This document shows positions 1 to 64,000 of a stretch of 64,000 nt of DNA, piece by piece. The stretch spans positions 3,187 through 67,186 of the forward strand of contig CALVRJ010000002.1 of assembly GCA_944358545.1 (NCBI GenBank), read 5' to 3'. The notes beneath the pieces were generated by a model that worked only from the letters and a program-made list of their open reading frames with translations, searched no databases and had not been told where the DNA came from. The number at the start of each line of letters is the position of its first letter. The stretch's first letter is position 1. A program made the position numbers and the translations under genes. Source of the DNA: an uncultured Bacilli bacterium (GTDB lineage: Bacteria > Bacillota_I > Bacilli_A > RF39 > UBA660).

Positions 1-1193
1 TGTTCCAGTTTATAGCCATAATCAAACATATAAGCCATATCTGTTACTTTACTTGTATTAAATGAACATAAGTTTAACTCTTTTATACTTTGTAATCTTG
101 AAAACATAGCATTCATATTAACAACATTACTTGTATCAAAATCTTCAAGCCCTTTTATTTCTTTTAAATTCTTATTATATTGAAACATACCTGCCATACT
201 CGTTACTTTTGATGTGTTAAAATTACTGACATCAATTGTTATTAATTTACTAGTTGCCGAATCCATCGTTCGATCAGAACCAGCCATACTAAACATCGAA
301 GACATTTTTGTAACATTAGATGTATCAAAGGTACTAACGTCTAATGTGGTAAGACTCATACATCCTTGAAACATGCCTTCCATATTAGTAACTTTATTTG
401 TATTAAAATTACTAACATCTAAGTATTCTAAACTGTTACATTCACAAAACATATTATACATATCTGTTACGTTACTTGTGTCAAACATGCTCAAATCTAT
501 GTCTTTAATTTTATTACAATTAGTAAACATACTCCGCATATTAGTAACTTTACTTGTGTCAAAATTACTTCCAAAAATTATTTTTTGTAAATTATTATCT
601 AAATTTTGATTTTCCCACATGGTGAACATTGCACTCATATCTGTAACATTAGATGTATCAAAACTACTTAAATCAATCTCTGTTAAACTAGTACAATTTC
701 TAAATAAATTTGTCATATTAGTCGCATTACTTGTATCATAATTATTATCAAAGTTTATTTCTTTTACTCCTCTAAAATCATAAAATATATTACTACTGTC
801 TTCATTAGCTATTACTTTTCCTTTGGCTCCAATATATAAATCATACTTTGATGAATCACTTAAATTTGGTACTACCCAAGCTTTTACGGTTCCTTTTTCT
901 TTATCTTCGGATACATTCCAGCTTTCTACGGCATTTTCTGGTACATTATTGTTATTTAAAAATGTTATGCTCACTATATTTTGTTTATAAAAGCCAGAAT
1001 GAAAGTCAGTTTGACTATTTTTATCCCACTCTTGAATTACTCTAGTTCCTTCCAAAATATTTCCTTTAACATGCAAACTTATATTTGTTGAAAATGCGGC
1101 ATATCCGGCTGTTATAACAAATAATAAACAAAATGCGGATAAAACTATTATTCTATTTAGTTTTCTTCTTCTATGTCTTCCTATTCTTCTCAT
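1..1193 (-). CDS. DUF285/BspA-like LRR surface (lipo)protein, paralog A; N-terminal ~397 codons, C-terminus beyond window start
   Basis: Minus-strand frame open from 1193 (ATG, M-R-R-I-G-R..., RBS AGGAGAA 8 nt upstream) to window edge. nt 786-1190 are near-identical to 2281-2678 of the downstream paralog. Same FDTSNVT.M..MF repeat architecture. Absent from the ORF track because its stop lies outside the window. Confidence 0.6.
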   Translation of the reverse strand, partial: MRRIGRHRRRKLNRIIVLSAFCLLFVITAGYAAFSTNISLHVKGNILEGTRVIQEWDKNSQTDFHSGFYKQNIVSITFLNNNNVPENAVESWNVSEDKEKGTVKAWVVPNLSDSSKYDLYIGAKGKVIANEDSSNIFYDFRGVKEINFDNNYDTSNATNMTNLFRNCTSLTEIDLSSFDTSNVTDMSAMFTMWENQNLDNNLQKIIFGSNFDTSKVTNMRSMFTNCNKIKDIDLSMFDTSNVTDMYNMFCECNSLEYLDVSNFNTNKVTNMEGMFQGCMSLTTLDVSTFDTSNVTKMSSMFSMAGSDRTMDSATSKLITIDVSNFNTSKVTSMAGMFQYNKNLKEIKGLEDFDTSNVVNMNAMFSRLQSIKELNLCSFNTSKVTDMAYMFDYGYKLE

Positions 1194-1213
1194 ATATAAT
1201 TCTCCTATTTTTA

Positions 1214-1244
1214 TGTACAATTTTATTGTACACCCCCCCCCCCC
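1214..1244. promoter_or_regulatory. 19-bp perfect palindrome TGTACAATTTTATTGTACA abutting a C12 homopolymer (G12 on the coding strand), in the promoter/5'UTR of paralog A
   Basis: Read directly: palindrome 1214-1232, C-run 1233-1244. It lies ~40-50 nt upstream of the start at 1193. TAAAAT/TACAAT -10-like hexamers sit between the tract and the RBS. Confidence 0.5.
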
Positions 1245-1325
1245 AGAAAAATCAAGCTTTCAGGGGGATTAATTTTTATGAGAAAATACGTCATTTTATG
1301 AGGGGGAGGGTTATATTTTGAGTAA

Positions 1326-1351
1326 ATAAAAAACTCTGAATTTAATCAGAG
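1326..1351 (-). terminator. Rho-independent terminator of the 1380..2678 gene
   Basis: Stem CTCTGA/TCAGAG (1334-1339 / 1346-1351) with a 6-nt loop, followed on the minus strand by a T-run (A-run 1326-1333 on plus). Confidence 0.5.
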
Positions 1352-1379
1352 ATTTATTCAAGGACATATTTTTTAATCT

Positions 1380-2678
1380 TTATCCACAATGACCTGTTGT
1401 TACAGATGATGTACCACTTCCGTCAAAAATTCCATTTGTATTTGCTTGAGAAATTATCCAATTTGGTCCGACATATATTTTTTGAAGTTTTGGTGATGAA
1501 GCAAACATTCTTTCCATCTTTGTTACTTTTTTTGTATTAAATGAACATAAATTTAATTCAGTTAAATTCTTATTACTTGCAAACATATGATACATATTTG
1601 TCACATTACTTGTATCAAAATTCTCGAGTCCTTTTATTTCTGACACATTACTGCATGAAAACATATTGTTCATATCTGTTACTCTCGACGTTTTAAAATT
1701 ACTTACATCTAATTCTTTTAAATTATTAATTAAACAATTTCCATTTTCATCACCATACCACATGCTGAACATAGCGTTCATCTTAGTTACATTAGTTGTA
1801 TTAAAATTACTTACATCTAGTTCAGATAAGCTCGTACATTGTGCAAACATAGCTTCCATATCAGTAACATTACTTGTGTCAAATGAACTTACATTTAACT
1901 CTGTTAAACTACTACAACTATTAAACATATGATACATATCTGTAACATTAGATGTATTAAAATTACTGAGATCTAACTCTTTTAATTCAGTAAGTCCAGC
2001 AAACATACTTCGCATGTTGGTAACATTGTCAGTAATAAAATTGTGTCCAAATTTAATATGTTCAAGTTTATTCTCTGGCGTAAGGTTTAACACACTATCC
2101 CACATACAAAACATCGCATACATACTTGTTACATTACTAGTATCAAAACTTGTTAAATCGAGCTCGGTTAAACTTGTACAATTTAGAAACATTTTAGACA
2201 TATCTATTGCATTGCTTGTATCGAAGTTATTATCAAAGCTTATTTCTTTTACTCCTCTAAAATCATAAAATACATATCCACTATTTTCATTAGCTATTAC
2301 TTTTCCTTTGGCTCCAATATACAAATCATATTTTGATGAATCACTTGAATTTGGTACTACCCAAGCTTTTACTGTTCCTTTTTCTTTATTTTCGGATACA
2401 TTCCAGCTTTCTACGGCATTTTCCGGTACATTATTGTTATTTAAAAATGTTATGCTCACTATATTCTGTTTATAAAAGTCCGAATGAAAATCTGTTTGAC
2501 TATTTTCATCCCACTTTTGAATTACTCTAGTTCCTTCTAAAATATTTCCTTTAACATGCAAACTTATATTTGTCGAAAAAGCTGCATATCCAGCTGTTAT
2601 AACAAATAATAAACAAAATGCAGATAAAACTATTATTCTATTTAGTTTTCTTCTTCTAAGTCTTCCTATTCTTCTCAT
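1380..2678 (-). CDS. DUF285/BspA-like LRR repeat surface protein, paralog B (N-terminal signal anchor)
   Basis: 432 aa with ~10 tandem ~25-aa repeats (L.ELDLSNFDTSNVT.M..MF..C.SL), typical of the DUF285 'Mycoplasma/Firmicutes' LRR-like family. Basic N-terminus plus hydrophobic anchor. Confidence 0.65.
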   Translation of the reverse strand: MRRIGRLRRRKLNRIIVLSAFCLLFVITAGYAAFSTNISLHVKGNILEGTRVIQKWDENSQTDFHSDFYKQNIVSITFLNNNNVPENAVESWNVSENKEKGTVKAWVVPNSSDSSKYDLYIGAKGKVIANENSGYVFYDFRGVKEISFDNNFDTSNAIDMSKMFLNCTSLTELDLTSFDTSNVTSMYAMFCMWDSVLNLTPENKLEHIKFGHNFITDNVTNMRSMFAGLTELKELDLSNFNTSNVTDMYHMFNSCSSLTELNVSSFDTSNVTDMEAMFAQCTSLSELDVSNFNTTNVTKMNAMFSMWYGDENGNCLINNLKELDVSNFKTSRVTDMNNMFSCSNVSEIKGLENFDTSNVTNMYHMFASNKNLTELNLCSFNTKKVTKMERMFASSPKLQKIYVGPNWIISQANTNGIFDGSGTSSVTTGHCG

Positions 2679-2692
2679 AATTCACCTCTATT

Positions 2693-2804
2693 ATGACATA
2701 AAATGTCGTTATTATAAATATAATATTTATAATAACAGATGTCAATAATTAAGCGACATTTAATATCGTGTTTTTGAAAAACTAACTATGACATAATATG
2801 TCTA
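2693..2804. promoter_or_regulatory. Divergent promoter/operator region with two copies of palindrome GACATAA(A/T)ATGTC and a 21-bp AT palindrome
   Basis: GACATAAAATGTC at 2695-2707 and GACATAATATGTC at 2790-2802, the latter overlapping the RBS of the XRE gene. TTATAAATATAATATTTATAA palindrome at 2711-2731. Confidence 0.45.
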
Positions 2805-2805
2805 G

Positions 2806-3003
2806 GTGAATAAAATGATAAAAGAGAACAGAGTAAAAAAAGGATATACTCAAGAACAACTGGCTGAACTCATTGATATTAGCTGGCGCCAACTTCAAAG
2901 AATTGAAAAAAATGAAAACAATACTAAAATATCAACCTTAAAAAAAATAATTCAAATTCTAAACATTCCCGATGATGATATATTAAAATTTTTTAAAAAA
3001 TAA
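2806..3003 (+). CDS. XRE-family HTH transcriptional regulator (small, Cro/CI-like)
   Basis: HTH_3 signature (GYTQEQLAELIDISWRQLQRIE). The track start at 2806 is GTG; ATG at 2815 with AGGTGA RBS is the likelier start. Confidence 0.7.
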   Translation: MNKMIKENRVKKGYTQEQLAELIDISWRQLQRIEKNENNTKISTLKKIIQILNIPDDDILKFFKK

Positions 3004-3047
3004 AACTATTCAAATCTGATGAAATATTCATCAAACATGAATAGTTT

Positions 3048-3497
3048 TTATTTATGATAACTTTCGTTATTATTTATTTTAAAACACCTATATATTTGTT
3101 CGAGTAAAATAACTCTAAAAAGTTGATGAGGAAAAGTAAGCTTCGAAAAAGATAAACTATAATTACTTCTTTTTATAACCTCATCAGAAAGACCATAAGA
3201 ACCACCAATTACAAACGTAATTACTGAATGAGAATTAAAAGTTTTATCGATAAATTTAGCCATAGAAACTGAATCCAGCATTTTTCCATTGATTTCTAAA
3301 GTTACGACAAACTCGTTATCTTTTATCTTTTTTAATATTTCCATTCCTTCTTTTTTCAAAGATAAATTACTATCAGAAGTATCCGGAACCTCTTCGATTA
3401 TAACTTTCGTATATTTAGAAAGTCTTTTTAAATATTCATCTATTGCTTCTCTAAAGAAATGCTCTTTAACCTTCCCTACACAAACTATCTTTATCAT
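3048..3497 (-). CDS. rlmH: 23S rRNA (pseudouridine1915-N3)-methyltransferase RlmH (SPOUT)
   Basis: ~150 aa, N-terminal MKI.VV.VGK.K...F..A..EY.KRL and SPOUT knot region. yycJ-rlmH synteny as in Bacillus. Confidence 0.75.
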   Translation of the reverse strand: MIKIVCVGKVKEHFFREAIDEYLKRLSKYTKVIIEEVPDTSDSNLSLKKEGMEILKKIKDNEFVVTLEINGKMLDSVSMAKFIDKTFNSHSVITFVIGGSYGLSDEVIKRSNYSLSFSKLTFPHQLFRVILLEQIYRCFKINNNESYHK

Positions 3498-4252
3498 ACC
3501 TCATATACCTCTGTTTTTTCATGTTGATAAGAAATTATAACTTCTGGAAGTTTTAAATGTTCCTTATCAAAAGTTTCTTTTAAACATGCAAGTGCTTTTT
3601 CCGGTGTATTATTCGACTCACTTAAATGAATCAAAACAATTCTTTTAGTCCTTGGACCAACAACCCGAGACAAATAATAAGATGTATCCTTATTTGAAAG
3701 ATGCCCAACATCACTGAGAATTCTTTGCTGAAGTCTATATGGATAAGGACCCTCTCTAAGCATCTTTACATCATGATTACTTTCAATTATATACAAATTT
3801 CGATTTCTAATCTTATCAAAAACTCTTTCGTTTAAATAGCCCGTATCCGTAATATACACTGCTGTCCTTCCTTTATGAACAAATACATAACCATTACTAT
3901 CAGCCACATCATGAGAAGTTTTAAATGTAATTACACCTAAATCCTTGACCTCCAATTCCTCCCCAATAAATTCATAATTTGGAAGATCAAATTTAAGTTC
4001 TCTAAGCATAGGTGGAGTTAAAAACACCTTTGCCCGGTGTTTTTTTGTAAAAGTCTTAAGCCCAGCTGTATGATCCGAATGCGTATGCGTTATAAATATA
4101 AAATCAATATCATCTGCATTAACACCTATCTCACTTAAAAGCTTTTCTTCCTGCGCACAACTAAGTCCAATATCAACTAAAAATTTAACCTCATCAGTTT
4201 CAAAATAACTTGAATTACCTTTACTACCTGTAGCTAACTGACAAACTTTCAT
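3494..4252 (-). CDS. MBL-fold metallo-hydrolase, YycJ/WalJ-like
   Basis: HTHSDH metal-binding motif, ~250 aa, located directly upstream of rlmH as yycJ is in Firmicutes. Confidence 0.7.
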   Translation of the reverse strand: MKVCQLATGSKGNSSYFETDEVKFLVDIGLSCAQEEKLLSEIGVNADDIDFIFITHTHSDHTAGLKTFTKKHRAKVFLTPPMLRELKFDLPNYEFIGEELEVKDLGVITFKTSHDVADSNGYVFVHKGRTAVYITDTGYLNERVFDKIRNRNLYIIESNHDVKMLREGPYPYRLQQRILSDVGHLSNKDTSYYLSRVVGPRTKRIVLIHLSESNNTPEKALACLKETFDKEHLKLPEVIISYQHEKTEVYEV

Positions 4253-5724
4253 TAATAAACTGACATCGGATTAATCCGGCAGTATTCACAACCTTTCCAT
4301 ATTTCATAATGAACATGAGGTCCAGTTGCCGCACCTGTCATTCCAACATAACCAATAACCTGACCACGTGATACAACATCTCCAACCTTAACTGCAATTC
4401 TTGACATATGACCATACAAAGTATAATAGCCATTATTGTGATTTATAATAACATGGTTACCATAACTATAATGATATCCTGCTTCTATTACTCTACCATT
4501 ATTTGTAGCATAAATGTTTGAACCATATCCTGTACCACTTATATCAAGACCACCATGTAACTCACGTCTACCATTAATCGGACTAGTTCGCCAAACATAT
4601 CCACTACTCAATGTCCAACCACTATCAGTCGGCCATCCCCAACTCGTCGTACTACCAACATCAGGAATAACTTTACTACCCTTAACAATAATTTTAGATA
4701 CAGGAGCTTTTAAAGTTTCTTTACCTTTTGGATCAACATAAACAATTGTCCCATTAATTTTTCTTTCTAGCTGTGAAACCCTATCCATTCCATTTGAACC
4801 ATCTTGAATAACCTTATCTTGTCCAACAACCATATTATCGTCGTAACGTTCCTCTGTTGAATATTGACTTTCGATATCTTCGACTACATAAGTCTCTTCA
4901 ACCACACTTATCTGAGGATTAGTTTCAGCAATCGTTAACTTTTGCCCAGGATAAAGCAAATTACTTGTACTCGTCAAAGAAGAATTAGACAGTAGAAGTT
5001 CCTCTGGACTAATTTGATTATTAAAAGCCACATTGTCAATCGTATCACCTGCATTAACCGTATACTCACTAGTATCATAATCTTTACCATATAGTAAGTA
5101 ACGTGCAAGATCATCTGCATCAGTATAAATAGTCTTGTTAACTGGAATATTCGTCTCCTTAAAAGTTATATCTTCATCGATATAAACATTTTCAATGTTC
5201 TCACCAGTTGTTTCAATCCTAACCTGATTATCATCTAAATAAGCCTTATATCTATCTTTACCAACAAAAGTTTCAATCAAAGCCTCAACAGCCTTTTTAA
5301 ATACATTTTTATCTAAAACGTATATCGTTTGAACTTTAGTTTTACCAGTCGGATTACCCTCTTCATCAGTCTCTTCCTTTTTTATCTTAAATTCATAACC
5401 TCTAATCGTAAACTCTGAATCATCGGCAATCTTCTTATAAACATCTCTAACTGAAGAAACCTTATCATCATAAGTAGTTATTTTTTTAACTTGTAAATCA
5501 GAAGGAGAGTAAACATTTTTTACCTTATATTTATTCTTATAATAAGAACCATTTGTATTTATATAGTCATCAAGTTCATCTTTAGAAGCAATAACCCCTA
5601 AAGATTTATCTTTTAAATACACCTCATAATAAACATTTGGCTCAGGTGACTTTTGATAACCAAAACCTAAACAAACGACACCTATAGTTACAATAATCAA
5701 TCCCAAAAATACAATTTTTTTCAA
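4252..5724 (-). CDS. M23 family metallopeptidase (LytM domain) with N-terminal TM anchor
   Basis: C-terminal HGGLD...H.H motifs of peptidase M23; single N-terminal TM. Confidence 0.7.
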   Translation of the reverse strand: MKKIVFLGLIIVTIGVVCLGFGYQKSPEPNVYYEVYLKDKSLGVIASKDELDDYINTNGSYYKNKYKVKNVYSPSDLQVKKITTYDDKVSSVRDVYKKIADDSEFTIRGYEFKIKKEETDEEGNPTGKTKVQTIYVLDKNVFKKAVEALIETFVGKDRYKAYLDDNQVRIETTGENIENVYIDEDITFKETNIPVNKTIYTDADDLARYLLYGKDYDTSEYTVNAGDTIDNVAFNNQISPEELLLSNSSLTSTSNLLYPGQKLTIAETNPQISVVEETYVVEDIESQYSTEERYDDNMVVGQDKVIQDGSNGMDRVSQLERKINGTIVYVDPKGKETLKAPVSKIIVKGSKVIPDVGSTTSWGWPTDSGWTLSSGYVWRTSPINGRRELHGGLDISGTGYGSNIYATNNGRVIEAGYHYSYGNHVIINHNNGYYTLYGHMSRIAVKVGDVVSRGQVIGYVGMTGAATGPHVHYEIWKGCEYCRINPMSVY

Positions 5725-5737
5725 ACCATTTCACCTT

Positions 5738-7072
5738 CTAACTATTTTCCATATTAAAGAACGAACCAGTATTTCGTTTAAAAATCATATTTACTGTTGC
5801 TGTCGGTCCATTACGGTGCTTAGCAATAATAAACTCGCTCTTACTAGTATCTTCATCTATCGCACTCTCTTTATTATAATAATCATCTCTATAAAGAAAT
5901 GCCACTATATCTGCATCCTGTTCAATAGAACCGGATTCCCTTAAATCACTAAGAAGCGGACGCTTATCTTCTCTTCCTTCAACACTACGTGAAAGCTGAG
6001 CTAAAGCCACAACTGGAATATTTAGTTCCATTGCCATCGTTTTAAGTGAACGCGAAATTTCCGAAACCTCTTGCTGTCTCTGACCCGCATATCTAGCTGA
6101 ACCACTAATAAGCTGTAAGTAATCGATTATTACAATATCAAGACCATCTTCCGAATTAGCAAGTCTTCGGCATTTAGCTCGCATTTCACTAACCGTCATT
6201 CCCGGTGTATCATCTATAAAAATCTTTGTATCGGCAAGTCTACTTATTGCTTCATTAACTCGTTTCCAATCATTGTGCTCGAGCTTTCCTGTTCTAAGCT
6301 TTGAAGATTCTATCTGACCAACAGAAGAAAGCATTCTTGTAATAAGCTGTTCAGCACCCATTTCCATATTGAATAAAGCAACACTTTTTTTAGCATTAAT
6401 TGCCATATTAACCGCCATATTAAGTGCAAAAGCAGTTTTACCCATAGCTGGTCTTGCCGCAATAATTATAAGCTCGTTCTCATGAAAACCCGAAGTAAGC
6501 TTATCGATATCATAATATCCCGTCGGTACACCCGTAATCTCGTTTTTCATAGAAGAAAGCTTTTCTAAATCAGCTTGTGCCTTAAACAAAACATCTTGAA
6601 TAGTTTTAAATTCACTACCCCTTCTGTTTTTTACAACATCGAATATCTTTTTTTCTGCCTCATCTAAAACATCGCCAATATCATCAGGTGATGAAAAACC
6701 TAAAGAAGTAATTTCTGTACCAGCTTCTATTAAGTTACGCCTCAAATATTTATCTTCGATAATTTTTATATACTGCTCGACATTAGCCGCCGTTGGAACA
6801 ATATTTACAAGCTCCGTTAAATAAGCGACTCCTCCAACTTGATTTAAAAGATTTTTCTCCTCTAAAGCATTCGTCACTGTTGTAATATCTATCGGTATCT
6901 TTTTATCATCAAGATTTTTCATCACTTCAAATATTTTTTTGTGCGAATCTAAATAAAACATATCTTTGTTTAAAGATTCAACAGCTTTTTCTAAAGCATT
7001 TTTACTTAAAAACATTGCTCCTAAAACAGACTGCTCTGCATCGATTTTTTGTGGCATAACCTTTTCGTTCAT
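5738..7072 (-). CDS. dnaB: Replicative DNA helicase DnaB
   Basis: 444 aa; Walker A AARPAMGKTAFALN, DnaB N- and C-terminal domain motifs; rplI-dnaB synteny. Confidence 0.9.
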   Translation of the reverse strand: MNEKVMPQKIDAEQSVLGAMFLSKNALEKAVESLNKDMFYLDSHKKIFEVMKNLDDKKIPIDITTVTNALEEKNLLNQVGGVAYLTELVNIVPTAANVEQYIKIIEDKYLRRNLIEAGTEITSLGFSSPDDIGDVLDEAEKKIFDVVKNRRGSEFKTIQDVLFKAQADLEKLSSMKNEITGVPTGYYDIDKLTSGFHENELIIIAARPAMGKTAFALNMAVNMAINAKKSVALFNMEMGAEQLITRMLSSVGQIESSKLRTGKLEHNDWKRVNEAISRLADTKIFIDDTPGMTVSEMRAKCRRLANSEDGLDIVIIDYLQLISGSARYAGQRQQEVSEISRSLKTMAMELNIPVVALAQLSRSVEGREDKRPLLSDLRESGSIEQDADIVAFLYRDDYYNKESAIDEDTSKSEFIIAKHRNGPTATVNMIFKRNTGSFFNMENS

Positions 7073-7080
7073 AAATTCAC

Positions 7081-7518
7081 CTACTTCACTAATCTAATTT
7101 TGAGTTTAGCTTCAACCTCTTTATGAAGTAAAACTGTTACCTCCGTTACTCCCAAAGAATTAACTGGAACATCTAATCTTATCTTTCTCTTATCGATTTC
7201 TATTCCTCTTTTTTTAAGCTCATCCACAATTTGTTTTGTACTAATAGTCCCAAAAACTTGATCACCTTTTCCAGTTTTAACCTTAAATTCCAAAGTCATA
7301 TTTTCAAGTTTTCCTTTTATTTCTCTACATTCATGCAAAACTCTCTCTGCCTCTTCAGCAGCGGCTTTATTTTGCTCATCTAAAACTTTCTTACTGCCTT
7401 TAGTTTCTAAAACCGCTAATTTATTATTTATTAAATAAGTTCCATAACCATCTTTAACGTTGATTATTTCACCTTTTTTTCCTTGTTTTTTAACATCTTT
7501 CAGTAATATTACTTTCAT
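7081..7518 (-). CDS. rplI: 50S ribosomal protein L9
   Basis: MKVILLKDVKKQGKKGEI... is the canonical L9 N-terminus. The track start at 7527 is probably 3 codons too long. Confidence 0.9.
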   Translation of the reverse strand: MKVILLKDVKKQGKKGEIINVKDGYGTYLINNKLAVLETKGSKKVLDEQNKAAAEEAERVLHECREIKGKLENMTLEFKVKTGKGDQVFGTISTKQIVDELKKRGIEIDKRKIRLDVPVNSLGVTEVTVLLHKEVEAKLKIRLVK

Positions 7519-8506
7519 AGTCACCATTCCTCACTAATTTGGTTAAATCTTCTATTACTTCAGTTTTACTCTTACCTTCTATTTGCGTAGCTGCACTAGC
7601 TGAATGACCACCGCCACCAAGCTTTCGCATCATTTCACCAACATTTATATCACCCATTGACCTCGCACTAATTCCAAGGACAGAAGGAGATATTCGGCCA
7701 ATCGCAAAAGCCGCATTAACGCCATCAAAACTAAGTAAATCATTAGCTATTAAAGATAAGAAAACTGGACTGTATATCTCATCGTCAAGCACACATACAT
7801 GCATATTATTTCCAATCTCATAACTATCTTTAAGCATTTCATATCTTCTAAGCTTCTCCGCCTTTGACTCCTTTAAAAACTTCTGCTTTAATATCAAATC
7901 GGCACCTTCCCCGACTAAATATCCTGCTGTTTCAAGTGTCTTTCTTGTTGTTTTTAAATTAAATGTGTTTGTATCAGTTTCAATTCCGGCCAAAAGCATT
8001 GTTAAAGCAACCTTACTTAATTTAAAATTATTATATTTTAAATATTCAGCTATCATCTCCGCCACACTAGATTTAGTCGCATCCTCAAACTCCATAACTG
8101 AAGAACCAATTAAATTATCCATCTTACAGTGATGATCAATTACAATAATGTTTTTCGCTTTTTCGATTATTTTCGGACTTTCCACAATTTTCATACTGTT
8201 TGTGTCCAAGACAATCACTAGTGATTTGTCATCTAATAATTTTAACACATCTTTTTCCGGAACAAAATTCAAATCAAAAGATTTACTATAAACATCTAAA
8301 GCTCTAATTAAAGAATAATTGTTATTAACCTTTGGTTTAACAATTACGACTTTCTTTCCTAAAAACTCAGTAAACTCTTTAAGTGCACAAGCACTACCCA
8401 TTCCATCTAAATCAGGTCTTGCATGTGTCATTAAAATAATTAAATCGTTATTTTTAATCTGATCCGTAAGTTTATCAAAAATCTCCATCCAAATCACCTT
8501 CAACAT
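7490..8506 (-). CDS. DHH/DHHA1 family phosphoesterase (GdpP/NrnA-like catalytic core, no sensor domains)
   Basis: DHH motif (VVIDHH), GGGH motif of DHHA1 (GGGGHSASAA). Position upstream of rplI matches yybT/gdpP synteny. Confidence 0.7.
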   Translation of the reverse strand: MLKVIWMEIFDKLTDQIKNNDLIILMTHARPDLDGMGSACALKEFTEFLGKKVVIVKPKVNNNYSLIRALDVYSKSFDLNFVPEKDVLKLLDDKSLVIVLDTNSMKIVESPKIIEKAKNIIVIDHHCKMDNLIGSSVMEFEDATKSSVAEMIAEYLKYNNFKLSKVALTMLLAGIETDTNTFNLKTTRKTLETAGYLVGEGADLILKQKFLKESKAEKLRRYEMLKDSYEIGNNMHVCVLDDEIYSPVFLSLIANDLLSFDGVNAAFAIGRISPSVLGISARSMGDINVGEMMRKLGGGGHSASAATQIEGKSKTEVIEDLTKLVRNGDYESNITERC

Positions 8507-8606
8507 ATATTATACTATAAAAAAACACATCTGTCTTCTGTTCTACAAAAATTACATAACTCATATTTATCATATTTAAATAACAACCTATTATATTTTT
8601 TATTAA

Positions 8607-8632
8607 CAAAAACATCAGTGCAATTCTGATGT
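8607..8632 (-). terminator. Rho-independent terminator downstream of the Rpn-family gene
   Basis: AAACATCAG / CTGATGTTT 9-bp stem with 7-nt loop, flanked by A/T runs. Confidence 0.5.
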
Positions 8633-8638
8633 TTATAA

Positions 8639-9490
8639 TTATGACAATTCCTTAATTTGTTTTTGAGATAAACCTGTGTTTTTGGCAATATCAGCTACTG
8701 ACATTCCATATTTAAGTAAATTCTTAGCCGTTTCAATTAAAGCGTTTTCTTTACCTATCTTAATTCCATTAGCTATTCCACGTTTTTCGCCCTCTTCTTT
8801 GCCATTGGCAAAATAAGTGTTTCTAATTTTCCTCTCATCCTCTTCTACAGATATAAAGTTTGCAAAATAATTTTCATCGTTTAACTTCTCTACTTGTTTT
8901 TGAATTTTCCTCATAAAATCATCTCCTTTCTCTGCTAGAAATTCTAATTCTTCTCTTGATGCGGTTATCATTTTCAGAAAGTTATATTCATCATCTTCAT
9001 TATAGCACCTATTATTTATTTTATCTAGGTTTACATCATAAATATCTAAGTTCCTAACTTTTAGTTTTAATGTATCTTTATTGATAACTCTGCTTACACT
9101 TATCTCTGGTTTCTTTGTACCTAAACCTACAGTTAAATTAATTTGAACAAAGTCTAAATCATTATTATATTCTTCACCTACTTTTAAATGACTTGCATAA
9201 ACAAGAGCGATATAACTAAAGTTTCGTTCATCAAGTCCTTCATAATTATGACTATTTATTTCAATATTGATAAATAGATTATCGGCTTTAATTAGAATAT
9301 CTAAATATTTACCTTTTTCATAAATATTATTTTTTGTAAGTTCAGGGGATAATATTTTAAAGGTTTTAAATTTTCTTTTGAGTAATCTTTCGGTAAATTC
9401 TTTAAGTAAAGATTCATTGCCAGGTGTGCAAAAAACTGCTTTAAATAACTTATCTATAATGAGAGGATAAAACTTTTTAATTGTACCTAT
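8639..9490 (-). CDS. Rpn-family recombination-promoting nuclease / PD-(D/E)XK 'transposase_31' protein; no canonical start codon
   Basis: Manual minus-strand translation of 8972-9490 is open and joins the 110-aa track ORF in frame (...YLDILIKADNLFINIEINSHNYEGLDERNFSYIALVYASHL...). The C-terminus (KGIANGIKIGKENALIETAKNLLKYGMSVADIAKNTGLS) is the family-typical tail. Strong RBS GGAAGGTGA at 9497-9505, but the only downstream in-frame codons are ATC/ATA (9493/9490). Confidence 0.5.
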   Translation of the reverse strand: MGTIKKFYPLIIDKLFKAVFCTPGNESLLKEFTERLLKRKFKTFKILSPELTKNNIYEKGKYLDILIKADNLFINIEINSHNYEGLDERNFSYIALVYASHLKVGEEYNNDLDFVQINLTVGLGTKKPEISVSRVINKDTLKLKVRNLDIYDVNLDKINNRCYNEDDEYNFLKMITASREELEFLAEKGDDFMRKIQKQVEKLNDENYFANFISVEEDERKIRNTYFANGKEEGEKRGIANGIKIGKENALIETAKNLLKYGMSVADIAKNTGLSQKQIKELS

Positions 9491-9564
9491 GATATCACCT
9501 TCCTTTCTTTTTTTGATGAAGTCCTTTTTTATTTTGAAAAATAAAAAAACAAATAAAATTAATC

Positions 9565-10482
9565 TTATTTGCCTTCTTTAAGTCTATCCGCTACCTCACC
9601 TATTTTTTTAAACCTATAATATAAACTAGATTTTGAAGTCTTACTTTCCGTTTCCATACTTATAATTTCCGCAAGTTCTAAAAGAGAAGCCTCCGGATAC
9701 TTTAATCTATAATCTGCCGCTATCTTTTCTTTTTCACTTAAAACATCTAAATTACCATTTTCTATAATAAAGTTTATATCTTTAACCTGATTTAAAGCCG
9801 TCTCTATTGCTCTATCAACATTAGCTTGTTCACAATTGTTAAGTCTATTTGTCATGTTTTTATGATCTCTATATATCCTTATATCCTCATAATATAAAAC
9901 AGCTTTCATCGCTCCAATCATTCTTAAAAAATCACCAATTTTCTCCGCTCCCTTAACGTAAACCATATAGTGATTTTCCCTATGCAAAATCTTACTATTT
10001 AAATTGAAACTATTAAGCAATTTCTTTATAAATTCCGCATATTCTAAAACATTTAAATTAAATTCCAAATGGTACCTAGCCGTCTTCGGGTCGTTAATAC
10101 TTCCCGATGTTAAAAATACGCCTCTTAAATAAGCTCTAGTTAAACCTTCATCGGCCCATATAAATTCTGCGGGAACAAATTCGTTTATTCCAAGATTTTT
10201 CAGTACTTTATCCTTGTTTTCTAAAACCTCTACAATATAAAGATATTTTTTATTATAATTATATCCTTTGCGCACTGTAATTTTAGGATATATTCCAAAT
10301 AAATCCTTAATTAAAGAATATATTCTTCTTGCCACCCCATTACTTTCAGTTACTACTCTAATATTACTACCATCGAAAGAAGAGCCAATAATTCCTGAAA
10401 GTTCCGAAATATTATCCGCTTTATCTAATTTTAAAGTACATACTTCTTCCTTAACTTCACTAGTAAATGACATACAAATCAC
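9565..10482 (-). CDS. whiA: DNA-binding sporulation/cell-division regulator WhiA
   Basis: 305 aa; LAGLIDADG-like N-terminal domains plus C-terminal HTH; yvcK-whiA synteny. Confidence 0.85.
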   Translation of the reverse strand: MICMSFTSEVKEEVCTLKLDKADNISELSGIIGSSFDGSNIRVVTESNGVARRIYSLIKDLFGIYPKITVRKGYNYNKKYLYIVEVLENKDKVLKNLGINEFVPAEFIWADEGLTRAYLRGVFLTSGSINDPKTARYHLEFNLNVLEYAEFIKKLLNSFNLNSKILHRENHYMVYVKGAEKIGDFLRMIGAMKAVLYYEDIRIYRDHKNMTNRLNNCEQANVDRAIETALNQVKDINFIIENGNLDVLSEKEKIAADYRLKYPEASLLELAEIISMETESKTSKSSLYYRFKKIGEVADRLKEGK

Positions 10483-11435
10483 CTCTTATCTAATAAATAT
10501 GAAAGCATATCTAAAGATACCCTTAAAGTATTATGCCTAATCGCCCCATTTTCTAAAGTGATGTAGTCATTCTCAATCGCCTCAACTTTATATTTCTTTA
10601 AATTTTCTTTGTCATATACAACCAAATCTTTTTGTTCAGCCGTCGCATAATTCTCAACTATTTTTTCATCTACTTTACCAGTATTTACAACAACTGCATC
10701 GACTTTTCTTTTTCCTAAATAACTATTTAAAAGTTTAATATGGTCACTCACCTTAAAATTATCTGTTTCTCCAGGCTGAGTCATAATATTACATACATAA
10801 ATAATTTTTGCTTTACTCTTATCAATCTCACTCTTAACCTCATCACAAAGCAAATTAGGAATTATTGAAGTAAACAAACTACCCATACTTAAAACAATCG
10901 CATCCGCATGACGAATAGCCTTTAAAACATCTAAATTAACCTTTGGGTGTTTTTTATAATAAACCTTTTTAATTCCTTTCCCACTTTCGGTTATATTATG
11001 TTCTCCAACTACAGTTGAACCATCTAGCATCTTCCCAACTAAAGTAACATTATCTTCCGTAAGCGGAATTACTTCGCCTTTTAATTTTAAAATAGAACCA
11101 ATTAAAGAAATACCATCAGAAATATTTCCTTCAGTTTCCGCTGCCCCAATCAAAAGTAAATTTCCAAGTGGATGACCATTTAAATCACTATATGTATTAA
11201 ATCTATAATCTAAAAGTCTTCTAACCGCATCCTCATTTTCCGCTAAACTAATTAAAACTTTTCTAATATCTCCAACAGCTGGCGTATTAAATTCTTTTCT
11301 AAGTCTTCCCGTACTACTGCCATCATCACACACCGAAACAATTGCTGAAATATCAAAAGGTAACTTTTTAAGACCTCTAAGTAAAGTACTAAGACCAGTT
11401 CCTCCACCTAAAACTGCAATTTTCATCTTTATCAT
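10479..11435 (-). CDS. yvcK: Gluconeogenesis factor YvcK (UPF0052, CofD-like)
   Basis: MKIAVLGGGTGLSTLLRGLK N-terminus, typical length, 4-nt overlap with whiA. Confidence 0.85.
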   Translation of the reverse strand: MIKMKIAVLGGGTGLSTLLRGLKKLPFDISAIVSVCDDGSSTGRLRKEFNTPAVGDIRKVLISLAENEDAVRRLLDYRFNTYSDLNGHPLGNLLLIGAAETEGNISDGISLIGSILKLKGEVIPLTEDNVTLVGKMLDGSTVVGEHNITESGKGIKKVYYKKHPKVNLDVLKAIRHADAIVLSMGSLFTSIIPNLLCDEVKSEIDKSKAKIIYVCNIMTQPGETDNFKVSDHIKLLNSYLGKRKVDAVVVNTGKVDEKIVENYATAEQKDLVVYDKENLKKYKVEAIENDYITLENGAIRHNTLRVSLDMLSYLLDKR

Positions 11436-12316
11436 TCCTTCCCTGAAATCGTTAAAGCCGCAATTGCCCCGTCACTAGTAGCTGTAACAATTTGATAATA
11501 ATCTTTTTTTATAATGTCTCCTGCCCCATATATTCCTTTCACATTACTTTCCATTTTATTATTGACAATTAAATAACCATTATCCATTTCTAATCCTAAA
11601 CTATTCACATAAATTAAATTTGGCTTTCCACCTATCGCATAAAAAATGCCATCTAACTGTATTTCACTTCCATTATCAAGTAAAATTCCTTCAATCTTTT
11701 CATTATAAATTAACTTAGTAACCTTAGCCGGCTTAATAATCGTTACGTTTTCCTTTGTTTTTAGTCTTTGAACCAAAACAGAAGAAGCCTTTATTTCACC
11801 CCTTACAATAAGATAGACTTTTTTAGCCAAGCTTGCCATATAAATTGCATCAGTTAAAGCTGTATCACCACCACCGATAATCGCAACAACTTTATCTTTA
11901 TAAAAACTACCATCACAAGGCGCACAAAAACTTATACCTCTAGAAGTAAATTTCTCTTCGCCCTCAAGACCAAGCTTATTTGGAATCCGGCCAGTTGCTA
12001 AAATAACATTATCCGTCATAATTTCTTCATCTTTTAACTTAACTATAAATTTCTTCTCTTTAATAATATCTAAAACTTCATTAAACTCTATTTTTATTCC
12101 TAAATCTTTTAATTGATTATTCATTTTCATCGCTAAATCAGGGCCAGCCACATTACTCACTCCAGGATAATTTTCAATCACACTTGTCTTTAAAAGCTCC
12201 CCACCCGGGGCCCCTTTATCGACAATTACAAAATCAATACCAGCTCTTTTCAAATAAATTGCCGCTGTCATACCGGCTGGACCAGCCCCAACAATTACAC
12301 ATTTGACGCGTCGCAT
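11432..12316 (-). CDS. trxB: Thioredoxin-disulfide reductase
   Basis: FAD GxGxxG (VIVGAGPAGMTAA), redox CAPC motif (CAPCDG), NADPH GGGDTAL motif. Confidence 0.8.
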   Translation of the reverse strand: MRRVKCVIVGAGPAGMTAAIYLKRAGIDFVIVDKGAPGGELLKTSVIENYPGVSNVAGPDLAMKMNNQLKDLGIKIEFNEVLDIIKEKKFIVKLKDEEIMTDNVILATGRIPNKLGLEGEEKFTSRGISFCAPCDGSFYKDKVVAIIGGGDTALTDAIYMASLAKKVYLIVRGEIKASSVLVQRLKTKENVTIIKPAKVTKLIYNEKIEGILLDNGSEIQLDGIFYAIGGKPNLIYVNSLGLEMDNGYLIVNNKMESNVKGIYGAGDIIKKDYYQIVTATSDGAIAALTISGKE

Positions 12317-13140
12317 TTAACCATCTCCTCATTATAATTTTTATTTTTTCTAAAACTCCAAACAAGTAAAACTATACCTGCTATAAACATAATAATTGAA
12401 ACAACCTGAGCCATTTTTATCGGTCCAAACATCAAACTATCGGTCCTAAGTCCTTCGATAAAAAATCTTTCAAAACCATACCACATCAAATAAAAACTTG
12501 TCAAATAACCTATTTTCATAAATTTTCTATGTCTAATTAATATCATAATTATAAATCCAATCAAACACCAAAGAGACTCATACAAAAACGTTGGGATATA
12601 ATAATTACCACCTATATTCATTCCCTCGATAATAAATTTTGGAAGATGCAAACTTTCTAAATAACTTAAAGTTGTAATCGGACCATGAGCTTCGCCATTA
12701 AAGAAATTACCCCACCGGCCAATCGCTTGACCTACAATCGCCCCGACAACAATAAAATCAAGCATTTTTAAACTACTAACCTTATTATTGTGACACATTA
12801 TTAAAATACAAATAAGTGCGGCAATTATTCCCCCGTGAATAGCTAAGCCACCTTCCCAAACTTTAAATATATCCAAAGGATTATCTTTATAATAATCAAA
12901 ATTAAATATTACAAAATATATTCTAGCGCCTATTATTCCAAAAACAATTCCGAAAAAAAGCAAATTAATCGTAAAATTTTCTGAAATACCATGTCTTTTA
13001 GCTTCTCTAATAACCAAATTTGAACCAAGTAAAATTCCAATAAAAAGACATATTGAATAAATATGAATTGAAATAAACCCTAAATTAATCACTGGATCCA
13101 TAAAGTTCCGCCTTTCCCTTATCGATAATATCATCGACAA
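12295..13140 (-). CDS. lgt: Prolipoprotein diacylglyceryl transferase
   Basis: Lgt signature GQAIGRWGNFFNGEAHG, 7 TM helices. Confidence 0.85.
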   Translation of the reverse strand: MSMILSIRERRNFMDPVINLGFISIHIYSICLFIGILLGSNLVIREAKRHGISENFTINLLFFGIVFGIIGARIYFVIFNFDYYKDNPLDIFKVWEGGLAIHGGIIAALICILIMCHNNKVSSLKMLDFIVVGAIVGQAIGRWGNFFNGEAHGPITTLSYLESLHLPKFIIEGMNIGGNYYIPTFLYESLWCLIGFIIMILIRHRKFMKIGYLTSFYLMWYGFERFFIEGLRTDSLMFGPIKMAQVVSIIMFIAGIVLLVWSFRKNKNYNEEMVKCDASNV

Positions 13141-13513
13141 TAATATTCATAATTGAAATTAAAACTGAGGCAATTAAAGCAAACCAAATACCATAAATTT
13201 CAAAATGACCAGCTAAAATTAAACTGACAATTTTTAAAATAAATAAATTTATAAAAGGATAAAAAAGTCCCATTGTAAGTCCTGTAATTGGAATAGTAAG
13301 CCACACTAAAAAAGGCTTTATCGTTTTATTTAAAAGAAAAACTAAAATTGCTGCTAAAATTCCCCATAGTCCATAATTAGTATTATCGATATAAAGCGTA
13401 TTTTCAAAAACGATTGACGTTCCCATTAAAATAAGCGTGTACCCGACAATCTTAATTATTAAATCAAATATCTTATATACAAATAAAGTAGTTTTTACCT
13501 TTTTACTAGCCAT
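13085..13513 (-). CDS. DUF360/YvlD-like 4-TM membrane protein (phage-holin-4-like fold)
   Basis: 142 aa with four hydrophobic helices; lgt-yvoD-like synteny. Confidence 0.45.
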   Translation of the reverse strand: MASKKVKTTLFVYKIFDLIIKIVGYTLILMGTSIVFENTLYIDNTNYGLWGILAAILVFLLNKTIKPFLVWLTIPITGLTMGLFYPFINLFILKIVSLILAGHFEIYGIWFALIASVLISIMNIIVDDIIDKGKAELYGSSD

Positions 13514-13749
13514 CTTTTATAATAGGAAAACCTATTATCCTCCCTTCTTCTCTAATCAGAAAAGCCTTAACGGTTATACCTATTATACCATATTCAAAGA
13601 AAAATAAAAAAAATATAACTTTTTCAAAATAAAAAAAGGAAATTAAAGAAAAACATCGTATATATATCTATAGAGATGAATAATCAAGTAACCTAAAACT
13701 TCCAAAACGATACAAGCTAGTTACCATTATTCATCTTTAAATAAATTTG

Positions 13750-13779
13750 TAAAAAAAGAGCCAATAATTATTCGCTCTT
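13750..13779 (-). terminator. uvrB terminator overlapping the stop codon
   Basis: AAGAGC(GAATAATTATTG)GCTCTT hairpin followed by T7 on the minus strand. Confidence 0.5.
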
Positions 13780-15720
13780 CATTTCAAATAAAACATCCCT
13801 AAGTTCCATCGCTCTTTCAAAGTCTAAATTCTTCGCAGCTTCCTTCATTTCTCTTTCAATATTATTCATAAGTTCTTGCTTATCTTTCTTACTCATCTTT
13901 TCCTTCTTCGCTTCAGGAGCTTTTTGTTTATTAGTAACCACATCTCTAATCTCTTTAACAATAGTTTTTGGTACAATTCCATGTTCCTTATTATAAACTT
14001 CCTGAATTCTTCTTCTTCTCTCTGTCTCACTAATAGCTGCCTTCATTGAATCACTCATTATATCCGCATACATAATAACTCTACCATTCGCATTTCTGGC
14101 TGCCCTTCCTATTGTCTGAATTAAACTTCTCTCACTACGTAAAAATCCTTGTTTATCCGCATCTAATATTGCAATTAAACTAACTTCCGGAATATCGATT
14201 CCTTCTCTAAGCAGGTTAATTCCGACAACCACATCATATTTACCAAGTCTTAAATCACGAATAATTTCTAATCTCTCTAAAGTTTTAATCTCATTGTGCA
14301 AATAAGCAACTTTAATATCTAATTTTTTCAAGTAAGCCGTAAGCTCTTCGGCCATTCTGATTGTCAAAGTCGTAATCAAAGTACGTTCATTCTTTTCAAT
14401 CTGTTTATTAATCTGACTTACTAAATCATCAATTTGATTTTCCGTCGGCTTAACCTCAATTTTTGGATCAAGTAAACCTGTCGGCCTAATAATTTGTTCA
14501 ACAACTTTATGATGACATTTTTCAAGCTCATAATCTCCAGGCGTCGCTGAAACATATATCGCATAATCAATCTTTTTCTCAAACTCATCAAACTTAAGTG
14601 GTCTATTATCTAATGCACTAGGAAGTCTAAAACCATAATCTACTAGAGATTGCTTTCGCATCCGGTCTCCATTATACATAGCTCTAACCTGTGGTAAAGT
14701 AACATGAGATTCATCAACAACTAATAAAAAATCATCGCCAAAAAAATCAATTAATGTCGTTGGTGTCTCACCAGGACCTCTCAAAGCTAAATGTCTTGAA
14801 TAATTTTCCACACCTCTACAAAAACCAGTTTCTGAAAGCATCTCTATATCGTAATTAGTTCTTTCCTTAAGTCTCTGATATTCAAGCAATTTATTTTCAC
14901 TTTGAAACTTTTCAAGCTGTTCTTCTAACTCTTTTTTTATTCTTTCAATTGCTATCTTTAACTTACCCTCACTAGTTACAAAGTGACTAGCCGGAAATAA
15001 AGTATAAGTCTTTTTATCATCAGTAATCGTTCCAGTAACCAAATCAAATTCACAAATTCTATCGATTTCGTCTCCAAAAAATTCAATTCTAACCCCCTTA
15101 GAATGCTGACCAATTGGAATAATTTCTAAAACATCCCCTCTTACTCTAAAAGTTCCTCTCTTCAAATCTATATTATTTCGCTCATAAAGCATATCGATTA
15201 ACTTTTCAATTATCTTATCTCTATCGACATTTTCCCCAACACTAAAAAATAGCGTTTTATCTTTATAATCTTCAATTTCCCCAATACCATAAATACAAGA
15301 AACTGAAGCTACAACAATAACATCTTTTCTCGAAATTAAAGCTGCAGTTGCCGCGTGTCTAAGTTCATCTATTTCATCATTAATCGATGCATCCTTTTCA
15401 ATATAAGTATCAGTCTTAGCTACATAAGCTTCCGGCTGATAATAATCATAATATGAAACAAAGTACTCGACGGCGTTTTCCGGAAATAATTCCTTTAATT
15501 CCGCATATAACTGTCCAGCTAAAGTTTTATTATGAGCTAAAACTAAAGTAGGCTTCTGAACTCTTTCGATTACATTGGCAATTGTAAAAGTTTTACCAGT
15601 ACCCGTCGCCCCAAGTAATACTTGATTTTTCTTACCTTCTTCAATTCCTTCTACTAATTTATCTATTGCCTGTGGCTGATCACCACTAGGTTTAAACTTT
15701 GAATGAATCTTAAATTTCAT
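13768..15720 (-). CDS. uvrB: Excinuclease ABC subunit B (intact)
   Basis: 650 aa; Walker A GATGTGKT, helicase motifs, C-terminal UVR domain ([13 protein letters not shown]). Confidence 0.95.
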
Positions 15721-15837
15721 CTAATAAACGCCTCCTTATTATGATTACTATCAACCACAAAATTCGTTACAAAATAGCCTCAAATTCGTTGCCTAAATTA
15801 AAAAAATTAACTTTTAATTATCAAAATTCTCGTTGCA

Positions 15838-15858
15838 ACACATAAAAGTCACAAACTT
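15838..15858. repeat. Left copy of exact 21-bp direct repeat ACACATAAAAGTCACAAACTT (candidate attL core)
   Basis: Identical 21-mer at 43995-44015; sits between the uvrB start and the integrase genes. Confidence 0.6.
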
Positions 15859-15968
15859 ACTAAAAAACACTAAGCAAACTTAAATAATATTAAACAAACT
15901 AAATAATCTAAGTAACTTCAAACTATTATGTATTTTAACATTTATAAAAATATAAGACAACCATTACA

Positions 15969-17270
15969 CTATACTAAATGTAGCTTTTTAAATACTTTAT
16001 CAAAATTCGTTGCAATATCAACAACACTTTTATTTTCGTTTAAAGGCTTAACAACATCTATATAACTATTTAAAGTATCAGATAAATCAATAACAATACT
16101 ACTTTTATCATAATAAACATCTGTTGTTATTATTGTAGAACCATGCCCTAACATAGCCGACACAGCTTTCACACTAAAGCCTTCATTTAAAAGTCTAGTT
16201 GCATAAGTATGTCTTAAATCGTGAAATCTAATATTTGGAAGATTATTTTCCTTAAGTAATTTCTTAAAATATTTATAATAAAAGCTCTTACTTCTTGGAT
16301 GACCATAAGTTGAACAACATATATAATTTAAATCCAAAAAGGGATTATTTTTATCATTAATTCTTCTACTTCTATTTCTTTCATACTTTTTACGTTCTTC
16401 CACTATTGCATTAAAAACTATATCTGGAATATTTAAAATTCTATCACTATTTTTAGTCTTTAAAGGTATTTCCTGTTTTGTATAAGTTTTCAATTTAAAT
16501 TCTTTTTTATTAGAATTCGAAACTACCCCTAATTGTCTACAAACATGTAATTTTTTATTTACAAAATCCACATCAGAATATTTTAAACCATTTATTTCTT
16601 GTTTTCTAAGCCCCATAATAACAGCAAATAAAACCTGTAAATATATGGGCGTTTCTTTGCTCTTTTCAACCAAAGTAAACACTTGCTCATCATTTAAAAC
16701 CTTAGTTGTGTCAATTTTCAAAAATCCATATTTTCCATAATCAACATTTTTAGATAAATAAATATTTTCTGATGGATCAGAACTAATTAAATCATTTTTC
16801 CTTGCAAATTGTAAAGCACCTTTTAATACTACTCTAAGCAATCTCGCAACAGACTTATGCTTTTCAGCTACTTTATCATAAATGGATTTTATATTATCAG
16901 TATTTATTTGACATAAATTAATATTTTTAAAAAATACATCTAAATAATTATAAACAATATTCTTATAAGACATATAACTATTATAAGTTATTTTAGGTTT
17001 CATAATGTTTTCAAGCCAATAATCAAAAAAATCAATAGCTTTAATTTTATTTTCCACAACATAAGTATGAGTTTCAAGTTGTAAAATTACCTTATTTCTC
17101 TCTTTATTAGCCTCGCTTTTTAAATCAAAACCACTGTGTTGCTTTATTGTAACAGTATCATCTGAAAAAAATAATTTAACTCTAAATCCATATTTATCTT
17201 TTATATTAGTAACAGAATAAACAACATAATTCACATAAGTTTTATACAATAATTTTTCAAGCATTAGCAT
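15969..17270 (-). CDS. Tyrosine site-specific recombinase / integrase 1
   Basis: C-terminal R..HDLRHTYAT...LGH...Y catalytic motifs of the phage integrase family. Confidence 0.8.
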   Translation of the reverse strand: MLMLEKLLYKTYVNYVVYSVTNIKDKYGFRVKLFFSDDTVTIKQHSGFDLKSEANKERNKVILQLETHTYVVENKIKAIDFFDYWLENIMKPKITYNSYMSYKNIVYNYLDVFFKNINLCQINTDNIKSIYDKVAEKHKSVARLLRVVLKGALQFARKNDLISSDPSENIYLSKNVDYGKYGFLKIDTTKVLNDEQVFTLVEKSKETPIYLQVLFAVIMGLRKQEINGLKYSDVDFVNKKLHVCRQLGVVSNSNKKEFKLKTYTKQEIPLKTKNSDRILNIPDIVFNAIVEERKKYERNRSRRINDKNNPFLDLNYICCSTYGHPRSKSFYYKYFKKLLKENNLPNIRFHDLRHTYATRLLNEGFSVKAVSAMLGHGSTIITTDVYYDKSSIVIDLSDTLNSYIDVVKPLNENKSVVDIATNFDKVFKKLHLV

Positions 17271-18462
17271 TTACATCAAATAAATTGTTCATGAATGACA
17301 ATATTTTTTCATCGTCATCCATAACTTCACAATAATATTTAAAAGTAGTATGAATAGATTGATGGCCTAAAAAAGCTGATATTTTTGCAAGATTTTCGCC
17401 AACATTAATTGAAGAATTTTCCAATAATATTGTTGCACACATATGTCTTAAAGCATGAACAGTTATATGAGGTAAACTCAAATCATTACATACTTTTTTT
17501 ATATGTGCATTTAATGAAGTTAATGAATGTGGTCTTCCATCAACACCACAGCTAACATAATCATTATCAACATATTTTTCTTGAAATATTTGTTTATTAA
17601 TATTTACTAATTCACTACGTTTAGATAACTCTTCTAAAACTAAGTTAGGTACTCTAATTGTTCTAAAACTATTTGAAGTTTTCGGATAATGTTCCACCAA
17701 ACGATTTTCAATAACTTTAGACGAACCTTTTATTCGTTTTCCACTTTTAACCAATTGTCTTTCAATTCTCAAAGTTTTATTCTGTAAATCAAAATCGCTA
17801 AATTTTAATGCTAATATTTCACCTTTTCTTAAACCGCAAAATAAAGCTAATAATATTTCTAAATACCAATTAGATTCACTCTCTACCTTCAAAAATTTCA
17901 TTAATTGTTTAGTATTTAATATTTTTATTTTAGGTTTTATCCTTGGATAAGTTTTAGTATCTAAAGCAATATTTTTAGTTACTATTTTTTTCTTTACAGC
18001 AAATTTAAAAGCCATAATTAAAATACTACGAACACCTTGTGCCCCATAATCCACCATTTTTGAAATTTTTAAAAGAAGCTCATCCAAATATGAAGTTGTT
18101 ACCAAACTTAATTTCACATCGTAGTCAATATTAGAAAATATTAAATTATAAATCATATATGCAGAAACAATCTCCGTAGAAAATTCTACTTTTGAAGAAT
18201 AAATTTCTTCAAACCAATAAGTTAAGTAATTTTTAAAAGTTATATCCTTATCTATTTCTTTTTTTTGACTTTTCAACTGTTCCTTAAATTCCCTTTCATG
18301 TTCATAATAAGCAATATCAGATTCTTCCTCAGTTTTATAACCTTTTTTCTTTTTATAAATTGTTTCACCATTTGGTCCAACAACTTTATATCTATGACAC
18401 CATGAAGAATATTCATAAAAAGATATACCGTTTTTTCCTTTATAAATTTTACCTCTACTCAT
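17257..18462 (-). CDS. Tyrosine site-specific recombinase / integrase 2 (overlaps integrase 1 by 14 nt)
   Basis: HALRHMCAT...LGHQSIHTTFKYY catalytic box; N-terminal SAM-like domain. Confidence 0.8.
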   Translation of the reverse strand: MSRGKIYKGKNGISFYEYSSWCHRYKVVGPNGETIYKKKKGYKTEEESDIAYYEHEREFKEQLKSQKKEIDKDITFKNYLTYWFEEIYSSKVEFSTEIVSAYMIYNLIFSNIDYDVKLSLVTTSYLDELLLKISKMVDYGAQGVRSILIMAFKFAVKKKIVTKNIALDTKTYPRIKPKIKILNTKQLMKFLKVESESNWYLEILLALFCGLRKGEILALKFSDFDLQNKTLRIERQLVKSGKRIKGSSKVIENRLVEHYPKTSNSFRTIRVPNLVLEELSKRSELVNINKQIFQEKYVDNDYVSCGVDGRPHSLTSLNAHIKKVCNDLSLPHITVHALRHMCATILLENSSINVGENLAKISAFLGHQSIHTTFKYYCEVMDDDEKILSFMNNLFDVNANA

Positions 18463-18471
18463 AAATTCACC

Positions 18472-18684
18472 CTATTCTAAATCATTTAACCAATTATCAA
18501 AAGATTTCTTAGGAATTTTGTAAAGCTTACCTATCTTTAACACTTTAAAAGGTTTTTGTGTTTTAAAGATTGCATGTATCCAACTATACGCCGTACTTCT
18601 ACCTAATCCCAACATCTTTTGAATGTCTACAACGTCATAGAACAATAAATTACTATTCATGTGGTCACACCATAAAAATAACAA
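18472..18684 (-). CDS. Excisionase/AlpA-like HTH_17 DNA-binding protein
   Basis: 70 aa, DVVDIQKMLGLGRSTAYSWI helix-turn-helix, immediately upstream of the integrases. Confidence 0.5.
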   Translation of the reverse strand: MLFLWCDHMNSNLLFYDVVDIQKMLGLGRSTAYSWIHAIFKTQKPFKVLKIGKLYKIPKKSFDNWLNDLE

Positions 18685-18713
18685 TTATTCATAAAATAAA
18701 CAAAGGTGCAAAT

Positions 18714-18926
18714 TCATTGTTTTGCACCTTTGACATTCTTAAAATGCTGTATTGAATATTTAAAATAAGGTTTATCGTCAAATATTTTATTCATATTAAC
18801 GTCATAATCAGAACATTTATTAATAAAAGATATAACTTTATTTAATGTTTTTACTTCGTTTTTTTCTCTAACTATCATTTTAATTTGTTGTACCTTTTCC
18901 ACAACAACTAAATATTCTTTCATCAC
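18714..18926 (-). CDS. Hypothetical 70-aa protein translationally coupled (ATGA overlap) to mazF; candidate downstream antitoxin
   Basis: 4-nt overlap with the mazF stop; no recognizable domain. Confidence 0.35.
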   Translation of the reverse strand: MMKEYLVVVEKVQQIKMIVREKNEVKTLNKVISFINKCSDYDVNMNKIFDDKPYFKYSIQHFKNVKGAKQ

Positions 18927-19258
18927 ATACCTCCTAAACTCAAAGAAATAACAATAGCTCTATTTATTTCTTTAATTTTTTTATCTGATAACTTACATAC
19001 AAAGAGTTTTAATCTACTTTTATCAATAGCACGTATTTGTTCTAATAAAACATTAGAAGAATATTTAATAAAATTATTCGGCTTTAAATAAACATGTGTT
19101 GGCAAATTAAGAATTTTAGAAGTAATTGGAGCTACAATAGTTGTCGGACTATATCTGTTTCCGACGTTATTTTGAATTATAACAACTGGTCTTGTTCCAC
19201 CTTGTTCACTTCCCTTGACAGGATCTAAATTAGCATAATATATTTCACCTTTTTTCAT
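18923..19258 (-). CDS. mazF: MazF/PemK-family endoribonuclease toxin
   Basis: GEIYYANLDPVKGSEQGGTRPVVIIQNNVGNRYSPTTIVAPITS is the classic PemK/MazF core. Start placed at ATG 19258 (RBS AAGGGGA 7 nt upstream) rather than the track's 19309. Confidence 0.75.
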   Translation of the reverse strand: MKKGEIYYANLDPVKGSEQGGTRPVVIIQNNVGNRYSPTTIVAPITSKILNLPTHVYLKPNNFIKYSSNVLLEQIRAIDKSRLKLFVCKLSDKKIKEINRAIVISLSLGGM

Positions 19259-19728
19259 TAACATTCCCCTTTCAAAAACATCACAAATAAAATATGTAAA
19301 AAAAAACAATAAGAATAATAAAATCCTATTGTTTGTAAATAATCATAATTAAAATTTTCCTCCTCGCCCTAATTAGGGATTTATCAAACGACTAATTGCT
19401 AATTAGTTCCATAGGAATTTCACCTCAACTGTGGTTCTCACAGAGCCGTTCCGATTGATTGAGTCTATCGCTAAACGGAAGTATCATTATACTTTTAATT
19501 TGTCATCGCAAAATTAAGAGCAACTTAATTTTTATAACCAAATATTTATCGCTAACTATTTAATATAGATTACTGCGTATTTGTTAACGTGCTATAATTA
19601 AAAGAACGTATTTGATAAATGCTATTTGATTATCAAAGAACAAACTTATTTCTAAAAAAGAAACAAGTAAAAGGAACTTATCCTTCCAATTGTTTCCTAA
19701 ATAAAGAGTGATTTAACAGACACAAATT

Positions 19729-20202
19729 TTATTTTTTTAATATTTTTTTCAAGTTTTCTAACGCTCGTTTTAAAACAATATGAACAGATTGTTGTGTAGC
19801 ATTCTCTTCTTCAGCTATTTCTCTCTCGGTTTTCTCTTGAAAATAATATTTTTTAATCCTTCTTTTTTGTACATTGGGCAATTTATCTATTGCTTTTTTT
19901 AGCTCTTCAAAAGCACATTTATTAATAACCTCATCTTCTAAACTTATGGACTTATTAATAGCACGACTATTTAAATTATTTTCAAATATTTCAGAATGTT
20001 CAATATGGTTATCATATTCATTCATTTCTGATAAATCTTCTAACTCAAATTTATCTAAAGCATTAAAAATCTCTTCACTTATTTCTACCTTTTGAATAAT
20101 TCCACGACTATCTTTAAAAGACACTATATAAACCTTACAAACATTATCTATTTCAAGTCTATACGGATTATCCTTATACCTTCTTCTTTTAGGTCTTTGC
20201 AA
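19729..20202 (-). CDS. Sigma-70 family region-4 protein (Tn916 Orf7-like conjugative-element regulator)
   Basis: C-terminal region 4 HTH (EREIAEEENATQQSVHIVLKRALENLKK); divergent N-terminus. Confidence 0.55.
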   Translation of the reverse strand: MQRPKRRRYKDNPYRLEIDNVCKVYIVSFKDSRGIIQKVEISEEIFNALDKFELEDLSEMNEYDNHIEHSEIFENNLNSRAINKSISLEDEVINKCAFEELKKAIDKLPNVQKRRIKKYYFQEKTEREIAEEENATQQSVHIVLKRALENLKKILKK

Positions 20203-20607
20203 CTTTTATACCTCCTATCAACTAACTTTTTTCGTAAATTGATAGGAGGAGATCTAATTTTTAGATATAAAAAAAAACGCAAGAACAGAACAAAATCTGA
20301 ACTTGCATCATGAAAAAAACAGTAATAGTCCCTTTTTATTCCAAAGAGACTATACTGCATAAATAAATTCTCCCCGAAATATTGGGGTATATTATATATT
20401 TTAAATTACAAACATATTATACTTTTGCACTAAATATATAATTGTTTGATTAAACGTTAACAAAGTATAACCAACAATGACACTTTTTTAAATTAGAACA
20501 ATAAACTTATAATTATAAACATTTTTTGTAAACAAATAACCAATTATATGATATAATCTAAAATTACATCAACAATCAAAACAAACTTAAATCATTATTA
20601 TAAAAAA

Positions 20608-20685
20608 CTAATAAAAATAAAAATAAAAATAAATTATAAATTATAAATTATTAATAATTAATAATTAATAATTAATAATTAAGAA
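20608..20685. repeat. Cluster of A/T microsatellites: (ATAAAA)3, (TTATAAA)2-3, (TTAATAA)4-5
   Basis: Read directly in the 580-bp intergenic region between the sigma gene and the bacteriocin operon. Confidence 0.6.
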
Positions 20686-20732
20686 CACCCAAAAATAAAC
20701 ACTTTAAATTAATTTAACAATACAATCTTTTA

Positions 20733-20772
20733 ATCATTTCATATAAAAAATACCAGGAAACAAAATTCATGG
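20733..20772 (-). terminator. Bidirectional rho-independent terminator ending the bacteriocin operon after the signal peptidase gene
   Basis: ATACCA/TGGTAT stem (20740-20745 / 20760-20765), 14-nt loop, T7 on plus and T-run on minus. Confidence 0.5.
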
Positions 20773-20782
20773 TATTTTTTTA

Positions 20783-21220
20783 TTAAATTTTTAAAATCAT
20801 TTTCCCTTTAACTTGATTTAAAGAAATTGTACCAAAGTTTCTTCCATCATAAGAATAAGGACGATTATCTCCTAAAACAAGTATTTTGTTGTTTTCAACA
20901 GTAACACTAAAATCATCTGTAAAATTTCTTTCAAACGGTTCCTTAATTTTTTTATTGTCAATAAACAACTTATTTTTATTAAATTCAACTTTATCTCCAG
21001 GTAATCCTATAATTCGTTTAACATACAATTTGTTATCCACTTTAACTATAACTATATCAAAATAATTAAGTTTAATATTATTCTTTTTATATAAAACAAT
21101 ATCATTATTATGCAAATTAGGTTTCATAGAATTACCATCAACTTTAAAAAGGCCAAAGGAAAAACAAAAATATAAAACAATTGCTAAAAATATTAAATAT
21201 ATTATTAATGAAATTTTTTT
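20783..21220 (-). CDS. Signal peptidase I (S26); true N-terminus extends upstream of the track ATG with no canonical start
   Basis: Track ORF 20783-21127 has box D/E (VKRIIGLPGD, VLGDNRPYSYDGRNFG). The codon immediately upstream of the track ATG is Ser, giving the catalytic S-M. The frame stays open to ~21244, encoding a basic/hydrophobic signal anchor (IKNKKISLIIYLIFLAIVLYFCFSFGLFKVDGNSM), with only ATA/ATT as possible starts. Confidence 0.65.
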   Translation of the reverse strand, partial: KKISLIIYLIFLAIVLYFCFSFGLFKVDGNSMKPNLHNNDIVLYKKNNIKLNYFDIVIVKVDNKLYVKRIIGLPGDKVEFNKNKLFIDNKKIKEPFERNFTDDFSVTVENNKILVLGDNRPYSYDGRNFGTISLNQVKGKMILKI

Positions 21221-21225
21221 ATTTT

Positions 21226-21855
21226 TTATAAATGCAATATGGCATCACATTCTTGAGCTAATTGTTCATTATGAGTTACCATAATTATAGTTTTTCCTTG
21301 TTTATTTAACTGTTTTAAAATACTCATAACTTTTCTTGCATTAGAATTGTCTAAATTTCCAGTTGGTTCATCAGCTAAAATAATATCTCCTTTTTTTAAC
21401 ATAATACGAGCCAAAGCTACTCTTTGCTGCTCACCTCCAGATAAAGTATAAACCTTCTTATTATTATAAGATGCCAAACCTACTTTGTCTAAAGCTTCTG
21501 ATACTTTTTCTTTTTTTTCTTTCAACGGAATTTTTTCATATTCCAAAGCCAAAAGCAAATTATACTCAACACTTTCATCATCTATTAAAGCATAATTTTG
21601 AAATAAATAGTTTATATTGTTACGGATATATTCATTTACTTGTTTTTCTTTTAACATAGCAACATCTTTTCCGTTAAACAATACTTCTCCAGTATAATCA
21701 AAATCTAATAAACCAATTATATTTAATAAAGTACTTTTACCACAACCACTTTTTCCAACAATAGCCACAAATTCACCATTATTTATTTTATAAGATAAAT
21801 CTGTGAATATAATCTTTTCACCAAAAGATTTACTTACTTTCTTTAATTCAATCAT
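21226..21855 (-). CDS. ABC transporter ATP-binding protein (bacteriocin export/immunity)
   Basis: Walker A GKSGCGKST, signature LSGGEQQR, Walker B IILADEPTG. Confidence 0.85.
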   Translation of the reverse strand: MIELKKVSKSFGEKIIFTDLSYKINNGEFVAIVGKSGCGKSTLLNIIGLLDFDYTGEVLFNGKDVAMLKEKQVNEYIRNNINYLFQNYALIDDESVEYNLLLALEYEKIPLKEKKEKVSEALDKVGLASYNNKKVYTLSGGEQQRVALARIMLKKGDIILADEPTGNLDNSNARKVMSILKQLNKQGKTIIMVTHNEQLAQECDAILHL

Positions 21856-24019
21856 TTGCTCCTCCTTTTAAATCAATATAAACTTTATTAAACTTATATT
21901 TCTGAATTACAAATATAGATATTAAACAATCAATTATCAAAAACAACGATACAGATATAATAAACAAAATAATATTAAGTAAATTTAAAATTAAAAGAAT
22001 AAAGAAAGATATAACTAAGGCAATAACAGTATACAAAATATTTCTCTTCATTATTGGTTCAAAAATTTTAAATTTATCAAATCCTAACAAATATTTCACT
22101 ACAACAGACTGTTGTTCACTTTTAACATATAATGAAAATACTTCAATAGAAATTATAAAGTAAACCAAAACAATCAAAGCAACTCCTAAACACACTACTA
22201 ACATTATTAACCTTGCACGTTGAATTTCGTCATTAAAATAATCTTTAAATGACATAAAATTACTTTGGCCAATCAAATTACTCAAACCAGCTTTTTTTAC
22301 ATCATCTAATACATAATCTAAAGTATTACTATTAACTTTTATTTTTAACCCCGTTGTTAATGAATTGCCAAATACGCTAATTCCTCTAGAACTTTCAATA
22401 TAGGATAATTTTATTGAATCATCAACAACACGTAATCTAGGATTTTTAACATATTTAACACTTAAATCTAGTCTATACGAATTAAAAGATTGATCATCAT
22501 ATAAATACGCTTTAAATTCAAGAGGTATATTATATTTTTCATAATCTTTTTTAGAATCTTCTAAATAATACTTTTTAAATTTTGGAACGATATTTTTTTC
22601 GCTTTTAGCAAACAAGAAAAATACTCCATCAATATTATCAATATCTACCAATTGACCATTTAAATTATATATTTTTATATTCTCTTTTTTTAAATAATTT
22701 CTATCAACAGAAGCATAATCAAAATATTTACCTTCACTTTCCCATTTTTTTATTCTTCTTTCTTCATCAGGTTTTACTTTTACATAATTACTAAATTGAG
22801 AATAAAATGTGGATAGCCTTTTATCATTATATATAATGTTATATAAATTAGCTTGTTTATCATAATCATATATTTCAGGTGAATCAGCATTAAAATCTTT
22901 TATAATTCCATAATCCAATAACTCTTTAGAATTATTATAAACTTTTAACGATGAATTTAAAGATGAAATAGAATTTCCTAATAAAGAAATGCCAACAATC
23001 ATCATTATAGTCATTAAAAGCTTTAATTTAGCACTTGTTTTGCCAATCTTTATTGCAACATTTTGTTTTTTTATAATATTAGAAGTGCGATAACTTTTTA
23101 AAATAAGATTAACACAAAGCATATTCAAAAAATAAGTAATTAACAATAACAAACATGTAATAATCAGCAAGAATAAGAACTGTAAAAGATTCATATTACT
23201 TGCTAAAATCAATGCTAAAATTAAAATAATAATTGAAAAAATAATATATATTTTTAGTTTATTTTTTATCATAATATTAGAAATTTTTATTTTGTCAAAA
23301 CCTAACAACTTCATACAACCAATTTTTTTAGAATTATAATAAGTATCATAAATTTCAAAAACAAAATAAAATATCATTATAAATATAATACTAAATACCA
23401 ACAATATAAATGTTTCGGTTTGCAAATCTGTAATTGATAAGCTGGTAGATATATCTTTATCAACAATTTTTTTTATTTGATTACTAAAATTAACAAAATC
23501 ATCGTAATTCTTGTAATAAACCAAATATTCACCATAATAATTTCCTTTTTCATTTATTAATGTCGAAAAAGTATAAAAATTATATTTGTCATTTTCCAAA
23601 AAATCTTTTATTAAAAAAACTTGTTTACTATCTTGATGATTATATGTAGAAATAAAAGAATCATCTGTTATTTTTTTATTTAATGACACAACTTTAAATT
23701 TTTTACTAATAATTTTTTTTATTTTGTTAATATTATCTAAAGAAACATAAACATTTTTTATAGAACCATCTTTACCAGAAATGTTTGATTTAGCTAAAAC
23801 AACTTTATTATCTTGTGCTAATTTTGCCACTTCTTTCATAGATTTATCATTAATAACGATATCATCGCTATAATTAATTCTAATGGAATCTCTACTATAT
23901 CCAAAAAAGTTCAAATATTGACTCGATTGAGAAAAATTTAGAAAAAGAATAGAAATAATTATTGCTACCAATATACATAAAATAGGTATTATTCTAGTTA
24001 CATATTTCAAAAAAACCAC
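21848..24019 (-). CDS. Bacteriocin-associated large integral membrane protein (Lcn972 ORF2-like, FtsX-like permease)
   Basis: 723 aa, N-terminal TM, large extracellular domain, two clusters of 3-4 TM helices; sits between the bacteriocin and ABC ATPase as in the lactococcin 972 operon. Confidence 0.6.
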   Translation of the reverse strand: MVFLKYVTRIIPILCILVAIIISILFLNFSQSSQYLNFFGYSRDSIRINYSDDIVINDKSMKEVAKLAQDNKVVLAKSNISGKDGSIKNVYVSLDNINKIKKIISKKFKVVSLNKKITDDSFISTYNHQDSKQVFLIKDFLENDKYNFYTFSTLINEKGNYYGEYLVYYKNYDDFVNFSNQIKKIVDKDISTSLSITDLQTETFILLVFSIIFIMIFYFVFEIYDTYYNSKKIGCMKLLGFDKIKISNIMIKNKLKIYIIFSIIILILALILASNMNLLQFLFLLIITCLLLLITYFLNMLCVNLILKSYRTSNIIKKQNVAIKIGKTSAKLKLLMTIMMIVGISLLGNSISSLNSSLKVYNNSKELLDYGIIKDFNADSPEIYDYDKQANLYNIIYNDKRLSTFYSQFSNYVKVKPDEERRIKKWESEGKYFDYASVDRNYLKKENIKIYNLNGQLVDIDNIDGVFFLFAKSEKNIVPKFKKYYLEDSKKDYEKYNIPLEFKAYLYDDQSFNSYRLDLSVKYVKNPRLRVVDDSIKLSYIESSRGISVFGNSLTTGLKIKVNSNTLDYVLDDVKKAGLSNLIGQSNFMSFKDYFNDEIQRARLIMLVVCLGVALIVLVYFIISIEVFSLYVKSEQQSVVVKYLLGFDKFKIFEPIMKRNILYTVIALVISFFILLILNLLNIILFIISVSLFLIIDCLISIFVIQKYKFNKVYIDLKGGAND

Positions 24020-24067
24020 CTCTTACAACAAAAAGTGGAGAATAAGAAATTCTCCACGACATTATTC

Positions 24068-24406
24068 TTACTCTCTCCAGTAGCCTCTGACTTCAGCATA
24101 ATCATCAAACAAACTTCCATAATCTCTATGCGTTATAGAACGAGTTGATTTCTTTGCCCAGTCAGAATAAGTACCCCCAGCTCCAGATCTAGCATAAACT
24201 TGTTTCTGGTAATTGTAGGCAGCTGGAGCACCGTTAGACATTGTGCCTTCAATCCAATTTCCTTGTAAAGATGTACCAGCAGCAGTATCCATATGGAAAA
24301 CGTTATTAGGTCCCAAGTTATAGCCAGCTAATGCTGTTGCTAAACCAGAAACTGTTACGACAACTGCAAATGCAAGAGTAGTCACATACTTTTTCATTGT
24401 ACTCAC
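24068..24406 (-). CDS. Lactococcin-972-family bacteriocin precursor (Sec signal peptide plus ~80-aa mature domain)
   Basis: N-terminal signal peptide (MKKYVTTLAFAVVVTVSGLATALA|G); mature part Gly/Ala/Tyr/Trp-rich with G-rich segment plus WAK motif. Canonical operon context. Locally elevated GC. Confidence 0.55.
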   Translation of the reverse strand: MSTMKKYVTTLAFAVVVTVSGLATALAGYNLGPNNVFHMDTAAGTSLQGNWIEGTMSNGAPAAYNYQKQVYARSGAGGTYSDWAKKSTRSITHRDYGSLFDDYAEVRGYWRE

Positions 24407-24582
24407 CTCCTTGTCTTTTTAGATTTCTATTATAAAAATAATAGACAAATTAAGGAGATGTAATGGTTGCAAATATAACCAGTAACAACAACAAGAAGAA
24501 CAACAATCACATCATAATGCAATATTAATTAATAAAATATTACAATTAAATAATAACATAACGCAAGAAATTAAAACAAATA

Positions 24583-24681
24583 TTTGCTCGAAAAAACAGT
24601 AACTGTGCTTAAACGCTTTTTATTTTAACAATTTGTTTATAATACAAGCGTTCGAGCAAAAAAACATAGCATTCGAACAAA
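24583..24681. promoter_or_regulatory. Operator-like inverted repeats between bacteriocin operon and divergent XRE gene
   Basis: TTTGCTCGAA (24583-24592) and its exact reverse complement TTCGAGCAAA (24651-24660), a third half-site ATTCGAACAAA (24671-24681), and palindrome ACAGTAACTGT (24596-24606). Confidence 0.45.
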
Positions 24682-24854
24682 ATAAATAAAATGTTTGTTA
24701 TTTTTTATCATCCTTATTATTTTTTTATAGCACACTCTTAAATATTTTAAAGTAAATAAAAACAAATAACAAAATCCAAAAATATTTTAGCACAATTAGA
24801 ACCAAAAATCAATTGGTAAATTTTGCACCACTAGAATAATAAATAGGTGGTCAT

Positions 24855-25295
24855 ATGACATATTTTTCTAAAAAAATTCGTGATACAAGAATAGACAATG
24901 ATTCAACACAAGAACAGATGGCAAACATCTTAGGAATAGCAAGAAGCAGATATAAAAATTATGAAATTGAAAGAAATATGATGCCATTATTTATAATTGT
25001 TAAGTTTGCAAATCATTTTAATTTAAGCTTAGATTTTTTATTTAATCTATCAAATAAAAAATATTGTAATTCTAATATAAATTATAATAATGACCTTTCA
25101 GCTAAATTAATTAAGCAAATAAGACAAGAGAAAAATCTTTCACAAGAAAAATTTGGAAAAATACTTGGATTACCACAACGCACATATTCAAGTTATGAAA
25201 ACAACGAAAGAACATTAACCATAGAAATACTACTCAAAATAGCAAAAATCACGCATTATTCCCTTGATTACCTCACAGGGCGAGTAAACAATTAA
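24855..25295 (+). CDS. XRE-family regulator with two tandem HTH_3 domains
   Basis: Two Cro/CI-type HTH segments (TQEQMANILGIARSRYKNYE and SQEKFGKILGLPQRTYSSYE). Confidence 0.7.
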   Translation: MTYFSKKIRDTRIDNDSTQEQMANILGIARSRYKNYEIERNMMPLFIIVKFANHFNLSLDFLFNLSNKKYCNSNINYNNDLSAKLIKQIRQEKNLSQEKFGKILGLPQRTYSSYENNERTLTIEILLKIAKITHYSLDYLTGRVNN

Positions 25296-25377
25296 AAAAT
25301 ATAATTTAGAAAGTTAAAAATCTAATATAAAAAAACGCAAAAAGTAAAACAAACTATAAATTTTACTTTTTGCGTTT

Positions 25378-26805
25378 TTATGTTATTCCATAACCATATA
25401 TATCTTTACTATTTATTTTATAATTTCTTTCTTTAACTTGATCACCAGAATTTCCCTCAATTGTATAAACCATATTGTTTTCAACTTTCTCAACAATTCC
25501 AACATGGTCTGCTCGGCCATCTTGTTGCCAATCAAAGAAAATAATATCTCCAGACTTTGGAATATATCCCCTATCTCGCCATCTAGACATAGATTTAAAC
25601 CAAGGCACACCTTGATTTGTACATGAAGAAAACCTAGGAACAATTACATTTAAATTACCAGATTGATTAGCTACCCAGCTTACAAATATCGCACACCACT
25701 CTACTCTCTGTTGAAATCCATACCATGACCAAAATTTTTGCCCACCTTTATTTCCAATTTCATTCTTTGCAATTTGAACCATATCGCTATTTCCTAATGA
25801 TTTTCCAAAAATTACATTTTTCCATAAAGATTTGTATTTTTCGTTTGTTAGCTCATAAAACTGTTTCTTTTGATCAATATTAAACATATTTAAATTCATA
25901 ATTTCTTCAGGTGATTTACCATCTATCCTAATCGTAAGCATTTTTATAGCTCTTCCATCTTCAGACTGTCTATCACTAATAGATGATGTAATAACGTTCA
26001 TCTCCCAAAAAATGGACTTTAAAATTTCAACCTTATTATCATCCATTGTAACAACTTCCGTTGCAACTTGTCCATTAGCTACTTTTACTGCATAAATTGA
26101 AAGTACATCTTCCCACGAAGCCATATTGGAAACAATTTCATAATCATCGTGAGGAGTTGTATTTTGAATTTCTAATATTTTATTATTTAAATCTATTTTT
26201 ATTTCTTCAACAACTTGACTTATAGTTTTCTCATTATTCATATTCTCACTTGAAAAGAAAATACCAAATACTGAATTAAGCAATATAGCAATTAAAGTTA
26301 TAACTAAAATTATTACAACAGCAATAACTCCAAATATTCCAAGAGGAACTATCATATTTTTCAATTTAAGAACATTAGCTTTTAAAGCACTATAAAACCT
26401 AGATTTTTTTTGTAAGTTTTTCTTTTTAGATTTAGTATTCTTTAAAGATAATAGTTTTTGTTTTACATATCCTTTTGCCTTATTAGGATTACTTTTAGAT
26501 TTACTTTTAAAGCTAAATTTGTTTTTCAATTTATTAGATTTAGAGTTTACTTGAGTATTATTAATTTCTTCTTTTAATTGATTTAATCGTTTTTTTTGTT
26601 TCTTAGCTAAGCTTTTAGATTGATATTTAAATACAGGTCTTATTGTATCCTTTATATACCCAATACTTTGTTCATTAACATTCTCATCGGTATATTCACT
26701 TTTTTCCTTAACATATTCTAATGCTTCCTTAGTCTTCTCGGCAACAATAAGACCTTTATCCAATAATTTTATTTTTTTTTTAGGTTTCTCTTTTATATCA
26801 GACAT
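25378..26805 (-). CDS. Conjugative-element peptidoglycan hydrolase with C-terminal CHAP domain (Tn916 Orf14 / TcpG analogue)
   Basis: N-terminal K-rich region plus TM; C-terminal CHAP Cys (EWCAIFVSW) and His (DHVGIVEKV). Confidence 0.7.
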   Translation of the reverse strand: MSDIKEKPKKKIKLLDKGLIVAEKTKEALEYVKEKSEYTDENVNEQSIGYIKDTIRPVFKYQSKSLAKKQKKRLNQLKEEINNTQVNSKSNKLKNKFSFKSKSKSNPNKAKGYVKQKLLSLKNTKSKKKNLQKKSRFYSALKANVLKLKNMIVPLGIFGVIAVVIILVITLIAILLNSVFGIFFSSENMNNEKTISQVVEEIKIDLNNKILEIQNTTPHDDYEIVSNMASWEDVLSIYAVKVANGQVATEVVTMDDNKVEILKSIFWEMNVITSSISDRQSEDGRAIKMLTIRIDGKSPEEIMNLNMFNIDQKKQFYELTNEKYKSLWKNVIFGKSLGNSDMVQIAKNEIGNKGGQKFWSWYGFQQRVEWCAIFVSWVANQSGNLNVIVPRFSSCTNQGVPWFKSMSRWRDRGYIPKSGDIIFFDWQQDGRADHVGIVEKVENNMVYTIEGNSGDQVKERNYKINSKDIYGYGIT

Positions 26806-29137
26806 CTAAGACTTCACTCGGTTTAGTTGTCATTAATTTATAAAGCTTTGTATTCTTAGGAAAATCATTTTCAAAAGGAACTAAAATGCTACCAATTCTA
26901 ATAAGGCCATGTCCTGCAGCCACATTAGTAATATAACTCATTTGAAGTTCAGAAATATTTAATAATTTGGCTAATTCAACTCTGTCTGTTGCGGCTTGAT
27001 TAAGCATAACAATAAATTCAGAATTTGCAAGCATCGTTCTTGCAGTATGACTTTGTAATAAATCATCGACATTCTGTGTTATCCCAGTCGCACATGCTCC
27101 ATATTTTCTAACACGTTTCCATAAAGTAAACAAGAAATTTGCCGAATACTCATGTTGAAATAACAAATATATTTCATCAATAAAAATATAAGTAGTTCTG
27201 CCTTTAGACCTATTTTTTGTTATTCTATTTAAAATACTATCTAATATAACTAACATTCCAAGTGATTGAAGTTGTTTACCCAAGTCTAAAATATCATAAC
27301 AAATTAATCTATTATTTGTATCTACATTAGTCTGTTTAGCAAAAGTATTCAAACTACCATTAGTAAATAATTCAATAGCAAGAGCTATACTCTTTGCTTC
27401 GGGTTCAGTTTGTTTCATTAACTCATCATGAAAATCTTGTAATGTTGGTGGTGTACCTTGATAATTTCCCTGCTGATAAAACCTATAAACATTTGCCGTA
27501 CATCTATCAATTATTGATTTTGCTTGTGGATTTAAATTGTTTTTTCCAATCAATTGCTCACAAAGTGATAATAAGAATTCAGACTTTAAAATAACTGGAT
27601 TTGCTCCATCACCATAATCTTTATTAAGATCCATCGCATTTATATGATTATTACTTGTTGATGATATTTTTATAACCTCACCATGTAAAGCATTTACTAA
27701 ATTACCATATTCCCTTTCAGGATCTATTATAATTATATCAGCATTTGGATTTTTAAGCATAGTGTTAACAATTTCATTTTTGGCTACAAAAGATTTACCA
27801 CTACCTGGAACACCTAAAATAAATGAATTTCCATTTAGTAAACTACCTCTATCAGCTAATATCATATTTTTACTAATCACATTTTGACCGTAATATACAC
27901 CATGAGGATGGTTAATTTCCTGCACTCTAAATGGCATAAAAACAGCAAGTGATTCTGTAGTTAAAGTTCTTAATGAATCTATTTTTTTAACACCGTAAGG
28001 AATTACAGTATTAAGTCCATCCATTTGTTGCCACTTTAATACTGCCAGCTGACATAAATGTTTTCTAGCGGTTGCAAGTAAAGCTTCGGTATCATTATCT
28101 AACTCTTTTTTACTATTTGCCGTATGCACAAAAGTTAAAGTGGATAAAAACATTCTTTGATCTCTAGTTGTTAAATCCTCTAAAAATTCTTTACTTTCTT
28201 TTCTTTGAAGTTCTAAATCATAAGGAATAACTGCACTAAAATTGTTTTTATCATTTTGTCTTCGTTGCCAATTTGTAATATTGCTTTCAACCCCAAGTCT
28301 TCTGTTTTCTACCTCACGAATTGCTTCATCCAAAGGAATTGGTAAAACATCTATGCTCATCATCATATTTTTATTTATATCAGTAAGTTCTGATACCATC
28401 GAATCTTTAATAAATGAAGCATATTCTTTTAAAAACAAAACTCTACCATATTTATTACCAAACATAAAATAATCCTTTTCAAAACTAAAACTATCTGGAC
28501 ATATATAATCTTTAAAACTATGCCCTTTTTTCATGTTAGATAATACATCAAAACTAAAGTAATTCTCTTCGCCAATTCTAAAAAAATCATAAAATACTTT
28601 TAATCTATTAACAGAATTCGTTCTAATACATTTAGAACCTAATTCAGCTAAACGATTAGATAACTCCACTTCAATTCTATTAAAATAATTTCTTGCCTCT
28701 TCTAAACTATTTTTATTTACAGTAATTGTTATATATTTTTCTTGAACAATATTATTAAAGTCAGATACTTTATTTTTAAGCATATCATTATACTCTCTTC
28801 GATATTCATCAAGACTATCATTAACATAATCAGATAACATATTCTTTTCAAAATCTTGTTTGTTAATATAATGATTATTTATTGTAATTTTTGTTATCGC
28901 ACTAGTATCAAATCCATTTAAAACTTCACTATATTTTAAAAACATTGCTTCTTTATCATTTTTAGAAGCAACGGCATAATTTACATCAGTAAACTTATAA
29001 GATACAGAATACTTATTTTCTCCAACTAAAAAAATTCCATCTTCAAACATTTTTTGAACTGGAATAACATCTTGAACTCCTTTAGGTACAATATATTTTT
29101 CATGTTCATTGTTTTTTATTTTTTTGAATAGATTCAT
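26798..29137 (-). CDS. VirB4-family conjugal transfer ATPase (TcpF / Orf16 / PrgJ-like)
   Basis: 779 aa, Walker A GVPGSGKS, Walker B IIIDPERE, AAA_10-like architecture. Confidence 0.8.
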   Translation of the reverse strand: MNLFKKIKNNEHEKYIVPKGVQDVIPVQKMFEDGIFLVGENKYSVSYKFTDVNYAVASKNDKEAMFLKYSEVLNGFDTSAITKITINNHYINKQDFEKNMLSDYVNDSLDEYRREYNDMLKNKVSDFNNIVQEKYITITVNKNSLEEARNYFNRIEVELSNRLAELGSKCIRTNSVNRLKVFYDFFRIGEENYFSFDVLSNMKKGHSFKDYICPDSFSFEKDYFMFGNKYGRVLFLKEYASFIKDSMVSELTDINKNMMMSIDVLPIPLDEAIREVENRRLGVESNITNWQRRQNDKNNFSAVIPYDLELQRKESKEFLEDLTTRDQRMFLSTLTFVHTANSKKELDNDTEALLATARKHLCQLAVLKWQQMDGLNTVIPYGVKKIDSLRTLTTESLAVFMPFRVQEINHPHGVYYGQNVISKNMILADRGSLLNGNSFILGVPGSGKSFVAKNEIVNTMLKNPNADIIIIDPEREYGNLVNALHGEVIKISSTSNNHINAMDLNKDYGDGANPVILKSEFLLSLCEQLIGKNNLNPQAKSIIDRCTANVYRFYQQGNYQGTPPTLQDFHDELMKQTEPEAKSIALAIELFTNGSLNTFAKQTNVDTNNRLICYDILDLGKQLQSLGMLVILDSILNRITKNRSKGRTTYIFIDEIYLLFQHEYSANFLFTLWKRVRKYGACATGITQNVDDLLQSHTARTMLANSEFIVMLNQAATDRVELAKLLNISELQMSYITNVAAGHGLIRIGSILVPFENDFPKNTKLYKLMTTKPSEVLDV

Positions 29138-29480
29138 CTGATTTCTCCCTTCTATTTAATAACTCATAATAATAATTTGTTGGTCTAAAAGTTAATTGCT
29201 TAGGAACTAATAGCTCAGATCTAATCCATGCTAAAACAAACTTTTCAGCTGACATTCCATTATAATTAAAGAAGCCAAGAAAAGCAAAAGGAAAAGCTCC
29301 AAGCATACATATCCATGAACTAATTTCTGTCCCCACTAAATTGTTAAATAATATATATAAAAATAAAGCTACAACACAAGCAAGTAAAGAAAAAACAAAT
29401 TGCCTAACAGTCAAACCAAAATAAATATTTTCTTTATAATTTCTTATCTCTTTATTTATTTTAACTTCCATAAGAAACAC
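29106..29480 (-). CDS. Small conjugation membrane protein (PrgI/Orf17-like, 2 TM)
   Basis: 124 aa, two TM helices, directly upstream of VirB4 as in Tn916/pCF10 modules. Confidence 0.45.
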   Translation of the reverse strand: MFLMEVKINKEIRNYKENIYFGLTVRQFVFSLLACVVALFLYILFNNLVGTEISSWICMLGAFPFAFLGFFNYNGMSAEKFVLAWIRSELLVPKQLTFRPTNYYYELLNRREKSDESIQKNKKQ

Positions 29481-29765
29481 CTACCTTTCAACATTTTTAT
29501 TATTTTTTTTTTGCAACACTTCACTAAGTACATCAATTAAATCAGGATAGCTTAACTTGGCAAGTTCAATTGCTCCGTTTAATCTTCGTAATCTTTGTTC
29601 TAAATAATAATTACTTTTATTAGCTCGTTTACAAAAATGAGAATAACTTTCTTTAATTTTATTAATTTCTGATTCATCTAACAAAACACGTACACCATAT
29701 TCAAGTAAGTAATAAAATGACTCTATTACAGTGCCTTTATTCTTTTTTAACATTTCTTTATCCAT
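29481..29765 (-). CDS. Hypothetical 94-aa protein
   Basis: ORF with coding-like composition inside the T4SS operon; no recognizable motif. Confidence 0.35.
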   Translation of the reverse strand: MDKEMLKKNKGTVIESFYYLLEYGVRVLLDESEINKIKESYSHFCKRANKSNYYLEQRLRRLNGAIELAKLSYPDLIDVLSEVLQKKNNKNVER

Positions 29766-29794
29766 TATAATACCTTTCCTTCCATAACATCTAT

Positions 29795-30631
29795 TTATAA
29801 TCCCATCATTTCTTTTATTATTCTATCTGCTAATTTAACAGTTCCAACAAGTACAAGCATATTAAAAATAAGTTCACCAACATAGCTCCATACTTGTGTA
29901 ATAGGACTAGCCGTCGTATCAACTACAGGTGGAGCAGAAGCAAATAGCGAAAAAATAATACATGCAAGAACAATAATTGCTCCTTCCAAACAAACACCAA
30001 CATAACTCTTCAAGAAGTTCTGCCCAATACTTTGTGTTGGTTCACCGGCAAAACAAGAAAGAGGAATAGGAGCAATAGCCGTATAAATATATATTTTAAA
30101 GAATCTTGCATATACAGTTAAAATCATAATAAAAGATAAAACTAAAATTACCAATCCGGCTATCAATGTAATTGCCCAAAGTGGTATAGATTCAAAGAAC
30201 CCCATATTTTCTATTGTAGATATAAGATCTTGTGGTAAACTGCTTTTACTTGAAAACAGAACGTCAGATGTACTCATAATTTTATCAATAACTCCTTGAA
30301 CAATATCAAATATAGCAAGCATTAATTTTAATCCGTAAGTCACTATTCCTTTAGATATTACAAATCTAATAAAAAGTCTAAACATGTGTTCTGGTCTTTT
30401 TACTTCTTCATAAGTATTACAAGTTTTTATAACTCCAACTAAAAAAAATAGAACTAATAAACCATAGCCTATTCCTTGCATAGCAGTATAAATATTATTG
30501 ATTACATCCCATATTCCGCCACCTTTAAAAGTTTGAGGCGACTCTGTAATTAACTTCCAAATAGTTGCAAGATTATCATTCCAGGTATCAAGAGCATTCT
30601 GAAGGTTTTGAACAATCCAGTTATCAGACAT
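29795..30631 (-). CDS. VirB6/TrbL-like polytopic conjugation membrane protein
   Basis: 278 aa, 5-6 TM helices, position in the T4SS operon. Confidence 0.5.
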   Translation of the reverse strand: MSDNWIVQNLQNALDTWNDNLATIWKLITESPQTFKGGGIWDVINNIYTAMQGIGYGLLVLFFLVGVIKTCNTYEEVKRPEHMFRLFIRFVISKGIVTYGLKLMLAIFDIVQGVIDKIMSTSDVLFSSKSSLPQDLISTIENMGFFESIPLWAITLIAGLVILVLSFIMILTVYARFFKIYIYTAIAPIPLSCFAGEPTQSIGQNFLKSYVGVCLEGAIIVLACIIFSLFASAPPVVDTTASPITQVWSYVGELIFNMLVLVGTVKLADRIIKEMMGL

Positions 30632-30642
30632 TTATTATTCTC

Positions 30643-30954
30643 CTACTTTAAAATAATATCTAAAATTGGTTGTATAAAAACCATTATAATTCCCCCACCA
30701 ACAGACAAAAAGCCATCAGTTCTTTGTGTCGCATCATGACTACGAATTGAAATTCCAATTTGCATAACACCAAAACCTGTAAAAATAACACCTATTGCCC
30801 TAACAAAACTAAATATAAAGTTTGTCAAATTATCTACAACAGTAATCGGATCATCTGCTGCAAACACAGAACCTCTCGTCCAAAACATCAATGAAATAGC
30901 AAACGTAATAAACTTATATAAACTTAAAAATTTATTTTTTCTCACTTTTCTCAC
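30643..30954 (-). CDS. Small T4SS membrane protein (TcpD/Orf19-like)
   Basis: 103 aa, signal anchor plus 2 TM helices. Confidence 0.4.
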   Translation of the reverse strand: MRKVRKNKFLSLYKFITFAISLMFWTRGSVFAADDPITVVDNLTNFIFSFVRAIGVIFTGFGVMQIGISIRSHDATQRTDGFLSVGGGIIMVFIQPILDIILK

Positions 30955-32758
30955 CTTCTTTATTTCTATTTATATAATCATCAATTTCTTCAGATGAAAT
31001 CACTGTATAATTTGATTCATTATCCATGCTAATACTTTCATTTTCTTCGCTATTATTTTCATCAAAACTTATAACTATCGAAGCAACTTCATTGTCAGTT
31101 TTTCCATGCACATATATACCACCTTCTCCATCAGCAGAAAATTTAATATTAGGGTGCTTTAAAATATTATATTTATTATCTTTAACTGGTCTTTCGCCTC
31201 TTATAAAAAGCAAAGCATAATTATTATCAAGCATTCTTACCTCATCAGGTGTCATAAGTTCTCTGCCACTTAATTGATAATTAGTAGAATAATTACCAGA
31301 CCTGCCAGATGTCTTTCCATGGGTATCTAAATCTATTGTTTCTTTTCCAAGAAGTTCACTAATATATTTATGTGTAGATTGCTCATTCCCACCTAAATAA
31401 AGTAACTCATCACAATTACCAACAATAGATTCCCATTGCTTTTCAAATAAAGCTTTTAATTGAGCTAAATTCTGTAATATGATTGAAACTGACACATTCC
31501 TACTTCTCATAGTAGACAATATTTTTTCAAAATCATCTGGTAAACTTACATTGGCAAATTCATCCATTACAAAGTGAACATGCATAGATAAACTTCCACC
31601 ATATTTATTATCTGCTAAGAAAAAAAGTTGTTGGAACAGCTGAGTATATAAAATACTTACTAAAAAATTAAAAGAAGTATCATTATCTGGAATTAAAGCA
31701 AATAAAGCAACTTTCTTTTCACCTAGTGAAGATAAATCTAATTCATCTACCATAGTTAAAGAAGCCATACTTTCAAGATTAAATTTTTCAAGTCTACTTG
31801 CCAACGTTATTTGTATCGACTTCAACGTTTTACCAGAACCTGAACGATAATTTTTATAATATTTAACAGCTATATGATTCGGATATTCTTCTTCTAATTT
31901 TTCAAACAAAATATCTAACGGACTTAAATACATATCATCATCCTCTTTTACTTCACCTGCTCTAAGCATTTCAAGAACCATGCTAAAGTTTTGTTCATCT
32001 TCTGGAGCTTCATATTTTAGATAAAAAATTAATGCAAGTAATAACATGCTCGCTGCAGTATCCCAAAATGGATCATTAGTAGAAGAAGCTTTTGGAGTTG
32101 TAGCTTTAAACAAATTGGTAACTAATTTTTGAACATCATTATCATCTCTAAGATATACAAAAGGATTATAACAATGACTTTTATCCATATTTATTAAATC
32201 TAAAACCTTTACCTCATAACCAAATTTTTCTAAAAGATTTCCTGTATCTCTCAAAAGCTCACCTTTAGGATCTAAAACAACATATGAACAATTACATTGC
32301 ATTATATTAGGTTTACAATAAAATCTAGTTTTCCCTGCACCACTTCCGCCAATAACTAAAGTATTCAAATTTCTACGATGTATTCTTCCATCTAATCCAA
32401 TACAAACATTATTTGTTAATATTTTGTTATTCAAATCAGAATTTTGCTTATATTTTTTATTTATACTTCTCGCATTACCCCACTTTGCCGAACCATATTC
32501 TACCTTTCTTCTATAGTTCTTCTTTGATGACAAAATAATTCCATAGACAATTACATATACACAAAGACATACTGCAATCGTTTTAAAAGTGCTTTCACAC
32601 AACACTATTTTAAATGGATTACTTAAAATGTTTGAAAAATTATTTACTATTCCTACTAATCCATGATTAGATATAGGTGCGATTAATAATGCAAACCATA
32701 AAACAAATACAAACCCAAACAAGAATAACAAAAGCTGTTCTTTATAACTATTGTTCAT
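30932..32758 (-). CDS. Type IV coupling protein (VirD4/TraG/TcpA-like)
   Basis: N-terminal 2 TM helices; Walker A GGSGAGKT; Walker B VMDEFAN. Confidence 0.8.
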   Translation of the reverse strand: MNNSYKEQLLLFLFGFVFVLWFALLIAPISNHGLVGIVNNFSNILSNPFKIVLCESTFKTIAVCLCVYVIVYGIILSSKKNYRRKVEYGSAKWGNARSINKKYKQNSDLNNKILTNNVCIGLDGRIHRRNLNTLVIGGSGAGKTRFYCKPNIMQCNCSYVVLDPKGELLRDTGNLLEKFGYEVKVLDLINMDKSHCYNPFVYLRDDNDVQKLVTNLFKATTPKASSTNDPFWDTAASMLLLALIFYLKYEAPEDEQNFSMVLEMLRAGEVKEDDDMYLSPLDILFEKLEEEYPNHIAVKYYKNYRSGSGKTLKSIQITLASRLEKFNLESMASLTMVDELDLSSLGEKKVALFALIPDNDTSFNFLVSILYTQLFQQLFFLADNKYGGSLSMHVHFVMDEFANVSLPDDFEKILSTMRSRNVSVSIILQNLAQLKALFEKQWESIVGNCDELLYLGGNEQSTHKYISELLGKETIDLDTHGKTSGRSGNYSTNYQLSGRELMTPDEVRMLDNNYALLFIRGERPVKDNKYNILKHPNIKFSADGEGGIYVHGKTDNEVASIVISFDENNSEENESISMDNESNYTVISSEEIDDYINRNKEGEKSEKK

Positions 32759-32763
32759 AACAA

Positions 32764-33549
32764 TTACCTAGAATATCCTCGGCTTCTATTAATAGTAACT
32801 CTTTGCAAATACTCATCAATGCCTTCATTAATTTTGTTTACAATATTTTTTATTTCAACTAAATCTTTTCGGGCTTCTATACTAGAATTATTTATAAATG
32901 TCTTTGGAAGTTCATCAAAAGAATATGAAGACACATCTAAATCATGAATTTTGCATAAAATATAAGCAATTGATGTAACTTTAAAATTATCCATTTCTTT
33001 ATCATAACTTGAAGTATATTCCAATCTTGCAAGTTCAAATGCTAATGATTTAAAAATCATATTATAGTCCATTCCCCTTCGAATATAAATAATATTCTTA
33101 TTATCACCAACTGTTTCATGACTAGCATTTAAATTAGAATCATCAAAGCCATCAACAGCTTTTATTTCCGCTAAATTATTATGCAAAAAAGCTTTTAATA
33201 GCGTTCTGTTATCATATTTTGTTTTTTTGTTTTTAGCATTTGTTTGGGAAATATCATACATTTCTTTAGAATGATAATCCATAATCTCTTTTTCACCATC
33301 AAAAACTGGTTCTAAAATATATATCGGTTTTGCCTTTTTTGATATCTTAATACTTTCTCTCTCCCAAGCTAAACTATCTTTTATAAGAGTTGCCTTAGGC
33401 ATTTGTGATGCTATTAAAATGGCATTTGCTGTAGAATACTTATAAAACTTTGCTTGAACATCTAAAAAATCTTTAAATGATATAGATTTGTTCTGCAAAT
33501 TTATTATTGCCTCATTTATTATTTTATATAATTCGTTATTATCTTTCAT
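32764..33549 (-). CDS. Hypothetical 261-aa ICE protein
   Basis: ORF within the transfer operon; no diagnostic motif recognized. Confidence 0.35.
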   Translation of the reverse strand: MKDNNELYKIINEAIINLQNKSISFKDFLDVQAKFYKYSTANAILIASQMPKATLIKDSLAWERESIKISKKAKPIYILEPVFDGEKEIMDYHSKEMYDISQTNAKNKKTKYDNRTLLKAFLHNNLAEIKAVDGFDDSNLNASHETVGDNKNIIYIRRGMDYNMIFKSLAFELARLEYTSSYDKEMDNFKVTSIAYILCKIHDLDVSSYSFDELPKTFINNSSIEARKDLVEIKNIVNKINEGIDEYLQRVTINRSRGYSR

Positions 33550-34315
33550 GGCTAGATTTCTCCTTATCTAATAAATTTTCTTCTTTTTTATTTACAAGTG
33601 ATTCTTTTATTTTCCTTAATTTTTTTCTAACAGACTCTTTCTTTTTAGTACCAATTTCTGAGCTTTTTTTGTTCTTCAAGGAAGGTTCGGACTGATTTTT
33701 TTTTACTTTGTTTTCAGACTTGTTTTTAGATTGATTGGAAAATAAATCTTTCATTATTTCCTCATCACTTTTATCTTTGTTTTTATTTTTTGAAGGCTTT
33801 GACAATATATCATCCACAATATCATCATCTTTAGTTCTAACATTTTTACCATGAGTTTTCTTATTATAATCTTTAGGACTATCGTTTTCATGCTCTACAG
33901 TTGTCTCTTTATAAGTTGAAAATTTATATCTATTTATTATGCGATTAATTCTTGCAGCGTCTTCGGCCCTTACCATAAAATCAATCATTCCATCTTTGTC
34001 TTGATGTTTTTTATCAATTAATAAAGCATATAATATTCCATATCTTTTAGCAACTTGTTGAAAAAATTTTAATTCTTCTTTTCTTACCGAAAACACTTTT
34101 AAAGGTCTACCTGACTTTAGTAATTTTTCAAGTTTAGTTTTTCCTTTAGTCTGTTTCTTCCCACGATAAATAGCATAAAGTAAAGCAGCAATATTTTTTG
34201 CTGCCACTCCTGTTAATCTCAAAGTAACTTCTGTTCCTTGCAAGCTCATTCTTACAACCGATTCAGCTGCCTCTCCTGAATTCATTTCTATCAACTTCCT
34301 TTCTATTTTCTTCAT
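33539..34315 (-). CDS. Hypothetical protein with ~120-aa Lys-rich low-complexity tail (relaxosome accessory candidate, PcfB/DUF3801-like?)
   Basis: N-terminal ~130 aa globular, then a K/N/S-rich tail; immediately downstream of the relaxase. Confidence 0.35.
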   Translation of the reverse strand: MKKIERKLIEMNSGEAAESVVRMSLQGTEVTLRLTGVAAKNIAALLYAIYRGKKQTKGKTKLEKLLKSGRPLKVFSVRKEELKFFQQVAKRYGILYALLIDKKHQDKDGMIDFMVRAEDAARINRIINRYKFSTYKETTVEHENDSPKDYNKKTHGKNVRTKDDDIVDDILSKPSKNKNKDKSDEEIMKDLFSNQSKNKSENKVKKNQSEPSLKNKKSSEIGTKKKESVRKKLRKIKESLVNKKEENLLDKEKSSHER

Positions 34316-35576
34316 CTTGTTTTTTTATATTATTTTCAATCATTGATTTTCTTTTTTCAATTTCGTAAAGTAGCTTAACCTCTCTACGTAAATCATTTAT
34401 TTCTTTACTTAATCGACTATTTTCAAGTTGATATGTTACCAAATCTTCTTTACTAGTAGTCTTCTTTATCTTATAATTTAACTTCTCTTTTCTATCTAAT
34501 AAAGTATCTAGTTGCTTTTCTTTCTTTGTTTTAAATTTAATAAAATCTACATCAGTAATTATATTATTATTTCCAAGTAATTCCGTTTGTTTCATTAGAT
34601 TATCAAACTCTTTTAAATCAGATCTAATTTCTGGAATTAATTTATAATTTAAATTCTTTTTAGGAAACACTTCAAGCAAATAACAATAATACATAAATAA
34701 TCCGTAAATTCCTTTATTTCTGTTTTTCATTTTAAAAAAGTTTTCTACAGGTGTTCTCCCTTTTTTAATAAAATTTTCTTCAATTCTTTTTATTATATTT
34801 GCTTTACTATACTCATTACCAAATGTTCTAGAAACCCTAACTTTAAACCCGTCTAGCTTTCTTCTTATACTAAATATCTTATTAATGATAGTAACTTCAT
34901 ATCCCATTGAATTTAATTTATTTAAAAAGTCTTTATACGAATAAGAATTTAAAATAGCCGCATCAAGATCATCTTTTATCATTTGATAATAATCAGAAGA
35001 ATTAACATATTTTTTATAAAAGTTTTCATACTTAAATCCTGCTTTACTCTTCTTTTCAGTAAGTATACTTAATCCATATTCTGCACATAAATCGTCCGAA
35101 AGTCTTCTTAATCTAGCATAATTAATATTGTTATCATAATATTTTTTTCCATCTTTAAAGGAAACTGAATTAATAACAAAATGGTTATGAATGTGTTTAG
35201 TATTTTGGTGAGTACTAATAACAACTTCAAATCTATCTCCCCACATTTCGTTAGCAAGTTGAACACCTATTTTATGAGCAAGTTCCGGAGTAACTTCACC
35301 TTCCGCAAAAGACTGATAAGCATGGAATCCTAAAATACCGCCTTCTTTTTTATATGACTTTTTAGTTAAAATCATTTCCTTATAAGCCGTCTCAACAGAA
35401 CAATTAAGTGCAGAAACATAACATTCCTTTTCTGATTTTAAATCTATAAGTTCCTTATCATGCAAATTAAAAAACTCTTCACCATAAGAAGAGTTTCTCG
35501 TTTTTTCAATATTAGTTGTATATTCTATAACATGATCTAATCTTTTGTTAATTTTCCATATTTTTGTAGTAGCCAT
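34263..35576 (-). CDS. Conjugative relaxase (MobA/VirD2 Relaxase domain, MOBP-like)
   Basis: Histidine triad HQNTKHIHNHFVIN (H.D/N..H.H.H); N-terminal Tyr region; C-terminal coiled-coil. Confidence 0.65.
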   Translation of the reverse strand: MATTKIWKINKRLDHVIEYTTNIEKTRNSSYGEEFFNLHDKELIDLKSEKECYVSALNCSVETAYKEMILTKKSYKKEGGILGFHAYQSFAEGEVTPELAHKIGVQLANEMWGDRFEVVISTHQNTKHIHNHFVINSVSFKDGKKYYDNNINYARLRRLSDDLCAEYGLSILTEKKSKAGFKYENFYKKYVNSSDYYQMIKDDLDAAILNSYSYKDFLNKLNSMGYEVTIINKIFSIRRKLDGFKVRVSRTFGNEYSKANIIKRIEENFIKKGRTPVENFFKMKNRNKGIYGLFMYYCYLLEVFPKKNLNYKLIPEIRSDLKEFDNLMKQTELLGNNNIITDVDFIKFKTKKEKQLDTLLDRKEKLNYKIKKTTSKEDLVTYQLENSRLSKEINDLRREVKLLYEIEKRKSMIENNIKKQDEENRKEVDRNEFRRGS

Positions 35577-35608
35577 ATATCACCACCCTAAATAACAAAA
35601 ATATAATA

Positions 35609-37078
35609 TTATTCATAAAAGAAAAAGTTTATTTCATCAGTACCAATAATGGAATCTATATTTTCTATTTCAGTTTCATTTATCAATACAGATTCATCAA
35701 TCTTAAAAGGAAGCCAAGAAGAATTCCATAATTCTTCTTTACAACCATAAACTTTTTTAGCTAATAAAGTAGAGTATTCTTTATCTCTGTTAAACTTTAA
35801 AGTTATACGCTGCAAACACATATTTATGTCATCTGTATTAGGTATTTCTTTAAATTTATTTCTAATACTTTCTATATAATAATCTATCTTATCAGTACAA
35901 AAGCTAAGTAACTTACTTAATATCCCTGAACAAGCCATATATGATTTAGGATTTCTAATTAATATATCGGTAGTTATACTGATTAATTGTTCCAAACATT
36001 CTGGTTCTTCTTCTAAATCTTTCAATTTTTTTTCATAGAAATTTACAAGCATTTTTTTTACAAAACTACTGTTTGGATTTTTCAAAGAAAACTGTCTTAT
36101 TTTTAATAACCAGTTTAAAATACTTTTATCTTCAACTATCAAAAACAAACTATTCAATTTATCTTGTTTAATAGAATTAGATATAACATCATCACAAACA
36201 AAAGTCTTTTTAGTATTAAATTTCATGTTTAATTCTGATAAAACTTCTGATAAAATTTTCAAAATCTTTTCTAAATCAGATTTACTATTTGAAAAAATTC
36301 TATAATCATCTCTAAATCGTATTATCTTATAATCATATATATCTTTTAATCTTTCAGATAATAACATATCTGCATATCCTAAAACTATTTCGGCAATAAA
36401 ATCCATTAATACACTTCCCTGAGGAATACCATTTGTTTGTCCATATGACATACATTGTATTCTCTCATCAATGATATTACCTATTATAGGGTCAAAGCGA
36501 TGGTCTTTCGCATATAATTTATCATGTATTGCCCACGAAATAGAATGAGTATATATAGAACTATAGCAATTTTCAATATCCGCATGAGCCATATATTTAT
36601 AATTCAAAGATAATTGTATACTTCGATTTTCAATGTTCTCTAACCAATTATCTATTATATTTGCAGTAGAACTTTTATCATTATCCGAATCAAAAGGAAT
36701 ACTATAACATTCAATATTACATAAATTTCTAAATTGTTTTAATCGTTCTGTTATAATTTTCCAATTATCAGGTTTTGTTATTTCATAAACTAAATCTATA
36801 TATAAAATTGGATGTATTATTTGCAGTTGTCGCCAAGTATATTTACCATCCTTGTTCGACATATAATTGTAATTAACATTCTCACATTTTTTAACTTGTT
36901 TTATTAAGTCTTTATCAAGTTTACATGAAAGATCATAAAAATATTTACATTCTGACATTTTTAATAAAGCACCAAAATCAAAATATTTTGGCAAATCAAT
37001 CGAACAATAATTAGAACCTTCTAGGAAAAAAAGCTTTGCTTGATTAGCCTCCATATCTATAACGCTTAATCTTTCCAT
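35609..37078 (-). CDS. Reverse transcriptase-like protein (Abi/unknown-group, putative defence RT) embedded in the mob operon
   Basis: RT palm motifs: A (MAHADIENCYSSI), B (GIPQGSVLMDFIAEIVL), C-like (IIRFRDDYRIF). No maturase/X or endonuclease domain and no canonical YADD. Confidence 0.6.
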   Translation of the reverse strand: MERLSVIDMEANQAKLFFLEGSNYCSIDLPKYFDFGALLKMSECKYFYDLSCKLDKDLIKQVKKCENVNYNYMSNKDGKYTWRQLQIIHPILYIDLVYEITKPDNWKIITERLKQFRNLCNIECYSIPFDSDNDKSSTANIIDNWLENIENRSIQLSLNYKYMAHADIENCYSSIYTHSISWAIHDKLYAKDHRFDPIIGNIIDERIQCMSYGQTNGIPQGSVLMDFIAEIVLGYADMLLSERLKDIYDYKIIRFRDDYRIFSNSKSDLEKILKILSEVLSELNMKFNTKKTFVCDDVISNSIKQDKLNSLFLIVEDKSILNWLLKIRQFSLKNPNSSFVKKMLVNFYEKKLKDLEEEPECLEQLISITTDILIRNPKSYMACSGILSKLLSFCTDKIDYYIESIRNKFKEIPNTDDINMCLQRITLKFNRDKEYSTLLAKKVYGCKEELWNSSWLPFKIDESVLINETEIENIDSIIGTDEINFFFYE

Positions 37079-37131
37079 ATTACCACCTCGACAAGTATTA
37101 TATCACTCATCATTTGTCTTTTCATTGTCTT

Positions 37132-37446
37132 TTATATTAAAAATTCTTTTTTTATATCTATAATAAATTTGTTCAACTTTTCTGTTTCTTTGTTATATGA
37201 ATCTCTATCTATATAATTTAAATGATTGGCTTTCTTTGCAATTTGATTTAAATTATTTCCTATATATCTAAGTTGTTTAATTGCCTCATAAAACCTATCA
37301 TCAGGTTTTTCTCTCGGCTGAAAATTCATTATTAAATTACGTAATAAAGTAGCCTCATTTAAACCGGTTTTTTTAGCTTGTTTTTTTAACTGTGTAGCTT
37401 CTTCTCTATTAAGCCATATTTGTTTTTTTATATTTCTTTTTCTCAT
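37132..37446 (-). CDS. mobC: MobC-family relaxosome accessory protein
   Basis: FYEAIKQLRYIGNNLNQIAKKANHLN is the MobC signature (L..IGNNLNQIA). Start placed at ATG 37446 (MRKRNIKK...). Confidence 0.6.
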   Translation of the reverse strand: MRKRNIKKQIWLNREEATQLKKQAKKTGLNEATLLRNLIMNFQPREKPDDRFYEAIKQLRYIGNNLNQIAKKANHLNYIDRDSYNKETEKLNKFIIDIKKEFLI

Positions 37447-37544
37447 TTTATTACATTTCCACCTTTCAAACTTAAATTTCCCACATATATAAACCATAAT
37501 TTTATTAGAATATTACGGGAGTAAATATTCAGTGCTTGCTAGGA

Positions 37545-37578
37545 CAAAAATTCAGACCTAAAAAAATCTGAATTTAAT
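37545..37578 (-). terminator. Hairpin AAATTCAGA(N11)TCTGAATTT plus T-run: terminator after the primase-like gene and/or oriT-associated inverted repeat upstream of mobC
   Basis: 9-bp stem read directly; T-run on the minus strand; ~90 nt upstream of mobC. Confidence 0.4.
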
Positions 37579-37598
37579 CCTTAAACACACTGAAAAAA

Positions 37599-38540
37599 TC
37601 ATCGGCTTTCTCTATCTATGTTCCTCTTTACATAACATAAAAAATCATTAAAATCTTTACAAATTACAGCTGGCTTATCAAACACTTCATATCCGCCTGA
37701 TAAAACATTGCTTATCGCTTTAGCTGATAACCTACCTACATCATCATTATCTAAATGTAAAATAATCCTTTTTATATTTGGATTATTTTTTAAATAATTA
37801 AGTAATGACGAAGGCAAATTACTATACCTAAGATTATTTGGAACATAAACTCCACCAAATGATAACAAGTTATATTTATGCCAGTCAATATTACTCATTT
37901 TTAATATAGTAGCATAAGATAACAAGTCAATTGCACTTTCAAACAAATGTAGATCTTTATTCTTCACGTCAGAACTAATTCTAAATGAATACTCTTTACA
38001 GCTTCCAGTTACTTCCTTAATAAATCTATGTTGTCCGGTGCCTCTGCACATTGCATATTTTGGCACTTTATTTTCATTATATCCAACAAAAACTACATTA
38101 TTATTAACATCTTGATAAATAAGACTATTATTTATACATTCATTAATAATTGAATCATCAATACCTCTTTTAGTTAAATACTTTATTGCTACATCGTTAT
38201 TTTTAGCTTTAACTGGTAACTTAAACATTGTTTTATTAACTTCTGGACACTTAGAAATATCTAGATTCTGAACCATATTAATTTTATCTAATATTATTTT
38301 CATAGAATCCATAAAACTATAACCTCTAACTTTAATTAAATAATCTAATGCGCTCTTTCCACCAATGCTTTTTGAAAACCAATACCACATACCATTAGAA
38401 ATCTTTAAACTATCATGAGTCTTTGTCGTATAGTTTCCTCTACAAACAACAATCAGTTCATCTGGCTCAAAGTTCTGCAAATATGTTAGTAAATCGATTT
38501 GTTTTACTTTTTGAATTGTATTTTTTGAATAATAAGGCAT
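37599..38540 (-). CDS. DUF3991 plus Toprim domain protein (putative conjugative primase)
   Basis: Toprim acidic motif IILHLDNDDVG; preceding ESAIDLLSY region typical of DUF3991 proteins of Firmicutes ICEs. Confidence 0.5.
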   Translation of the reverse strand: MPYYSKNTIQKVKQIDLLTYLQNFEPDELIVVCRGNYTTKTHDSLKISNGMWYWFSKSIGGKSALDYLIKVRGYSFMDSMKIILDKINMVQNLDISKCPEVNKTMFKLPVKAKNNDVAIKYLTKRGIDDSIINECINNSLIYQDVNNNVVFVGYNENKVPKYAMCRGTGQHRFIKEVTGSCKEYSFRISSDVKNKDLHLFESAIDLLSYATILKMSNIDWHKYNLLSFGGVYVPNNLRYSNLPSSLLNYLKNNPNIKRIILHLDNDDVGRLSAKAISNVLSGGYEVFDKPAVICKDFNDFLCYVKRNIDRESR

Positions 38541-38545
38541 AATTA

Positions 38546-38770
38546 TTATCTTTCCAATTCTTTCTTTTTGGCTTTTTCATTAAATAATGTTTCAATATAT
38601 TCCTTAATATTAATCTCTTTAATAGCTTCTGAATCAAGGACATATTCGCCACTATAATATTTTTCTTTCACAATGTTAATAGCATCCTTCAAAGACTTGG
38701 ATTTAACTTCAACAACATCTTGTAAAATTTCCTCTATTTCTATTTTGTATGTTTTCATTTTATCCTCCAA
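38546..38770 (-). CDS. Hypothetical 74-aa protein
   Basis: ORF only. Confidence 0.3.
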   Translation of the reverse strand: MEDKMKTYKIEIEEILQDVVEVKSKSLKDAINIVKEKYYSGEYVLDSEAIKEINIKEYIETLFNEKAKKKELER

Positions 38771-38820
38771 TCTAAAAAAGTGCTTTAATTATATACAATC
38801 AAAACACTTTATACATGTTT

Positions 38821-39117
38821 TCAAATTTTTTCATTTAAACCTTTAATAAATATTTCCTTAAGTTCAATATCGTATTTTCTTTGTTTCACATCTAATAACA
38901 ATATAAGATTATTCACCTCTTCCATTGTAAGTGAACATGCTTCTTTATCTTCTAATACTTTTCGTATACGTGGATAATTATTTAATATTAATTCTTCTTT
39001 TTTGCAATAATAATTATATTGTTTGTTTTTCCTTTTTAGTTCACATAATACATCAGAAAAAAACTCGGCAAAACATTTATTGATTGCATAATCTTTTATA
39101 AAACTTTTTTTCATCAC
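38821..39117 (-). CDS. Hypothetical 98-aa protein
   Basis: ORF only. Confidence 0.3.
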   Translation of the reverse strand: MMKKSFIKDYAINKCFAEFFSDVLCELKRKNKQYNYYCKKEELILNNYPRIRKVLEDKEACSLTMEEVNNLILLLDVKQRKYDIELKEIFIKGLNEKI

Positions 39118-39202
39118 ATTGCCCCACTTTCAATATTAATTTTATACAAAACAATTAAATATTTACAATGTGCAAATAAATAAGTCTACATTATTGACAA
39201 AA

Positions 39203-39538
39203 CTATCTTTCTTGTTCATTTTCTTTATATTTAGTAGATAAAAAAGTAACCTTCTCCGCAATTACTTCCATAACAATTCTATTATTTTCATCGTTATTGT
39301 AAGTTTGAAGACGACCTTTAATACCAACAAGATCACCTTTCTTACAATATTCAGCCGTATTAGTAGCAATTCCTTGCCACAATTTACAATTTACAAAGTC
39401 AGTTTCATACTCACCATCTTCATTTTTAAAAGACCTTGGCACTGCCAATGTTACATTTGTATACTTCTTTCCGCTTTCAGTTTCATAAACCTCTGGTTCA
39501 TTTGCTAAACGTCCTACTAAAACTACCTGATTTAACAT
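39203..39538 (-). CDS. ssb: Single-stranded DNA-binding protein (plasmid/ICE type, no acidic tail)
   Basis: OB-fold N-terminus MLNQVVLVGRLANEPE...; 111 aa. Confidence 0.75.
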   Translation of the reverse strand: MLNQVVLVGRLANEPEVYETESGKKYTNVTLAVPRSFKNEDGEYETDFVNCKLWQGIATNTAEYCKKGDLVGIKGRLQTYNNDENNRIVMEVIAEKVTFLSTKYKENEQER

Positions 39539-39683
39539 TTACATCACAACCTTTCCTTTTTTATTTAAAAGTGTTCAATCATTTTATTAGTTTTTAAATA
39601 GAAGCTTTTTTCAAAAACATTTTCCTATCTACGCATATAAAAGTAATAACTTCCTACCTAAGTTTTCATCTCCTTAAGAATTT

Positions 39684-40325
39684 TTAATATTTCTCTTTTG
39701 AATTTAAGTAATTAATATAAATAGTTTGCTCTGTATCGTTATTTTTGGTACAAGTAATTAACGTTAAAGTACTTTTATTTGAATTACGTTGTATTTTTAC
39801 TTTGCCAGTTTTTTTCACGTTATAAATGTTATCTAAAATATACTCATATTTTATTCCAGAATAATAAATATACACTTTAGCACCTGTTTTTAATTTATAT
39901 AAATTTTTAAAATAAGATATATTACTAGTTCCAGAATGTGCTGCCAAAATCAAATTTCCTTTATCAACATCAGGAAATTGTGAACCTTCAATAATTTGGA
40001 TTCCTTTATCAACATCATTTCTAAAAGAATTAAAATCTACAAGTCCTGTTTTTAATAAAACAGAAGGTATTTCTAACACTGCAATATAAACATTTTCTGA
40101 TTGACTATTTACATTTTTAATTTCTGTATTTGATTTATTATTTTGCTTGAAAAAAGCGTCTACAGATTTCTCATTTTCAATTAAAGGTTCTTCATATTTA
40201 TAAAGATTATAGGTATATAACGTTATTCCAATAAGAAGTAAAAAAAGGCCTAATAGTAATAGACCTTTTGAATTCTTATTCTTTTTTACTTTTATTTCTT
40301 CTTTTTTTAACTTCATCATAAACAA
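39684..40325 (-). CDS. Sortase (probably class B) dedicated to the adjacent adhesin
   Basis: N-terminal TM, catalytic His (LILAAHSG) and TLITC Cys motif. Confidence 0.7.
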   Translation of the reverse strand: MFMMKLKKEEIKVKKNKNSKGLLLLGLFLLLIGITLYTYNLYKYEEPLIENEKSVDAFFKQNNKSNTEIKNVNSQSENVYIAVLEIPSVLLKTGLVDFNSFRNDVDKGIQIIEGSQFPDVDKGNLILAAHSGTSNISYFKNLYKLKTGAKVYIYYSGIKYEYILDNIYNVKKTGKVKIQRNSNKSTLTLITCTKNNDTEQTIYINYLNSKEKY

Positions 40326-41841
40326 TAATTCCTATTCCAGCAGCACATATAATAACAGCGATTATATTACCAATGTTAGATTGATTTTTTTGAGTATTAG
40401 GTACATTAACAATTTGTTCATTGGTCATTGTAGCTTTAACTATTTCACCATTTTCTTTGATTTCAAAATAAACTTTTTCATCTGATAATTTATAACCAGT
40501 AGCAGGATTACGTTCTATAATATAATATTTTTGACCAGCGAGTAAATCTGTAATGACAATCTTTCCATTCTCATCTGTTACTCCTTGATAAACGAGTCTA
40601 TCATCTTCTGTGAAAATCATTATCTCAGTGTTTGGAATAACATTACCATTGGTAAAGTCAAGTTTTGTAAACTCGAGTGTCCCTTTTGGTAAATAGTTTT
40701 GAATGTCTAATTTTTTAATAATCTTACCATTCACTAAATCATTTTTAGTTGTTTCAAAATAATATTTTTCATTACTTACCATATTTCCTTGTGCTGATTT
40801 ACCTTCAACTAAGAAATATTTACCGTAATACATATTTTCAAGTTTAACAAATCCAAGTTTATCTGTTGTTAAAGTATCAATAAGATCATATTTTTTATAA
40901 ATAACTTTACCAGTACTATCAACTATATCTTCATTTGCATAAATTGCAAATTCAACTTCAGGTAAATTTATTGTTTCATAACTATAACTGCCATTAGAAT
41001 AAACAATTTTTTCGCCTTTCTTATTAATTTCAACAGAACCACCATTAGATTTAATTTTTATTTCAAAATTTAACGGATTACTAATTCTTAATGTAGCTAA
41101 TGTTTGAGAACTCTCTTTATAGTAAATCAAATTAACTTGATTATCATAGTTTTTCTTAACAAACTTAAGAGTTTCTTCACCAATAAAATTATCATCTAAT
41201 TTAATATCTAAATTATTAACATTAACTGATACTTTGTTTTGTCCATTATAATTAAGACTAAATTGATTTAATACTTTGTTTGTATCGTTTAAAACAATTT
41301 CATCACCCATGTTAGCTTCAATTTTATCATTTGCAAAACTAGGTAAAGAACTATAATTATTCACCAAATTTAAAATATCATTCTTTTCTTTAGTTAAATC
41401 AATTTCTGTACCACCATTTCGTTCTGTGGTATATTTTGTTTCTACATTTCTTGCTTTTTCCCAAATAAGTTGTTGAGCAGCCATATAATATTTATCTGTT
41501 TGATGACCAGGGTATTCATAACCGAAATAACCAACTTTTTCAATAAAATCTTCTTGTTCATCCGAAAGACCAACTACACTCCAATCAGTTGTTGAATTGT
41601 ATGTGTGATCAGTTATTTGAACTAATGGTTCAATACAATAAGCTAACTTTTCATTTAAATAAAACTTGTTAGCGTGTCCAGTCATTATCTTACCGGTATC
41701 TTTATCTTTCTGATAATAATAAGCCCCATCTATTACTTCTTTTGTAAACTGTGAATCATTCTCCGCTGCCTTAACTGTATTAGCCGAACCAACTGAAAAA
41801 ATTGGTAACAAAGCTAAAATAATTCCTAATAATTTTTTCAT
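40276..41841 (-). CDS. Sortase-anchored surface adhesin: thioester domain plus 2 Cna-B/prealbumin-like domains (TIE-protein-like)
   Basis: Signal peptide from MKKLLGIILALLPIFSV. Cys in AYCIEP and Gln in AAQQLIWE match the thioester [YF]C / TQxA(I/V)W pair. Two TDENGKIV...GQKYY.IE-type Cna B repeats. C-terminal VPNTQ-hydrophobic-KKRRNK sorting signal. Track start 41889 lies inside an upstream terminator hairpin. Confidence 0.5.
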   Translation of the reverse strand: MKKLLGIILALLPIFSVGSANTVKAAENDSQFTKEVIDGAYYYQKDKDTGKIMTGHANKFYLNEKLAYCIEPLVQITDHTYNSTTDWSVVGLSDEQEDFIEKVGYFGYEYPGHQTDKYYMAAQQLIWEKARNVETKYTTERNGGTEIDLTKEKNDILNLVNNYSSLPSFANDKIEANMGDEIVLNDTNKVLNQFSLNYNGQNKVSVNVNNLDIKLDDNFIGEETLKFVKKNYDNQVNLIYYKESSQTLATLRISNPLNFEIKIKSNGGSVEINKKGEKIVYSNGSYSYETINLPEVEFAIYANEDIVDSTGKVIYKKYDLIDTLTTDKLGFVKLENMYYGKYFLVEGKSAQGNMVSNEKYYFETTKNDLVNGKIIKKLDIQNYLPKGTLEFTKLDFTNGNVIPNTEIMIFTEDDRLVYQGVTDENGKIVITDLLAGQKYYIIERNPATGYKLSDEKVYFEIKENGEIVKATMTNEQIVNVPNTQKNQSNIGNIIAVIICAAGIGIIVYDEVKKRRNKSKKE

Positions 41842-41871
41842 AAATAATTTCTTCCTTTCTAATTCTTCAAT

Positions 41872-41896
41872 AAAAAAAGCGATTACCAAGATCGCT
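41872..41896 (-). terminator. Hairpin AGCGAT(N7)ATCGCT plus T7 between the par genes and the adhesin gene
   Basis: Read directly; T-run on the minus strand. Confidence 0.4.
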
Positions 41897-42139
41897 CATG
41901 TCTAACACTTATAGCAAATATAAACAAACATTTTAATACTATTAATACAAGTGATAATAATAATTTACAAACTGAAAAAATGACAATACCAAATATGCTA
42001 AAAATATTCTTAATCATATAAAACAACTCCTTTGAGTTTATATTAAATCACAATATATATTTTTTACAAGTATATAGATATTCTTTCAGTTGGTATTTAA
42101 TAATTAATATATAATTATATTTAGTAAAATTTACTCCCA

Positions 42140-43090
42140 CTATCTTTCCATCTGATGTCTTTCTTTTTGCTTTTTACAGTAATATTCAACTGCTTTAATT
42201 ACAAATTCCTCTTTTTCTTTTTCAGAAACCAAATTTTGTGGAAGTATATTTCTTAAACGATTCATATTGATTTTTAGTTTTTGAACTTGATTAGGTTTTT
42301 CAATATTTAAAATGTTTTCAATTGTTGAATAATCTAATTTACTTTTTTGACTTAATTCTTTTAACTGAATTGCCTGACTTAATGAAGGTGTAATCAAACT
42401 ACATTCTATAAAATCAGACAACATCGTTTGCTCTTCTTTTGATAAAAACGAAATTTCAACAGCCGGTCGTAAAGCTATACTCGGAGTATTACCTAAAACA
42501 TTATTATCAACAAATTTTAAAATGTCAGGTATAAGCTCTGTTAAACGAATATATCTTTGAACTTGTCTACCACTTTCACCAAATTCTTTACCTACAAGTT
42601 CAGCACTACTAAACTTATCGACCACTGGTCGCAAAGTTAAGATATCTTTTTTACCTTGATGCTTTATTGCCTCCAGTTTCATTTTATAAGCAAATGCTCT
42701 CTCGCTAGGGAGTATCTTTTCCCTTTGCATATTACTATCGACCATAATAATAGTTGCTTCATCATCGGTTAACTCCCGAATAATACACGGCATAGTTGTC
42801 TTTCCAGCAATTTCACTTGCTCTTTTTCTTCGATGACCAGAAATCATTTCATATCTACCGTTTTTTGGACGTATTATAGCAGGTACTAAAACACCACTTT
42901 CTCTTATACTATCAGCCATCTCAAATAATTCATCATTATCATTGACTTTAAATGGATGATTTTCAAATGAATCAATTTCAGATAAATTTACATCTACTAT
43001 CTTTTGAGCATTATTATATATGCGTTCTTCTTCCGTTGAAAATAAATCATCTAACTTGTTCAATCTTTCCGACAAATCGTTCTTTTTCAT
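42140..43090 (-). CDS. parB: ParB/KorB-like partition protein
   Basis: ParB box II ISGHRRKRA; overlaps parA. Confidence 0.7.
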   Translation of the reverse strand: MKKNDLSERLNKLDDLFSTEEERIYNNAQKIVDVNLSEIDSFENHPFKVNDNDELFEMADSIRESGVLVPAIIRPKNGRYEMISGHRRKRASEIAGKTTMPCIIRELTDDEATIIMVDSNMQREKILPSERAFAYKMKLEAIKHQGKKDILTLRPVVDKFSSAELVGKEFGESGRQVQRYIRLTELIPDILKFVDNNVLGNTPSIALRPAVEISFLSKEEQTMLSDFIECSLITPSLSQAIQLKELSQKSKLDYSTIENILNIEKPNQVQKLKINMNRLRNILPQNLVSEKEKEEFVIKAVEYYCKKQKERHQMER

Positions 43091-43868
43091 TGCTTATCAC
43101 CTCCAAAGCAAGAGAACAATATGCTTCAGATACCGGATTTTTTCTATCATAAGATAAAATACTTTTACCATAAATAGAAGATTCTGCGGTTTTTATAGCA
43201 ATTGGTATTTTTGATTTAAAAATATTTAATTGTGAACCGTATTCACTATGCAATAATTCATCTACGTTTTTAGATAAATTAGTTCTACGATCAAACAATG
43301 TCAATAAAACACCAGCAATTGATAAATTAGGATTTATTTGTCTTCTAACTTTATTGATAGTTTGTATTAATTGTGTCATTCCACGAAGTGCCAAATATTG
43401 ACTTTGAACAGGAATTATAACTTCATCTGAAGTAGCTAATGCATTAACAGTAATCATTCCCAACGATGGTGAACAATCAATCAAAATATAATCATATTTT
43501 TTCTTCAAATCATATATACATCTTTTTAATGTATACTCCCTACTCATGGCGTTAACTAAAGACATTTCCATAGCTGATAAATCCAAATTTGCGGGAATCA
43601 AATCTAGTCTTTCCTTATGATGTAATATAGCTTTATCAAAATATATAAGCTTATCATTCATAGATTGTTCCATTAAATCAGCTAAAGTTAAAGGTAATTC
43701 ATCCGAGTTATACCATCCCATATAAGTTGTTAAGTCTCCTTGAGGATCTGTATCAACTAATAAAACCTTTTTTCCAGCATTAACCAAAGCTACACCTAAA
43801 TTAAATACTGTTGTTGTTTTACCAACACCACCTTTCTGATTAACAACAGCAATAATTTTACCGTCCAT
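43047..43868 (-). CDS. parA: ParA/Soj family partition ATPase
   Basis: Deviant Walker A NQKGGVGKTT; 273 aa. Confidence 0.85.
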   Translation of the reverse strand: MDGKIIAVVNQKGGVGKTTTVFNLGVALVNAGKKVLLVDTDPQGDLTTYMGWYNSDELPLTLADLMEQSMNDKLIYFDKAILHHKERLDLIPANLDLSAMEMSLVNAMSREYTLKRCIYDLKKKYDYILIDCSPSLGMITVNALATSDEVIIPVQSQYLALRGMTQLIQTINKVRRQINPNLSIAGVLLTLFDRRTNLSKNVDELLHSEYGSQLNIFKSKIPIAIKTAESSIYGKSILSYDRKNPVSEAYCSLALEVISNEKERFVGKIEQVR

Positions 43869-43886
43869 TTTTATCCCTCCTTTCCA

Positions 43887-43919
43887 TAAAAAAAAGCCAT
43901 CTTAAAAAATAAAATGGCT
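43887..43919 (-). terminator. Hairpin AGCCAT(N13)ATGGCT plus T8 immediately upstream of parA
   Basis: Read directly; would block read-through from the uvrB-fragment promoter. Confidence 0.4.
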
Positions 43920-43994
43920 ATGTACACAAGCAAAATATGTTAAAAAGGTAAATACCATCGTTACCAAAATTAAATTTTTAATTATACTTTCGCC

Positions 43995-44015
43995 ACACAT
44001 AAAAGTCACAAACTT
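43995..44015. repeat. Right copy of 21-bp direct repeat ACACATAAAAGTCACAAACTT (candidate attR core)
   Basis: Exact match to 15838-15858. Confidence 0.6.
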
Positions 44016-44116
44016 TTTGTGTCCATCTAGTATTATTAAGTTTTTTTAATGTTTTTTAATACTTTTTTAGGGATTATCAAACATCAAAAAGTCTTAAAAA
44101 TCAACGGTTTTTAATG

Positions 44117-44395
44117 TTAAACATAGTATGAAACGAAATATTCGACCGCATTTTCAGGAAATAATTCCTTAAGCTCTGCGTATAACTGTCCAGCAAGCGT
44201 CTTATTATGAGCTAAAACTAAAGTTGGTTTTTGAACCCTTTCAATCACATTGGCAATCGTAAAAGTCTTTCCAGTACCTGTTGCTCCAAGTAATACTTGA
44301 CTTTTCTTACCTTCTTCAATCCCTTCCACTAATTTATCTATCGCCTGTGGCTGATCACCACTAGGTTTAAACTTTGAATGAATCTTAAATTTCAT
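44117..44395 (-). pseudogene. uvrB': Duplicated, diverged uvrB 5' fragment (codons 1-91, then stop)
   Basis: 92-aa ORF identical in protein to UvrB residues 1-91 except N32S. At nt level, the first ~58 nt are identical to 15663-15720, then ~85-90% identity with mostly synonymous changes. Walker A retained; RBS AAAGGTGA. Confidence 0.8.
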
Positions 44396-44469
44396 AATAT
44401 CACCTTTTCAAAAACACAAAAAATATTCTATCATTTTTTTCTATGATTAACAACAGAAAGAGATTAAAA

Positions 44470-45210
44470 TTACTTTAACCTCTTTACTCCTTTAAATATA
44501 TAATTATTATTGTTATCTATCTTTTTAAACTCATATTCATAAACGCTACCTTTATCTATATAATCGCTAGGCTTAATATCTCTTGAACCATTACTATCTT
44601 CTTCATAATAATCAATTAAATTCTTTTTATCAATATTTGTAAAAACAGAAACATGACTATAATAATCATTCCAATCATTATAAACAAAGAAAGATTTTTC
44701 TTTTATATAAAGCCTATCATTTTCTTTATAAGCAGACGTTATTTCCCGGTAAAATCTTTCATATCCCATATCACCGCATCCACCAGCATCTTCATAACGC
44801 TTTAAATCACCATTATATTTAAAACCGCAAATATCACCTGACATTATTAAAACATCTTCTGGTTTGTATTCAGTCTCTCCTAAAGTAAGCTTTATATGAT
44901 TTATAACATCATCTTCTTTAATGTAATCACTTAAACCATCATTTAAAACTTTATTATCTTTTAAATAATCCATAATTCCCATCGCAATCTTATATTTATT
45001 ACTTAACTTCTTTTTACCATATAAATCATCGAGTAAAATTGCATTATCACTTGGATTAGCCATCTTATACAACTTTTGAACAAGCTTATCATTTACATTT
45101 AAATTAATTATATCTTGCTTGTCATTATCTTTATTTAAAGAAAAAATAATAAAACCTTCTAAAACAATTAGAATTACTATAACTAAAATTAAAATTAACT
45201 TTTTCTTCAT
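44470..45210 (-). CDS. Hypothetical secreted/membrane-anchored protein (246 aa)
   Basis: N-terminal TM/signal; no motif recognized. Confidence 0.35.
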   Translation of the reverse strand: MKKKLILILVIVILIVLEGFIIFSLNKDNDKQDIINLNVNDKLVQKLYKMANPSDNAILLDDLYGKKKLSNKYKIAMGIMDYLKDNKVLNDGLSDYIKEDDVINHIKLTLGETEYKPEDVLIMSGDICGFKYNGDLKRYEDAGGCGDMGYERFYREITSAYKENDRLYIKEKSFFVYNDWNDYYSHVSVFTNIDKKNLIDYYEEDSNGSRDIKPSDYIDKGSVYEYEFKKIDNNNNYIFKGVKRLK

Positions 45211-45221
45211 TGAATTTACCC

Positions 45222-46712
45222 CTAACTTCTATAATATATTGCCCTCTTGCCAAAAAGATTATACATTTTTTGGAATTGACTTCTTCCATATTTTACAATT
45301 TTTCCATTATAAGGATCTGATACATACACATATTTACTATTAAAACCAACAATTACAACACTGTGCAGATTACAAATCCAATTAATTTTTTGACCAGTCT
45401 CTTTGTAAATCCATGAAGTACATACACTTGTATTTCTTAAATTAATCGAAACCCATACTTGTACAGGTATACCACCTTTTACAAGCTCTAAAACTTGCGT
45501 TAAACTATGTCCTGTATAATCAATCATTCCAGATTTATATTGATTAGCCACATCGATAATCGGCTTTTGAAAAACACCGTATCCATTCTTTGCCCGTGGA
45601 TCACCAACAAATTCAATTTCCGGATTACCACCATAAAGAACATCGTTCTCCCAATAAGGACCTTTGCCTTTTTTTAGCCTATTTACAATATCTTCTGGAG
45701 AAACATTAACATTATAATACTTTAAAAGCGTATAAAGAGCAACACTCTCACAACCATTCGGATAATTAGGGAACTGCGAATATGTCGGAAAATTATTAAT
45801 CATATATGTTATATCTCTTTGTTTAATCGTTATCTTTCTCTCTTGAGTCGTAGAATTTCCAAGTGTATCCGCTGCCGTATAATAAATCACATAATTACCT
45901 GGAGTATTATAATCAACCTTAGAATCATCTATACTAAATTCAACACTTCCAAACCTTTCATCAACCGCTTCCACACCTTTATTTAAATCTGGCTTACTAC
46001 CTGTATAAACACTTAAATTAGAAAGCCCTGAAAAAGTTGGTGGTTCCTTATCCTCTTTTATCGTCAGTTTTGTTTCTTTTTTTGTTTGGTTTCCATATTT
46101 ATCTTTAGCAATTATCGAAACTGTCTGTTCACCTACCGTCTTTTGAATCTCTATCTTTTGCAAACTAACCTTTGACAAATCATCGACTTTAACCACAAAA
46201 TCCTTTGCTCTTGGCATCTCTTCGTCTATATAAACTTCTAAATCTTTAACTTCTAAAGTTGGTGGAGTAGTATCTTTAATTGTTACTATAACTTCAAATT
46301 TTTGATCATCAATTGTTAAAGTAACCTTATGCTTACCAATTTTTTTAAGCGATTTAAGATTAGGACTAACCTTAACTTTCTTATAACTATTTTTCTTTAA
46401 AATATCATTAAGTGTTATATCTTTTCCATATTCAATTACAATTTTATCTTTAATATTTTTTGCAATATCACTTCGAACATAAAAAGTATACCCTATAAAA
46501 ACACTTATTAAAATCAAAATAATAATTAAAACTACAATAACAATATTTAAAATTTTATTATGTTTTTTGAATCTTTTTTCTTTTAAATTATTATCATTTG
46601 CTTCTTTTTTAATATATTTACTTTCTGCATTACTAATTTCTTTACTATTTTTAACATTGATATTTCTTTTACTTTGTTTCTTTTTTTCTTTCTTACTAAC
46701 TTTCTTACTCAC
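45222..46712 (-). CDS. Membrane-anchored protein with Ig-like repeats and C-terminal C39-like (YvpB-type) cysteine peptidase domain
   Basis: K-rich N-terminus plus TM; C-terminal ...PNGCESVALYTLLKYY... papain-like Cys motif and downstream His. Confidence 0.45.
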   Translation of the reverse strand: MSKKVSKKEKKKQSKRNINVKNSKEISNAESKYIKKEANDNNLKEKRFKKHNKILNIVIVVLIIILILISVFIGYTFYVRSDIAKNIKDKIVIEYGKDITLNDILKKNSYKKVKVSPNLKSLKKIGKHKVTLTIDDQKFEVIVTIKDTTPPTLEVKDLEVYIDEEMPRAKDFVVKVDDLSKVSLQKIEIQKTVGEQTVSIIAKDKYGNQTKKETKLTIKEDKEPPTFSGLSNLSVYTGSKPDLNKGVEAVDERFGSVEFSIDDSKVDYNTPGNYVIYYTAADTLGNSTTQERKITIKQRDITYMINNFPTYSQFPNYPNGCESVALYTLLKYYNVNVSPEDIVNRLKKGKGPYWENDVLYGGNPEIEFVGDPRAKNGYGVFQKPIIDVANQYKSGMIDYTGHSLTQVLELVKGGIPVQVWVSINLRNTSVCTSWIYKETGQKINWICNLHSVVIVGFNSKYVYVSDPYNGKIVKYGRSQFQKMYNLFGKRAIYYRS

Positions 46713-46777
46713 TTTACTTCTCCCTACTATACCATCATTATACTATAAAATGGATAAAAAAAATCATTTTTCATGAT

Positions 46778-47305
46778 TTAATTTTTGACGCCAATTAACT
46801 TTAAAAAACTATTTTTAGATTTTAAATTACATTTTATAAGTGCATAAGAACTAAATAAAAATACAACCATATAACCCCATACCAAAATAACACTATTGTA
46901 ATAAATATAATAAACCGCATAAAATAAACCCTTAATTAACGAAGAAATTTTTAAATATTTAACATCTGGAACCCACAAACAATAAACACCTATAATCGAT
47001 GCCATCGTTGGAAATAAAGAAATAAGTCCATCAAAAGTGATCACACAATTAAAAATAACTATAAATTCAAAAAACAAAAACAACATAAAATAAGCTTTTT
47101 TACTAAAAATTTCTCTATCGGCAAATAAATATGTTCTTATAAAATTTATAACCCCTAAAAAAGTACCAGTTAAAGCTCCAAGCGTCATACAATAAAGCGA
47201 TTCACATAAACAACTTATTGAATAAACTTGTAAAGCTTTTTTTCTATTTTTTATTAAAACACTTAAACAAATTGTAATAAAAGTAATCGTGCTAAATAAT
47301 ATCAT
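46778..47305 (-). CDS. Hypothetical polytopic membrane protein (175 aa)
   Basis: 5 predicted TM helices. Confidence 0.35.
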   Translation of the reverse strand: MILFSTITFITICLSVLIKNRKKALQVYSISCLCESLYCMTLGALTGTFLGVINFIRTYLFADREIFSKKAYFMLFLFFEFIVIFNCVITFDGLISLFPTMASIIGVYCLWVPDVKYLKISSLIKGLFYAVYYIYYNSVILVWGYMVVFLFSSYALIKCNLKSKNSFLKLIGVKN

Positions 47306-47454
47306 ATCCTATCACCTAATAAACACAGTATAACATAAAAAATCATAAATTTAATTTCCATATTCTTATCTTTTACACATATTAACGTAATTATTTCGAA
47401 AAATATATGTTTTTTTGTAAAAAATTGTTATAATCAATTTAGGAAGTATGATAT

Positions 47455-48780
47455 ATGAAGAAGAAAAAAAGAAGAAAAAGAATTATTAAACTGTTTTTAT
47501 TTATTACAATTATTATTTTAATTATTTTAGGTTTATTTTTTGTATCCAAAAATTTTCTAACCAAAACCCATCTTTTAGAAACCATAAATTATCAAAACTA
47601 TGGTCATATAACCTATTATGACATTTATGGAATTCACCTAAACTTTAAAGGAAATTTTCAAAATAAAGACAATGCCCAAAACTTAAAGCTAGTCTTAACC
47701 GATGGTCAAAACGACATCAAAATTCCATGGAAACTAACGCAAAATGGAAATGAATATGAATTTGCGACAAGTAATTATATAAATGACGGCATAAATCTTG
47801 AAAAATTAAACCAAGGTACCTACTATCTTTTAATAAAAGGAAAACTAAACGAAGAAAATATATATTATTCACTAAAAAATAATACTGAATATAAAAATTT
47901 AGAATACTATTCCCTTACAAAAAACGGAAAAAATAATAAGATTGATATAAACTGGGATAAATTTAATAAAAATTCTATTTTAAGCTTTAACATAAAAGAA
48001 ACAACTTTGCCAAATAACGTTTATGATTTTACTATTGACCCAGGCCACGATGCCAATGATGCTGGTAAACTCGCCTGTTCCAATGGAAGCCCAGTTACTA
48101 ATAGTGGCCTTTGCCGTAGTGGAACTCTTTATAAAGAATCAGACGTCAACCTTGCTTTAGCCAAAGAAATAAAAAAACAATTAGAAAACCTAGGGTATAA
48201 AGTCAAAATGACTAGAGAAAACAAAACAGACACCGTCAAATCATATGGTCATATGGGTGCAGCAACTACCGCCAATGATACTAAATCCAAATTTAATTTA
48301 GCTATTCATCACAATTCATCAGGTATCATCGGTGGCTCTAGCTCACTTAAAGGATTAGAACTTTATATTGCCAATGATACTAAATTAGACCTTGCTAAAC
48401 TATTCGTCAAAAATATAACTAAATATGCAAATACAACAACTTCTCCAAAAGACCTAGACAAAGTAACCGATGGCATATATCAAAGATTCTTTACAGAAGA
48501 TGAAATAGCTGAAGAACAAAACCCACCAGCCAATAAAAATACCAACACCATCTACTACTATTTCTTAAGAGAAGTTGGAGGTATTGCCACCCACGCTTAT
48601 AATGATGGCAGATATGAAAATATGGATGAAAATCCTTACTATAATTCTAACAACACAGCTGAAAGCTATCTATTTGAAATGGGATATTTAGATAACGTTC
48701 AAGATTTAAGAAATATACAGAGCAATAAAGAAGGATATGCTAAAGGTGTAGTTACTGCTCTTCAAGAATACTTAAAATAA
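47455..48780 (+). CDS. N-acetylmuramoyl-L-alanine amidase (Amidase_3) with N-terminal anchor and beta-rich spacer
   Basis: IDPGHDANDAG zinc-binding motif and LAIHHNS...E of the Amidase_3 fold. Confidence 0.65.
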   Translation: MKKKKRRKRIIKLFLFITIIILIILGLFFVSKNFLTKTHLLETINYQNYGHITYYDIYGIHLNFKGNFQNKDNAQNLKLVLTDGQNDIKIPWKLTQNGNEYEFATSNYINDGINLEKLNQGTYYLLIKGKLNEENIYYSLKNNTEYKNLEYYSLTKNGKNNKIDINWDKFNKNSILSFNIKETTLPNNVYDFTIDPGHDANDAGKLACSNGSPVTNSGLCRSGTLYKESDVNLALAKEIKKQLENLGYKVKMTRENKTDTVKSYGHMGAATTANDTKSKFNLAIHHNSSGIIGGSSSLKGLELYIANDTKLDLAKLFVKNITKYANTTTSPKDLDKVTDGIYQRFFTEDEIAEEQNPPANKNTNTIYYYFLREVGGIATHAYNDGRYENMDENPYYNSNNTAESYLFEMGYLDNVQDLRNIQSNKEGYAKGVVTALQEYLK

Positions 48781-48807
48781 AAATCAAAGCCTAAAAACTT
48801 TGATTTT

Positions 48808-49773
48808 TTACTTTATAAAAGTTGCCTTTATCAATTTAACCTTATTGGCAATCAAACTACCATCCAAATTATCCTCTTTAGTTAAATCAGTTGATAAATA
48901 TTTTTTGTTATCATCAGCAAAAACAGTTGCTACCGGTTTGTTTATTTCAGAGCCAAGTAAAATACTACCTATTAAATTAGCCCCAGATGAAATACCAACA
49001 CCTATACCTAACTCTTTAGAAACCCTTCTAGCCATTTGTATAGCATCTTCATCATCGATTAAAATAACCTTATCGATTAAATTTTTATCCACAAGTTTAG
49101 GTATAAAATCATCACCAATACCTTCAATTTTATGTGGACCAATTATTTTTCCACCAGAAATTAAAGGCATATTCTTTGGTTCAATCGCGCAAGTAATCAT
49201 CTCTTTAAAATTTTCCTTTAACCTCTTGCTAGTCCCAAGTAACGTTCCACCAGTTCCAACACCTGATACAAAACCACCTATTTCTTCAGAAACTTGCTTT
49301 AATATCTCCGCCCCAGTTGTTTCATAATGAGCAAGTATATTATTTTCGTTACTAAACTGATCAGGATAAAAAGCCCCATCTTTTAAAGCCATTTTTCTAG
49401 CTTCCTCAAGACACTTACTAAATCCTCCGTCCTCTCTACTTATTAAACTAACCTTCGCACCATATCCTTCCATTAATTTTCTTCTTTCAATTGATGCCCA
49501 GTCAGGCATAAAAATATGCACAGGATAACCATAATAACTTCCGAGTGCCGCAAGAGAAATACCTGTATTCCCACTTGTAGCTTCAACTATCTCCATTCCT
49601 TCTTTAAGTTTTCCACATTTTTTAGCTTCATTAATCATATAATAAGCAACCCGATCCTTAATACTTCCCGTTAAATTAAACATCTCAAGTTTCACATAAA
49701 CCGAATTCTTTTTGCCTAAATACTCATAGTCTATCTTTACCATCGGTGTATTTCCAATTACTTTATTTAACAT
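48808..49773 (-). CDS. cysK: Cysteine synthase / O-acetylserine sulfhydrylase family PLP enzyme
   Basis: PLP-lysine motif GSIKDRVA, GTGGT loop, ~320 aa. Confidence 0.8.
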   Translation of the reverse strand: MLNKVIGNTPMVKIDYEYLGKKNSVYVKLEMFNLTGSIKDRVAYYMINEAKKCGKLKEGMEIVEATSGNTGISLAALGSYYGYPVHIFMPDWASIERRKLMEGYGAKVSLISREDGGFSKCLEEARKMALKDGAFYPDQFSNENNILAHYETTGAEILKQVSEEIGGFVSGVGTGGTLLGTSKRLKENFKEMITCAIEPKNMPLISGGKIIGPHKIEGIGDDFIPKLVDKNLIDKVILIDDEDAIQMARRVSKELGIGVGISSGANLIGSILLGSEINKPVATVFADDNKKYLSTDLTKEDNLDGSLIANKVKLIKATFIK

Positions 49774-49956
49774 CTATACCACTCTTTTCTATCTATATTC
49801 TATTAAAAAAACAAAATCGTTGTTAATATAAACATCTATTCTTATAAAACAAACTATTACTTAAAAAGTAATTTTTTGCAAAAATAATCTTTTTTTGTCA
49901 CATTTGTAAATAAAATGTCAAATTTACAAAAAACTTTTAAAATACATTTTGCAAAA

Positions 49957-50835
49957 TTATCTTCGTCTTACCTTTATCGTATCATTTTCAGTTAGTTTAC
50001 CAATTAACAAAGATGAATTATCATCGTGATTTTTAAAATTCTCTTGAACCTTTTCTTCATCATAATTCGCGTAACAATACTTACAAAAATGCCGGCAAGA
50101 ATTATACACTCCAATATCTACCATTTCGGCACATCCACATTTTCTAGCTTGCCATTTTCTAAATTTTTTTCCAGTTAATTTATAAGCTATTTCCTTAGAA
50201 ACACAAACATCACCTGAAAAACCATATTTAACTAAATTATCGTCTTCATAACAAGTTTGAATACTCATTCCATTTTCTTTTGCAATTTTACTAAAATTTA
50301 TTGCAATCTTCTTTTTCATCTCATCAACAATATTCTTTAACCTTAAATACTTCATATTTTTCTGAACATTTTTATAATCATCAACAAAAGAAATAATAAT
50401 ATGTTTAACATAACCATTTAAAATTTCACATAAATGTTCAAAAGCTTTTATATGATAATCCAAAGTATACCTATCATTAATTAAAATTGGATCATATCTT
50501 ACATATAAATTATCTATTCCAACCAAATCCTTTAACTTCTTAATCGCCAAAATTATTTTTCCTTTCGAAATAACATTAGGTTCCACATCTTTCTTATAAG
50601 GAGTTAACGTTACTTGAAATATAATTGGCTTATCAATTTCCTTTAAACAGTTTAAAATTGGTATTGGATTTTTTGTACAAAACACAATTAAATCAACATC
50701 TTCAAAATAAATTCTACTTATAAGTTTTGGATAAAAGGGATTTCTTACATCTACAAATCCTTCCTTATACCTATTCATAAACCACTTACTATAAAAAGCT
50801 ACTACATCAGTTCGTCCACTAACATTTAAAATCAT
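49957..50835 (-). CDS. DUF1848 family protein with C-terminal Cys cluster
   Basis: CGCAEM...CRHFCKYCYAN Cys-rich C-terminus typical of DUF1848. Confidence 0.45.
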   Translation of the reverse strand: MILNVSGRTDVVAFYSKWFMNRYKEGFVDVRNPFYPKLISRIYFEDVDLIVFCTKNPIPILNCLKEIDKPIIFQVTLTPYKKDVEPNVISKGKIILAIKKLKDLVGIDNLYVRYDPILINDRYTLDYHIKAFEHLCEILNGYVKHIIISFVDDYKNVQKNMKYLRLKNIVDEMKKKIAINFSKIAKENGMSIQTCYEDDNLVKYGFSGDVCVSKEIAYKLTGKKFRKWQARKCGCAEMVDIGVYNSCRHFCKYCYANYDEEKVQENFKNHDDNSSLLIGKLTENDTIKVRRR

Positions 50836-50917
50836 AAACCCACATCCATATTATTATAACAAAATTAAAAAGTTGTCGAAAATACATTATCGACAACTAA
50901 TTTTATTCATAAACTAA

Positions 50918-51085
50918 TTATCCTGCATTTGAATATGTATCACAAGAACAACCATCACTCAAATCTACAGCACAACTGCCATCTGGGTCCATTGCATAAA
51001 TACTACAAGATAACTCATCATGATTACAATCAATTTCATTAAAAGAATCAGTTAAAACTTTATCTGCAGATAAAATCACTCTCAT
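50918..51085 (-). CDS. 55-aa Cys/Asp-rich peptide, translationally coupled to upstream rSAM-SPASM gene (candidate ranthipeptide/sactipeptide-like RiPP precursor)
   Basis: Not in the ORF track (under 60 aa). ATG at 51083-51085 overlaps the rSAM TGA stop (ATGA). RBS GAGGAGGTG 6 nt upstream. Sequence MRVILSADKVLTDSFNEIDCNHDELSCSIYAMDPDGSCAVDLSDGCSCDTYSNAG has 5 Cys, each near Asp. Confidence 0.45.
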   Translation of the reverse strand: MRVILSADKVLTDSFNEIDCNHDELSCSIYAMDPDGSCAVDLSDGCSCDTYSNAG

Positions 51086-52314
51086 TTTTTCACCTCCTCA
51101 AGTAAACTATTTATATATTTAATAGAATTATCAATATATGGAGGACATTCATTAATTTGATTTCTAACACATCCACCTTGACATACAGGTAAAAAAACAC
51201 AGTTAATACATTTATCAGATAAATTTTCATAAATATTCATTTCTGAATTTTTACCACAAGCAAAATCACTTATCTTTCCTATTTTTTTATCAAAATTCCA
51301 AAAATGATGTTCACAAATGTATATATTCCCAAATATATCCAAAAAAAATGACTGATTATTTTGAACACCACAAAATATATTTCTTCTTCTTGGTAACGAA
51401 AAATTTCGATATTTACTAATTTTTTTAAAAATTTGCTCATTTATATTTATCTGTTCTTCAGTAGTAAATGCAAACTTTTGCTTATTTGTATCATCTATTA
51501 TGTATGAATAATAACAAACAAAATTCTTATATTTTTTAAATCTTGTAAAAAAATATGAAAAAATTTCATCAGCCTCCATATAATTAACCTTCGATAAATT
51601 AATTCTGACATCAACTTTAATTTTGTTTTCAAGAATTTTTTCAATACACTGTATCAAATTGTCAAAAACATTCTCATTTGACATATAGTTCTTACGTTTA
51701 TCATGCCTCTCATACAAACCATCAAATGTAAGCTGTATCATTTTTACTTTCCAAACGCTCTTCAGTAAATTTATATTTATTTTATTTAATAACAAGCCAT
51801 TTGTTATTATAGTTGACGAAAAATCAACTTTATATTCTAATAATTTATTTGAAATATAATCAATCGCATCCATTTTCATTAATGGTTCTCCGCCAAACCA
51901 AATGATTTCAATTTTCCTATTTTTAGAGTTACTCAATATAAAATCAATAATCTTTTCATAGTTTTCTTGACTTGATACAGTTTTTTTAAATCCCATACTA
52001 GCCTGATAACAATAATAACATCTAGCATTACATTGTTGAGTTAAAGCAATAGTAAAAGTAACTTTATTTTTTGAAGTTTTAATATATTGTTCTCGAGATT
52101 TTAAAACATCATTAAGTTCATCAACATCATCATCTACCAATATTCCATTATCTTTTAAAATATCTAGTTCTTTTTTTTCTATTAAATTAAATTTCAAATT
52201 TTTCAATCTATTATAATAATCCATATCAAACTCAATCAAAGAACCCCGTAATGTATTCCATATTACTGCTTTTTTTGAATTATTTGCAGTATAATTAAAA
52301 ATAGACAATTTCAT
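51082..52314 (-). CDS. Radical SAM enzyme with SPASM domain and N-terminal RRE-like extension (peptide-modifying maturase candidate)
   Basis: CNARCYYC (CxxxCxxC) ~100 aa from the N-terminus; C-terminal CGV...CINCVFLPVCQGGCVRNQ auxiliary-cluster cysteines. Likely start is ATG 52314, 2 nt after the gltX stop (the track's 52350 lies inside gltX). Confidence 0.7.
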   Translation of the reverse strand: MKLSIFNYTANNSKKAVIWNTLRGSLIEFDMDYYNRLKNLKFNLIEKKELDILKDNGILVDDDVDELNDVLKSREQYIKTSKNKVTFTIALTQQCNARCYYCYQASMGFKKTVSSQENYEKIIDFILSNSKNRKIEIIWFGGEPLMKMDAIDYISNKLLEYKVDFSSTIITNGLLLNKININLLKSVWKVKMIQLTFDGLYERHDKRKNYMSNENVFDNLIQCIEKILENKIKVDVRINLSKVNYMEADEIFSYFFTRFKKYKNFVCYYSYIIDDTNKQKFAFTTEEQININEQIFKKISKYRNFSLPRRRNIFCGVQNNQSFFLDIFGNIYICEHHFWNFDKKIGKISDFACGKNSEMNIYENLSDKCINCVFLPVCQGGCVRNQINECPPYIDNSIKYINSLLEEVKK

Positions 52315-52315
52315 T

Positions 52316-53743
52316 TTATTTATCTGCACCCTCCAACTTTTTGATTCCAAATTTAATTCTTTTCAACGTTTCTTCTTTACCTAACAGATAAGCAATTTCC
52401 ACAGCACCACCAGGAGTTTTTTCTTTTCCAGATAATGCAACTCTAACAGGCCATAAAAATTGTCCTGTTTTAAAATTTATTTTATTTGGAACACTTAATA
52501 ATAAATCATGTAATTTTTCAAAAGAATTCCAATCCCTAAATTGGTTTAGCTGTTTATATGCAATAATTAATGATTGCTTAGCATTATCAAAATTTGTTTT
52601 CATCTTTTTATTTTCATATAAATCAATCATATAATCAGGTAAAGTCTCAAAAAAATCAATCATTTCTGGAATATCAGTTAATACTTCTGTCCGTTTTTGA
52701 ATTATTTTACTTAACTCATAAACATCAATATTTTTTTGAATCCATTTACTATAATATTTCTTTGCTAGTGACATAAAATGATTAATATCCATATTTCTAA
52801 TATAAACACCATTCATCCATTTTAATTTTTCTATATCAAAAATAGCAGGTGATTTTGATATTCCTTTTACATCAAAAATTTTTATTAATTCATTTAATGA
52901 ATATATTTCATTTTCACCTTTCGGCGACCAACCTAATAATACAATATAGTTTAAAATTGCTTCCGGCAAATACCCTTTATTTAAAAGATCGTTAAATGAT
53001 GCATCTCCATTTCTTTTACTTAATTTACTATGTTCATCTTTCATAACAGGAGCCAAATGTATATATTTTGGAATTTTCCATCCAAAATCATTATATATAA
53101 TATTATACTTAGGGGTAGACGACAAATATTCGTTACCTCTAATAACATAATTAATATGCATTAAATGATCATCAACTACATTAGCAAAATTATATGTTGG
53201 AAAACCATCAGATTTTAAAAGGACACCTTCATCTAATAGTTTTTTTTCGTTTTTTATTTTGCCATAAACCTCATCCTCAAATTCTACAAAACCATCATCA
53301 CTAATGGTTTGACGAATTACAGGCACCTCACCATCTTCTATTTTTTTCAAAACTTCTTTTTTGCTAAGTAATTTACATGGATCCTTTATATTTTGTGAAG
53401 TGCCATCATCATTTTTACAAAAACAATAATGAGCTCCGCCTAAATCAATCAATTTCTTTGCATATTTTTTATAAATTGACAATCTTTCTGACTGAACATA
53501 TGGACCGTATGGACCGCCTTTTTTTGGACCTTCATCATATTTAATATTCATAGCATCAAGAGATTCATAAATAACATCCATAGCACCGTTTACAAGTCTT
53601 TTTTGATCAGTATCCTCTATTCGTAATATAAAATTTCCATTATTGTGTCTTGCTATCAAATATGCATATAAAGCTGTTCTTAAATTTCCAATATGCATAT
53701 ATCCTGTAGGACTTGGAGCAAATCTTGTTCTTACTTTATCCAT
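52316..53743 (-). CDS. gltX: Glutamate--tRNA ligase
   Basis: HIGN (HMGN-type) and KLSKR (KMSKS) class I motifs, 475 aa. Confidence 0.9.
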   Translation of the reverse strand: MDKVRTRFAPSPTGYMHIGNLRTALYAYLIARHNNGNFILRIEDTDQKRLVNGAMDVIYESLDAMNIKYDEGPKKGGPYGPYVQSERLSIYKKYAKKLIDLGGAHYCFCKNDDGTSQNIKDPCKLLSKKEVLKKIEDGEVPVIRQTISDDGFVEFEDEVYGKIKNEKKLLDEGVLLKSDGFPTYNFANVVDDHLMHINYVIRGNEYLSSTPKYNIIYNDFGWKIPKYIHLAPVMKDEHSKLSKRNGDASFNDLLNKGYLPEAILNYIVLLGWSPKGENEIYSLNELIKIFDVKGISKSPAIFDIEKLKWMNGVYIRNMDINHFMSLAKKYYSKWIQKNIDVYELSKIIQKRTEVLTDIPEMIDFFETLPDYMIDLYENKKMKTNFDNAKQSLIIAYKQLNQFRDWNSFEKLHDLLLSVPNKINFKTGQFLWPVRVALSGKEKTPGGAVEIAYLLGKEETLKRIKFGIKKLEGADK

Positions 53744-53919
53744 TTTTACACCTCACTCGTAATAATTTCCTTATAAAACTTATTATATCACATTTAGTAA
53801 AACTTTGTTATTCAAATTAAATGATTTTAAAAAAAATATATTTAAAAATTTGATTTAATCCAAAATCTTACTTTTTTATAATATATAAAAGTTATTTTAT
53901 TTGATAAACAAAAAACAAA

Positions 53920-54402
53920 TTAAATAACTTGTTTTTTCCCTATATTTCTCTTTAAAATACTTATGGCAGCCTCATGATAACTAATTCCGCCAGAAGACGC
54001 GCAATAATCTTTCAACACATAAACATCATAACCATTTTCGAACAAGTCAAAAGCCGTCGATAGCACACACGCATCAGTATCCACTCCAGCTAAATAAATT
54101 TCTGAAATTTTATTTTCCATAATATAGTCTCTAAACTCGTCATTAAAAACCGAATATTTTCCTTTTTCTAAAACTTTGTTATCCAAAGTATCAATCACAA
54201 TCTCACAATCATTTTTATCCATACATCGTTTATAATTCATTTTTTTTACAAAATAACTGTCAGAATAATTTATAAACTTTGTAAAAACAATTTTATCAAA
54301 ATAATCATTATTCAATAAATCTCTTATCTTATCAATTAAGAAATTTGTATTTTCATTTATAAAAGCTTTTTGCATATCTATAACTAATAATAATTTTTTC
54401 AT
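53920..54402 (-). CDS. Isochorismatase-family cysteine hydrolase
   Basis: MKKLLLVIDMQKAF N-terminus and catalytic Cys region (DTDACV). Confidence 0.6.
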   Translation of the reverse strand: MKKLLLVIDMQKAFINENTNFLIDKIRDLLNNDYFDKIVFTKFINYSDSYFVKKMNYKRCMDKNDCEIVIDTLDNKVLEKGKYSVFNDEFRDYIMENKISEIYLAGVDTDACVLSTAFDLFENGYDVYVLKDYCASSGGISYHEAAISILKRNIGKKQVI

Positions 54403-54483
54403 ATTCTAATCACCATTTTATTAACCTAACATTATTATATCACGTCTAACCTAAAAATTAAAAAAAACGAATCAAAAATCGCT

Positions 54484-55221
54484 TTATTTAAGTTTATCAT
54501 ACACTTCATCACTAACTGGTTCAAGCCACTCATTAGAAGTATTCTCACCTGGAAGTTCGATAGCCAAATGACTAAACCATCCATCCTTACCAGCACCGTG
54601 CCAATGTTTAACATTAGCTGGAACGACCACAACATCACCAGGCATTAATTTTTGAGCTTCTTCGCCTTCTCTTTGATACCAGCCCTGACCATCTACAGCA
54701 ATTAAAATCTGTCCGCCACCTTTCGTTGCTTTATGAATATGCCAGTTATTTCTACACCCAGGTTCAAAAGTCACATTTGCAATAAATAGTGGATCATCTG
54801 TCTTAGTTAATGGTTTTAAATAACTTTGACCGACAAAATATTTCGAATAAGCATCATTAGGCGCACCTAATCCAAACATTCCACCACCTTTTACTTCTTC
54901 CTCACCTGTATAAACTTCTTTCATAACTCTAAAAGCAGCCCAAGCATTTGGCCAACCAGCATAAAAAGCCGCATGCGTAATTATCTCAGCCATCTCGTCT
55001 CTTGTAATTCCATTCTTTTTTGCGTTTTCCATATGACTCTTAAAAGAACTATCAAACAAACCTTTACTCATAAGACAAACAATTGTTACTAGACTTCTAT
55101 CTCTAAGTGAAAGCTTATCCTCTCTTGACCAAACCTCGCCAAATAAAACATCATCGTTAAGTTCAGCAAATTTAGGTGCAATATCACCCAAATTATCTCT
55201 TCCCGCAGTTTGTTTAACCAT
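54484..55221 (-). CDS. Carboxymuconolactone decarboxylase (AhpD-like) domain fused to cupin domain
   Basis: N-terminal CMD fold region; C-terminal cupin His cluster (NNWHIH...H). Confidence 0.5.
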   Translation of the reverse strand: MVKQTAGRDNLGDIAPKFAELNDDVLFGEVWSREDKLSLRDRSLVTIVCLMSKGLFDSSFKSHMENAKKNGITRDEMAEIITHAAFYAGWPNAWAAFRVMKEVYTGEEEVKGGGMFGLGAPNDAYSKYFVGQSYLKPLTKTDDPLFIANVTFEPGCRNNWHIHKATKGGGQILIAVDGQGWYQREGEEAQKLMPGDVVVVPANVKHWHGAGKDGWFSHLAIELPGENTSNEWLEPVSDEVYDKLK

Positions 55222-55224
55222 TTA

Positions 55225-55686
55225 TCAATCACCTAATCCTTTCAACCATTTTTCAAATTTTTCTTTTTCACAAAGCTTATTTCCATCAAACTTTAAACTT
55301 ATTGCATCTTTTATTCTTGAACCACTTTTTTCAGCAATATCATCTATTGTATGACCAAGCCATCCTCCGTTAGTTACTAAAGGAATAATCGTTTTATCTT
55401 TTAAATTATATTTATTTAAGAAAGTATTTACTGGACTTGCAACCGTATACCACCATACTGGTGTCCCTAAAATTAATTCATCGTACTTTGAAATATCCAA
55501 ATCCATAATTTCTGGTTGATAATTATTCTTAGTATCGTCTACTGCTCTTTCAACAACCTCATCATAATTATCACTATAAGCCTCCACTGGTTTTATTTCT
55601 AAAATATCATATCCATATTTTTCTTTAATTTTTGAAACCAATTCTTTTGTATGACCCGAATAAGAATAAAAAACGACCGCTCTCAT
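55225..55686 (-). CDS. Flavodoxin-like protein
   Basis: VVFYSYSGHTK FMN-binding start, 153 aa. Confidence 0.65.
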   Translation of the reverse strand: MRAVVFYSYSGHTKELVSKIKEKYGYDILEIKPVEAYSDNYDEVVERAVDDTKNNYQPEIMDLDISKYDELILGTPVWWYTVASPVNTFLNKYNLKDKTIIPLVTNGGWLGHTIDDIAEKSGSRIKDAISLKFDGNKLCEKEKFEKWLKGLGD

Positions 55687-56036
55687 TTTTTCATCTTTCC
55701 TTCATATAAATTGATTTTATAATTAAGATAATCTAGTGTCTCCTTTTTCTCTTCAATTTCCGAAACCAACACCTCTTTTTGTTTCTTTAAAATATCGAGC
55801 CTTTTCGGAAGTGTCTTATCTCCTTCTCGGCTATACTTTGTAAACTTTAAAATATCATTTAAAGAAAGTCCAGCATTTTTCATACATAAAATAAATTTAA
55901 TCTCATTAATATTATCATCAGTATAATTACGCCTTCCAGATACTTTTGAAACGTTGCTTAATAGACCTATCTTTTCATAATATCTTAGAGTATCAAGTGA
56001 TAAATCAAACTCTTTAGCTACTTCGCCTATTGTCAT
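55683..56036 (-). CDS. MerR-family transcriptional regulator
   Basis: MTIGEVAKEFDLSLDTLRYYEKIGLL HTH. Confidence 0.75.
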   Translation of the reverse strand: MTIGEVAKEFDLSLDTLRYYEKIGLLSNVSKVSGRRNYTDDNINEIKFILCMKNAGLSLNDILKFTKYSREGDKTLPKRLDILKKQKEVLVSEIEEKKETLDYLNYKINLYEGKMKK

Positions 56037-56099
56037 ATCTTGCCTCCTACACTTAAATTATATAACTTAGACTAAACTCTAAGTCAAGAAAAAAATTAC

Positions 56100-56723
56100 T
56101 TAATTTTTATAAACCTTCAAATTAAGTAATTTAATCACCCATATCAAATAAACAATCGAAATTAAAAAGCCACCAATCACATCACTCGCGTAATGTACAC
56201 CTAAATATATTCTACTAAAACCAATAAGTAAAATTAAAAATCCGAGTAAAAACATTATAATATACTTTATTTCCTTATCATCTACCTTCGTAAATACAAA
56301 ATACATAAGAAGTCCATAATAAGCCATACTTACCATTGAATGTCCAGACGGAAAACTATAGCCAGATTCTTCAATTAAAAAATCTTCAAGCGGTCTATCC
56401 CGCTGAATAATTCCTTTAAAAATTAAATTAAGCAAAATCGAAACAAACAAATTTATAAGAATAATTAGACCCATCTTTTTATCTTTACTAAAAATTAAAA
56501 TAATTAAACTAAGCAAAAGTAAAATAATTGGATTGCAAAAATTAGTAATAAATAACATAATAAAAGTCAAATAATCACTTCGCAAATTATTTACAACTAA
56601 ATCGTGCATAAAAACATCGATATTCATAATATCATTATTATATACATTTTCTGTTATACTAACTAAAACAAACACAATAATAAATAAAACAAACCAAATC
56701 CAAAACTTCTTTACTTTACTCAT
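56100..56723 (-). CDS. PAP2-family phosphatase (membrane)
   Basis: PSGHS and SR...H motifs, 6 TM helices. Confidence 0.7.
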   Translation of the reverse strand: MSKVKKFWIWFVLFIIVFVLVSITENVYNNDIMNIDVFMHDLVVNNLRSDYLTFIMLFITNFCNPIILLLLSLIILIFSKDKKMGLIILINLFVSILLNLIFKGIIQRDRPLEDFLIEESGYSFPSGHSMVSMAYYGLLMYFVFTKVDDKEIKYIIMFLLGFLILLIGFSRIYLGVHYASDVIGGFLISIVYLIWVIKLLNLKVYKN

Positions 56724-56796
56724 ATGTTTTCCACCTATTTTTTAATATAACACAAATTTAAAAAACAATAAATAAAAAAATAGATGCTTGACACAT

Positions 56797-57822
56797 CTAC
56801 TTGTTTGGATCAACTAAAATTTTAATTGCTGAATCGTTACCTGAAGTAAGTCTTTCATAAGATTTTTGAACTTCATCTAAAGAAACAATATCAGATAAAA
56901 ATTTCATAACTGAAATACGTTTATGACTCATTAAATCAATAACCATTTCAAATTCGCGTTTTGTATAAGCAATTGAACCTTTCACTGTCAATTCCTTAGT
57001 TACGGCTAAAACTGAATAAAAATTAATTGGACCCGTTGCCACTCCAGCCAAAACCAAAGTTCCACCAGCCTTAGAAGCCATAACCGCACTATTTACAGCC
57101 GAACTATTACCTGAAGCATCAATTACAACATCAAAACCACCATTACTCTTTGCCATAAGTGTTTGCATAATATTTTCATCTTTCGCATTAAACCACTCAT
57201 CAGCAACCTCAAGTTCAACAGATTTTTTTCCGCGTTCCTCATTTACTTCCATCAAAGCTAAATAACTAGCTCCTTGTAATTTGGCAAAAAGACCAGACAT
57301 AAGTCCAATAATTCCACCACCAATTACTAAAACCTTATCTCCAGCTTTGACATTACCTAAATGAACAGCGTGCAAACCTACAGAAGCTGGCTCTACCATC
57401 GCCACTTCCTCATCTCTAATATTATCCGGAACTTTAATTACCATATCTGGTCTAATTGCAATTCTCTGCGTTAATCCTCCAGGGTTATCTAAAGAAAGTC
57501 CTAAAGCATGTGTCCAAGTTTCCGTACAATACTGAATATTACCACTTAAACAAGCCTCGCACTTTCCACAAGGTGACACTGGTAAAGCAGATATTCTATC
57601 TCCTACCTTCAAATCACTTCTTGAACCAGGATCGACAACTCGTGCACATATTTCGTGACCCATAACTAAACCTACTGGGCTTCCTGCATCCCAGTTATGA
57701 ATATCGGAACCACAAATACCACTTAAAATAATATCTGCAATAACCTTATTACCCTCGCTTTTTACTTCGGCAACCTCTGTCGTTTCTATTAATTTTTTTC
57801 CTTTAATTGCTGCTGCTTTCAT
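56797..57822 (-). CDS. Zn-dependent medium-chain alcohol/polyol dehydrogenase
   Basis: GHE motif, structural-zinc Cys cluster (CGKCEAC), Rossmann GGGIIG. Start moved to MKAAAIKG. Confidence 0.8.
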   Translation of the reverse strand: MKAAAIKGKKLIETTEVAEVKSEGNKVIADIILSGICGSDIHNWDAGSPVGLVMGHEICARVVDPGSRSDLKVGDRISALPVSPCGKCEACLSGNIQYCTETWTHALGLSLDNPGGLTQRIAIRPDMVIKVPDNIRDEEVAMVEPASVGLHAVHLGNVKAGDKVLVIGGGIIGLMSGLFAKLQGASYLALMEVNEERGKKSVELEVADEWFNAKDENIMQTLMAKSNGGFDVVIDASGNSSAVNSAVMASKAGGTLVLAGVATGPINFYSVLAVTKELTVKGSIAYTKREFEMVIDLMSHKRISVMKFLSDIVSLDEVQKSYERLTSGNDSAIKILVDPNK

Positions 57823-57959
57823 ATACCTATCCTCCTTACTTAAATTATAACACATAACCTAAAAAGAACAGTTATAAAATAAAACTGTTCACCATTCTTT
57901 ACACAAAATATACTTTTTTAATGTCTTCAAAATTAAAAGGCAGTATAAATATACTTGCC

Positions 57960-58424
57960 TTACTTAACTTTAAAAATAGTTCTAAATATTTTTCTAACAA
58001 TTGGTCCAGCAAAAAATATTTGATAGAAAAATGCCATTGGGAAATTTAAAATAACAGTCTTAACCCATAAAACTAAAAATATATCCCATGAATAATCCGC
58101 AAATAAAAGTGTTGCAATAAAACTCATTAATGGGCACATAAAACATACAGTCAATGAAGAAATCATTAAAGTTATAAATATAGGTTGACTTTTTTTAACA
58201 TCTAAAGTTTTAAAAGTAAAATATTTAGTTAATTTTCCAATTACAAAAAATTCAGCAATAAAAGCAATCACCATCATAATTGGAATTTCCTTAAATCCCA
58301 TAATAAATAATTTAGCACTCATTTCTCCAGTATTTAAATACACGTTATAAGTAACCATTGCATAAACCATAAATAAAACCATTATTAAAGTAAAAATAAC
58401 ATCTTGAAATTTTGTTTGTGGCAT
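57960..58424 (-). CDS. Hypothetical membrane protein (154 aa, 4 TM)
   Basis: ORF plus hydrophobicity only. Confidence 0.35.
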   Translation of the reverse strand: MPQTKFQDVIFTLIMVLFMVYAMVTYNVYLNTGEMSAKLFIMGFKEIPIMMVIAFIAEFFVIGKLTKYFTFKTLDVKKSQPIFITLMISSLTVCFMCPLMSFIATLLFADYSWDIFLVLWVKTVILNFPMAFFYQIFFAGPIVRKIFRTIFKVK

Positions 58425-58552
58425 ACTAATTAACTCCTTTTACCGCAAAGTAAAACAACATCAAATACATGTTGCTTTACCAAACAAATTTAGACAACTT
58501 CCAAAGTATACCACAAATAATTTTTTTTCGTAATACCCAAATTTAAAAAAAT

Positions 58553-59179
58553 TTAATTTTCTTCGTATGCCTTTTGAACAGTTATATTACTATCAACTAA
58601 AGAAACAAACTTCTTAAAATCATCATCACTGCCAACAACCATACCATAGTGATAAGGAACAACAACTTTAGGCTTCATTTTATTAATAAATTTTGCTGCC
58701 TCTTCTGCATTCATCGTATAAGTCCCCCCAATCGGTACCATCGCCACTTCACAAATAATACTTTCATTCTCCACTAAAGCATCTGTATCTCCTGCAATAT
58801 AATAAATAATTCCATCTATTTCCATTACATAACCAACCCAATTATATTCCTTCAAATGATATGGCTTATCCATATTATAAGCTGGAACACACATAAAATT
58901 CATATCATCCAAATCATATGTCTCATTCGGCTTAACTGTCACAATATTCTCTTCAGCAAACCCCATTTCAATACAATCATCATATATATCTTCTGGACCA
59001 ATTATTTTTGTATACCTATTCTTTAAATTTAAAATAGTTTCTTTATCAAAATGATCATAATGAGGATGAGTTATAAAAATATAATCTGCATCACTACTTT
59101 TTCCACGTTTGATTGGATCAAAATAAATAACTTTATAACCATCAAACTTAATACTACTTTGTATATTAACCTCAAACAT
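58553..59179 (-). CDS. MBL-fold metallo-hydrolase
   Basis: HPHYDH motif. Confidence 0.6.
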   Translation of the reverse strand: MFEVNIQSSIKFDGYKVIYFDPIKRGKSSDADYIFITHPHYDHFDKETILNLKNRYTKIIGPEDIYDDCIEMGFAEENIVTVKPNETYDLDDMNFMCVPAYNMDKPYHLKEYNWVGYVMEIDGIIYYIAGDTDALVENESIICEVAMVPIGGTYTMNAEEAAKFINKMKPKVVVPYHYGMVVGSDDDFKKFVSLVDSNITVQKAYEEN

Positions 59180-59268
59180 AAAAATATCACCTCTTATAAA
59201 AATATTTTATCACAAAAAAGTTTTTTTCACTCAAAAATATGATATACTTATAATAAAGGAGGCTGTCT

Positions 59269-60849
59269 ATGAAAAATAGAGTTAAAAATTTTAACAAATT
59301 ATTAAACACTTTAGTTAATAATTTACCATTTACAATCATCCCTGTGATTATTTACTTTCTATTACTAGGAGGAGTTTTAAGTTGTTCAAGCATCCTAAAC
59401 AGTTCATTTTTTAGTACATTTAGCGTTGTTTGTTTAATTTTAATTCCTAATAACTTTTTAATTGAAAGCTTAAATACCGATAAAACAACTAAAAAAGTAT
59501 CCTTATTTATATCCGTTGTTTTAGCTCTTACAATCGGTATTATGAGCAACTTTGGAAGTGAAATATTCCTAAGTAAACTACTTCATATATGTATAGGTTA
59601 TGCCTTAACATTATTCTTCATTAGTGTTTACTTAAATTACAAAAACAGCAACAATGAATTTGGTAATTATCTTTTAAAAACATTATCATCATTTATTAAA
59701 ATTACCATAAACTATTTTGCTTTAGCATTTGGAGTATTATTTATTACTTTAGCATTTAATTATTTAATATTAAATGACATTGACTTTTTAAGTGTATTAA
59801 GTTTGCAAACTATTGTCTTTGGTTGTTACTACTTACCTAGTTTAATATATCGCTTATATAAACCAGAAAAAGAAGCAGAAGATTTCTTTAAAACATTAAT
59901 AAGTTATATTTTAATACCTATAGTGGCAATAATATTTATAATTGTATACTTATATATATTAAAGTTACTAATTACATTAAATTTACCAGGAAATCAAGTA
60001 TTTGAATTAATTACAATATTCTTCTTAATTGCAATGCCTGTATGGACAATGAGTAAACATTTAAAATTAAATAAAACTGAAAGCAAACTTGCATTTTATT
60101 TTCCATACTTATTTGTTCCTTTAATTTTCATCCAAATATATTGCTTAAGTATTAGAGTTGTAAATTATGGTTTAACAACTGCTCGCTATTTATGTATAGC
60201 CTTTGTCTTACTTGAAATTATATATTACATTTTATATTTCACAGATTCAAAAAAATGTGGACAAATATTATTGTTTATGGCAGGATTTGCTTTTGTAACC
60301 TATAGTATTCCATACATTAATATGTATGACTTATCTAATCAAAATCAATACAACCGTTTAAATAAATACTTAGAAATAGAAAACCCATCAGATGATGAAC
60401 TTCAAGCTTTAAGTAGTTCATACTATTACTTATACTTTAATGTTGAAGGAAAAAATTATTTAAACGATATAAACATCAATAAGAGTTATATTGAAAGTAT
60501 TTCTAATACATATTACAGTGGCAATAATAATTATTATAATACTGATGAATTAGAACTTAATTTTGATGTTAAGGATTACACAAATGCCAGAATAGTTAAC
60601 GGTAACATCGAAAACAATAATGTAAATATCCTACAAGATAACCAAACAATATTAACATTCACAAACACAGAAAGTTTTTACCAATACATAAGTAACAGAG
60701 AAAATTTACAAAATTATTTAACAAAAAATAACAAAATAGAAATTAACAACAATAACACACTAATACTCACAAAGTTAGAATTCACATACAATGACAACAC
60801 AGAAGAAGTAAATAATTTTACGTTCCAAGGTATATTATTAACAAAATAA
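59269..60849 (+). CDS. Polytopic membrane protein with Asn-rich C-terminal extracellular domain (526 aa)
   Basis: ~10 TM helices, then a low-complexity N/Y-rich tail; RBS AAGGAGG upstream. Confidence 0.45.
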   Translation: MKNRVKNFNKLLNTLVNNLPFTIIPVIIYFLLLGGVLSCSSILNSSFFSTFSVVCLILIPNNFLIESLNTDKTTKKVSLFISVVLALTIGIMSNFGSEIFLSKLLHICIGYALTLFFISVYLNYKNSNNEFGNYLLKTLSSFIKITINYFALAFGVLFITLAFNYLILNDIDFLSVLSLQTIVFGCYYLPSLIYRLYKPEKEAEDFFKTLISYILIPIVAIIFIIVYLYILKLLITLNLPGNQVFELITIFFLIAMPVWTMSKHLKLNKTESKLAFYFPYLFVPLIFIQIYCLSIRVVNYGLTTARYLCIAFVLLEIIYYILYFTDSKKCGQILLFMAGFAFVTYSIPYINMYDLSNQNQYNRLNKYLEIENPSDDELQALSSSYYYLYFNVEGKNYLNDININKSYIESISNTYYSGNNNYYNTDELELNFDVKDYTNARIVNGNIENNNVNILQDNQTILTFTNTESFYQYISNRENLQNYLTKNNKIEINNNNTLILTKLEFTYNDNTEEVNNFTFQGILLTK

Positions 60850-60863
60850 AAAACTAAATTAAA

Positions 60864-60911
60864 AATCAAGGGAAAACAAAATGAGTTATGAACGGAACCC
60901 TTGATTTTTTT
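60864..60911 (+). terminator. Rho-independent terminator of the 59269..60849 gene
   Basis: AATCAAGGG / CCCTTGATT 9-bp stem with T7. Confidence 0.55.
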
Positions 60912-60989
60912 CAATATCAAGTAATAGAAGGTCAGTAAAAACCTTCTTTTATTGTGCTTTAATAGGATTAAGTAATCCCTTTATAAGCA

Positions 60990-61330
60990 TAACTCTAGCT
61001 TATAATTAAATTTTCTATAACCACAAACACAATGTTTAATCTGTTTGATTAAATTATTCATATCTTCTGTAATACCGCTTAAAATATTCATAATCAAAAG
61101 CATTAATAATATACCTTTCCATATTTCTGAAAGTTCTTAAAGACTTGAAGATATATTATCTGAATGATGATAAATAATATTTAAAAACTTCTTTTTATCA
61201 CAAGTATCTATAGATTTTAAAATGCCTTGGTAAATTTGATAAGTTTCATAGAATTGTTTATCGGTATTAATTAAATAAGTGACAATTTGAGTTTAAGAAT
61301 TTTCTTTTCTAAAATCAGTTAAATAATAAT
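60990..61330 (-). pseudogene. Degenerate ISL3-family transposase C-terminal remnant
   Basis: Minus-strand frames, broken by stops and frameshifts, encode ...SGITEDMNNLIKQIKHCVCGYRKFNYKL..., matching the ISL3 C-terminal motif NGPIEGINNKIKVIKRTAYGYRNFENFR. Confidence 0.35.
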
Positions 61331-61448
61331 TAAATTTTTCCTCCATATATGCTAAAAAAAACACCTCCTATCGGAAGTGTATTACAATATTTTCTTGAAC
61401 ATTTTTTATTAATGATACTTCATGAAGTAAAACCAAAACATTGATATC

Positions 61449-63368
61449 TTATTCTTTATCAATTGTAAACGTAACTTGATATTTATTGCCTAAATCAAGC
61501 TCGTCTAAATTAATTTTATAACCACATTGTCCAATCTGATTTGCACAGTCTCTAATTAATTTAACAACTTGAATAAAAGGTTGATTAGTCTGTGGACCAG
61601 GTGCAGCTTTAACAGGTGTCGGAATTGAACTAGCCATAGTTTCCGAACCAGCTATATCATTAGTTTCTTGGTAAATATCTGTATTTGGAATACTATCTAC
61701 ATATGATATACTATCAGTATTATTAACTTGTTGCGTGAAACTTGGCTGTACATTATTCACATTTGGTACCATATTAACTGGTTCTGCTTGAACCTCGTTT
61801 ACTGGTTGTGCAGTAAAGTTTGGCTGTACATTATTCACATTTGGTACTGTATTAACTGGGTCTGCTTGAACCTCGTTTACTGATTGTGCAGTAAAGTTTG
61901 GTTGTACATTATTCACATTTAGTGCCATATTAACTGGCTCTGCTTGAACCTCGTTTACTGATTGTGCAGTAAAGTTTGGCTGTACATTATTCACATTTGG
62001 TACCATATTAACCGGTTCTGCTTGAACCTCGTTTACTGATTGTGCAGTAAAGTTTGGCTGTACATTACTCATATTTGGTACCATATTAACCGGCTCTACT
62101 TGAACCTCGTTTACTGGTTGTACAGTAAAGCTTGGCTGTGAGTTACTCATATTTGGTACCATATTAACCGGCTCTGCTTGAACCTCGTTTACTGGTTGTG
62201 CAGTAAAACTTGGCTGTACATTATTCACATTTGGTACTGTATTAACTGGCTCTGATGAAGTATTACTTACTGATGAAATATTATTTGAATTACCTTCGGC
62301 AAAACCATTAGGCTGATTAAATCTTTTAAGTGCATCTGCCACTGCTATTCCAATTCCATTTGAACTTTGCGTTTGAGTTGAGGCTTGTTGTTCTGACTCA
62401 CTTGGAGTAGAAACACTTTGAATATTCGGCTCCTTTTTAAACATACTATCAAATGTTACACCTGCATTAACTGGAGTGGGTGTAGGTGTTGTTGAAGCAT
62501 TTTCAGGAATTTTAGAAAAATTAACAAACTTCCCATCTTCTCTTACTGGTTCAGGTGTAGGCTCCGGTGAAGTAATAATAGGAGACACTGGTGTATTCGC
62601 ATCTTGTTTCATTAACTGTGAAATATCCTTATGTTCCTCAGCTGGCGCATTAATATCTTGCGCCTCCCTCATAATTTTATCTATATCCATCATATTATTA
62701 CCCCTTTCATCATCAAACAAACTTTCAATATTATTATTGTCTGTTTGAACCTGATTATTCTTTTCTTCTTTTAATTTAACAATTTCATTATCTGTTTGTT
62801 TAACAGTAAGCCTTTCATCTATAATCCGATGCAACATCTTAACCTGATCGGCTTTATTATTAAGACGAAGTAAAGAACGAGCATGTCTTTCCGAAATCTT
62901 ATTTTCTAAAAGTGCTTCTTGAACTTCATCATCTAAATTTAAAAGTCTTACCTTATTCGCAATAGTCGACTGAGATTTTCCAAGCTTTTTCGCAAGCTCT
63001 TCTTGTGTTATATATCCCATATCCAAAATTCTTTTATATGAAACAGCCTCTTCAATCGGACTAAGCTGTTGTCTTTGAACGTTTTCTAGTAAAGCAATCT
63101 CTTCACTATCACGATCAGATAAATTTACAATAACCGCAGGGATAGTCGTGCGTCCAGCCATCACACTTGCCTTATAACGTCTCTCACCAGCAATAATTTC
63201 ATATTTTCCATTAATCGGTCTTACAACAATTGGCTGAATAACCCCATATTTACGAATAGATTCTGAAAGTTCTTCAAGCTTATCCTCATCAAACTTAAGA
63301 CGAGGTTGAAACCTATTTGGAAAAATATCATCAATATTAATTACCGCTAGTTTTCCAGATTCGTACAC
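61449..63368 (-). CDS. ParB/Noc-like N-terminal domain protein with long internal repeat region
   Basis: ParB box IAGERRYKA near the N-terminus; HTH region; 26-aa x ~6.5 tandem repeats; conserved C-terminal ~50 aa. rsmG-adjacent, as noc/spo0J would be. Confidence 0.6.
   Translation of the reverse strand: MYESGKLAVINIDDIFPNRFQPRLKFDEDKLEELSESIRKYGVIQPIVVRPINGKYEIIAGERRYKASVMAGRTTIPAVIVNLSDRDSEEIALLENVQRQQLSPIEEAVSYKRILDMGYITQEELAKKLGKSQSTIANKVRLLNLDDEVQEALLENKISERHARSLLRLNNKADQVKMLHRIIDERLTVKQTDNEIVKLKEEKNNQVQTDNNNIESLFDDERGNNMMDIDKIMREAQDINAPAEEHKDISQLMKQDANTPVSPIITSPEPTPEPVREDGKFVNFSKIPENASTTPTPTPVNAGVTFDSMFKKEPNIQSVSTPSESEQQASTQTQSSNGIGIAVADALKRFNQPNGFAEGNSNNISSVSNTSSEPVNTVPNVNNVQPSFTAQPVNEVQAEPVNMVPNMSNSQPSFTVQPVNEVQVEPVNMVPNMSNVQPNFTAQSVNEVQAEPVNMVPNVNNVQPNFTAQSVNEVQAEPVNMALNVNNVQPNFTAQSVNEVQADPVNTVPNVNNVQPNFTAQPVNEVQAEPVNMVPNVNNVQPSFTQQVNNTDSISYVDSIPNTDIYQETNDIAGSETMASSIPTPVKAAPGPQTNQPFIQVVKLIRDCANQIGQCGYKINLDELDLGNKYQVTFTIDKE
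61735..62255. repeat. 78-bp tandem repeat, ~6.5 near-identical copies, in-frame within the ParB-like gene
   Basis: Unit ggctgtacattattcacatttggtaccatattaactggttctgcttgaacctcgtttactggttgtgcagtaaagttt read repeatedly with point variants. Confidence 0.8.
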
Positions 63369-63483
63369 AAACTACCCCTCCCTTCCTTATTCTTCTAATA
63401 TCATAATACTATGAATTAGAAAATAATTCAACCAAAAATAAATTATTTAATTTTTTTAGTAAACAAATTTACATAAAAAAAGC

Positions 63484-64000
63484 CTATAACGGCTTCTTTT
63501 TCATATCGGAATATTTTCGAGGATATTTTAAGCTTATGTCTCCTACTCTTTTTATTAAAACTAAATTTCTTATTCCAGCTTCCTTTGGAAGTTCAAAACA
63601 AATAACCTTTTCTAACTTAGAACTTAAAACATCTAAAACTCTATTACTAACTGAAATATCATCTTGTCCCTTCATCGCCACAAAAAACTTATTAATTTTA
63701 ACCATTGGCATACTATACTCCATTAAAATAGAAAGTTTTGCGACCGCCCTAGCTGTAACTAAATCAAACATCTCTCTGTTATCTTTTGCATAATCTTCTG
63801 CTCTAGCATGAACTAAATTAACATCGTTAAGTCCAAGCTCAAAAACAACTTCCTTTAGAAAATTAATTCTTTTATTTAAAGCATCAACTAAAGTAAGCTT
63901 AATATTAGGATAAAATATTTTTATAACAATTCCAGGAAAACCAGCACCCGTCCCAATATCACACATACTTTCAATTTTTGCAAAATCAATCGCTTTAACT
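63484..64000 (-). CDS. rsmG: 16S rRNA m7G527 methyltransferase RsmG (GidB); 3' portion, N-terminus beyond window end
   Basis: SAM motif DIGTGAGFPGI; frame open to the window edge. Confidence 0.7.
   Translation of the reverse strand, partial: VKAIDFAKIESMCDIGTGAGFPGIVIKIFYPNIKLTLVDALNKRINFLKEVVFELGLNDVNLVHARAEDYAKDNREMFDLVTARAVAKLSILMEYSMPMVKINKFFVAMKGQDDISVSNRVLDVLSSKLEKVICFELPKEAGIRNLVLIKRVGDISLKYPRKYSDMKKKPL

Follow-up and report, generated by a model that had tools for sequence, protein, structure and literature searches.

The 64,000-nt stretch of DNA analyzed here (hereafter the window) carries on its minus strand a four-gene module which we read, with a probability of roughly 60%, as the cargo of an ICE, consisting of a secreted antibacterial protein with the lactococcin 972 (Lcn972) fold, an ABC transporter for self-protection and a signal peptidase (SPase) inherited together with it. 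This reading draws on gene content, family scores, a predicted fold, synteny, coding constraint and the ICE context (Table 1). The four co-directional ORFs of the original prediction were all borne out. Their order was found again in many independent metagenome contigs, and the genes are therefore real rather than chance ORFs; the order is kept in both ICE and non-ICE settings. As had been proposed, the three-gene core of precursor, membrane protein and ABC ATPase matches the layout of the lcn972 operon, with the ATPase scoring above the TIGR03608 cutoff.

Table 1. Coordinates of the module, its regulatory signals and the neighboring regulator in the window.
Feature	Coordinates	Strand	Description
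Precursor gene	24068..24397	-	109 aa
Sec-type signal peptide	24397-24326	-	residues 1-24; cleavage site between ATALA and GYN
Mature small protein	24325-24071	-	85 aa, 9.45 kDa, pI about 6.9, Cys-free
Conserved 5' leader of precursor gene	24398..24560	-	near-identical in window, L001 and L007
Anti-SD in leader	24460-24453	-	CATCTCCT; can pair with SD
Palindrome TCTATTA/TAATAGA	24445-24439 and 24432-24426	-	between anti-SD and SD
Precursor SD	24412-24404	-	AAGGAGGTG; upstream of ATG 24397
Two overlapping hairpins, precursor-permease gap	24016..24057	-	fold -18.8 kcal/mol, z -3.6
Terminator-like hairpin	24057-24035	-	GTGGAGAAT-TTCTT-ATTCTCCAC, then TTTTTG; from scan
Second hairpin	24038-24016	-	CCACTTTTTGTTGTAAGAGGTGG, then T7; sequesters permease SD
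Polytopic membrane protein (permease)	21848..24010	-	720 aa, TTG start at 24010
ABC ATPase	21226..21855	-	209 aa; ATG overlaps permease TGA stop
Type I signal peptidase (P-type, Ser-Lys)	20783..21238	-	stop at 20785-20783
Operon-end hairpin with flanking A-tract and U-tract	20736..20788	-	overlaps SPase stop codon
Double-HTH XRE/RstR-like regulator	24855..25295	+, divergent	146 aa; NCBIfam NF041951 86.3 bits

The precursor ORF is a real gene, but the GTG at 24406 from which it had been read lies within the SD; the true start is the ATG at 24397, and the homologues all start with MKK. The raised GC content noted for this gene was confirmed (40.6% vs 20-26% in its neighbors and 27.9% across the window). 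Inspection and hydropathy also revealed the features of the expected Sec signal peptide, namely an MKK n-region, a hydrophobic core of 17-18 residues and an A-L-A motif followed by G, in which the Ala at position -1 is invariant. No modification enzymes were found among the operon genes. The gene 1 product would be a Sec-exported precursor cut at this motif after the 24-residue signal peptide, and the released product would be an unmodified, cysteine-free, all-beta protein with the Lcn972 fold.

Membership of the known Lcn972 sequence family, as originally predicted, was not recovered. The small protein had no match to PF09683 or TIGR01653 at E<=1 in Pfam or NCBIfam, and neither did any of 25 members of its family, even at E<=10. 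A profile search of PDB sequences did not recover the Lcn972 structure 2LGN, and hhalign returned probabilities of 1.8% against an alignment of true Lcn972 homologues and 0.4% against the mature Lcn972 sequence. Since no family model matches, a result that the original prediction had itself named as refuting, the small protein falls outside the Lactococcin_972 family at the sequence level, and statistical support is also absent for the resemblance claimed between its "WAK" segment and Lcn972. The fold predicted for the mature peptide had as its best matches the two solved Lcn972-family structures, 2LGN and 9HKJ; the predicted beta-sandwich superposes on both, which places the model within the Lcn972 fold. 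A Foldseek search with the predicted structure returned no match at E<=0.001. The protein belongs to a small sequence family outside the reach of existing Lcn972 models. By analogy with Lcn972, it may be a secreted antibacterial directed against the cell envelope of related bacteria, with lipid II as a candidate target extrapolated from Lcn972.

Gene 2 encodes a polytopic membrane protein of the predicted size. Hydropathy indicated about eight TM segments in two repeats. In each repeat a large extracytoplasmic domain separates a first TM from three more, and each bears an FtsX-like K.LG(F)-type motif. The match to TIGR01654 that had been suggested as a check was found (29.8 bits, E 2e-7), but it lies far under the cutoff of 189.35; neither PF07242 (DUF1430) nor Pfam FtsX matched the window permease. 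TIGR01654 was the sole family matched by 18 of the 22 permease relatives (best E 2.3e-20), PF02687 FtsX was matched in two relatives, and hhalign against the DUF1430 protein of a bona fide Lcn972 locus gave a probability of 41% (E 2.8e-4) over 261 collinear columns. A remote kinship of the permease to TIGR01654/DUF1430 proteins is supported by these profile comparisons. The third gene is the anticipated ABC ATPase, with 275.5 bits against TIGR03608 (L_ocin_972_ABC; cutoff 254.85) and residues 4-209 aligned to model positions 1-206 of 206. It also matched PF00005, is 42% identical to its counterpart in a canonical Lcn972 locus and is most similar to the FtsE, LolD and MacB ATPases. Together, the double FtsX-like permease and the TIGR03608 ATPase would constitute an ABC transporter with which the producer protects itself, in the manner of lcn972 orf2-orf3.

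MacB/FtsX-type (type VII) ABC systems such as BceAB protect against cell-wall-active peptides. Like them, the window transporter has a permease with large extracytoplasmic domains between TMs, FtsX-like motifs and a separate ATPase, and its presumed role is resistance to an envelope-acting peptide; unlike them, its permease has a 4+4 TM arrangement and no two-component regulator is adjacent. We consider it very improbable that the small protein is a non-antimicrobial secreted beta-sandwich (lectin-like, adhesive or a signal, for example) encoded beside an unrelated export or resistance ABC system. The beta-sandwich is a generic fold, the protein has no sequence similarity to any characterised bacteriocin, and its profile aligns weakly and non-significantly with the actinohivin lectin repeat (E 0.12). 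However, the structures that it matches best are precisely those of the two Lcn972-family bacteriocins, the ATPase falls in a subfamily defined by Lcn972-type gene linkage, the permease matches the bacteriocin-associated family alone, and a high-expression structural gene followed by a candidate attenuator (see below) and an immunity-type ABC is the typical layout of a bacteriocin operon.

For the preferred reading of an antibacterial protein with its immunity transporter, the nearest known systems are lcn972-orf2-orf3 of Lactococcus lactis pBL1 and related Lcn972-family loci, among them those for Formosin D (PDB 9HKJ) and for mediterrocin (Mediterraneibacter gnavus). The lcn972 operon comprises the structural gene and orf2-orf3, which encode a putative immunity ABC transporter (PMC4055356), and Lcn972 binds lipid II and inhibits septum formation (PMC4055356, PMC9964109). 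Mediterrocin, a gut Lcn972-family bacteriocin, is 18% identical to Lcn972, experimentally active and similar to it in AlphaFold-predicted structure (PMC12345188). Like these loci, the module combines a precursor with a Sec signal, whose mature form is an unmodified protein in the range of about 66-90 aa, with a large polytopic membrane protein and then a TIGR03608-type ABC ATPase, and it is carried on a mobile element. It differs in the length of the mature protein (85 aa vs 66 aa in Lcn972), which has no detectable sequence similarity to Lcn972 (hhalign probability < 2%), and in its 720-aa permease with about 8 TM, two FtsX-like repeats and no DUF1430 match. It also has a fourth gene, for a signal peptidase I, which neither the canonical locus that was examined (L135) nor the lcn972 and mediterrocin clusters as published (PMC4055356, PMC12345188) contain.

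Conserved RNA elements flank the precursor gene. RNAalifold predicted an SD-sequestering helix in its 5' leader, which is without covariation support because the sequence is invariant. No Rfam family matched the leader, and no convincing sigma-70 promoter was found near the precursor gene in a scan. Four terminator-like sites were detected in the region, compared to 0.7 expected, and a stem-loop with a U-tract occupies the same position after the precursor gene in eight diverged loci, with stems that differ and show compensatory changes. The paired hairpins are likely an attenuator giving a high ratio of precursor to immunity transcripts; as a leaky terminator, the conserved hairpin after gene 1 would make the precursor mRNA abundant and leave the transporter and SPase mRNA scarce. 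The operon-end hairpin (dG -13.5 kcal/mol, z -4.2; none of 200 shuffles equally stable) looks like a bidirectional intrinsic terminator, and it escaped the consensus scan because it is too AU-rich for a search demanding at least three GC pairs. The terminator proposed after the SPase gene is therefore present, as a hairpin with A/U tracts, but it is not the only one in the operon, since a second, terminator-like hairpin, itself conserved, lies directly 3' of the precursor gene.

The last gene proved to be the expected SPase I (TIGR02227, 98.1 bits vs a cutoff of 47; PF10502, 92.5 bits vs 22.9), with PDB relatives among SPase I (4nv4, 4me8, SpsB) as well as SipA (4n31) and LepA (4k8w). The ORF as annotated (21127-20783) did not hold up, because its product would lack the TM anchor and the catalytic Ser and would be catalytically dead. 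Its ATG at 21127, the only canonical start, yields a 114-aa product and encodes the Met within the catalytic box GNS-M-KPNL. The same frame encodes, 5' of this ATG, the TM anchor, a KNKK tail and, at 21130-21128, the catalytic Ser; the Lys (YVKRIIGLPGD, codon 21019-21017) and the GDNR box lie within the ATG-defined ORF. Upstream, no stop codon interrupts the frame as far as 21244, and ATG, GTG and TTG are all missing from it; in this clade no SD precedes the SPase coding frame. The same start-less layout was found in L001, L002, L004, L007 and L008, with one indel, of 9 nt and in-frame. The upstream segment is under purifying selection, with dN/dS at 0.08-0.63 vs 0.11-0.29 in the body (window, L001, L007, L008), and this coding constraint argues that the upstream segment is translated. 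In distant loci the SPase has an ordinary ATG start and 146-173 aa, and the Ser, Lys and GDNR boxes are kept in all module SPases. Gene 4 would encode an active-type (Ser-Lys), membrane-anchored signal peptidase I, whose translation is probably coupled to the ABC stop codon (TAA, 21228-21226) and initiated at a non-canonical start, either ATT 21238 or ATA 21229, the latter overlapping that stop.

It is very unlikely that the SPase gene in this clade is a decaying remnant which lost its start and now gives an inactive cytoplasmic 114-aa fragment or no product at all. Decay would fit the lack of any ATG, GTG, TTG or SD 5' of the catalytic Ser, the public annotation of the 114-aa ORF alone, and the fact that 155-aa calls need TGA to be read as Trp, which is not the code of this genome. 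Nevertheless, the start-less layout is common to lineages whose precursors are merely 71-72% identical, neither stops nor frameshifts interrupt the frame over its full length, 37-40 upstream codons included, the sole indel preserves the frame, synonymous changes are present with dN/dS < 1, and every catalytic box is intact.

In the original prediction this SPase was suggested to be a dedicated leader peptidase for the bacteriocin or immunity functions. Its conservation as the fourth gene, diverging together with the module, was upheld, but the leader-peptidase role is just one reading. On the one hand, SPase identities drop in step with those of the permease and the precursor, the gene always directly follows the ABC gene (with an overlap or <=27 nt away), and it accompanies the transporter in at least nine diverged lineages. 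On the other hand, there are exceptions both ways, as two of these lineages, L137 and L138, keep permease-ABC-SPase without an adjacent precursor gene and L134 and L140 have the precursor and no SPase. Therefore, the SPase is a module component and not a proven leader peptidase; the precursor does not strictly require it, nor does it strictly follow the precursor. Most likely, it would secure or boost cleavage of a heavily expressed precursor in any host that the ICE enters. An unlikely alternative is that it serves the transporter and is not, or not only, a leader peptidase, acting in self-protection or in assembly of the permease complex, for example by trimming or inactivating the bacteriocin at the membrane surface or by processing another envelope substrate needed for immunity. 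The triplets without the small gene, the constant junction with the ABC 3' end and the two precursor-bearing loci that do without an SPase all favor such a role, but the cleavage site of the precursor is a textbook one for SPase I, and no AXA-like site is present at the N-terminus of the permease. Moreover, we know of no precedent for an S26 peptidase in bacteriocin immunity, and orphan immunity operons are a common outcome of toxin gene loss, so that those observed here may merely retain the SPase as a passenger. Quite unlikely, in our estimation, is that the SPase is obligatory and co-evolved for immunity or transporter assembly in a new Lcn972-fold class, being made by unusual translation at the ABC stop; this would involve either ATA/ATT re-initiation or a -1 shift at T-TTA-TAA fusing the cytoplasmic ATPase to the membrane-anchored peptidase. 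No co-inherited signal peptidase within a bacteriocin or immunity operon was found in the literature searched.

Dedicated signal peptidases encoded in operons include SipW of Bacillus subtilis tapA-sipW-tasA and SipA/LepA of streptococcal pilus islands, and SipP of B. subtilis (natto) is a plasmid-borne signal peptidase. Like these, the module SPase is an extra S26 gene beside the housekeeping enzyme, located in a substrate operon or on a mobile element. It differs from the ER-type SipW in being a minimal SPase of the P type (Ser-Lys), about 150 aa long, from the pilus chaperone SipA in retaining its catalytic residues, and from all of them in its linkage to a bacteriocin-type immunity transporter and, in this clade, in the lack of a canonical start. 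It shares the S26 family and a conjugative element with the TraF-type conjugative signal peptidases (TIGR02771); TraF identity was rejected at 38.2 bits vs a cutoff of 100.25, the SPase I score being far better. The SPase goes with the permease-ABC pair outside ICEs too, so it is part of the bacteriocin-type module and not of the transfer machinery.

The proposed ICE location was corroborated by a relaxase, a T4CP, a VirB4-like ATPase, a CHAP hydrolase, an excisionase-like protein and an integrase (Pfam Relaxase, T4SS-DNA_transf/TraG-D_C, AAA_10/P-loop_TraG, CHAP, HTH_17 and Phage_integrase), followed by a sigma-like protein, MazF and the adjoining chromosomal uvrB. By gene content, the element is a Tn916-like ICE with the module in cargo position, and the same backbone was found in L001-L004. 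Its host is an uncultured gut bacterium of the Bacilli with low GC. The closest match of the window uvrB among the sampled genomes was Candidatus Coprosoma. The divergent HTH protein may regulate the module or the ICE, its association being uncertain; L001-L004 lack it here and have HTH genes downstream of the SPase instead. A more tentative and, on balance, somewhat unlikely reading is that the module is chiefly an addiction (post-segregational killing) system that stabilizes the ICE rather than a competition weapon, as cells losing the element would lose immunity and be killed by the product of their siblings. There is precedent in the lcn972 cluster, which improves plasmid maintenance by such killing (PMC4055356). 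The module also lies in the cargo slot of an ICE bearing a MazF/PemK toxin gene, and it recurs on related ICEs from many samples; however, L005, L009, L010, L012 and L134 represent apparently chromosomal, non-ICE settings, and addiction and competition are compatible roles requiring the same molecular mechanism.

An Lcn972-fold antibacterial in this module would mean that Lcn972-type bacteriocins extend past current HMM detection, into a family of 100-120-aa secreted proteins of uncultured gut Bacilli unseen by PF09683 and TIGR01653. This family is recognizable by fold and gene neighborhood alone, so mining tools built on these two models probably miss it. The public 114-aa SPase product without its catalytic serine is an annotation error, and the start-less yet selectively kept frame is well suited to testing for non-canonical initiation or recoding in low-GC Bacilli. 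Whether a Sec-dependent bacteriocin can require a processing enzyme of its own, or an S26 peptidase can aid immunity, would emerge from the role of this SPase. Finally, a toxin-immunity pair spread by an ICE among gut bacteria would bear on both strain competition and element stability.

The module of a precursor gene, a permease gene, an ABC ATPase gene and a type I signal peptidase (SPase) gene has the conjugation genes of an integrative conjugative element (ICE) on one side and its genes for regulation and integration on the other, with the chromosomal uvrB following the integration genes. This is where a Tn916-like ICE carries its cargo, and the original claim that the module is ICE-borne was supported by the relaxase, T4CP, VirB4-like ATPase, CHAP, HTH_17 and integrase genes that flank it. 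Among species-representative genomes, uvrB best matched Candidatus Coprosoma intestinipullorum (83% nucleotide identity, the host placement being approximate), and its remaining matches were gut 'Bacilli/Tenericutes/Erysipelotrichaceae' MAGs. The window proteins were also present in an NCBI WGS record with prefix JFBN01. Several other genes were noted around the element. Immediately upstream of the relaxase gene lies an ORF of 489 aa whose reverse-transcriptase domain (PF00078 RVT_1, E 5e-16) may be that of a group II intron maturase or of a reverse transcriptase of the retron/Abi type. Two tandem tyrosine recombinase genes with overlapping ends separate the ICE from uvrB, and a second integrative element may have been the neighbour of the ICE at insertion, or may have entered along with it. 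The gene for MazF, a MazF/PemK-type endoribonuclease toxin, is followed by a 70-aa ORF that overlaps its 3' end, as it also is in the related metagenome locus L001; these two genes would add another potential addiction module to the bacteriocin/immunity pair. Finally, six PARCEL repeats (TIGR02167, E 3e-62) were recognised in a protein of 432 aa that resembles Mbov_0838-type surface lipoproteins. Mollicutes, Erysipelotrichia and Listeria typically encode such proteins, and this one fits the inferred host lineage.

Coordinates of the module, its signals and the surrounding genes in the window
Feature	Coordinates	Strand	Location or source
PARCEL-repeat protein	1380-2678	-	
Tyrosine recombinase	15969-17270	-	between ICE and uvrB
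Integrase (tandem tyrosine recombinase)	17257-18462	-	regulation/integration side
HTH_17 protein	18472-18684		regulation/integration side
70-aa ORF	18714-18926		after MazF gene
MazF	18923-19309	-	regulation/integration side
Sigma-like protein	19729-20202		regulation/integration side
AT-rich stretch	20590-20700	-	just downstream of operon terminator
Four same-direction ORFs (module genes 1-4)	20783-24406	-	ORF listing
ABC/SPase junction	21226-21250	-	
Gene 3, ABC ATPase, 209 aa		-	ORF; ATG overlapping gene 2 TGA stop
Second hairpin	24038-24016	-	overlaps first hairpin
Terminator-like hairpin	24057-24035	-	directly 3' of gene 1; terminator scan
Leader palindrome (within)	24426-24460	-	gene 1 5' leader
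Leader anti-Shine-Dalgarno	24460-24453	-	gene 1 5' leader
CHAP hydrolase	25378-26805		conjugation side
VirB4-like ATPase	26798-29137		conjugation side
T4CP	30932-32758		conjugation side
Relaxase	34263-35576	-	conjugation side
489-aa RVT_1 ORF	35609-37078	-	immediately upstream of relaxase gene

The feature described in the original prediction proved largely real, with corrections to the precursor start, the permease start, the extent of the SPase and the number of terminators. GTG 24406 was rejected as the start of gene 1, as it falls within the Shine-Dalgarno (SD) sequence AAGGAGGTG; the gene starts at ATG 24397, at normal spacing from the SD, and MKK begins every homologue, so that the precursor has 109 aa. 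For gene 2, TTG 24010 is the most likely start, giving 720 aa with an N-terminus (M-KYVTRIIPI) that matches the start of its homologues (MKK-ITKIIPI). The predicted elevation of GC in gene 1 held, at 40.6% versus 20-26% in genes 2-4 (27.9% in the window). A terminator after the SPase gene was likewise borne out by a hairpin (-13.5 kcal/mol, z -4.2), but it is not the only one, since gene 1 too is directly followed by a terminator-like hairpin. A stem-loop with a U-tract occupies this position in eight diverged loci whose stem sequences differ, and a second hairpin overlapping the first sequesters the permease SD. These two hairpins fit a common bacteriocin design, in which an abundant structural transcript is combined with attenuated, presumed read-through into immunity genes.

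The 5' leader of gene 1 is conserved in the window and in the related loci L001 and L007. It contains an anti-SD sequence, CATCTCCT, that can pair with the gene 1 SD, and a perfect 7-nt palindrome (TCTATTA...TAATAGA); since this sequence does not vary among the three loci, covariation support for the pairing is absent. These elements may act in translational control, as an mRNA-stabilising element or as an operator. No Rfam match was obtained across window positions 20300-25000. Just beyond the operon terminator the sequence is very AT-rich (GC 13-17%), with short tandem repeats of TTAATTA (five copies) followed by TTTATAA and TTTTTA units.

The transporter genes resemble those of the lactococcin 972 (Lcn972) operon to different degrees. 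The ABC ATPase scored 275.5 bits on TIGR03608 (L_ocin_972_ABC), above the cutoff of 254.85, and is 42% identical to that of the canonical Lcn972 locus (L135). The membrane protein did match TIGR01654 as originally anticipated, but at 29.8 bits it fell below the cutoff of 189.35, and it matched neither DUF1430 nor FtsX in Pfam. Hydropathy pointed to some eight TM segments forming two repeats. In both, a single TM leads into a large outside domain (~175 and ~255 aa), three further TMs follow, and an FtsX-like K.LGF motif precedes the repeat. Of the 29 clusters (705-730 aa) in the permease family, two match Pfam FtsX, and TIGR01654 was the sole family matched by 18 of 22 members (best E 2.3e-20). 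Against the DUF1430 protein of L135, hhalign gave E 2.8e-4 over 261 collinear columns (probability 41%). The permease is only a remote relative of TIGR01654. In the lcn972 operon, orf2-orf3 encode a putative immunity ABC transporter (PMC4055356), and by analogy genes 2 and 3 would form an immunity ABC transporter here.

The small protein could not be assigned to Lcn972 by sequence. On the one hand, the PF09683 match by which the original prediction was to be judged was absent: gene 1 matched no family, with neither PF09683 nor TIGR01653 at E<=1 (Pfam, NCBIfam), and none of 25 aligned family members matched PF09683 even at E<=10. Its family profile did not recover the Lcn972 structure 2LGN among PDB sequences, and hhalign gave probabilities of 0.4% against mature Lcn972 and 1.8% against a profile of aligned, verified Lcn972 homologues, the latter profile being shallow (Neff 1.8) because the word-indexed search yielded close Lcn972 homologues only. 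For the small protein, word-indexed searching of 5.8 billion proteins returned just 12 relatives, all lacking Pfam domains, and an exhaustive HMM search yielded 18 matches among 1.84 billion cluster representatives. Relatives were absent from species-representative genomes, neither the small protein nor the permease matched PLSDB plasmids, and a JGI metagenome scan gave two short loci only. Judged from sequence, the small protein represents a new family outside PF09683. Its most conserved motif, Y.K(Q/R)VYA(R/Q).G..G.YS.W (approximately mature residues 37-57 in alignments A3 and A5), weakly and non-significantly resembles all three repeats of actinohivin, a lectin (E 0.12), probably by chance, though this is the sole sequence-level echo.

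On the other hand, structure prediction pointed to Lcn972. AlphaFold2 gave no usable model from 13 close sequences (pLDDT 44.7), and a confident model of the 85-aa mature protein (pLDDT 95.8, pTM 0.84) was obtained because distant members from the exhaustive profile search were added, for 25 sequences in all. Seven strands and a single short helix make up this model. Its first two structural matches were 9hkj_A, the Lactococcin 972 family bacteriocin Formosin D (7.8; 70; 2.3 A), and 2lgn_A, Lcn972 (7.5; 63/66; 2.0 A), both at 3-5% sequence identity, followed by the MspA rim domain 2v9u_A, a generic sandwich (6.0; 80; 3.2 A). Foldseek against the PDB returned nothing significant, only nanobodies and designed Ig-like proteins (E>=0.038). 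The original interpretation is partly supported: the module is an Lcn972-like system by architecture and modelled fold, but not by the sequence family of the small protein or the TIGR01654 cutoff.

Gene 4 matches type I signal peptidase; a TraF-type conjugative peptidase was ruled out by score and by synteny outside ICEs. The complete four-gene arrangement was found in the window and in related loci L001-L004, L005, L007, L008, L009, L010 and L139, on ICEs as well as in unrelated chromosomal contexts. The SPase is missing from L134 and L140, which keep the small gene, permease and ABC gene, from the canonical locus L135, and from the lcn972 and mediterrocin clusters as published (PMC4055356, PMC12345188); literature searches for Lcn972 or bacteriocin clusters carrying a signal peptidase gave nothing relevant. 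SPase identity falls from 72% to 36% in parallel with that of the permease (77% to 35%) and with precursor identities, and the SPase has therefore been inherited with the module rather than repeatedly captured. The proposal that the operon has its own signal peptidase holds as co-inheritance, but a purely precursor-directed leader peptidase was not established, given two SPase-less loci and two orphan permease-ABC-SPase triplets (L137 and L138). These triplets, at 4001-7210 in L137 and 3959-7354 in L138 (there preceded by a 366-aa membrane-anchored HTH protein), lack an adjacent small precursor gene and may be immunity-only cassettes still keeping the peptidase.

The SPase reading frame extends beyond its only conventional start codon. 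Its HMM match begins at about profile position 30 because ATG 21127 encodes the Met within the catalytic box G-N-S-M-K-P-N-L. Directly upstream, the same frame contains the codon for Ser (21130-21128) and also encodes a hydrophobic anchor and a KNKK tail; it is stop-free back to 21244, and ATG, GTG and TTG are all absent from that upstream stretch. This layout is common to L001, L002, L004, L007 and L008, whose precursors are just 71-72% identical to that of the window. Comparison of the window, L001, L007 and L008 revealed a 9-nt in-frame indel and synonymous changes in the upstream segment, with dN/dS of 0.08-0.63 versus 0.11-0.29 in the rest of the gene, and the segment is therefore coding. 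More distant loci have an ordinary SPase ATG overlapping or abutting the ABC stop and full-length enzymes of 146-173 aa, all of which keep the Ser, Lys and GDNR..S.D.R boxes.

Some metagenome gene calls use genetic code 4, reading ATG-TGA as Met-Trp in a 155-aa SPase (MWCHIAFIKNKK..., MWCH...). This was rejected: of the window's 48 long minus-strand ORFs, 11 end in TGA, among them that of the permease, and internal TGA codons away from the ends are absent from all long genes. As this genome uses TGA as a true stop, the 155-aa call is a caller artefact. Less probably, a -1 shift at T-TTA-TAA would produce an ABC-SPase fusion; RNA folding of the junction was no better than shuffles (z +0.9), giving no sign of a frameshift-stimulating structure. 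SPase translation is most economically explained by coupled re-initiation, either at ATA 21229, a codon overlapping the ABC stop TAA 21228-21226, or at ATT 21238. The junction also has, in the SPase frame, an ATG followed at once by TGA (ATG TGA TGC CAT ATT...) and, in the third frame, the start of an 8-codon mini-ORF (MPYCIYKK-stop in the window, MKYCVYKE-stop in L001). Both are conserved across the window, L001, L002, L004, L007 and L008, and may reflect constraint from the ABC C-terminus alone or a part in re-initiation.

For the module as a whole, we infer an antibacterial activity, a lipid II target, an immunity role and a substrate of the SPase. Two of its features are worth follow-up, namely the co-inherited SPase and its start-less yet constrained frame.

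Follow-up and report, generated by a model that had tools for sequence, protein, structure and literature searches.

An Abi-P2 reverse transcriptase as optional cargo between mobC and the relaxase gene of a gut Firmicute ICE

The mob operon and its host element

The DNA analysed here, a window of 64,000 nucleotides from an uncultured Bacilli bacterium (GCA_944358545.1, CALVRJ010000002.1:3187-67186), carries three consecutive minus-strand genes – mobC, a reverse transcriptase (RT) gene and a relaxase gene – whose order and short spacers, reported in an earlier note made from the sequence alone, were confirmed by ORF calls and direct reading. The product of mobC (37132..37446) is a 104-aa relaxosome accessory protein of the NikA-like/MobC type (Pfam PF21983, E=8e-17; PF05713, E=2e-8), 74% identical to its counterpart in L009, a related ICE. 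A 53-nt spacer (37131-37079) separates it from the RT gene (35609..37078), which encodes a 489-aa protein with a Pfam RVT_1 domain that PADLOC (AbiP2), PDB 7r08 and Foldseek assign to the Abi-P2 family and that is, in spite of its name, predicted to be a protein-primed DNA polymerase. The 32-nt spacer that follows (35577..35608) contains the RBS (GGGTGGTG) of a relaxase of MOBP/Q type (34263..35576), a 437-aa protein with a PF03432 MobA/VirD2-like nuclease domain (E=1e-40), for which there are about 5000 homologues, almost all from gut Firmicutes metagenomes. As for the mobC start, the ORF call extends to the first ATG (37132-37497; 121 aa), and the start at 37446, which had been chosen in the earlier note, is to be preferred since it is preceded by an RBS, since the siblings L009 and L126 also have 104-aa mobC calls and since residue 19 of the 121-aa form is where the Pfam NikA-like match starts.

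The operon is part of an ICE of about 28.7 kb (15668..44395, minus strand), which is bordered by an imperfect direct repeat of ~280 bp corresponding to the 5' end of uvrB (constant offset of 28,675 bp, 53-nt identical core), UvrB domains being encoded at 13768-15720 and in a 92-aa remnant at 44117-44395. Besides mobC, RT and relaxase, it encodes ParAB, an adhesin, a sortase, an SSB (39203-39538, from the ORF call and the L009 annotation), Toprim, a PcfB-like DUF3801 protein, T4CP, T4SS (VirB4-type), CHAP, a PemK toxin and two Tyr integrases (recombinases at 15969-18462). It therefore has the relaxase, T4CP, VirB4-type T4SS, integrase and flanking repeats by which an ICE is recognised (Pfam and repeat search). 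Named plasmids, when searched for relatives of the relaxase, gave nothing above 35% identity, which means that the element can be assigned to no named ICE or plasmid family. A candidate oriT (37527..37574, minus strand) lies upstream of mobC, about 450 nt from the RT gene, and consists of an inverted repeat (AAATTCAGA/TCTGAATTT, 37574-37548) directly followed by a core (TTGTCCTAGCAAGCACTGAAT, 37547-37527). About 25 sibling ICEs, the proteins of which are only 42-49% identical, have this core upstream of mobC in nearly invariant form, and the repeat arms show compensatory changes in L009. Nothing demonstrates that the RT is in the leading region, where the earlier note had placed it; the SSB, Toprim and ParB genes are on the other side of the candidate oriT.

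An intact member of the Abi-P2 family

The RT is intact and belongs to the Abi-P2 family, part of the UG/Abi class 1 of defence RTs. The earlier note had seen a resemblance to Abi/UG (DRT-type) enzymes and recommended profile searches and structure-based domain assignment, both of which were run and converge on Abi-P2 specifically. Among PADLOC profiles, the best match by far is AbiP2 (PDLC03744, E=1.1e-170), in which residues 3-488 align to profile positions 4-485 of 489, followed by RT_UG14 (E=5.6e-54) and Drt6 (E=1.9e-46). The protein is 32-34% identical to the founding P2-EC30/EC58 Abi-P2 genes over 98-99% of its length (tblastn) and matches the Abi-P2 crystal structure 7r08 with E=3e-78 over residues 6-459 (phmmer). 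Its AF2 model, confident throughout (pLDDT 89.1, pTM 0.89), superposes on 7r08 with a Foldseek TMq/TMt of 0.87/0.87 over about 510 columns, as compared with TM values of 0.53-0.64 for DRT6, DRT4 and AbiK. The fold, in the AF2 model and the Foldseek alignment to 7r08, consists of two lobes, that is, fingers and palm followed by an all-helical C-terminal domain (from about residue 300 to 489), with no thumb. The N- and C-terminal extensions previously described are thus present, not as add-ons but as the Abi-P2 fingers, which carry the priming Tyr, and the helical domain. A scan of metagenome contigs with the RT returned just one irrelevant fragment of 28% identity.

The active site is well preserved. 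Palm motifs A (D167) and B (QTNGIPQGS, including the GIPQG that had been recognised earlier) are both there, and the catalytic Asp triad (D167, D257 and D258) is, like the QTNGIPQGS motif, invariant in 121/121 family members. Conserved in 120 of these 121 sequences is Tyr32, which, in the alignment of LPKY32FDF with LPAY61INF of 7r08, corresponds to Tyr61 of Abi-P2, a residue whose replacement in a Y61F mutant leaves the enzyme unable to polymerise DNA (PMC9508834). Motif C (RFRDD, residues 254-258) had been called atypical, which does not hold for this family: a Y-R-D-D motif C is an Abi-P2 hallmark (PMC8632793) and the family consensus in our alignment is RYRDDYRIF, so that xRDD is normal and only the Tyr-to-Phe change at position 255, seen in 2/121 family sequences, is unusual. 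The L009 RT keeps the Tyr. As the motif C aromatic ring stacks on nascent DNA (PMC9508834), Y255F is a conservative change that retains the ring for stacking, and impairment of AbiK has been shown only for Y245A (PMC9508834). Together with T166A and G173S, Y255F makes up the rare substitutions beside the active site of the window RT.

No RNA partner is apparent. Rfam finds no family between 34000 and 38000 even at E<=1, and hence no intron, retron or other ncRNA match, while across the whole window its only gathering-score match is pemK. An RNA gene would not fit into either spacer (53 and 32 nt), and the RT has no maturase or endonuclease domain. It scores 57 bits, over the palm only, against the 300-bit cut-off of the NCBIfam group II RT model TIGR04416, and its structural model compares with group II, retron and DGR RTs at TM 0.3-0.4 overall (about 0.37-0.39 for group II RTs such as GsI-IIC RT, 0.31-0.35 for retron RTs). 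A group II intron RT/maturase (no Rfam intron, X domain, adequate score or fold match) and a retron (no Rfam retron family, spacer room or fold match) were both ruled out, in agreement with the earlier note. The RT is a stand-alone gene with no effector partner, and its relatives have many different neighbours.

A true insertion at the mobC|relaxase junction

The RT is optional cargo, truly inserted between mobC and relaxase as had been proposed. Among 56 sibling loci in which mobC was detected upstream of the relaxase gene, the junction is empty (defined as a gap of 40 nt or less) in 45, and no RT was found in 80 sibling relaxase loci. The two genes are usually separated by a mere 12-15 nt in this family, and where siblings lack the RT, the stop codon of mobC overlaps with the RBS of the relaxase gene. 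The boundaries of the insertion come from two near-identical ICEs, L009 with the RT and L126 without it, which differ cleanly at the junction (1,563 bp versus 20 bp) between flanks that are 88% and 95% identical, identity being 95% from the relaxase gene onward. The resulting 1.56-kb cassette, composed of the promoter-like spacer, the RT gene and the spacer with a new relaxase RBS, would have entered the 12-15-nt junction in one lineage of this gut-Firmicute ICE family. Inspection by eye of the cassette ends in the window, L009 and L126 revealed no repeats or recombination sites, and where the surroundings of the RT RBS look like the ancestral junction between mobC stop codon and relaxase RBS, we take this for the usual resemblance among Shine-Dalgarno sequences.

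In L017, L018, L122-124 and L125, this position is taken by other cassettes, with unrelated ORFans or HTH genes. Besides the Abi-P2 RT, the occupants seen comprise a 196-aa ORFan that is widespread, a cassette of three ORFans, HTH genes of Xre type and a small-ORF pair, and the junction is a recurrent accessory-gene slot in this family. PADLOC and Pfam assign the alternative occupants to no significant family except Xre-type HTH, and the slot can therefore not be called a 'defence hot spot'. L121, whose relaxase is 89% identical, has only 98 nt upstream on a low-coverage contig; this non-coding, AT-rich sequence bears no relation to the 3' end of the RT gene and is weakly suggestive of another slot state.

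Expression

Co-transcription of the RT with the relaxosome genes, regarded as almost certain in the earlier note, is compatible with the absence of terminator-like sites from a scan of both spacers, but it is not the whole story. The mobC-RT spacer contains a promoter-like element (37097..37125, minus strand; ATGAAA, 17 nt, TGaTATAAT with an extended -10) picked out by promoter scan and conservation, of which 14/14 key positions (ATGAAA-17 nt-TGnTATAAT) are kept in L009/L010 as compared with 23/39 for the other spacer positions (Fisher p=0.0025, resting on two sequences only). Owing to this conservation, the RT probably has a promoter of its own and is probably expressed both from it and by read-through from mobC, with the relaxase gene now downstream of the RT. 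Many ICEs repress such operons when integrated. Unless the predicted spacer promoter works, a constitutive defence gene would therefore be unexpected at this position.

Function of the RT

The reading that we consider probable is that the RT is an intact Abi-P2 polymerase carried by the ICE as optional anti-phage cargo, and not part of the conjugation machinery. Anti-phage cargo, one of two functions put forward in the earlier note, is the best supported since the relatives of the RT are found among defence systems and its presence is variable. One relative is in an AbiE-RT-MmeI-ThsB islet, others adjoin R-M systems on plasmids or are cargo on small mobilizable elements, and the next-closest RTs are in defence islets or at chromosomal sites. 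The only known Abi-P2 phenotype is exclusion of T5 by homologues from E. coli P2 prophages, with 32-34% identity to the RT (PMC8632793), and literature searches yielded no account of an Abi-P2 gene on an ICE or in a mob operon. By homology, the RT would assemble into trimers or hexamers, use the hydroxyl of its own Tyr32 as primer and make single-stranded DNA, with no template, in a channel between the palm/fingers and the helical lobe. When a phage infects, this polymerisation would end in aborted infection, which would protect the clonal ICE-carrying population.

A broader, rather unlikely, possibility is that the mobC|relaxase junction is a dedicated slot with its own promoter, the occupants of which would be expressed with, and upstream of, the relaxase, for a defence or counter-defence timed to transfer or establishment. 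If so, the slot ORFans would have uncharacterised roles in defence or anti-defence, and there would be a mechanistic coupling between expression of the RT and that of the relaxase.

Decay or catalytic impairment of the RT, as a remnant kept passively since the relaxase now needs transcription through it, is improbable. Such a reading could invoke T166A and Y255F beside catalytic residues, and the fact that the window RT and its L009 relative (P0002) are the most deviant of the set, at 14/139 family-conserved columns versus a median of 2; however, this count is confounded by a 120-sequence sample dominated by one tight cluster, which is why dN/dS was used instead. Against L009, the RT has a dS of 1.0 and an omega of 0.25, within both ranges of the ICE backbone genes (dS 0.84-1.8, omega 0.09-0.38), omega being approximate since a dS of about 1 is near saturation. 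These values are similar to those of essential backbone genes, alongside which the RT has diverged under purifying selection. Decay is further at odds with a full-length ORF, intact catalytic Asp residues and priming Tyr, an AF2 model confident over its whole length, an identical protein on 6 contigs from several samples, the motif C Tyr of L009 and a Phe255 that would still stack, when only Y245A impaired AbiK.

We give just as little weight to the idea that the RT targets rival ICEs or plasmids, or aids establishment, rather than phages, its expression being deliberately tied to transfer. The RT does adjoin the relaxase in the operon and other Abi/UG RTs (DRT4, DRT10) are reported to be triggered by single-strand-DNA-binding or annealing proteins, which conjugative elements encode, including the SSB of this ICE. 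The conserved spacer promoter suggests transfer-independent expression, though, and the relatives of the RT sit among classical anti-phage systems.

A role in conjugative DNA processing, by action on the transferred strand (the second function considered earlier) or by priming or extending DNA in donor or recipient, hence the co-expression with the relaxosome, is very unlikely. While the RT is close to the candidate oriT, between two relaxosome genes with no terminator, and has been retained in place through a dS of about 1, it is missing from 45/56 sibling mob operons and from a near-twin ICE, unrelated ORFans fill the slot elsewhere and its next-closest RTs reside in defence islets or at chromosomal sites. 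Moreover, Abi-P2 enzymes are template-independent, protein-primed and thumbless, with a channel too narrow for duplex (PMC9508834). Finally, a group II intron, retron or DGR RT with an overlooked RNA partner, for which the RVT_1 match and the weak group II score could be cited, is effectively refuted by the empty Rfam search, the short spacers, the missing maturase and endonuclease domains and the fold.

Known systems and outlook

The closest known system is Abi-P2 of E. coli P2-like prophages (P2-EC30/EC58), which shares with the RT its length class, thumbless two-lobe architecture, xRDD motif C, Asp triad and priming Tyr in the alpha2-alpha3 loop, and is likewise a single gene with no ncRNA. 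It differs by its location, in the P2 prophage hypervariable region and not inside a Firmicute ICE mob operon, and by a YRDD instead of an FRDD motif, the RT also having T166A beside the motif A Asp. AbiK (pSRQ800) and AbiA (pTR2030) of Lactococcus, Abi RTs on mobilizable or conjugative plasmids, provide a precedent for RT-like, protein-primed, template-independent abortive-infection polymerases on transmissible Firmicute elements (PMC9508834, PMC8632793). They are only distant from the RT (PADLOC AbiK E=7e-29; TM about 0.53 for AbiK and about 0.46 for AbiA), with unrelated helical domains, and the RT has no HEPN domain. DRT4 (UG15) and DRT6 (UG12) are single-gene defence RTs of the same UG/Abi class, which share with Abi-P2 the theme of hexameric, template-independent ssDNA synthesis. 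They come second among the profile and fold matches, but their match to the RT is much weaker (E about 1e-40 to 1e-46, TM about 0.63; 114 bits for NCBIfam Drt4 versus a 450-bit cut-off).

At the level of the element, SXT/R391 ICEs have variable regions that hold defence systems, in which a fixed backbone site receives alternative accessory genes. The mobC|relaxase slot is similar in being a fixed intergenic site with alternative cargo, although it splits a tightly abutted gene pair and its occupants are mostly ORFans. An RT-encoding gene is also physically tied to a conjugative relaxase gene in pRS01, whose ltrB relaxase ORF is interrupted by the group II intron Ll.LtrB (PMC8632793). That intron is a self-splicing retroelement, in contrast to the RT, which is free-standing and has neither intron RNA nor maturase.

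As an example of defence genes on mobile elements, the RT is neat but fairly ordinary, and it leaves our understanding of Abi RTs or conjugation unchanged. What it offers is a natural pair of near-identical ICEs, with and without the RT, that defines the cassette to the base pair, evidence that a tightly abutted mobC-relaxase pair tolerates a 1.5-kb insertion and, in the slot ORFans, inexpensive candidates for new defence or anti-defence genes. The Abi-P2 family, in which experimental data come only from E. coli prophage proteins, also gains a well-documented lineage that is Gram-positive and carried by an ICE.

Family and fold of the reverse transcriptase

The 'reverse transcriptase' (RT) whose gene separates mobC from the relaxase gene represents a new member of the known Abi-P2 family, located in a cargo slot of the conjugative element (ICE). 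In placing it among the Abi/unknown-group (DRT-type) defence RTs, the earlier note got the main classification right. When the HMM search that it proposed against UG/Abi/DRT RT profiles was run, the PADLOC AbiP2 profile came top with an end-to-end match (E=1.1e-170), the runners-up (RT_UG14, Drt6, Drt4, Drt3b and AbiK) following at E=1e-54 to 1e-28, and the NCBIfam Drt4, Drt3b, group II and AbiA models all fell well under their cut-offs. The founding Abi-P2 genes, of prophages P2-EC30 and P2-EC58, are 32-34% identical to the RT over 98-99% of the protein (tblastn, phage records), and RT residues 6-459 match the Abi-P2 crystal structure 7r08 (E=3e-78; phmmer, PDB sequences). An AlphaFold2 model built from an input alignment of 36 sequences (pLDDT 89.1, pTM 0.89) superposes on 7r08 with a TM of 0.87 in both directions, as against 0.53-0.64 for DRT6, DRT4 and AbiK. 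From this match to both Abi-P2 sequence and structure it follows that what had been regarded as N- and C-terminal extensions awaiting domain assignment are the fingers subdomain of Abi-P2 and the helical domain specific to the family.

The residues and motifs that are (near-)invariant in a 121-sequence family alignment (D167, D257, D258, Y172, YTHS and QTNGIPQGS) are all found in the RT. The Abi-P2 priming residue is Tyr61, and a Y61F mutant is inactive (PMC9508834); in the phmmer alignment to 7r08, LPAY61INF of Abi-P2 pairs with LPKY32FDF of the RT, and Tyr32 is kept in 120 of the 121 family members. Motif C (R-F-R-D-D), which had been described as atypical, is instead typical of the family, because the consensus is R-Y-R-D-D and YRDD is the active-site motif documented for Abi-P2 (PMC8632793). 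Just the change from Tyr to Phe is rare (2/121 family sequences), the RT of the sibling ICE L009 having Tyr at this position; T166A and G173S, beside motif A, are also rare. The equivalent residue of AbiK, Tyr245 (Tyr282 in Abi-P2), makes a stacking contact with a nascent-DNA base, and there Ala substitution alone has been shown to be deleterious. Judging from these equivalents, Phe should retain the stacking role of Tyr.

A cargo slot in the mob operon

Three consecutive minus-strand ORFs confirm the reported order of mobC, RT (35609-37078; 489 aa, Pfam RVT_1) and relaxase (34263-35576; 437 aa, Pfam Relaxase PF03432), with spacers of 53 nt (mobC-RT) and 32 nt (RT-relaxase). The upstream gene, which Pfam assigns to NikA-like/MobC, was called as an ORF of 121 aa counted from the first ATG (37132-37497, minus strand). 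The 104-aa form starting at 37446, as the earlier note had it, is preferable because it has an RBS, because mobC is also 104 aa long in L009 and its RT-less near-twin L126, and because in the 121-aa form the NikA-like Pfam match starts at residue 19.

Neither spacer contains a terminator-like hairpin and, with no terminator downstream of the RT, RT and relaxase would be co-transcribed. The view that the RT is almost certainly co-transcribed with the relaxosome genes is qualified by a conserved promoter-like element in the mobC-RT spacer (37125-37097), which consists of ATGAAA, 17 nt and TGaTATAAT. Both hexamers and the TG are identical in L009/L010, whereas the other spacer positions have diverged (14/14 vs 23/39; Fisher p=0.0025). 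Besides read-through from mobC, the RT would thus have its own predicted promoter.

That the gene is a retroelement is disfavoured. The RT model compares with group II intron, retron, DGR and telomerase RTs at TM 0.3-0.4, and both spacers are too small for an intron or msr/msd RNA, which bears out the earlier remark that there is no room for an intron RNA. A permissive Rfam scan (E<=1) of 34000-38000 gave zero matches. At gathering thresholds, the whole window yielded a pemK RNA motif alone (19409-19490, minus strand; 55.7 bits), located outside the RT locus, where it precedes a PemK/MazF-family toxin gene (18923-19309, minus strand) inside the ICE and beside the integrases.

A relaxase scan of a genome collection gave 80 sibling loci in gut Clostridia and Bacilli MAGs (34-62% identity), none of which (0/80) has an RT within +/-8 kb. 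An upstream mobC was detected by a mobC HMM in 56 loci, and the gap between the two genes is <=40 nt in 45/56 and >300 nt in 11/56, the 45 tight pairs supporting the claim that the RT has been inserted. At an empty junction, the relaxase RBS is overlapped by the mobC stop codon (...TTTTTGTAGGAGGTGGTAATATGGC). Occupants of the slot are (i) the RT, as one variant in the window and the identical contigs L005-L008 and another, 64% identical to it (aa), in L009/L010, (ii) a 196-aa ORFan of a widespread type (L122-L124, 4330-4920), (iii) three ORFans of 186, 153 and 166 aa (L125, 3340-4931), (iv) Xre-type HTH genes (L017) and (v) two small ORFs (L018). Except for the HTH genes, Pfam and PADLOC found no family among the non-RT occupants.

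Some further features of the siblings may be recorded. P0138, the relaxase next to the 196-aa ORFan, was seen on 54 contigs, and an ORF of ~215 aa with no Pfam/PADLOC family lies between Toprim and mobC in L122 (3242-3889). The relaxases of L076, L094 and L095 are mosaic, being 56-62% identical to that of the window in the N-terminal nuclease domain and 32-35% in the C-terminal part.

The ICE (~28.7 kb) is integrated in uvrB, for which it provides a replacement 5' end. It is bounded by an imperfect direct repeat of ~280 bp (~88% identity) at 15440-15720 and 44115-44395, 28,675 bp apart, with an identical 53-nt core (15668-15720 and 44343-44395); both copies correspond to the 5' end of uvrB, leaving an intact uvrB (13768-15720) and a 92-aa remnant (44117-44395). 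Just within both ends, a 21-nt direct repeat, ACACATAAAAGTCACAAACTT (15838-15858 and 43995-44015), may serve as an arm-type binding site for a recombinase. The uvrB-proximal end is occupied by two tyrosine recombinase genes that lie in tandem and overlap (433 and 401 aa; 15969-18462, minus strand). Two conserved minus-strand ORFs are without a Pfam family, one of 261 aa (32764-33549), present in all syntenic siblings, between the PcfB-like DUF3801 and T4CP genes, and one of 723 aa (21848-24019) adjoining ABC-type ATPase and signal peptidase genes. Upstream of mobC, an inverted repeat (37574-37548, minus strand) with compensatory arm changes in L009 is directly followed by a 21-nt core, TTGTCCTAGCAAGCAyTGAAT (37547-37527, minus strand), which is near-invariant in ~25 sibling ICEs although their proteins are 42-49% identical. 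Together, they are a strong candidate for oriT, and on its far side Toprim, SSB and ParAB genes are transcribed toward it.

History and predicted function

L126 and L009 differ at the slot by 20 bp in the former vs 1,563 bp (spacer, RT, spacer) in the latter, and are 88% identical in nucleotide sequence over Toprim-oriT-mobC and 95% rightward from the relaxase start. Presence of the RT is therefore polymorphic among near-identical ICEs, for which the gene is evidently dispensable; a role in conjugative DNA processing is disfavoured. Left of the slot, the two are only 82-88% identical, vs 95% to the right, a contrast suggestive of a recombination breakpoint close to the mobC-relaxase junction or right at it. 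Comparison of the window with L009 gives dS=1.0, dN=0.25 and omega=0.25 for the RT, and dS 0.84-1.8 and omega 0.09-0.38 for the backbone genes; that the RT is a decaying gene is likewise disfavoured. In the simplest history, the RT would have been acquired once in a common ancestor and have co-diverged with the ICE backbone under purifying selection, L126 later losing it or having it replaced by recombination.

By homology (PMC9508834), the protein would form trimers or hexamers, use Tyr32 as primer, make untemplated ssDNA in the channel between its two lobes and, upon a phage trigger, cause abortive infection. Activity, trigger and phenotype are all inferred from this analogy, and action against rival mobile elements, as opposed to phages, is disfavoured.

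The next-closest RTs (47-52% identity) are not inside mob operons. P0014 and P0003 are carried by two different small integrative mobilizable elements, the former within an AbiEi/AbiEii-RT-MmeI-ThsB(TIR) islet and the latter adjoining an AAA_14 ATPase, and P0006 is chromosomal, beside acpS. Plasmid homologues (~40% identity) adjoin R-M systems. Among 17 IMG/VR RT loci, two have mob genes nearby, arranged as mobC-relaxase-3 ORFs-RT-Abi-like-integrase (L115) and RT...mobC-relaxase (L104), in neither case with the RT between mobC and relaxase. In the literature library that was searched, no paper describes Abi-P2 on ICEs or within mob operons.

In conclusion, the RT between mobC and relaxase is a real finding, of which two aspects are modestly new: (i) a slot dividing a mobC-relaxase pair that is otherwise tightly abutted and (ii) an RT+/RT- ICE pair resolved to the base pair. 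From the genomic settings of the RT's relatives, Abi-P2 genes are common cargo of mobilizable elements, and it is the intra-operon placement that is particular to the lineage of the window and L009.

What the first reader, a model, noticed from the sequence alone, without database searches (positions are those of the whole stretch)
39684..41896. ICE-borne thioester-domain (TIE-like) adhesin with its own sortase
The 520-aa surface protein has a Cys (AYCIEP) and a downstream AAQQLIW motif, matching the Cys-Gln internal thioester signature. It also has two Cna-B-type domains and a non-canonical sorting signal (VPNTQ), followed by a class-B-like sortase gene. Thioester adhesins encoded on conjugative elements are proposed to covalently grab recipient cells during mating. 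A terminator hairpin (41872-41896) isolates it from parAB and shows the track's start codon is too far upstream.
Basis: partly seen in the sequence, partly recalled or inferred. Interest (0 to 1): 0.55.

Follow-up and report, generated by a model that had tools for sequence, protein, structure and literature searches.

The report
ICE thioester adhesin with own sortase
A mobile DNA element in an uncultured gut bacterium carries a surface "harpoon" adhesin of a known type (class II thioester domain) next to its own anchoring enzyme; the adhesin is ordinary for its kind, but the enzyme belongs to a large unnamed family that lacks the arginine thought to be universal in sortases.

Summary
Window 40276-41841 (-) encodes a 521-aa secreted protein. 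It has a signal peptide, a class II thioester domain (TED), two CnaB isopeptide domains, a VPNTQ sorting signal, a TM helix and a basic tail. A 211-aa sortase gene (39684-40319) overlaps its end by 44 nt.

The pair sits in the backbone of a ~28.7-kb ICE inserted in uvrB, which carries integrases, relaxase, T4CP and VirB4.

Three corrections:
- AAQQLIW is the helical TQxxΦW motif, not the bond-forming Gln. By alignment to SaTIE-TED, the thioester partner of Cys69 is the invariant Gln246.
- The sortase is not class-B-like. It is nearest class A/C/D and meets no NCBIfam class cut-off.
- The upstream hairpin exists but is weak, and no promoter fits after it, so it is more likely an attenuator than an insulator.

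Class II TED adhesins on conjugative elements are already known (TIEpLS20, 2021), so the adhesin is a new member of a known kind.

The newer points concern the sortase:
- Its family (at least 505 clusters) has an invariant Gln where the catalytic Arg should be.
- It co-varies strictly with [VI]PxT signals.
- It occurs as natural adhesin-sortase fusions.
- It also occurs as chromosomal pairs with short TED-only proteins in gut Bacilli.

The parts
40276..41841 (-). Adhesin gene, 521 aa: signal peptide, class II TED, two CnaB isopeptide domains, sorting signal
   Evidence: ORF and sequence. Pfam TED and SpaA. PDB BaTIE and SaTIE-TED. AF2 pLDDT 87.1. Foldseek 6fwv E 2e-24 and 6fx6 TM 0.75.
41767..41841 (-). 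Signal peptide, residues 1-25 (MKKLLGIILALLPIFSVGSANTVKA|AEN)
   Evidence: Read from the sequence. The model has an N-terminal helix 2-16 followed by a low-pLDDT linker. The cleavage site is inferred.
41047..41754 (-). Class II thioester domain, about residues 30-265, including a seven-strand beta-sandwich insert (about 173-242)
   Evidence: SaTIE-TED alignment covers query 38-274 and profile positions 52-277. The model has seven strands between helix 150-163 and strand 246-250. Class definition from PMC6194298.
41635..41637 (-). Cys69 codon (YCIE motif), the predicted thioester Cys
   Evidence: Invariant in 31 homologues. Aligns to SaTIE Cys296 (with numbering). Sits at the end of strand 65-69.
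41461..41481 (-). AAQQLIW, residues 121-127: the helical TQxxΦW motif, not the bonded Gln
   Evidence: Lies in helix 116-130. Q123 is invariant. The motif's role is taken from PMC4450167.
41104..41106 (-). Gln246 codon (SSQTLA), the predicted thioester-forming Gln
   Evidence: Invariant. Aligns to SaTIE Gln467 in both the single-sequence and profile searches. Sits at the start of strand 246-250.
40687..41040 (-). CnaB isopeptide domain 1, about residues 268-385; predicted Lys274-Asn382 bond with catalytic Glu346
   Evidence: K274, E346 and N382 are invariant. They align to BaTIE Lys297, Glu343 and Asn373 (alignment with numbering).
40411..40686 (-). CnaB isopeptide domain 2, about residues 386-477; predicted Lys393-Asn474 bond with catalytic Glu443
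   Evidence: K393 and E443 are invariant and N474 is at least 90% conserved. They align to BaTIE Lys475, Glu524 and Asn555.
40279..40404 (-). Cell-wall sorting signal: VPNTQ (40390-40404), hydrophobic helix, KKRRNKSKKE tail
   Evidence: P481 and T483 are invariant and V480 is at least 90% conserved. The fifth position varies.
39684..40319 (-). Dedicated sortase, 211 aa: N-terminal TM helix, His128, Cys190 (TLITC, codon 39750-39752), Gln198 (codon 39726-39728) at the canonical Arg position
   Evidence: Pfam Sortase. Identical to P0121, 211 aa. Invariant residues. PDB alignments. Model and fold search.
41877..41897 (-). Weak terminator/attenuator hairpin plus T-run, overlapping the stop codon of the small ORF
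   Evidence: Energy -6.9 kcal/mol. Kept in L003 with one G-C to A-U compensatory change.
41883..42017 (-). 44-aa hydrophobic small ORF between parB and the adhesin, preceded by an AAAGGAG ribosome-binding site
   Evidence: Conserved in L003. Called as a gene in L084.
40243..40269 (-). Terminator-like hairpin plus T-run just after the adhesin stop codon, inside the 5' end of the sortase gene
   Evidence: Energy -10.8 kcal/mol, z -5.0. Analogous hairpins with different sequences occur in L003, L011, L015 and L068.
15446..44121 (-). The ICE that carries the pair, about 28.7 kb: two Tyr integrases, MazF, sigma factor, SPase I, ABC ATPase, CHAP hydrolase, VirB4, PrgI, VirB6-like, T4CP, DUF3801, MobA relaxase, AbiP2 RT, MobC, DUF3991-Toprim, SSB, sortase, adhesin, ParB, ParA
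   Evidence: Pfam. The duplicated uvrB 5' end gives the boundaries. The same element sits at uvrB in other metagenomes.

Best explanation
The locus encodes a secreted, sortase-anchored adhesin of the TIE family, together with its own anchoring enzyme.

**How it most likely works**
1. The signal peptide is removed after export.
2. The N-terminal class II thioester domain folds as a slipknot and forms a Cys69-Gln246 thioester on its own.
3. The two CnaB domains each lock with a Lys-Asn isopeptide bond (K274-N382 and K393-N474). Together they form a short rigid stalk.
4. The C-terminal VPNTQ signal, TM helix and basic tail hold the protein in the membrane.
5. The co-encoded membrane sortase (His128, Cys190) cleaves after Thr483 and joins the adhesin to the cell wall.
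6. The exposed thioester can then react with an amine on a partner surface to give a covalent link.

**Proposed role.** The pair occupies a conserved backbone position in this ICE family (parA-parB-adhesin-sortase-ssb-primase-mobC-relaxase). A class II TED adhesin is needed for efficient pLS20 conjugation. The most likely role is therefore donor-to-recipient attachment, that is, formation or stabilisation of mating pairs in the gut.

**Shown here:** the domain content, fold, conserved residues, gene linkage and ICE context.
**Inferred:** bond formation, sortase cleavage, and the role in mating.
For: **Identity**
- Pfam TED scores above its cut-off, with two SpaA domains.
- PDB sequence hits are BaTIE and SaTIE-TED.
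- The AF2 model has pLDDT 87.
- Foldseek's best hits are BaTIE (503 aligned columns, E 2e-24) and SaTIE-TED (TM 0.75).

**Bond residues**
- C69 and Q246 are invariant in 31 homologues sharing 43-90% identity.
- They align to SaTIE Cys296 and Gln467, whose bond was solved crystallographically (PMC6194298).
- Both lie in beta-strands, and seven sandwich strands lie between helix 3 and Q246.
- The isopeptide triads align to those of BaTIE.

**Sortase-substrate link**
- The genes overlap by 44 nt.
- A family sortase lies directly downstream, or is fused, in 64 of 82 related loci.
- All 64 of those adhesins carry [VI]PxT. Of 16 loci without the sortase, 15 carry LPxT or MPxT (Fisher p = 2e-15).
- In six loci the adhesin and sortase are one ORF, arranged VPxTG-TM-loop-TM-sortase.
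- The 64-kb window holds no other sortase and no other sorting signal.

**ICE and conjugation context**
- The element has integrases, relaxase, T4CP and VirB4, flanked by a uvrB duplication.
- Synteny is the same in L003, L010 and L011, and partly so in L015 and L019, while the adhesin diverges to 33% identity.
- Other T4SS backbones carry the pair as well: L002 and L020-25.
- Precedent: TIEpLS20, including the loss of function of its C68S mutant (PMC8092201).
Against: - No experiment bears on this protein.
- The sortase family lacks the canonical catalytic Arg and has an invariant Gln instead, so its activity is unproven.
- The fifth residue of the sorting signal is Gln, not Gly.
- About half of the related loci are short TED-only proteins paired with the sortase in ordinary chromosomal cell-envelope neighbourhoods, for example L054. 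The module is therefore not specific to conjugation.
- L001-type long forms lie outside any recognisable ICE.
- TIEpLS20, the only tested conjugation TED adhesin, is independent of sortase.
Confidence: 0.6

Rival explanations
1. The pair is a colonisation or fitness cargo. The thioester adhesin binds a host, mucus or dietary-particle protein, or other microbes in biofilms. The ICE merely spreads it, and it has no part in DNA transfer.
For: - Every TED target characterised before 2021 was a host protein, for example SfbI with fibrinogen (PMC4450167).
- Short TED-plus-sortase pairs are chromosomal cell-envelope genes in the same lineages.
- Some long forms lie next to chromosomal-looking genes.
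- C. difficile conjugative transposons carry the sortase-anchored adhesins CD0386 and CD3392, which have no known role in transfer (PMC5569036).
Against: - The pair holds a fixed position inside the DNA-processing and partition backbone across ICE relatives that share only 33-83% adhesin identity. It is not in a variable cargo region.
- At least two other T4SS backbones carry it beside their transfer genes.
- The pLS20 precedent supports a transfer role.
Confidence: 0.25
2. The sortase is a pseudo-enzyme, or only a processing protease, because it lacks the catalytic Arg. The adhesin then stays membrane-tethered by its C-terminal helix, or is released, rather than being linked to the wall.
For: - Gln198 replaces the beta8 Arg in 149 of 149 family representatives.
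- The alignments to BaSrtA and LmSrtA place the Arg on this Gln.
- The hosts belong to lineages with reduced or partly lost peptidoglycan pathways (PMC10868615).
Against: - His128 and Cys190 are as invariant as Gln198 across at least 505 clusters. This argues for a conserved chemistry.
- The strict co-variation with [VI]PxT signals and the natural fusions indicate that the sortase recognises the signal.
- From my own knowledge, unverified here: SrtA tolerates an uncharged H-bond donor (citrulline) at Arg197, so a Gln amide could serve.
Confidence: 0.1
3. The protein is a pilin. The sortase polymerises it into a conjugative or adhesive pilus instead of anchoring monomers.
For: - Many Foldseek hits are pilins such as SpaA, BcpA, RrgB and GBS52.
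- VPxTG-type signals are used by pilus-specific sortases, for example VPDTG in RrgC and VPPTG in Cpa.
- The nearest NCBIfam model is class C.
Against: - The pilin hits come from the shared CnaB folds. The best full-length match is the monomeric adhesin BaTIE.
- There is only one substrate gene and one sortase. I saw no YPKN-type pilin motif when reading the sequence, and no shaft or base pilin gene is nearby.
- The class C score is 68 bits against a cut-off of 160.
Confidence: 0.04
4. One reading: the thioester forms between Cys69 and the Gln of AAQQLIW, and a class-B-like sortase anchors the protein.
For: Both motifs are invariant. In solved TEDs the motif's Gln contacts the backbone of the thioester Cys (PMC4450167), so the two residues would also be close in a model.
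Against: - The motif is helical.
- Its Gln is not the bonded residue and is dispensable in Cpa.
- Solved class II TEDs use a Gln 171-204 residues downstream of the Cys, which aligns to Gln246.
- There is no class B signal in NCBIfam, the PDB sequence search or Foldseek.
Confidence: 0.01

Closest known systems
BaTIE (B. anthracis BA5258/BasC, PDB 6FWV) and SaTIE-TED (PDB 6FX6): class II TED TIE proteins (Miller, Banfield & Schwarz-Linek 2018)
   Same: - Signal peptide, N-terminal class II TED with a beta-sandwich insert, CnaB isopeptide stalk and a C-terminal sorting signal.
- The Cys, the bonded Gln and the Lys/Glu/Asn triads all align.
- These are the best sequence and fold matches.
   Different: - Only 19-23% identity.
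- Two stalk domains instead of three (BaTIE).
- A VPNTQ signal served by a dedicated sortase, instead of LPATG served by a housekeeping sortase.
- ICE-borne in an uncultured gut lineage.
TIEpLS20 (p34 of B. subtilis plasmid pLS20; Gago-Cordoba et al. 2021)
   Same: - A class II TED adhesin encoded inside the transfer region of a Gram-positive conjugative element.
- YC(I)(D/E) Cys motif, with the Gln about 180-190 residues downstream (Cys68/Gln256 there, Cys69/Gln246 here).
- This is the experimental basis for the proposed mating role.
   Different: - TIEpLS20 has no sorting signal and no sortase gene, and is unaffected by host sortase knock-outs.
- It is 778 aa with a different C-terminal region.
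- It is on a plasmid, not an ICE.
pCW3-family SrtD (class D sortase) of C. perfringens conjugative plasmids
   Same: - A sortase carried by a conjugative element.
- It is reported as required for efficient transfer (Revitt-Mills 2021, as cited in PMC8225981).
- It is the closest sortase in the annotated plasmid collection, at 34% identity.
   Different: - CpSrtD keeps the catalytic Arg (KDRYIV).
- It recognises LPxTG-type signals.
- It is not paired with a TED protein by an overlapping reading frame.
CD0386 and CD3392 of C. difficile CTn1 and CTn7
   Same: Wall-anchored CnaB-type adhesins encoded on conjugative transposons of gut Firmicutes.
   Different: - They are anchored by the host's class B sortase through SPKTG.
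- No element-borne sortase is reported for them.
- I did not check whether they contain a TED.
Pilus-specific sortase systems that use VPxTG signals (S. pneumoniae RrgC VPDTG; S. pyogenes Cpa VPPTG with Spy0129)
   Same: Val at the first position of the sorting motif, and a dedicated sortase encoded beside its substrate.
   Different: - Those are multi-pilin loci with canonical His-Cys-Arg sortases of class C or B, and Gly is kept at position 5.
- Here there is one substrate, position 5 is free, and the Arg is replaced by Gln.

Membership tests
TIE proteins / class II thioester domain | [YFL]C-Φ-ζ motif carrying the thioester Cys in a beta-strand | tested here: met
   The motif is YCIE. Cys69 is invariant in 31 homologues, sits at the end of strand 65-69 and aligns to SaTIE Cys296.
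TIE proteins / class II thioester domain | Thioester-forming Gln in a weak ΦQζΦΦ beta-strand motif, 170-205 residues after the Cys | tested here: met
   Gln246 (SQTLA) is invariant and lies 177 residues after Cys69. It aligns to SaTIE Gln467 and sits at the start of strand 246-250.
TIE proteins / class II thioester domain | Central helical TQxxΦWΦxζ motif | tested here: met
   The motif is AAQQLIWEKA, within helix 116-130. Q123, I126 and W127 are invariant. The Thr is replaced by Ala or Thr across the family.
TIE proteins / class II thioester domain | Seven-stranded beta-sandwich of about 75 residues inserted between helix 3 and strands P/Q (slipknot topology) | tested here: met
   Seven predicted strands lie between residues 173 and 242, after helix 150-163. 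Foldseek gives TM 0.75 to SaTIE-TED and 503 aligned columns to BaTIE.
TIE proteins / class II thioester domain | An actual Cys-Gln thioester bond (17 Da mass loss, reactivity with methylamine) | not testable with these tools
   This needs mass spectrometry. The model's coordinates were not exposed, so even the Cys-Gln distance could not be computed.
TIE proteins / class II thioester domain | CnaB isopeptide stalk domains with a Lys / Asn(Asp) / Glu triad | tested here: met
   Two PF17802 stretches. K274/E346/N382 and K393/E443/N474 are conserved and align to the BaTIE triads.
Sortase (Pfam PF04203, cysteine transpeptidase) | Sortase fold with an N-terminal membrane anchor | tested here: met
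   Pfam E 1.6e-15. TIGR01076 scores 55 bits against a cut-off of 39. Model helix 17-43 is followed by a beta-barrel. Foldseek gives TM 0.78 to class A sortases.
Sortase (Pfam PF04203, cysteine transpeptidase) | Catalytic His and the Cys of the TLxTC motif | tested here: met
   His128 (LAAHSG) and Cys190 (TLITC) are invariant in 149 representatives.
Sortase (Pfam PF04203, cysteine transpeptidase) | Conserved catalytic Arg at the start of strand beta8 | tested here: not met
   There is no Arg after Cys190. Gln198 is invariant in 149 of 149 representatives and aligns to the Arg of BaSrtA and LmSrtA. The CpSrtD alignment is offset by one residue in an ungapped tail. Arg178, in the preceding loop, is 75% R and 15% K.
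Class B sortase | Match to the class B sequence model or structures; NPQTN- or SPKTG-type substrates | tested here: not met
   No class B model was hit. The best hits are class C at 68 bits and SrtD at 54 bits, both far below their cut-offs. PDB sequence neighbours are class A, C and D, and a class B chain appears only at E 9e-4. No class B structure is in the Foldseek top 50.
Integrative conjugative element (MPF-FA-like, Firmicutes type) | Integrase, relaxase, coupling protein and VirB4 ATPase within one element bounded by repeats at an insertion site | tested here: met
   Two Tyr recombinases, a MobA relaxase, T4CP, VirB4, PrgI, a VirB6-like protein and a CHAP hydrolase. About 275 bp of the uvrB 5' end is duplicated at 88% identity at the two ends. 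The same element sits at uvrB in other metagenomes.
Integrative conjugative element (MPF-FA-like, Firmicutes type) | Excision and transfer | not testable with these tools
   This needs experiments, or read-level evidence for circular forms.
Conjugation (mating-pair) adhesins of Gram-positive elements (TIEpLS20, PrgB) | Encoded within the conserved transfer backbone of the element | tested here: met
   The order parA-parB-adhesin-sortase-ssb-primase-mobC-relaxase is conserved in L003, L010 and L011, and partly in L015 and L019. The pair lies next to T4SS genes in L002 and L020-25.
Conjugation (mating-pair) adhesins of Gram-positive elements (TIEpLS20, PrgB) | Required in the donor for efficient transfer | not testable with these tools
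   The host is uncultured and no genetics are available.

The most novel reading that the evidence does not exclude
The sortase next to the adhesin represents a large, unnamed sortase class. It has at least 505 clusters at 50% identity, mostly in uncultured gut Bacilli of the RF39/RFN20-like lineages.

Its features:
- It works with a His-Cys-Gln active site instead of the supposedly universal His-Cys-Arg.
- It is dedicated to class II TED proteins that carry [VI]PxT-x signals in which the fifth position is free.
- It has repeatedly been fused to its own substrate, giving self-sorting adhesins.

ICEs have taken up this self-contained adhesin-plus-anchor cassette, here together with an ICE-borne signal peptidase. 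That would let them display a covalent mating adhesin in hosts that lack housekeeping sortases.
Probability: 0.4. Interest if true: 0.7.

Novelty: new variant of a known kind. Interest (0 to 1): 0.45.

Why it matters
**What is already established.** Covalent thioester adhesins are a known way for Gram-positive bacteria to attach to targets. Since 2021 one has been shown to drive mating of a Bacillus plasmid. This locus extends that picture to ICEs of abundant but uncultured gut Bacilli, where nothing is known about how mating pairs form.

**What is more interesting.** The anchoring enzyme is the more interesting part. The Arg of the sortase triad is treated as invariant and essential. A large natural family with an invariant Gln there would bear directly on what that residue does in catalysis. 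The family is tightly coupled to a relaxed VPxT-x signal and sometimes fused to its substrate.

**Possible consequences.**
- It could supply new sortase specificities for protein engineering.
- It would correct the view that these gut lineages lack sortases and wall-anchored proteins.

**If the sortase proves inactive,** the finding reduces to a routine new member of the TIE family on a mobile element.

Tried and rejected
- **Cys69-Gln123 pairing.** Rejected. The motif is helical, the literature says its Gln is not the bonded residue, and solved class II TEDs align their bonded Gln to Q246.
- **Class B sortase.** Rejected.
- **Direct Cys-Gln distance.** Structure prediction returns no coordinates and /data holds no model file, so this was not possible.
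- **Aligning the BaTIE TED by sequence.** Only the CnaB part aligns significantly. The TED match to BaTIE rests on Foldseek.
- **Literature on sortases lacking the Arg, or on Arg197 replaced by citrulline.** The held library returned nothing. The novelty of the Gln substitution and the mechanistic argument therefore rest on my own knowledge.
- **Annotated plasmids.** No close relative of either protein: 37% identity or less for the adhesin, and partial; 34% or less for the sortase.
- **Source genome.** The genome-contig scan did not return it (best match 83% identity). The host is inferred only from relatives, which are uncultured gut Bacilli or 'Tenericutes' MAGs.
- **Conjugation genes around the short TED-only loci.** tblastn with this ICE's proteins found none within 10 kb. 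Pfam on L054 showed a chromosomal cell-envelope neighbourhood. A general link between the whole family and conjugation was therefore dropped.
- **Pilus reading.** Considered and given low weight: there is a single substrate, I saw no pilin motif, and the best match is monomeric BaTIE.
- **Hairpin as a strong insulator.** Not supported. It is weak (z -1.5) and no promoter can fit between it and the ATG.


Full report
**1. What is at the coordinates**

On the minus strand, the longest open frame runs 41889-40276 from a TTG. The ATG at 41841 is the better start. It lies 8-9 nt after an AAAGGAAG ribosome-binding site. It gives a 521-aa product identical to the public gene call P0001 and to the calls in three other metagenome contigs.

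The product begins with a typical signal peptide (MKKLLGIILALLPIFSVGSANTVKA|AEN). A sortase gene follows at 40319-39684. It encodes 211 aa, identical to P0121, and overlaps the adhesin's last 44 nt in another frame.

**2. The adhesin is a class II thioester-domain (TIE) protein**

- Pfam gives TED PF08341 above its gathering score (25.6 against 22 bits) and two SpaA/CnaB stretches.
- A sequence search of the PDB finds only two strong hits. They are the B. anthracis TIE protein (6FWV, 4e-21) and the S. aureus TIE thioester domain (6FX6, 6e-12). With a profile of 31 homologues these improve to 1.6e-35 and 1e-23.
- Both are founding structures of class II TEDs (Miller et al. 2018, PMC6194298).
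- An AlphaFold2 model built on the 31-sequence alignment is confident (mean pLDDT 87.1).
- Foldseek against the PDB returns BaTIE first (E 2e-24, 503 aligned columns) and SaTIE-TED with TM 0.75.
- Between the third helix (150-163) and residue 246 the model has seven beta-strands. This matches the roughly 75-residue sandwich insert that defines class II.

**3. Which Gln forms the bond**

That is not how TEDs work.

Walden et al. 2015 (PMC4450167) describe three conserved motifs:
- the [YFL]CΦζ strand, which carries the Cys;
- a central alpha-helical TQxxΦWΦxζ motif;
- a weak ΦQζΦΦ strand, which carries the bonded Gln.

The Gln and Trp of the helical motif contact the Cys backbone but are not needed for bond formation.

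In solved class II TEDs the bonded residues are far apart in sequence: Cys71/Gln266, Cys296/Gln467 and Cys88/Gln292. In TIEpLS20 they are Cys68/Gln256.

I counted through the phmmer alignment to SaTIE-TED. Chain index 47 is Cys296 and chain index 218 is Gln467. On that count, query Cys69 matches Cys296 and query Gln246 (ESSQTLATL) matches Gln467. The profile alignment gives the same pairing.

Cys69, Gln123 and Gln246 are all invariant in the 31-homologue alignment. In the model:
- AAQQLIW lies in helix 116-130;
- Cys69 ends strand 65-69;
- Gln246 begins strand 246-250.

The predicted thioester is therefore Cys69-Gln246. I could not measure the distance because the tools do not expose coordinates.

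**4. Stalk**

The same alignments, combined with BaTIE numbering, place two isopeptide triads.
- Lys274/Glu346/Asn382 align to BaTIE Lys297/Glu343/Asn373.
- Lys393/Glu443/Asn474 align to BaTIE Lys475/Glu524/Asn555.

Five of these six residues are invariant and Asn474 is at least 90% conserved. The protein is in effect a shorter BaTIE, with two stalk domains instead of three.

**5. Sorting signal and sortase**

The C-terminus reads VPNTQ, then a spacer, a hydrophobic helix and KKRRNKSKKE. Across homologues Pro481 and Thr483 are invariant and Val480 is nearly so. The fifth residue varies: Q, K, E, G, A, S, I, L and D all occur.

The sortase has the Pfam domain and passes the general TIGR01076 model. 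It reaches no NCBIfam class cut-off. Its best scores are class C at 68 bits (cut-off 160) and SrtD at 54 bits (cut-off 140), with no class B hit.
- Its PDB sequence neighbours are B. anthracis SrtA, class C sortases and C. perfringens SrtD.
- The AF2 model (pLDDT 73.8) is closest to class A (TM 0.78), class C and class E structures. No class B structure is in the top 50.

"Class-B-like" is therefore not supported.

**6. Evidence that this sortase serves this adhesin**

I scanned one genome per species and found 212 relatives of the adhesin, of which 80 loci were kept. Two more loci came from contig look-ups.
- tblastn finds a homologue of the window's sortase immediately downstream in 64 of the 82 loci.
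- All 64 of those adhesins carry [VI]PxT.
- Of 16 complete loci without the sortase, 15 carry LPxT or MPxT instead (Fisher p = 2e-15).
- In six loci from different assemblies (L072, L077, L079-L082) the two genes form a single ORF of 861-971 aa. Its layout is TED, stalk, VPxTG, TM helix, short basic loop, TM helix, sortase domain. A seventh such protein appears among the library representatives (P0354).

This fusion is classic evidence of a functional link, and its topology places both the substrate motif and the catalytic domain outside the cell. The window holds no other sortase or sorting signal.

**7. An unexpected property of the sortase family**

An exhaustive profile search finds 505 clusters (at 50% identity) with E of 1e-30 or better. 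In an alignment of the window's sortase with 148 of the best-scoring representatives (149 sequences), only six columns are invariant: Pro116, His128, Gly130, Phe137, Cys190 and Gln198.

No Arg follows the TLITC cysteine. In profile-to-PDB alignments that run through strand beta8, the catalytic Arg of B. anthracis SrtA (…KDNSKRYVVAGDL) and of L. monocytogenes SrtA (…TETTKRFVAVGEL) falls on Gln198 (…KQTVYIGYL).

The C. perfringens SrtD alignment puts its Arg one residue earlier. That alignment is an ungapped tail across a loop that differs in length by one residue. In the model Gln198 sits at the start of the last strand, 197-210, which is where the Arg sits in canonical sortases.

Arg178, in the loop before the Cys strand, is common (75% R, 15% K) but not invariant.

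I found no description of such a family in the held literature or in NCBIfam. That is absence of evidence within these libraries only.

**8. Genomic setting**

The pair lies in an element of about 28.7 kb with all genes on the minus strand. In order it carries:
- two tyrosine recombinases, MazF, a sigma-70 region-4 protein and a signal peptidase I;
- an ABC ATPase followed by a 723-aa protein with no Pfam hit, then an HTH regulator on the plus strand;
- a CHAP hydrolase, VirB4, PrgI, a VirB6/TrbL-like protein, the T4CP and DUF3801;
- a MobA-type relaxase, a reverse transcriptase, MobC, DUF3991-Toprim and SSB;
- the sortase, the adhesin, a 44-aa small ORF, ParB and ParA.

A full uvrB lies at 13768-15720. 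A 92-codon uvrB 5' remnant lies at 44117-44395. The two 5' ends align over about 275 bp at 88% identity. The ICE has therefore inserted about 92 codons into uvrB and supplies a replacement 5' end. The same element at the same site, with different outer flanks, occurs in other gut metagenomes.

Relatives with the same backbone order are L003, L010 and L011, and in part L015 and L019. They keep the adhesin-sortase pair in the same place while the adhesin diverges to 33-35% identity. Other T4SS backbones also carry the pair next to their transfer genes (L002, L020-25).

By contrast, roughly half of the loci encode a short protein of about 300 aa. It has a TED and a VPxTG signal but no stalk, and the sortase follows it. 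In the complete MAG chromosome L054 this pair sits among housekeeping envelope genes: YfhO, a YkuD L,D-transpeptidase, Amidase_3 and HtrA.

The cassette is therefore older and broader than its use on ICEs. The stalked forms are the ones found on conjugative elements.

The hosts are uncultured gut Bacilli or 'Tenericutes' MAGs. A recent survey reported srtA/B as absent from parts of these lineages (PMC10868615). That would explain why the element carries its own sortase.

**9. Transcription signals**

- **Hairpin at 41897-41877.** It is real and is kept in L003 with one compensatory G-C to A-U change. It is weak, at -6.9 kcal/mol and z -1.5. It overlaps the stop codon of the conserved small ORF. 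Only about 36 nt lie between it and the adhesin ATG, so the adhesin must be transcribed through it. It is better read as a partial terminator or attenuator than as an insulator.
- **Hairpin at 40269-40243.** This stronger hairpin with a T-run (-10.8 kcal/mol, z -5.0) lies just after the adhesin stop codon, inside the 5' end of the sortase gene. Hairpins with different sequences occupy the same place in L003, L011, L015 and L068, but not in most other related loci, including nearly all the short-form ones (6 of 53 loci overall). This may set a high ratio of adhesin to sortase.

**10. Mechanism, rivals and novelty**

The best-supported account is a sortase-anchored covalent adhesin displayed by the ICE donor. 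By analogy with TIEpLS20, it would promote mating-pair formation. In pLS20, deleting the gene or mutating C68S cut liquid-medium conjugation (PMC8092201).

How secure each part is:
- The protein's identity is secure.
- Anchoring by the neighbouring sortase is strongly suggested by the linkage, the co-variation and the fusions.
- The mating role is inferred.

The main rival is that the pair is a colonisation cargo. Smaller rivals are an inactive sortase and a pilus.

Annotated plasmids hold no close relative. The nearest sortase there is the pCW3-family class D sortase at 34% identity. That enzyme has itself been reported as needed for efficient pCW3 transfer (cited in PMC8225981).

The adhesin is a new member of a known kind. 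The cassette as a whole is a new variant of a known kind: a Gln-type dedicated sortase, a relaxed VPxT-x signal, fusion forms and carriage on an ICE.

Noticed in passing
window 39726-39728 (Gln198 codon of the sortase, 39684-40319, minus strand): The sortase family has an invariant Gln where the canonical catalytic Arg of strand beta8 should be (149 of 149 representatives; at least 505 clusters at E 1e-30 or better). Only P116, H128, G130, F137, C190 and Q198 are invariant. No NCBIfam class cut-off is met.
   Followed up: yes
L072 9980-12955; L077 9980-12913; L079 9959-12688; L080 2949-5882; L081 9899-12946; L082 4152-7124: Natural single-ORF fusions of a TED adhesin with its sortase (861-971 aa). 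The layout is VPxTG, TM helix, short basic loop, TM helix, sortase domain. This suggests self-sorting adhesins.
   Followed up: partly
L054 9848-11345, and about 40 similar loci such as L031 and L035-L059: Short TED-only proteins of about 300 aa with VPxTG signals and no stalk, each followed by the same type of sortase. In L054 the pair sits among chromosomal cell-envelope genes (YfhO, YkuD, Amidase_3, HtrA) of uncultured gut Bacilli.
   Followed up: partly
window 13768-15720 and 44117-44395: The ICE is inserted about 92 codons into uvrB and brings its own replacement uvrB 5' end. About 275 bp of the two ends are 88% identical, which leaves a 92-aa N-terminal remnant upstream of parA. The same insertion site is seen in other metagenomes (L083-L085).
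   Followed up: partly
window 35609-37078 (minus strand): The reverse transcriptase between mobC and the relaxase gene is a full-length AbiP2-type defence RT (PADLOC E 1e-170). It is absent from the related ICE backbones L003, L010 and L011.
   Followed up: partly
window 20783-21240 (minus strand): ICE-borne signal peptidase I. The ORF listed from its ATG (114 aa) lacks the TM helix and the catalytic Ser. The frame stays open upstream (…IKNKKISLIIYLIFLAIVLYFCFSFGLFKVDGNSMKPNL) with no ATG, GTG or TTG, which suggests a non-canonical start such as ATT or ATA. With the sortase, it gives the ICE its own export and anchoring toolkit.
   Followed up: partly
window 40243-40269 (minus strand): A strong terminator-like hairpin (-10.8 kcal/mol, z -5) lies just after the adhesin stop codon, inside the sortase coding region. 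Hairpins with different sequences occupy the same place in L003, L011, L015 and L068, but in only two other related loci (6 of 53 in all).
   Followed up: partly
window 41883-42017 (minus strand): A conserved 44-aa, very hydrophobic small ORF (MIKNIFSIFGIVIFSVCKLLLSLVLIVLKCLFIFAISVRHERSW) with its own ribosome-binding site lies between parB and the adhesin. Its stop codon is in the loop of the hairpin. Its function is unknown.
   Followed up: partly
window 15969-18462, 18923-19309 and 21226-24019 (minus strand): The ICE also carries two tandem tyrosine recombinases, a MazF/PemK toxin with no antitoxin noted next to it, and an ABC ATPase followed by a 723-aa protein with no Pfam or PADLOC hit.
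   Followed up: no
window 43895-43919 (minus strand): A strong terminator-like hairpin (-11.6 kcal/mol, z -4.7) lies between the uvrB remnant and parA. It probably stops read-through from the chromosomal uvrB promoter into the ICE.
   Followed up: no
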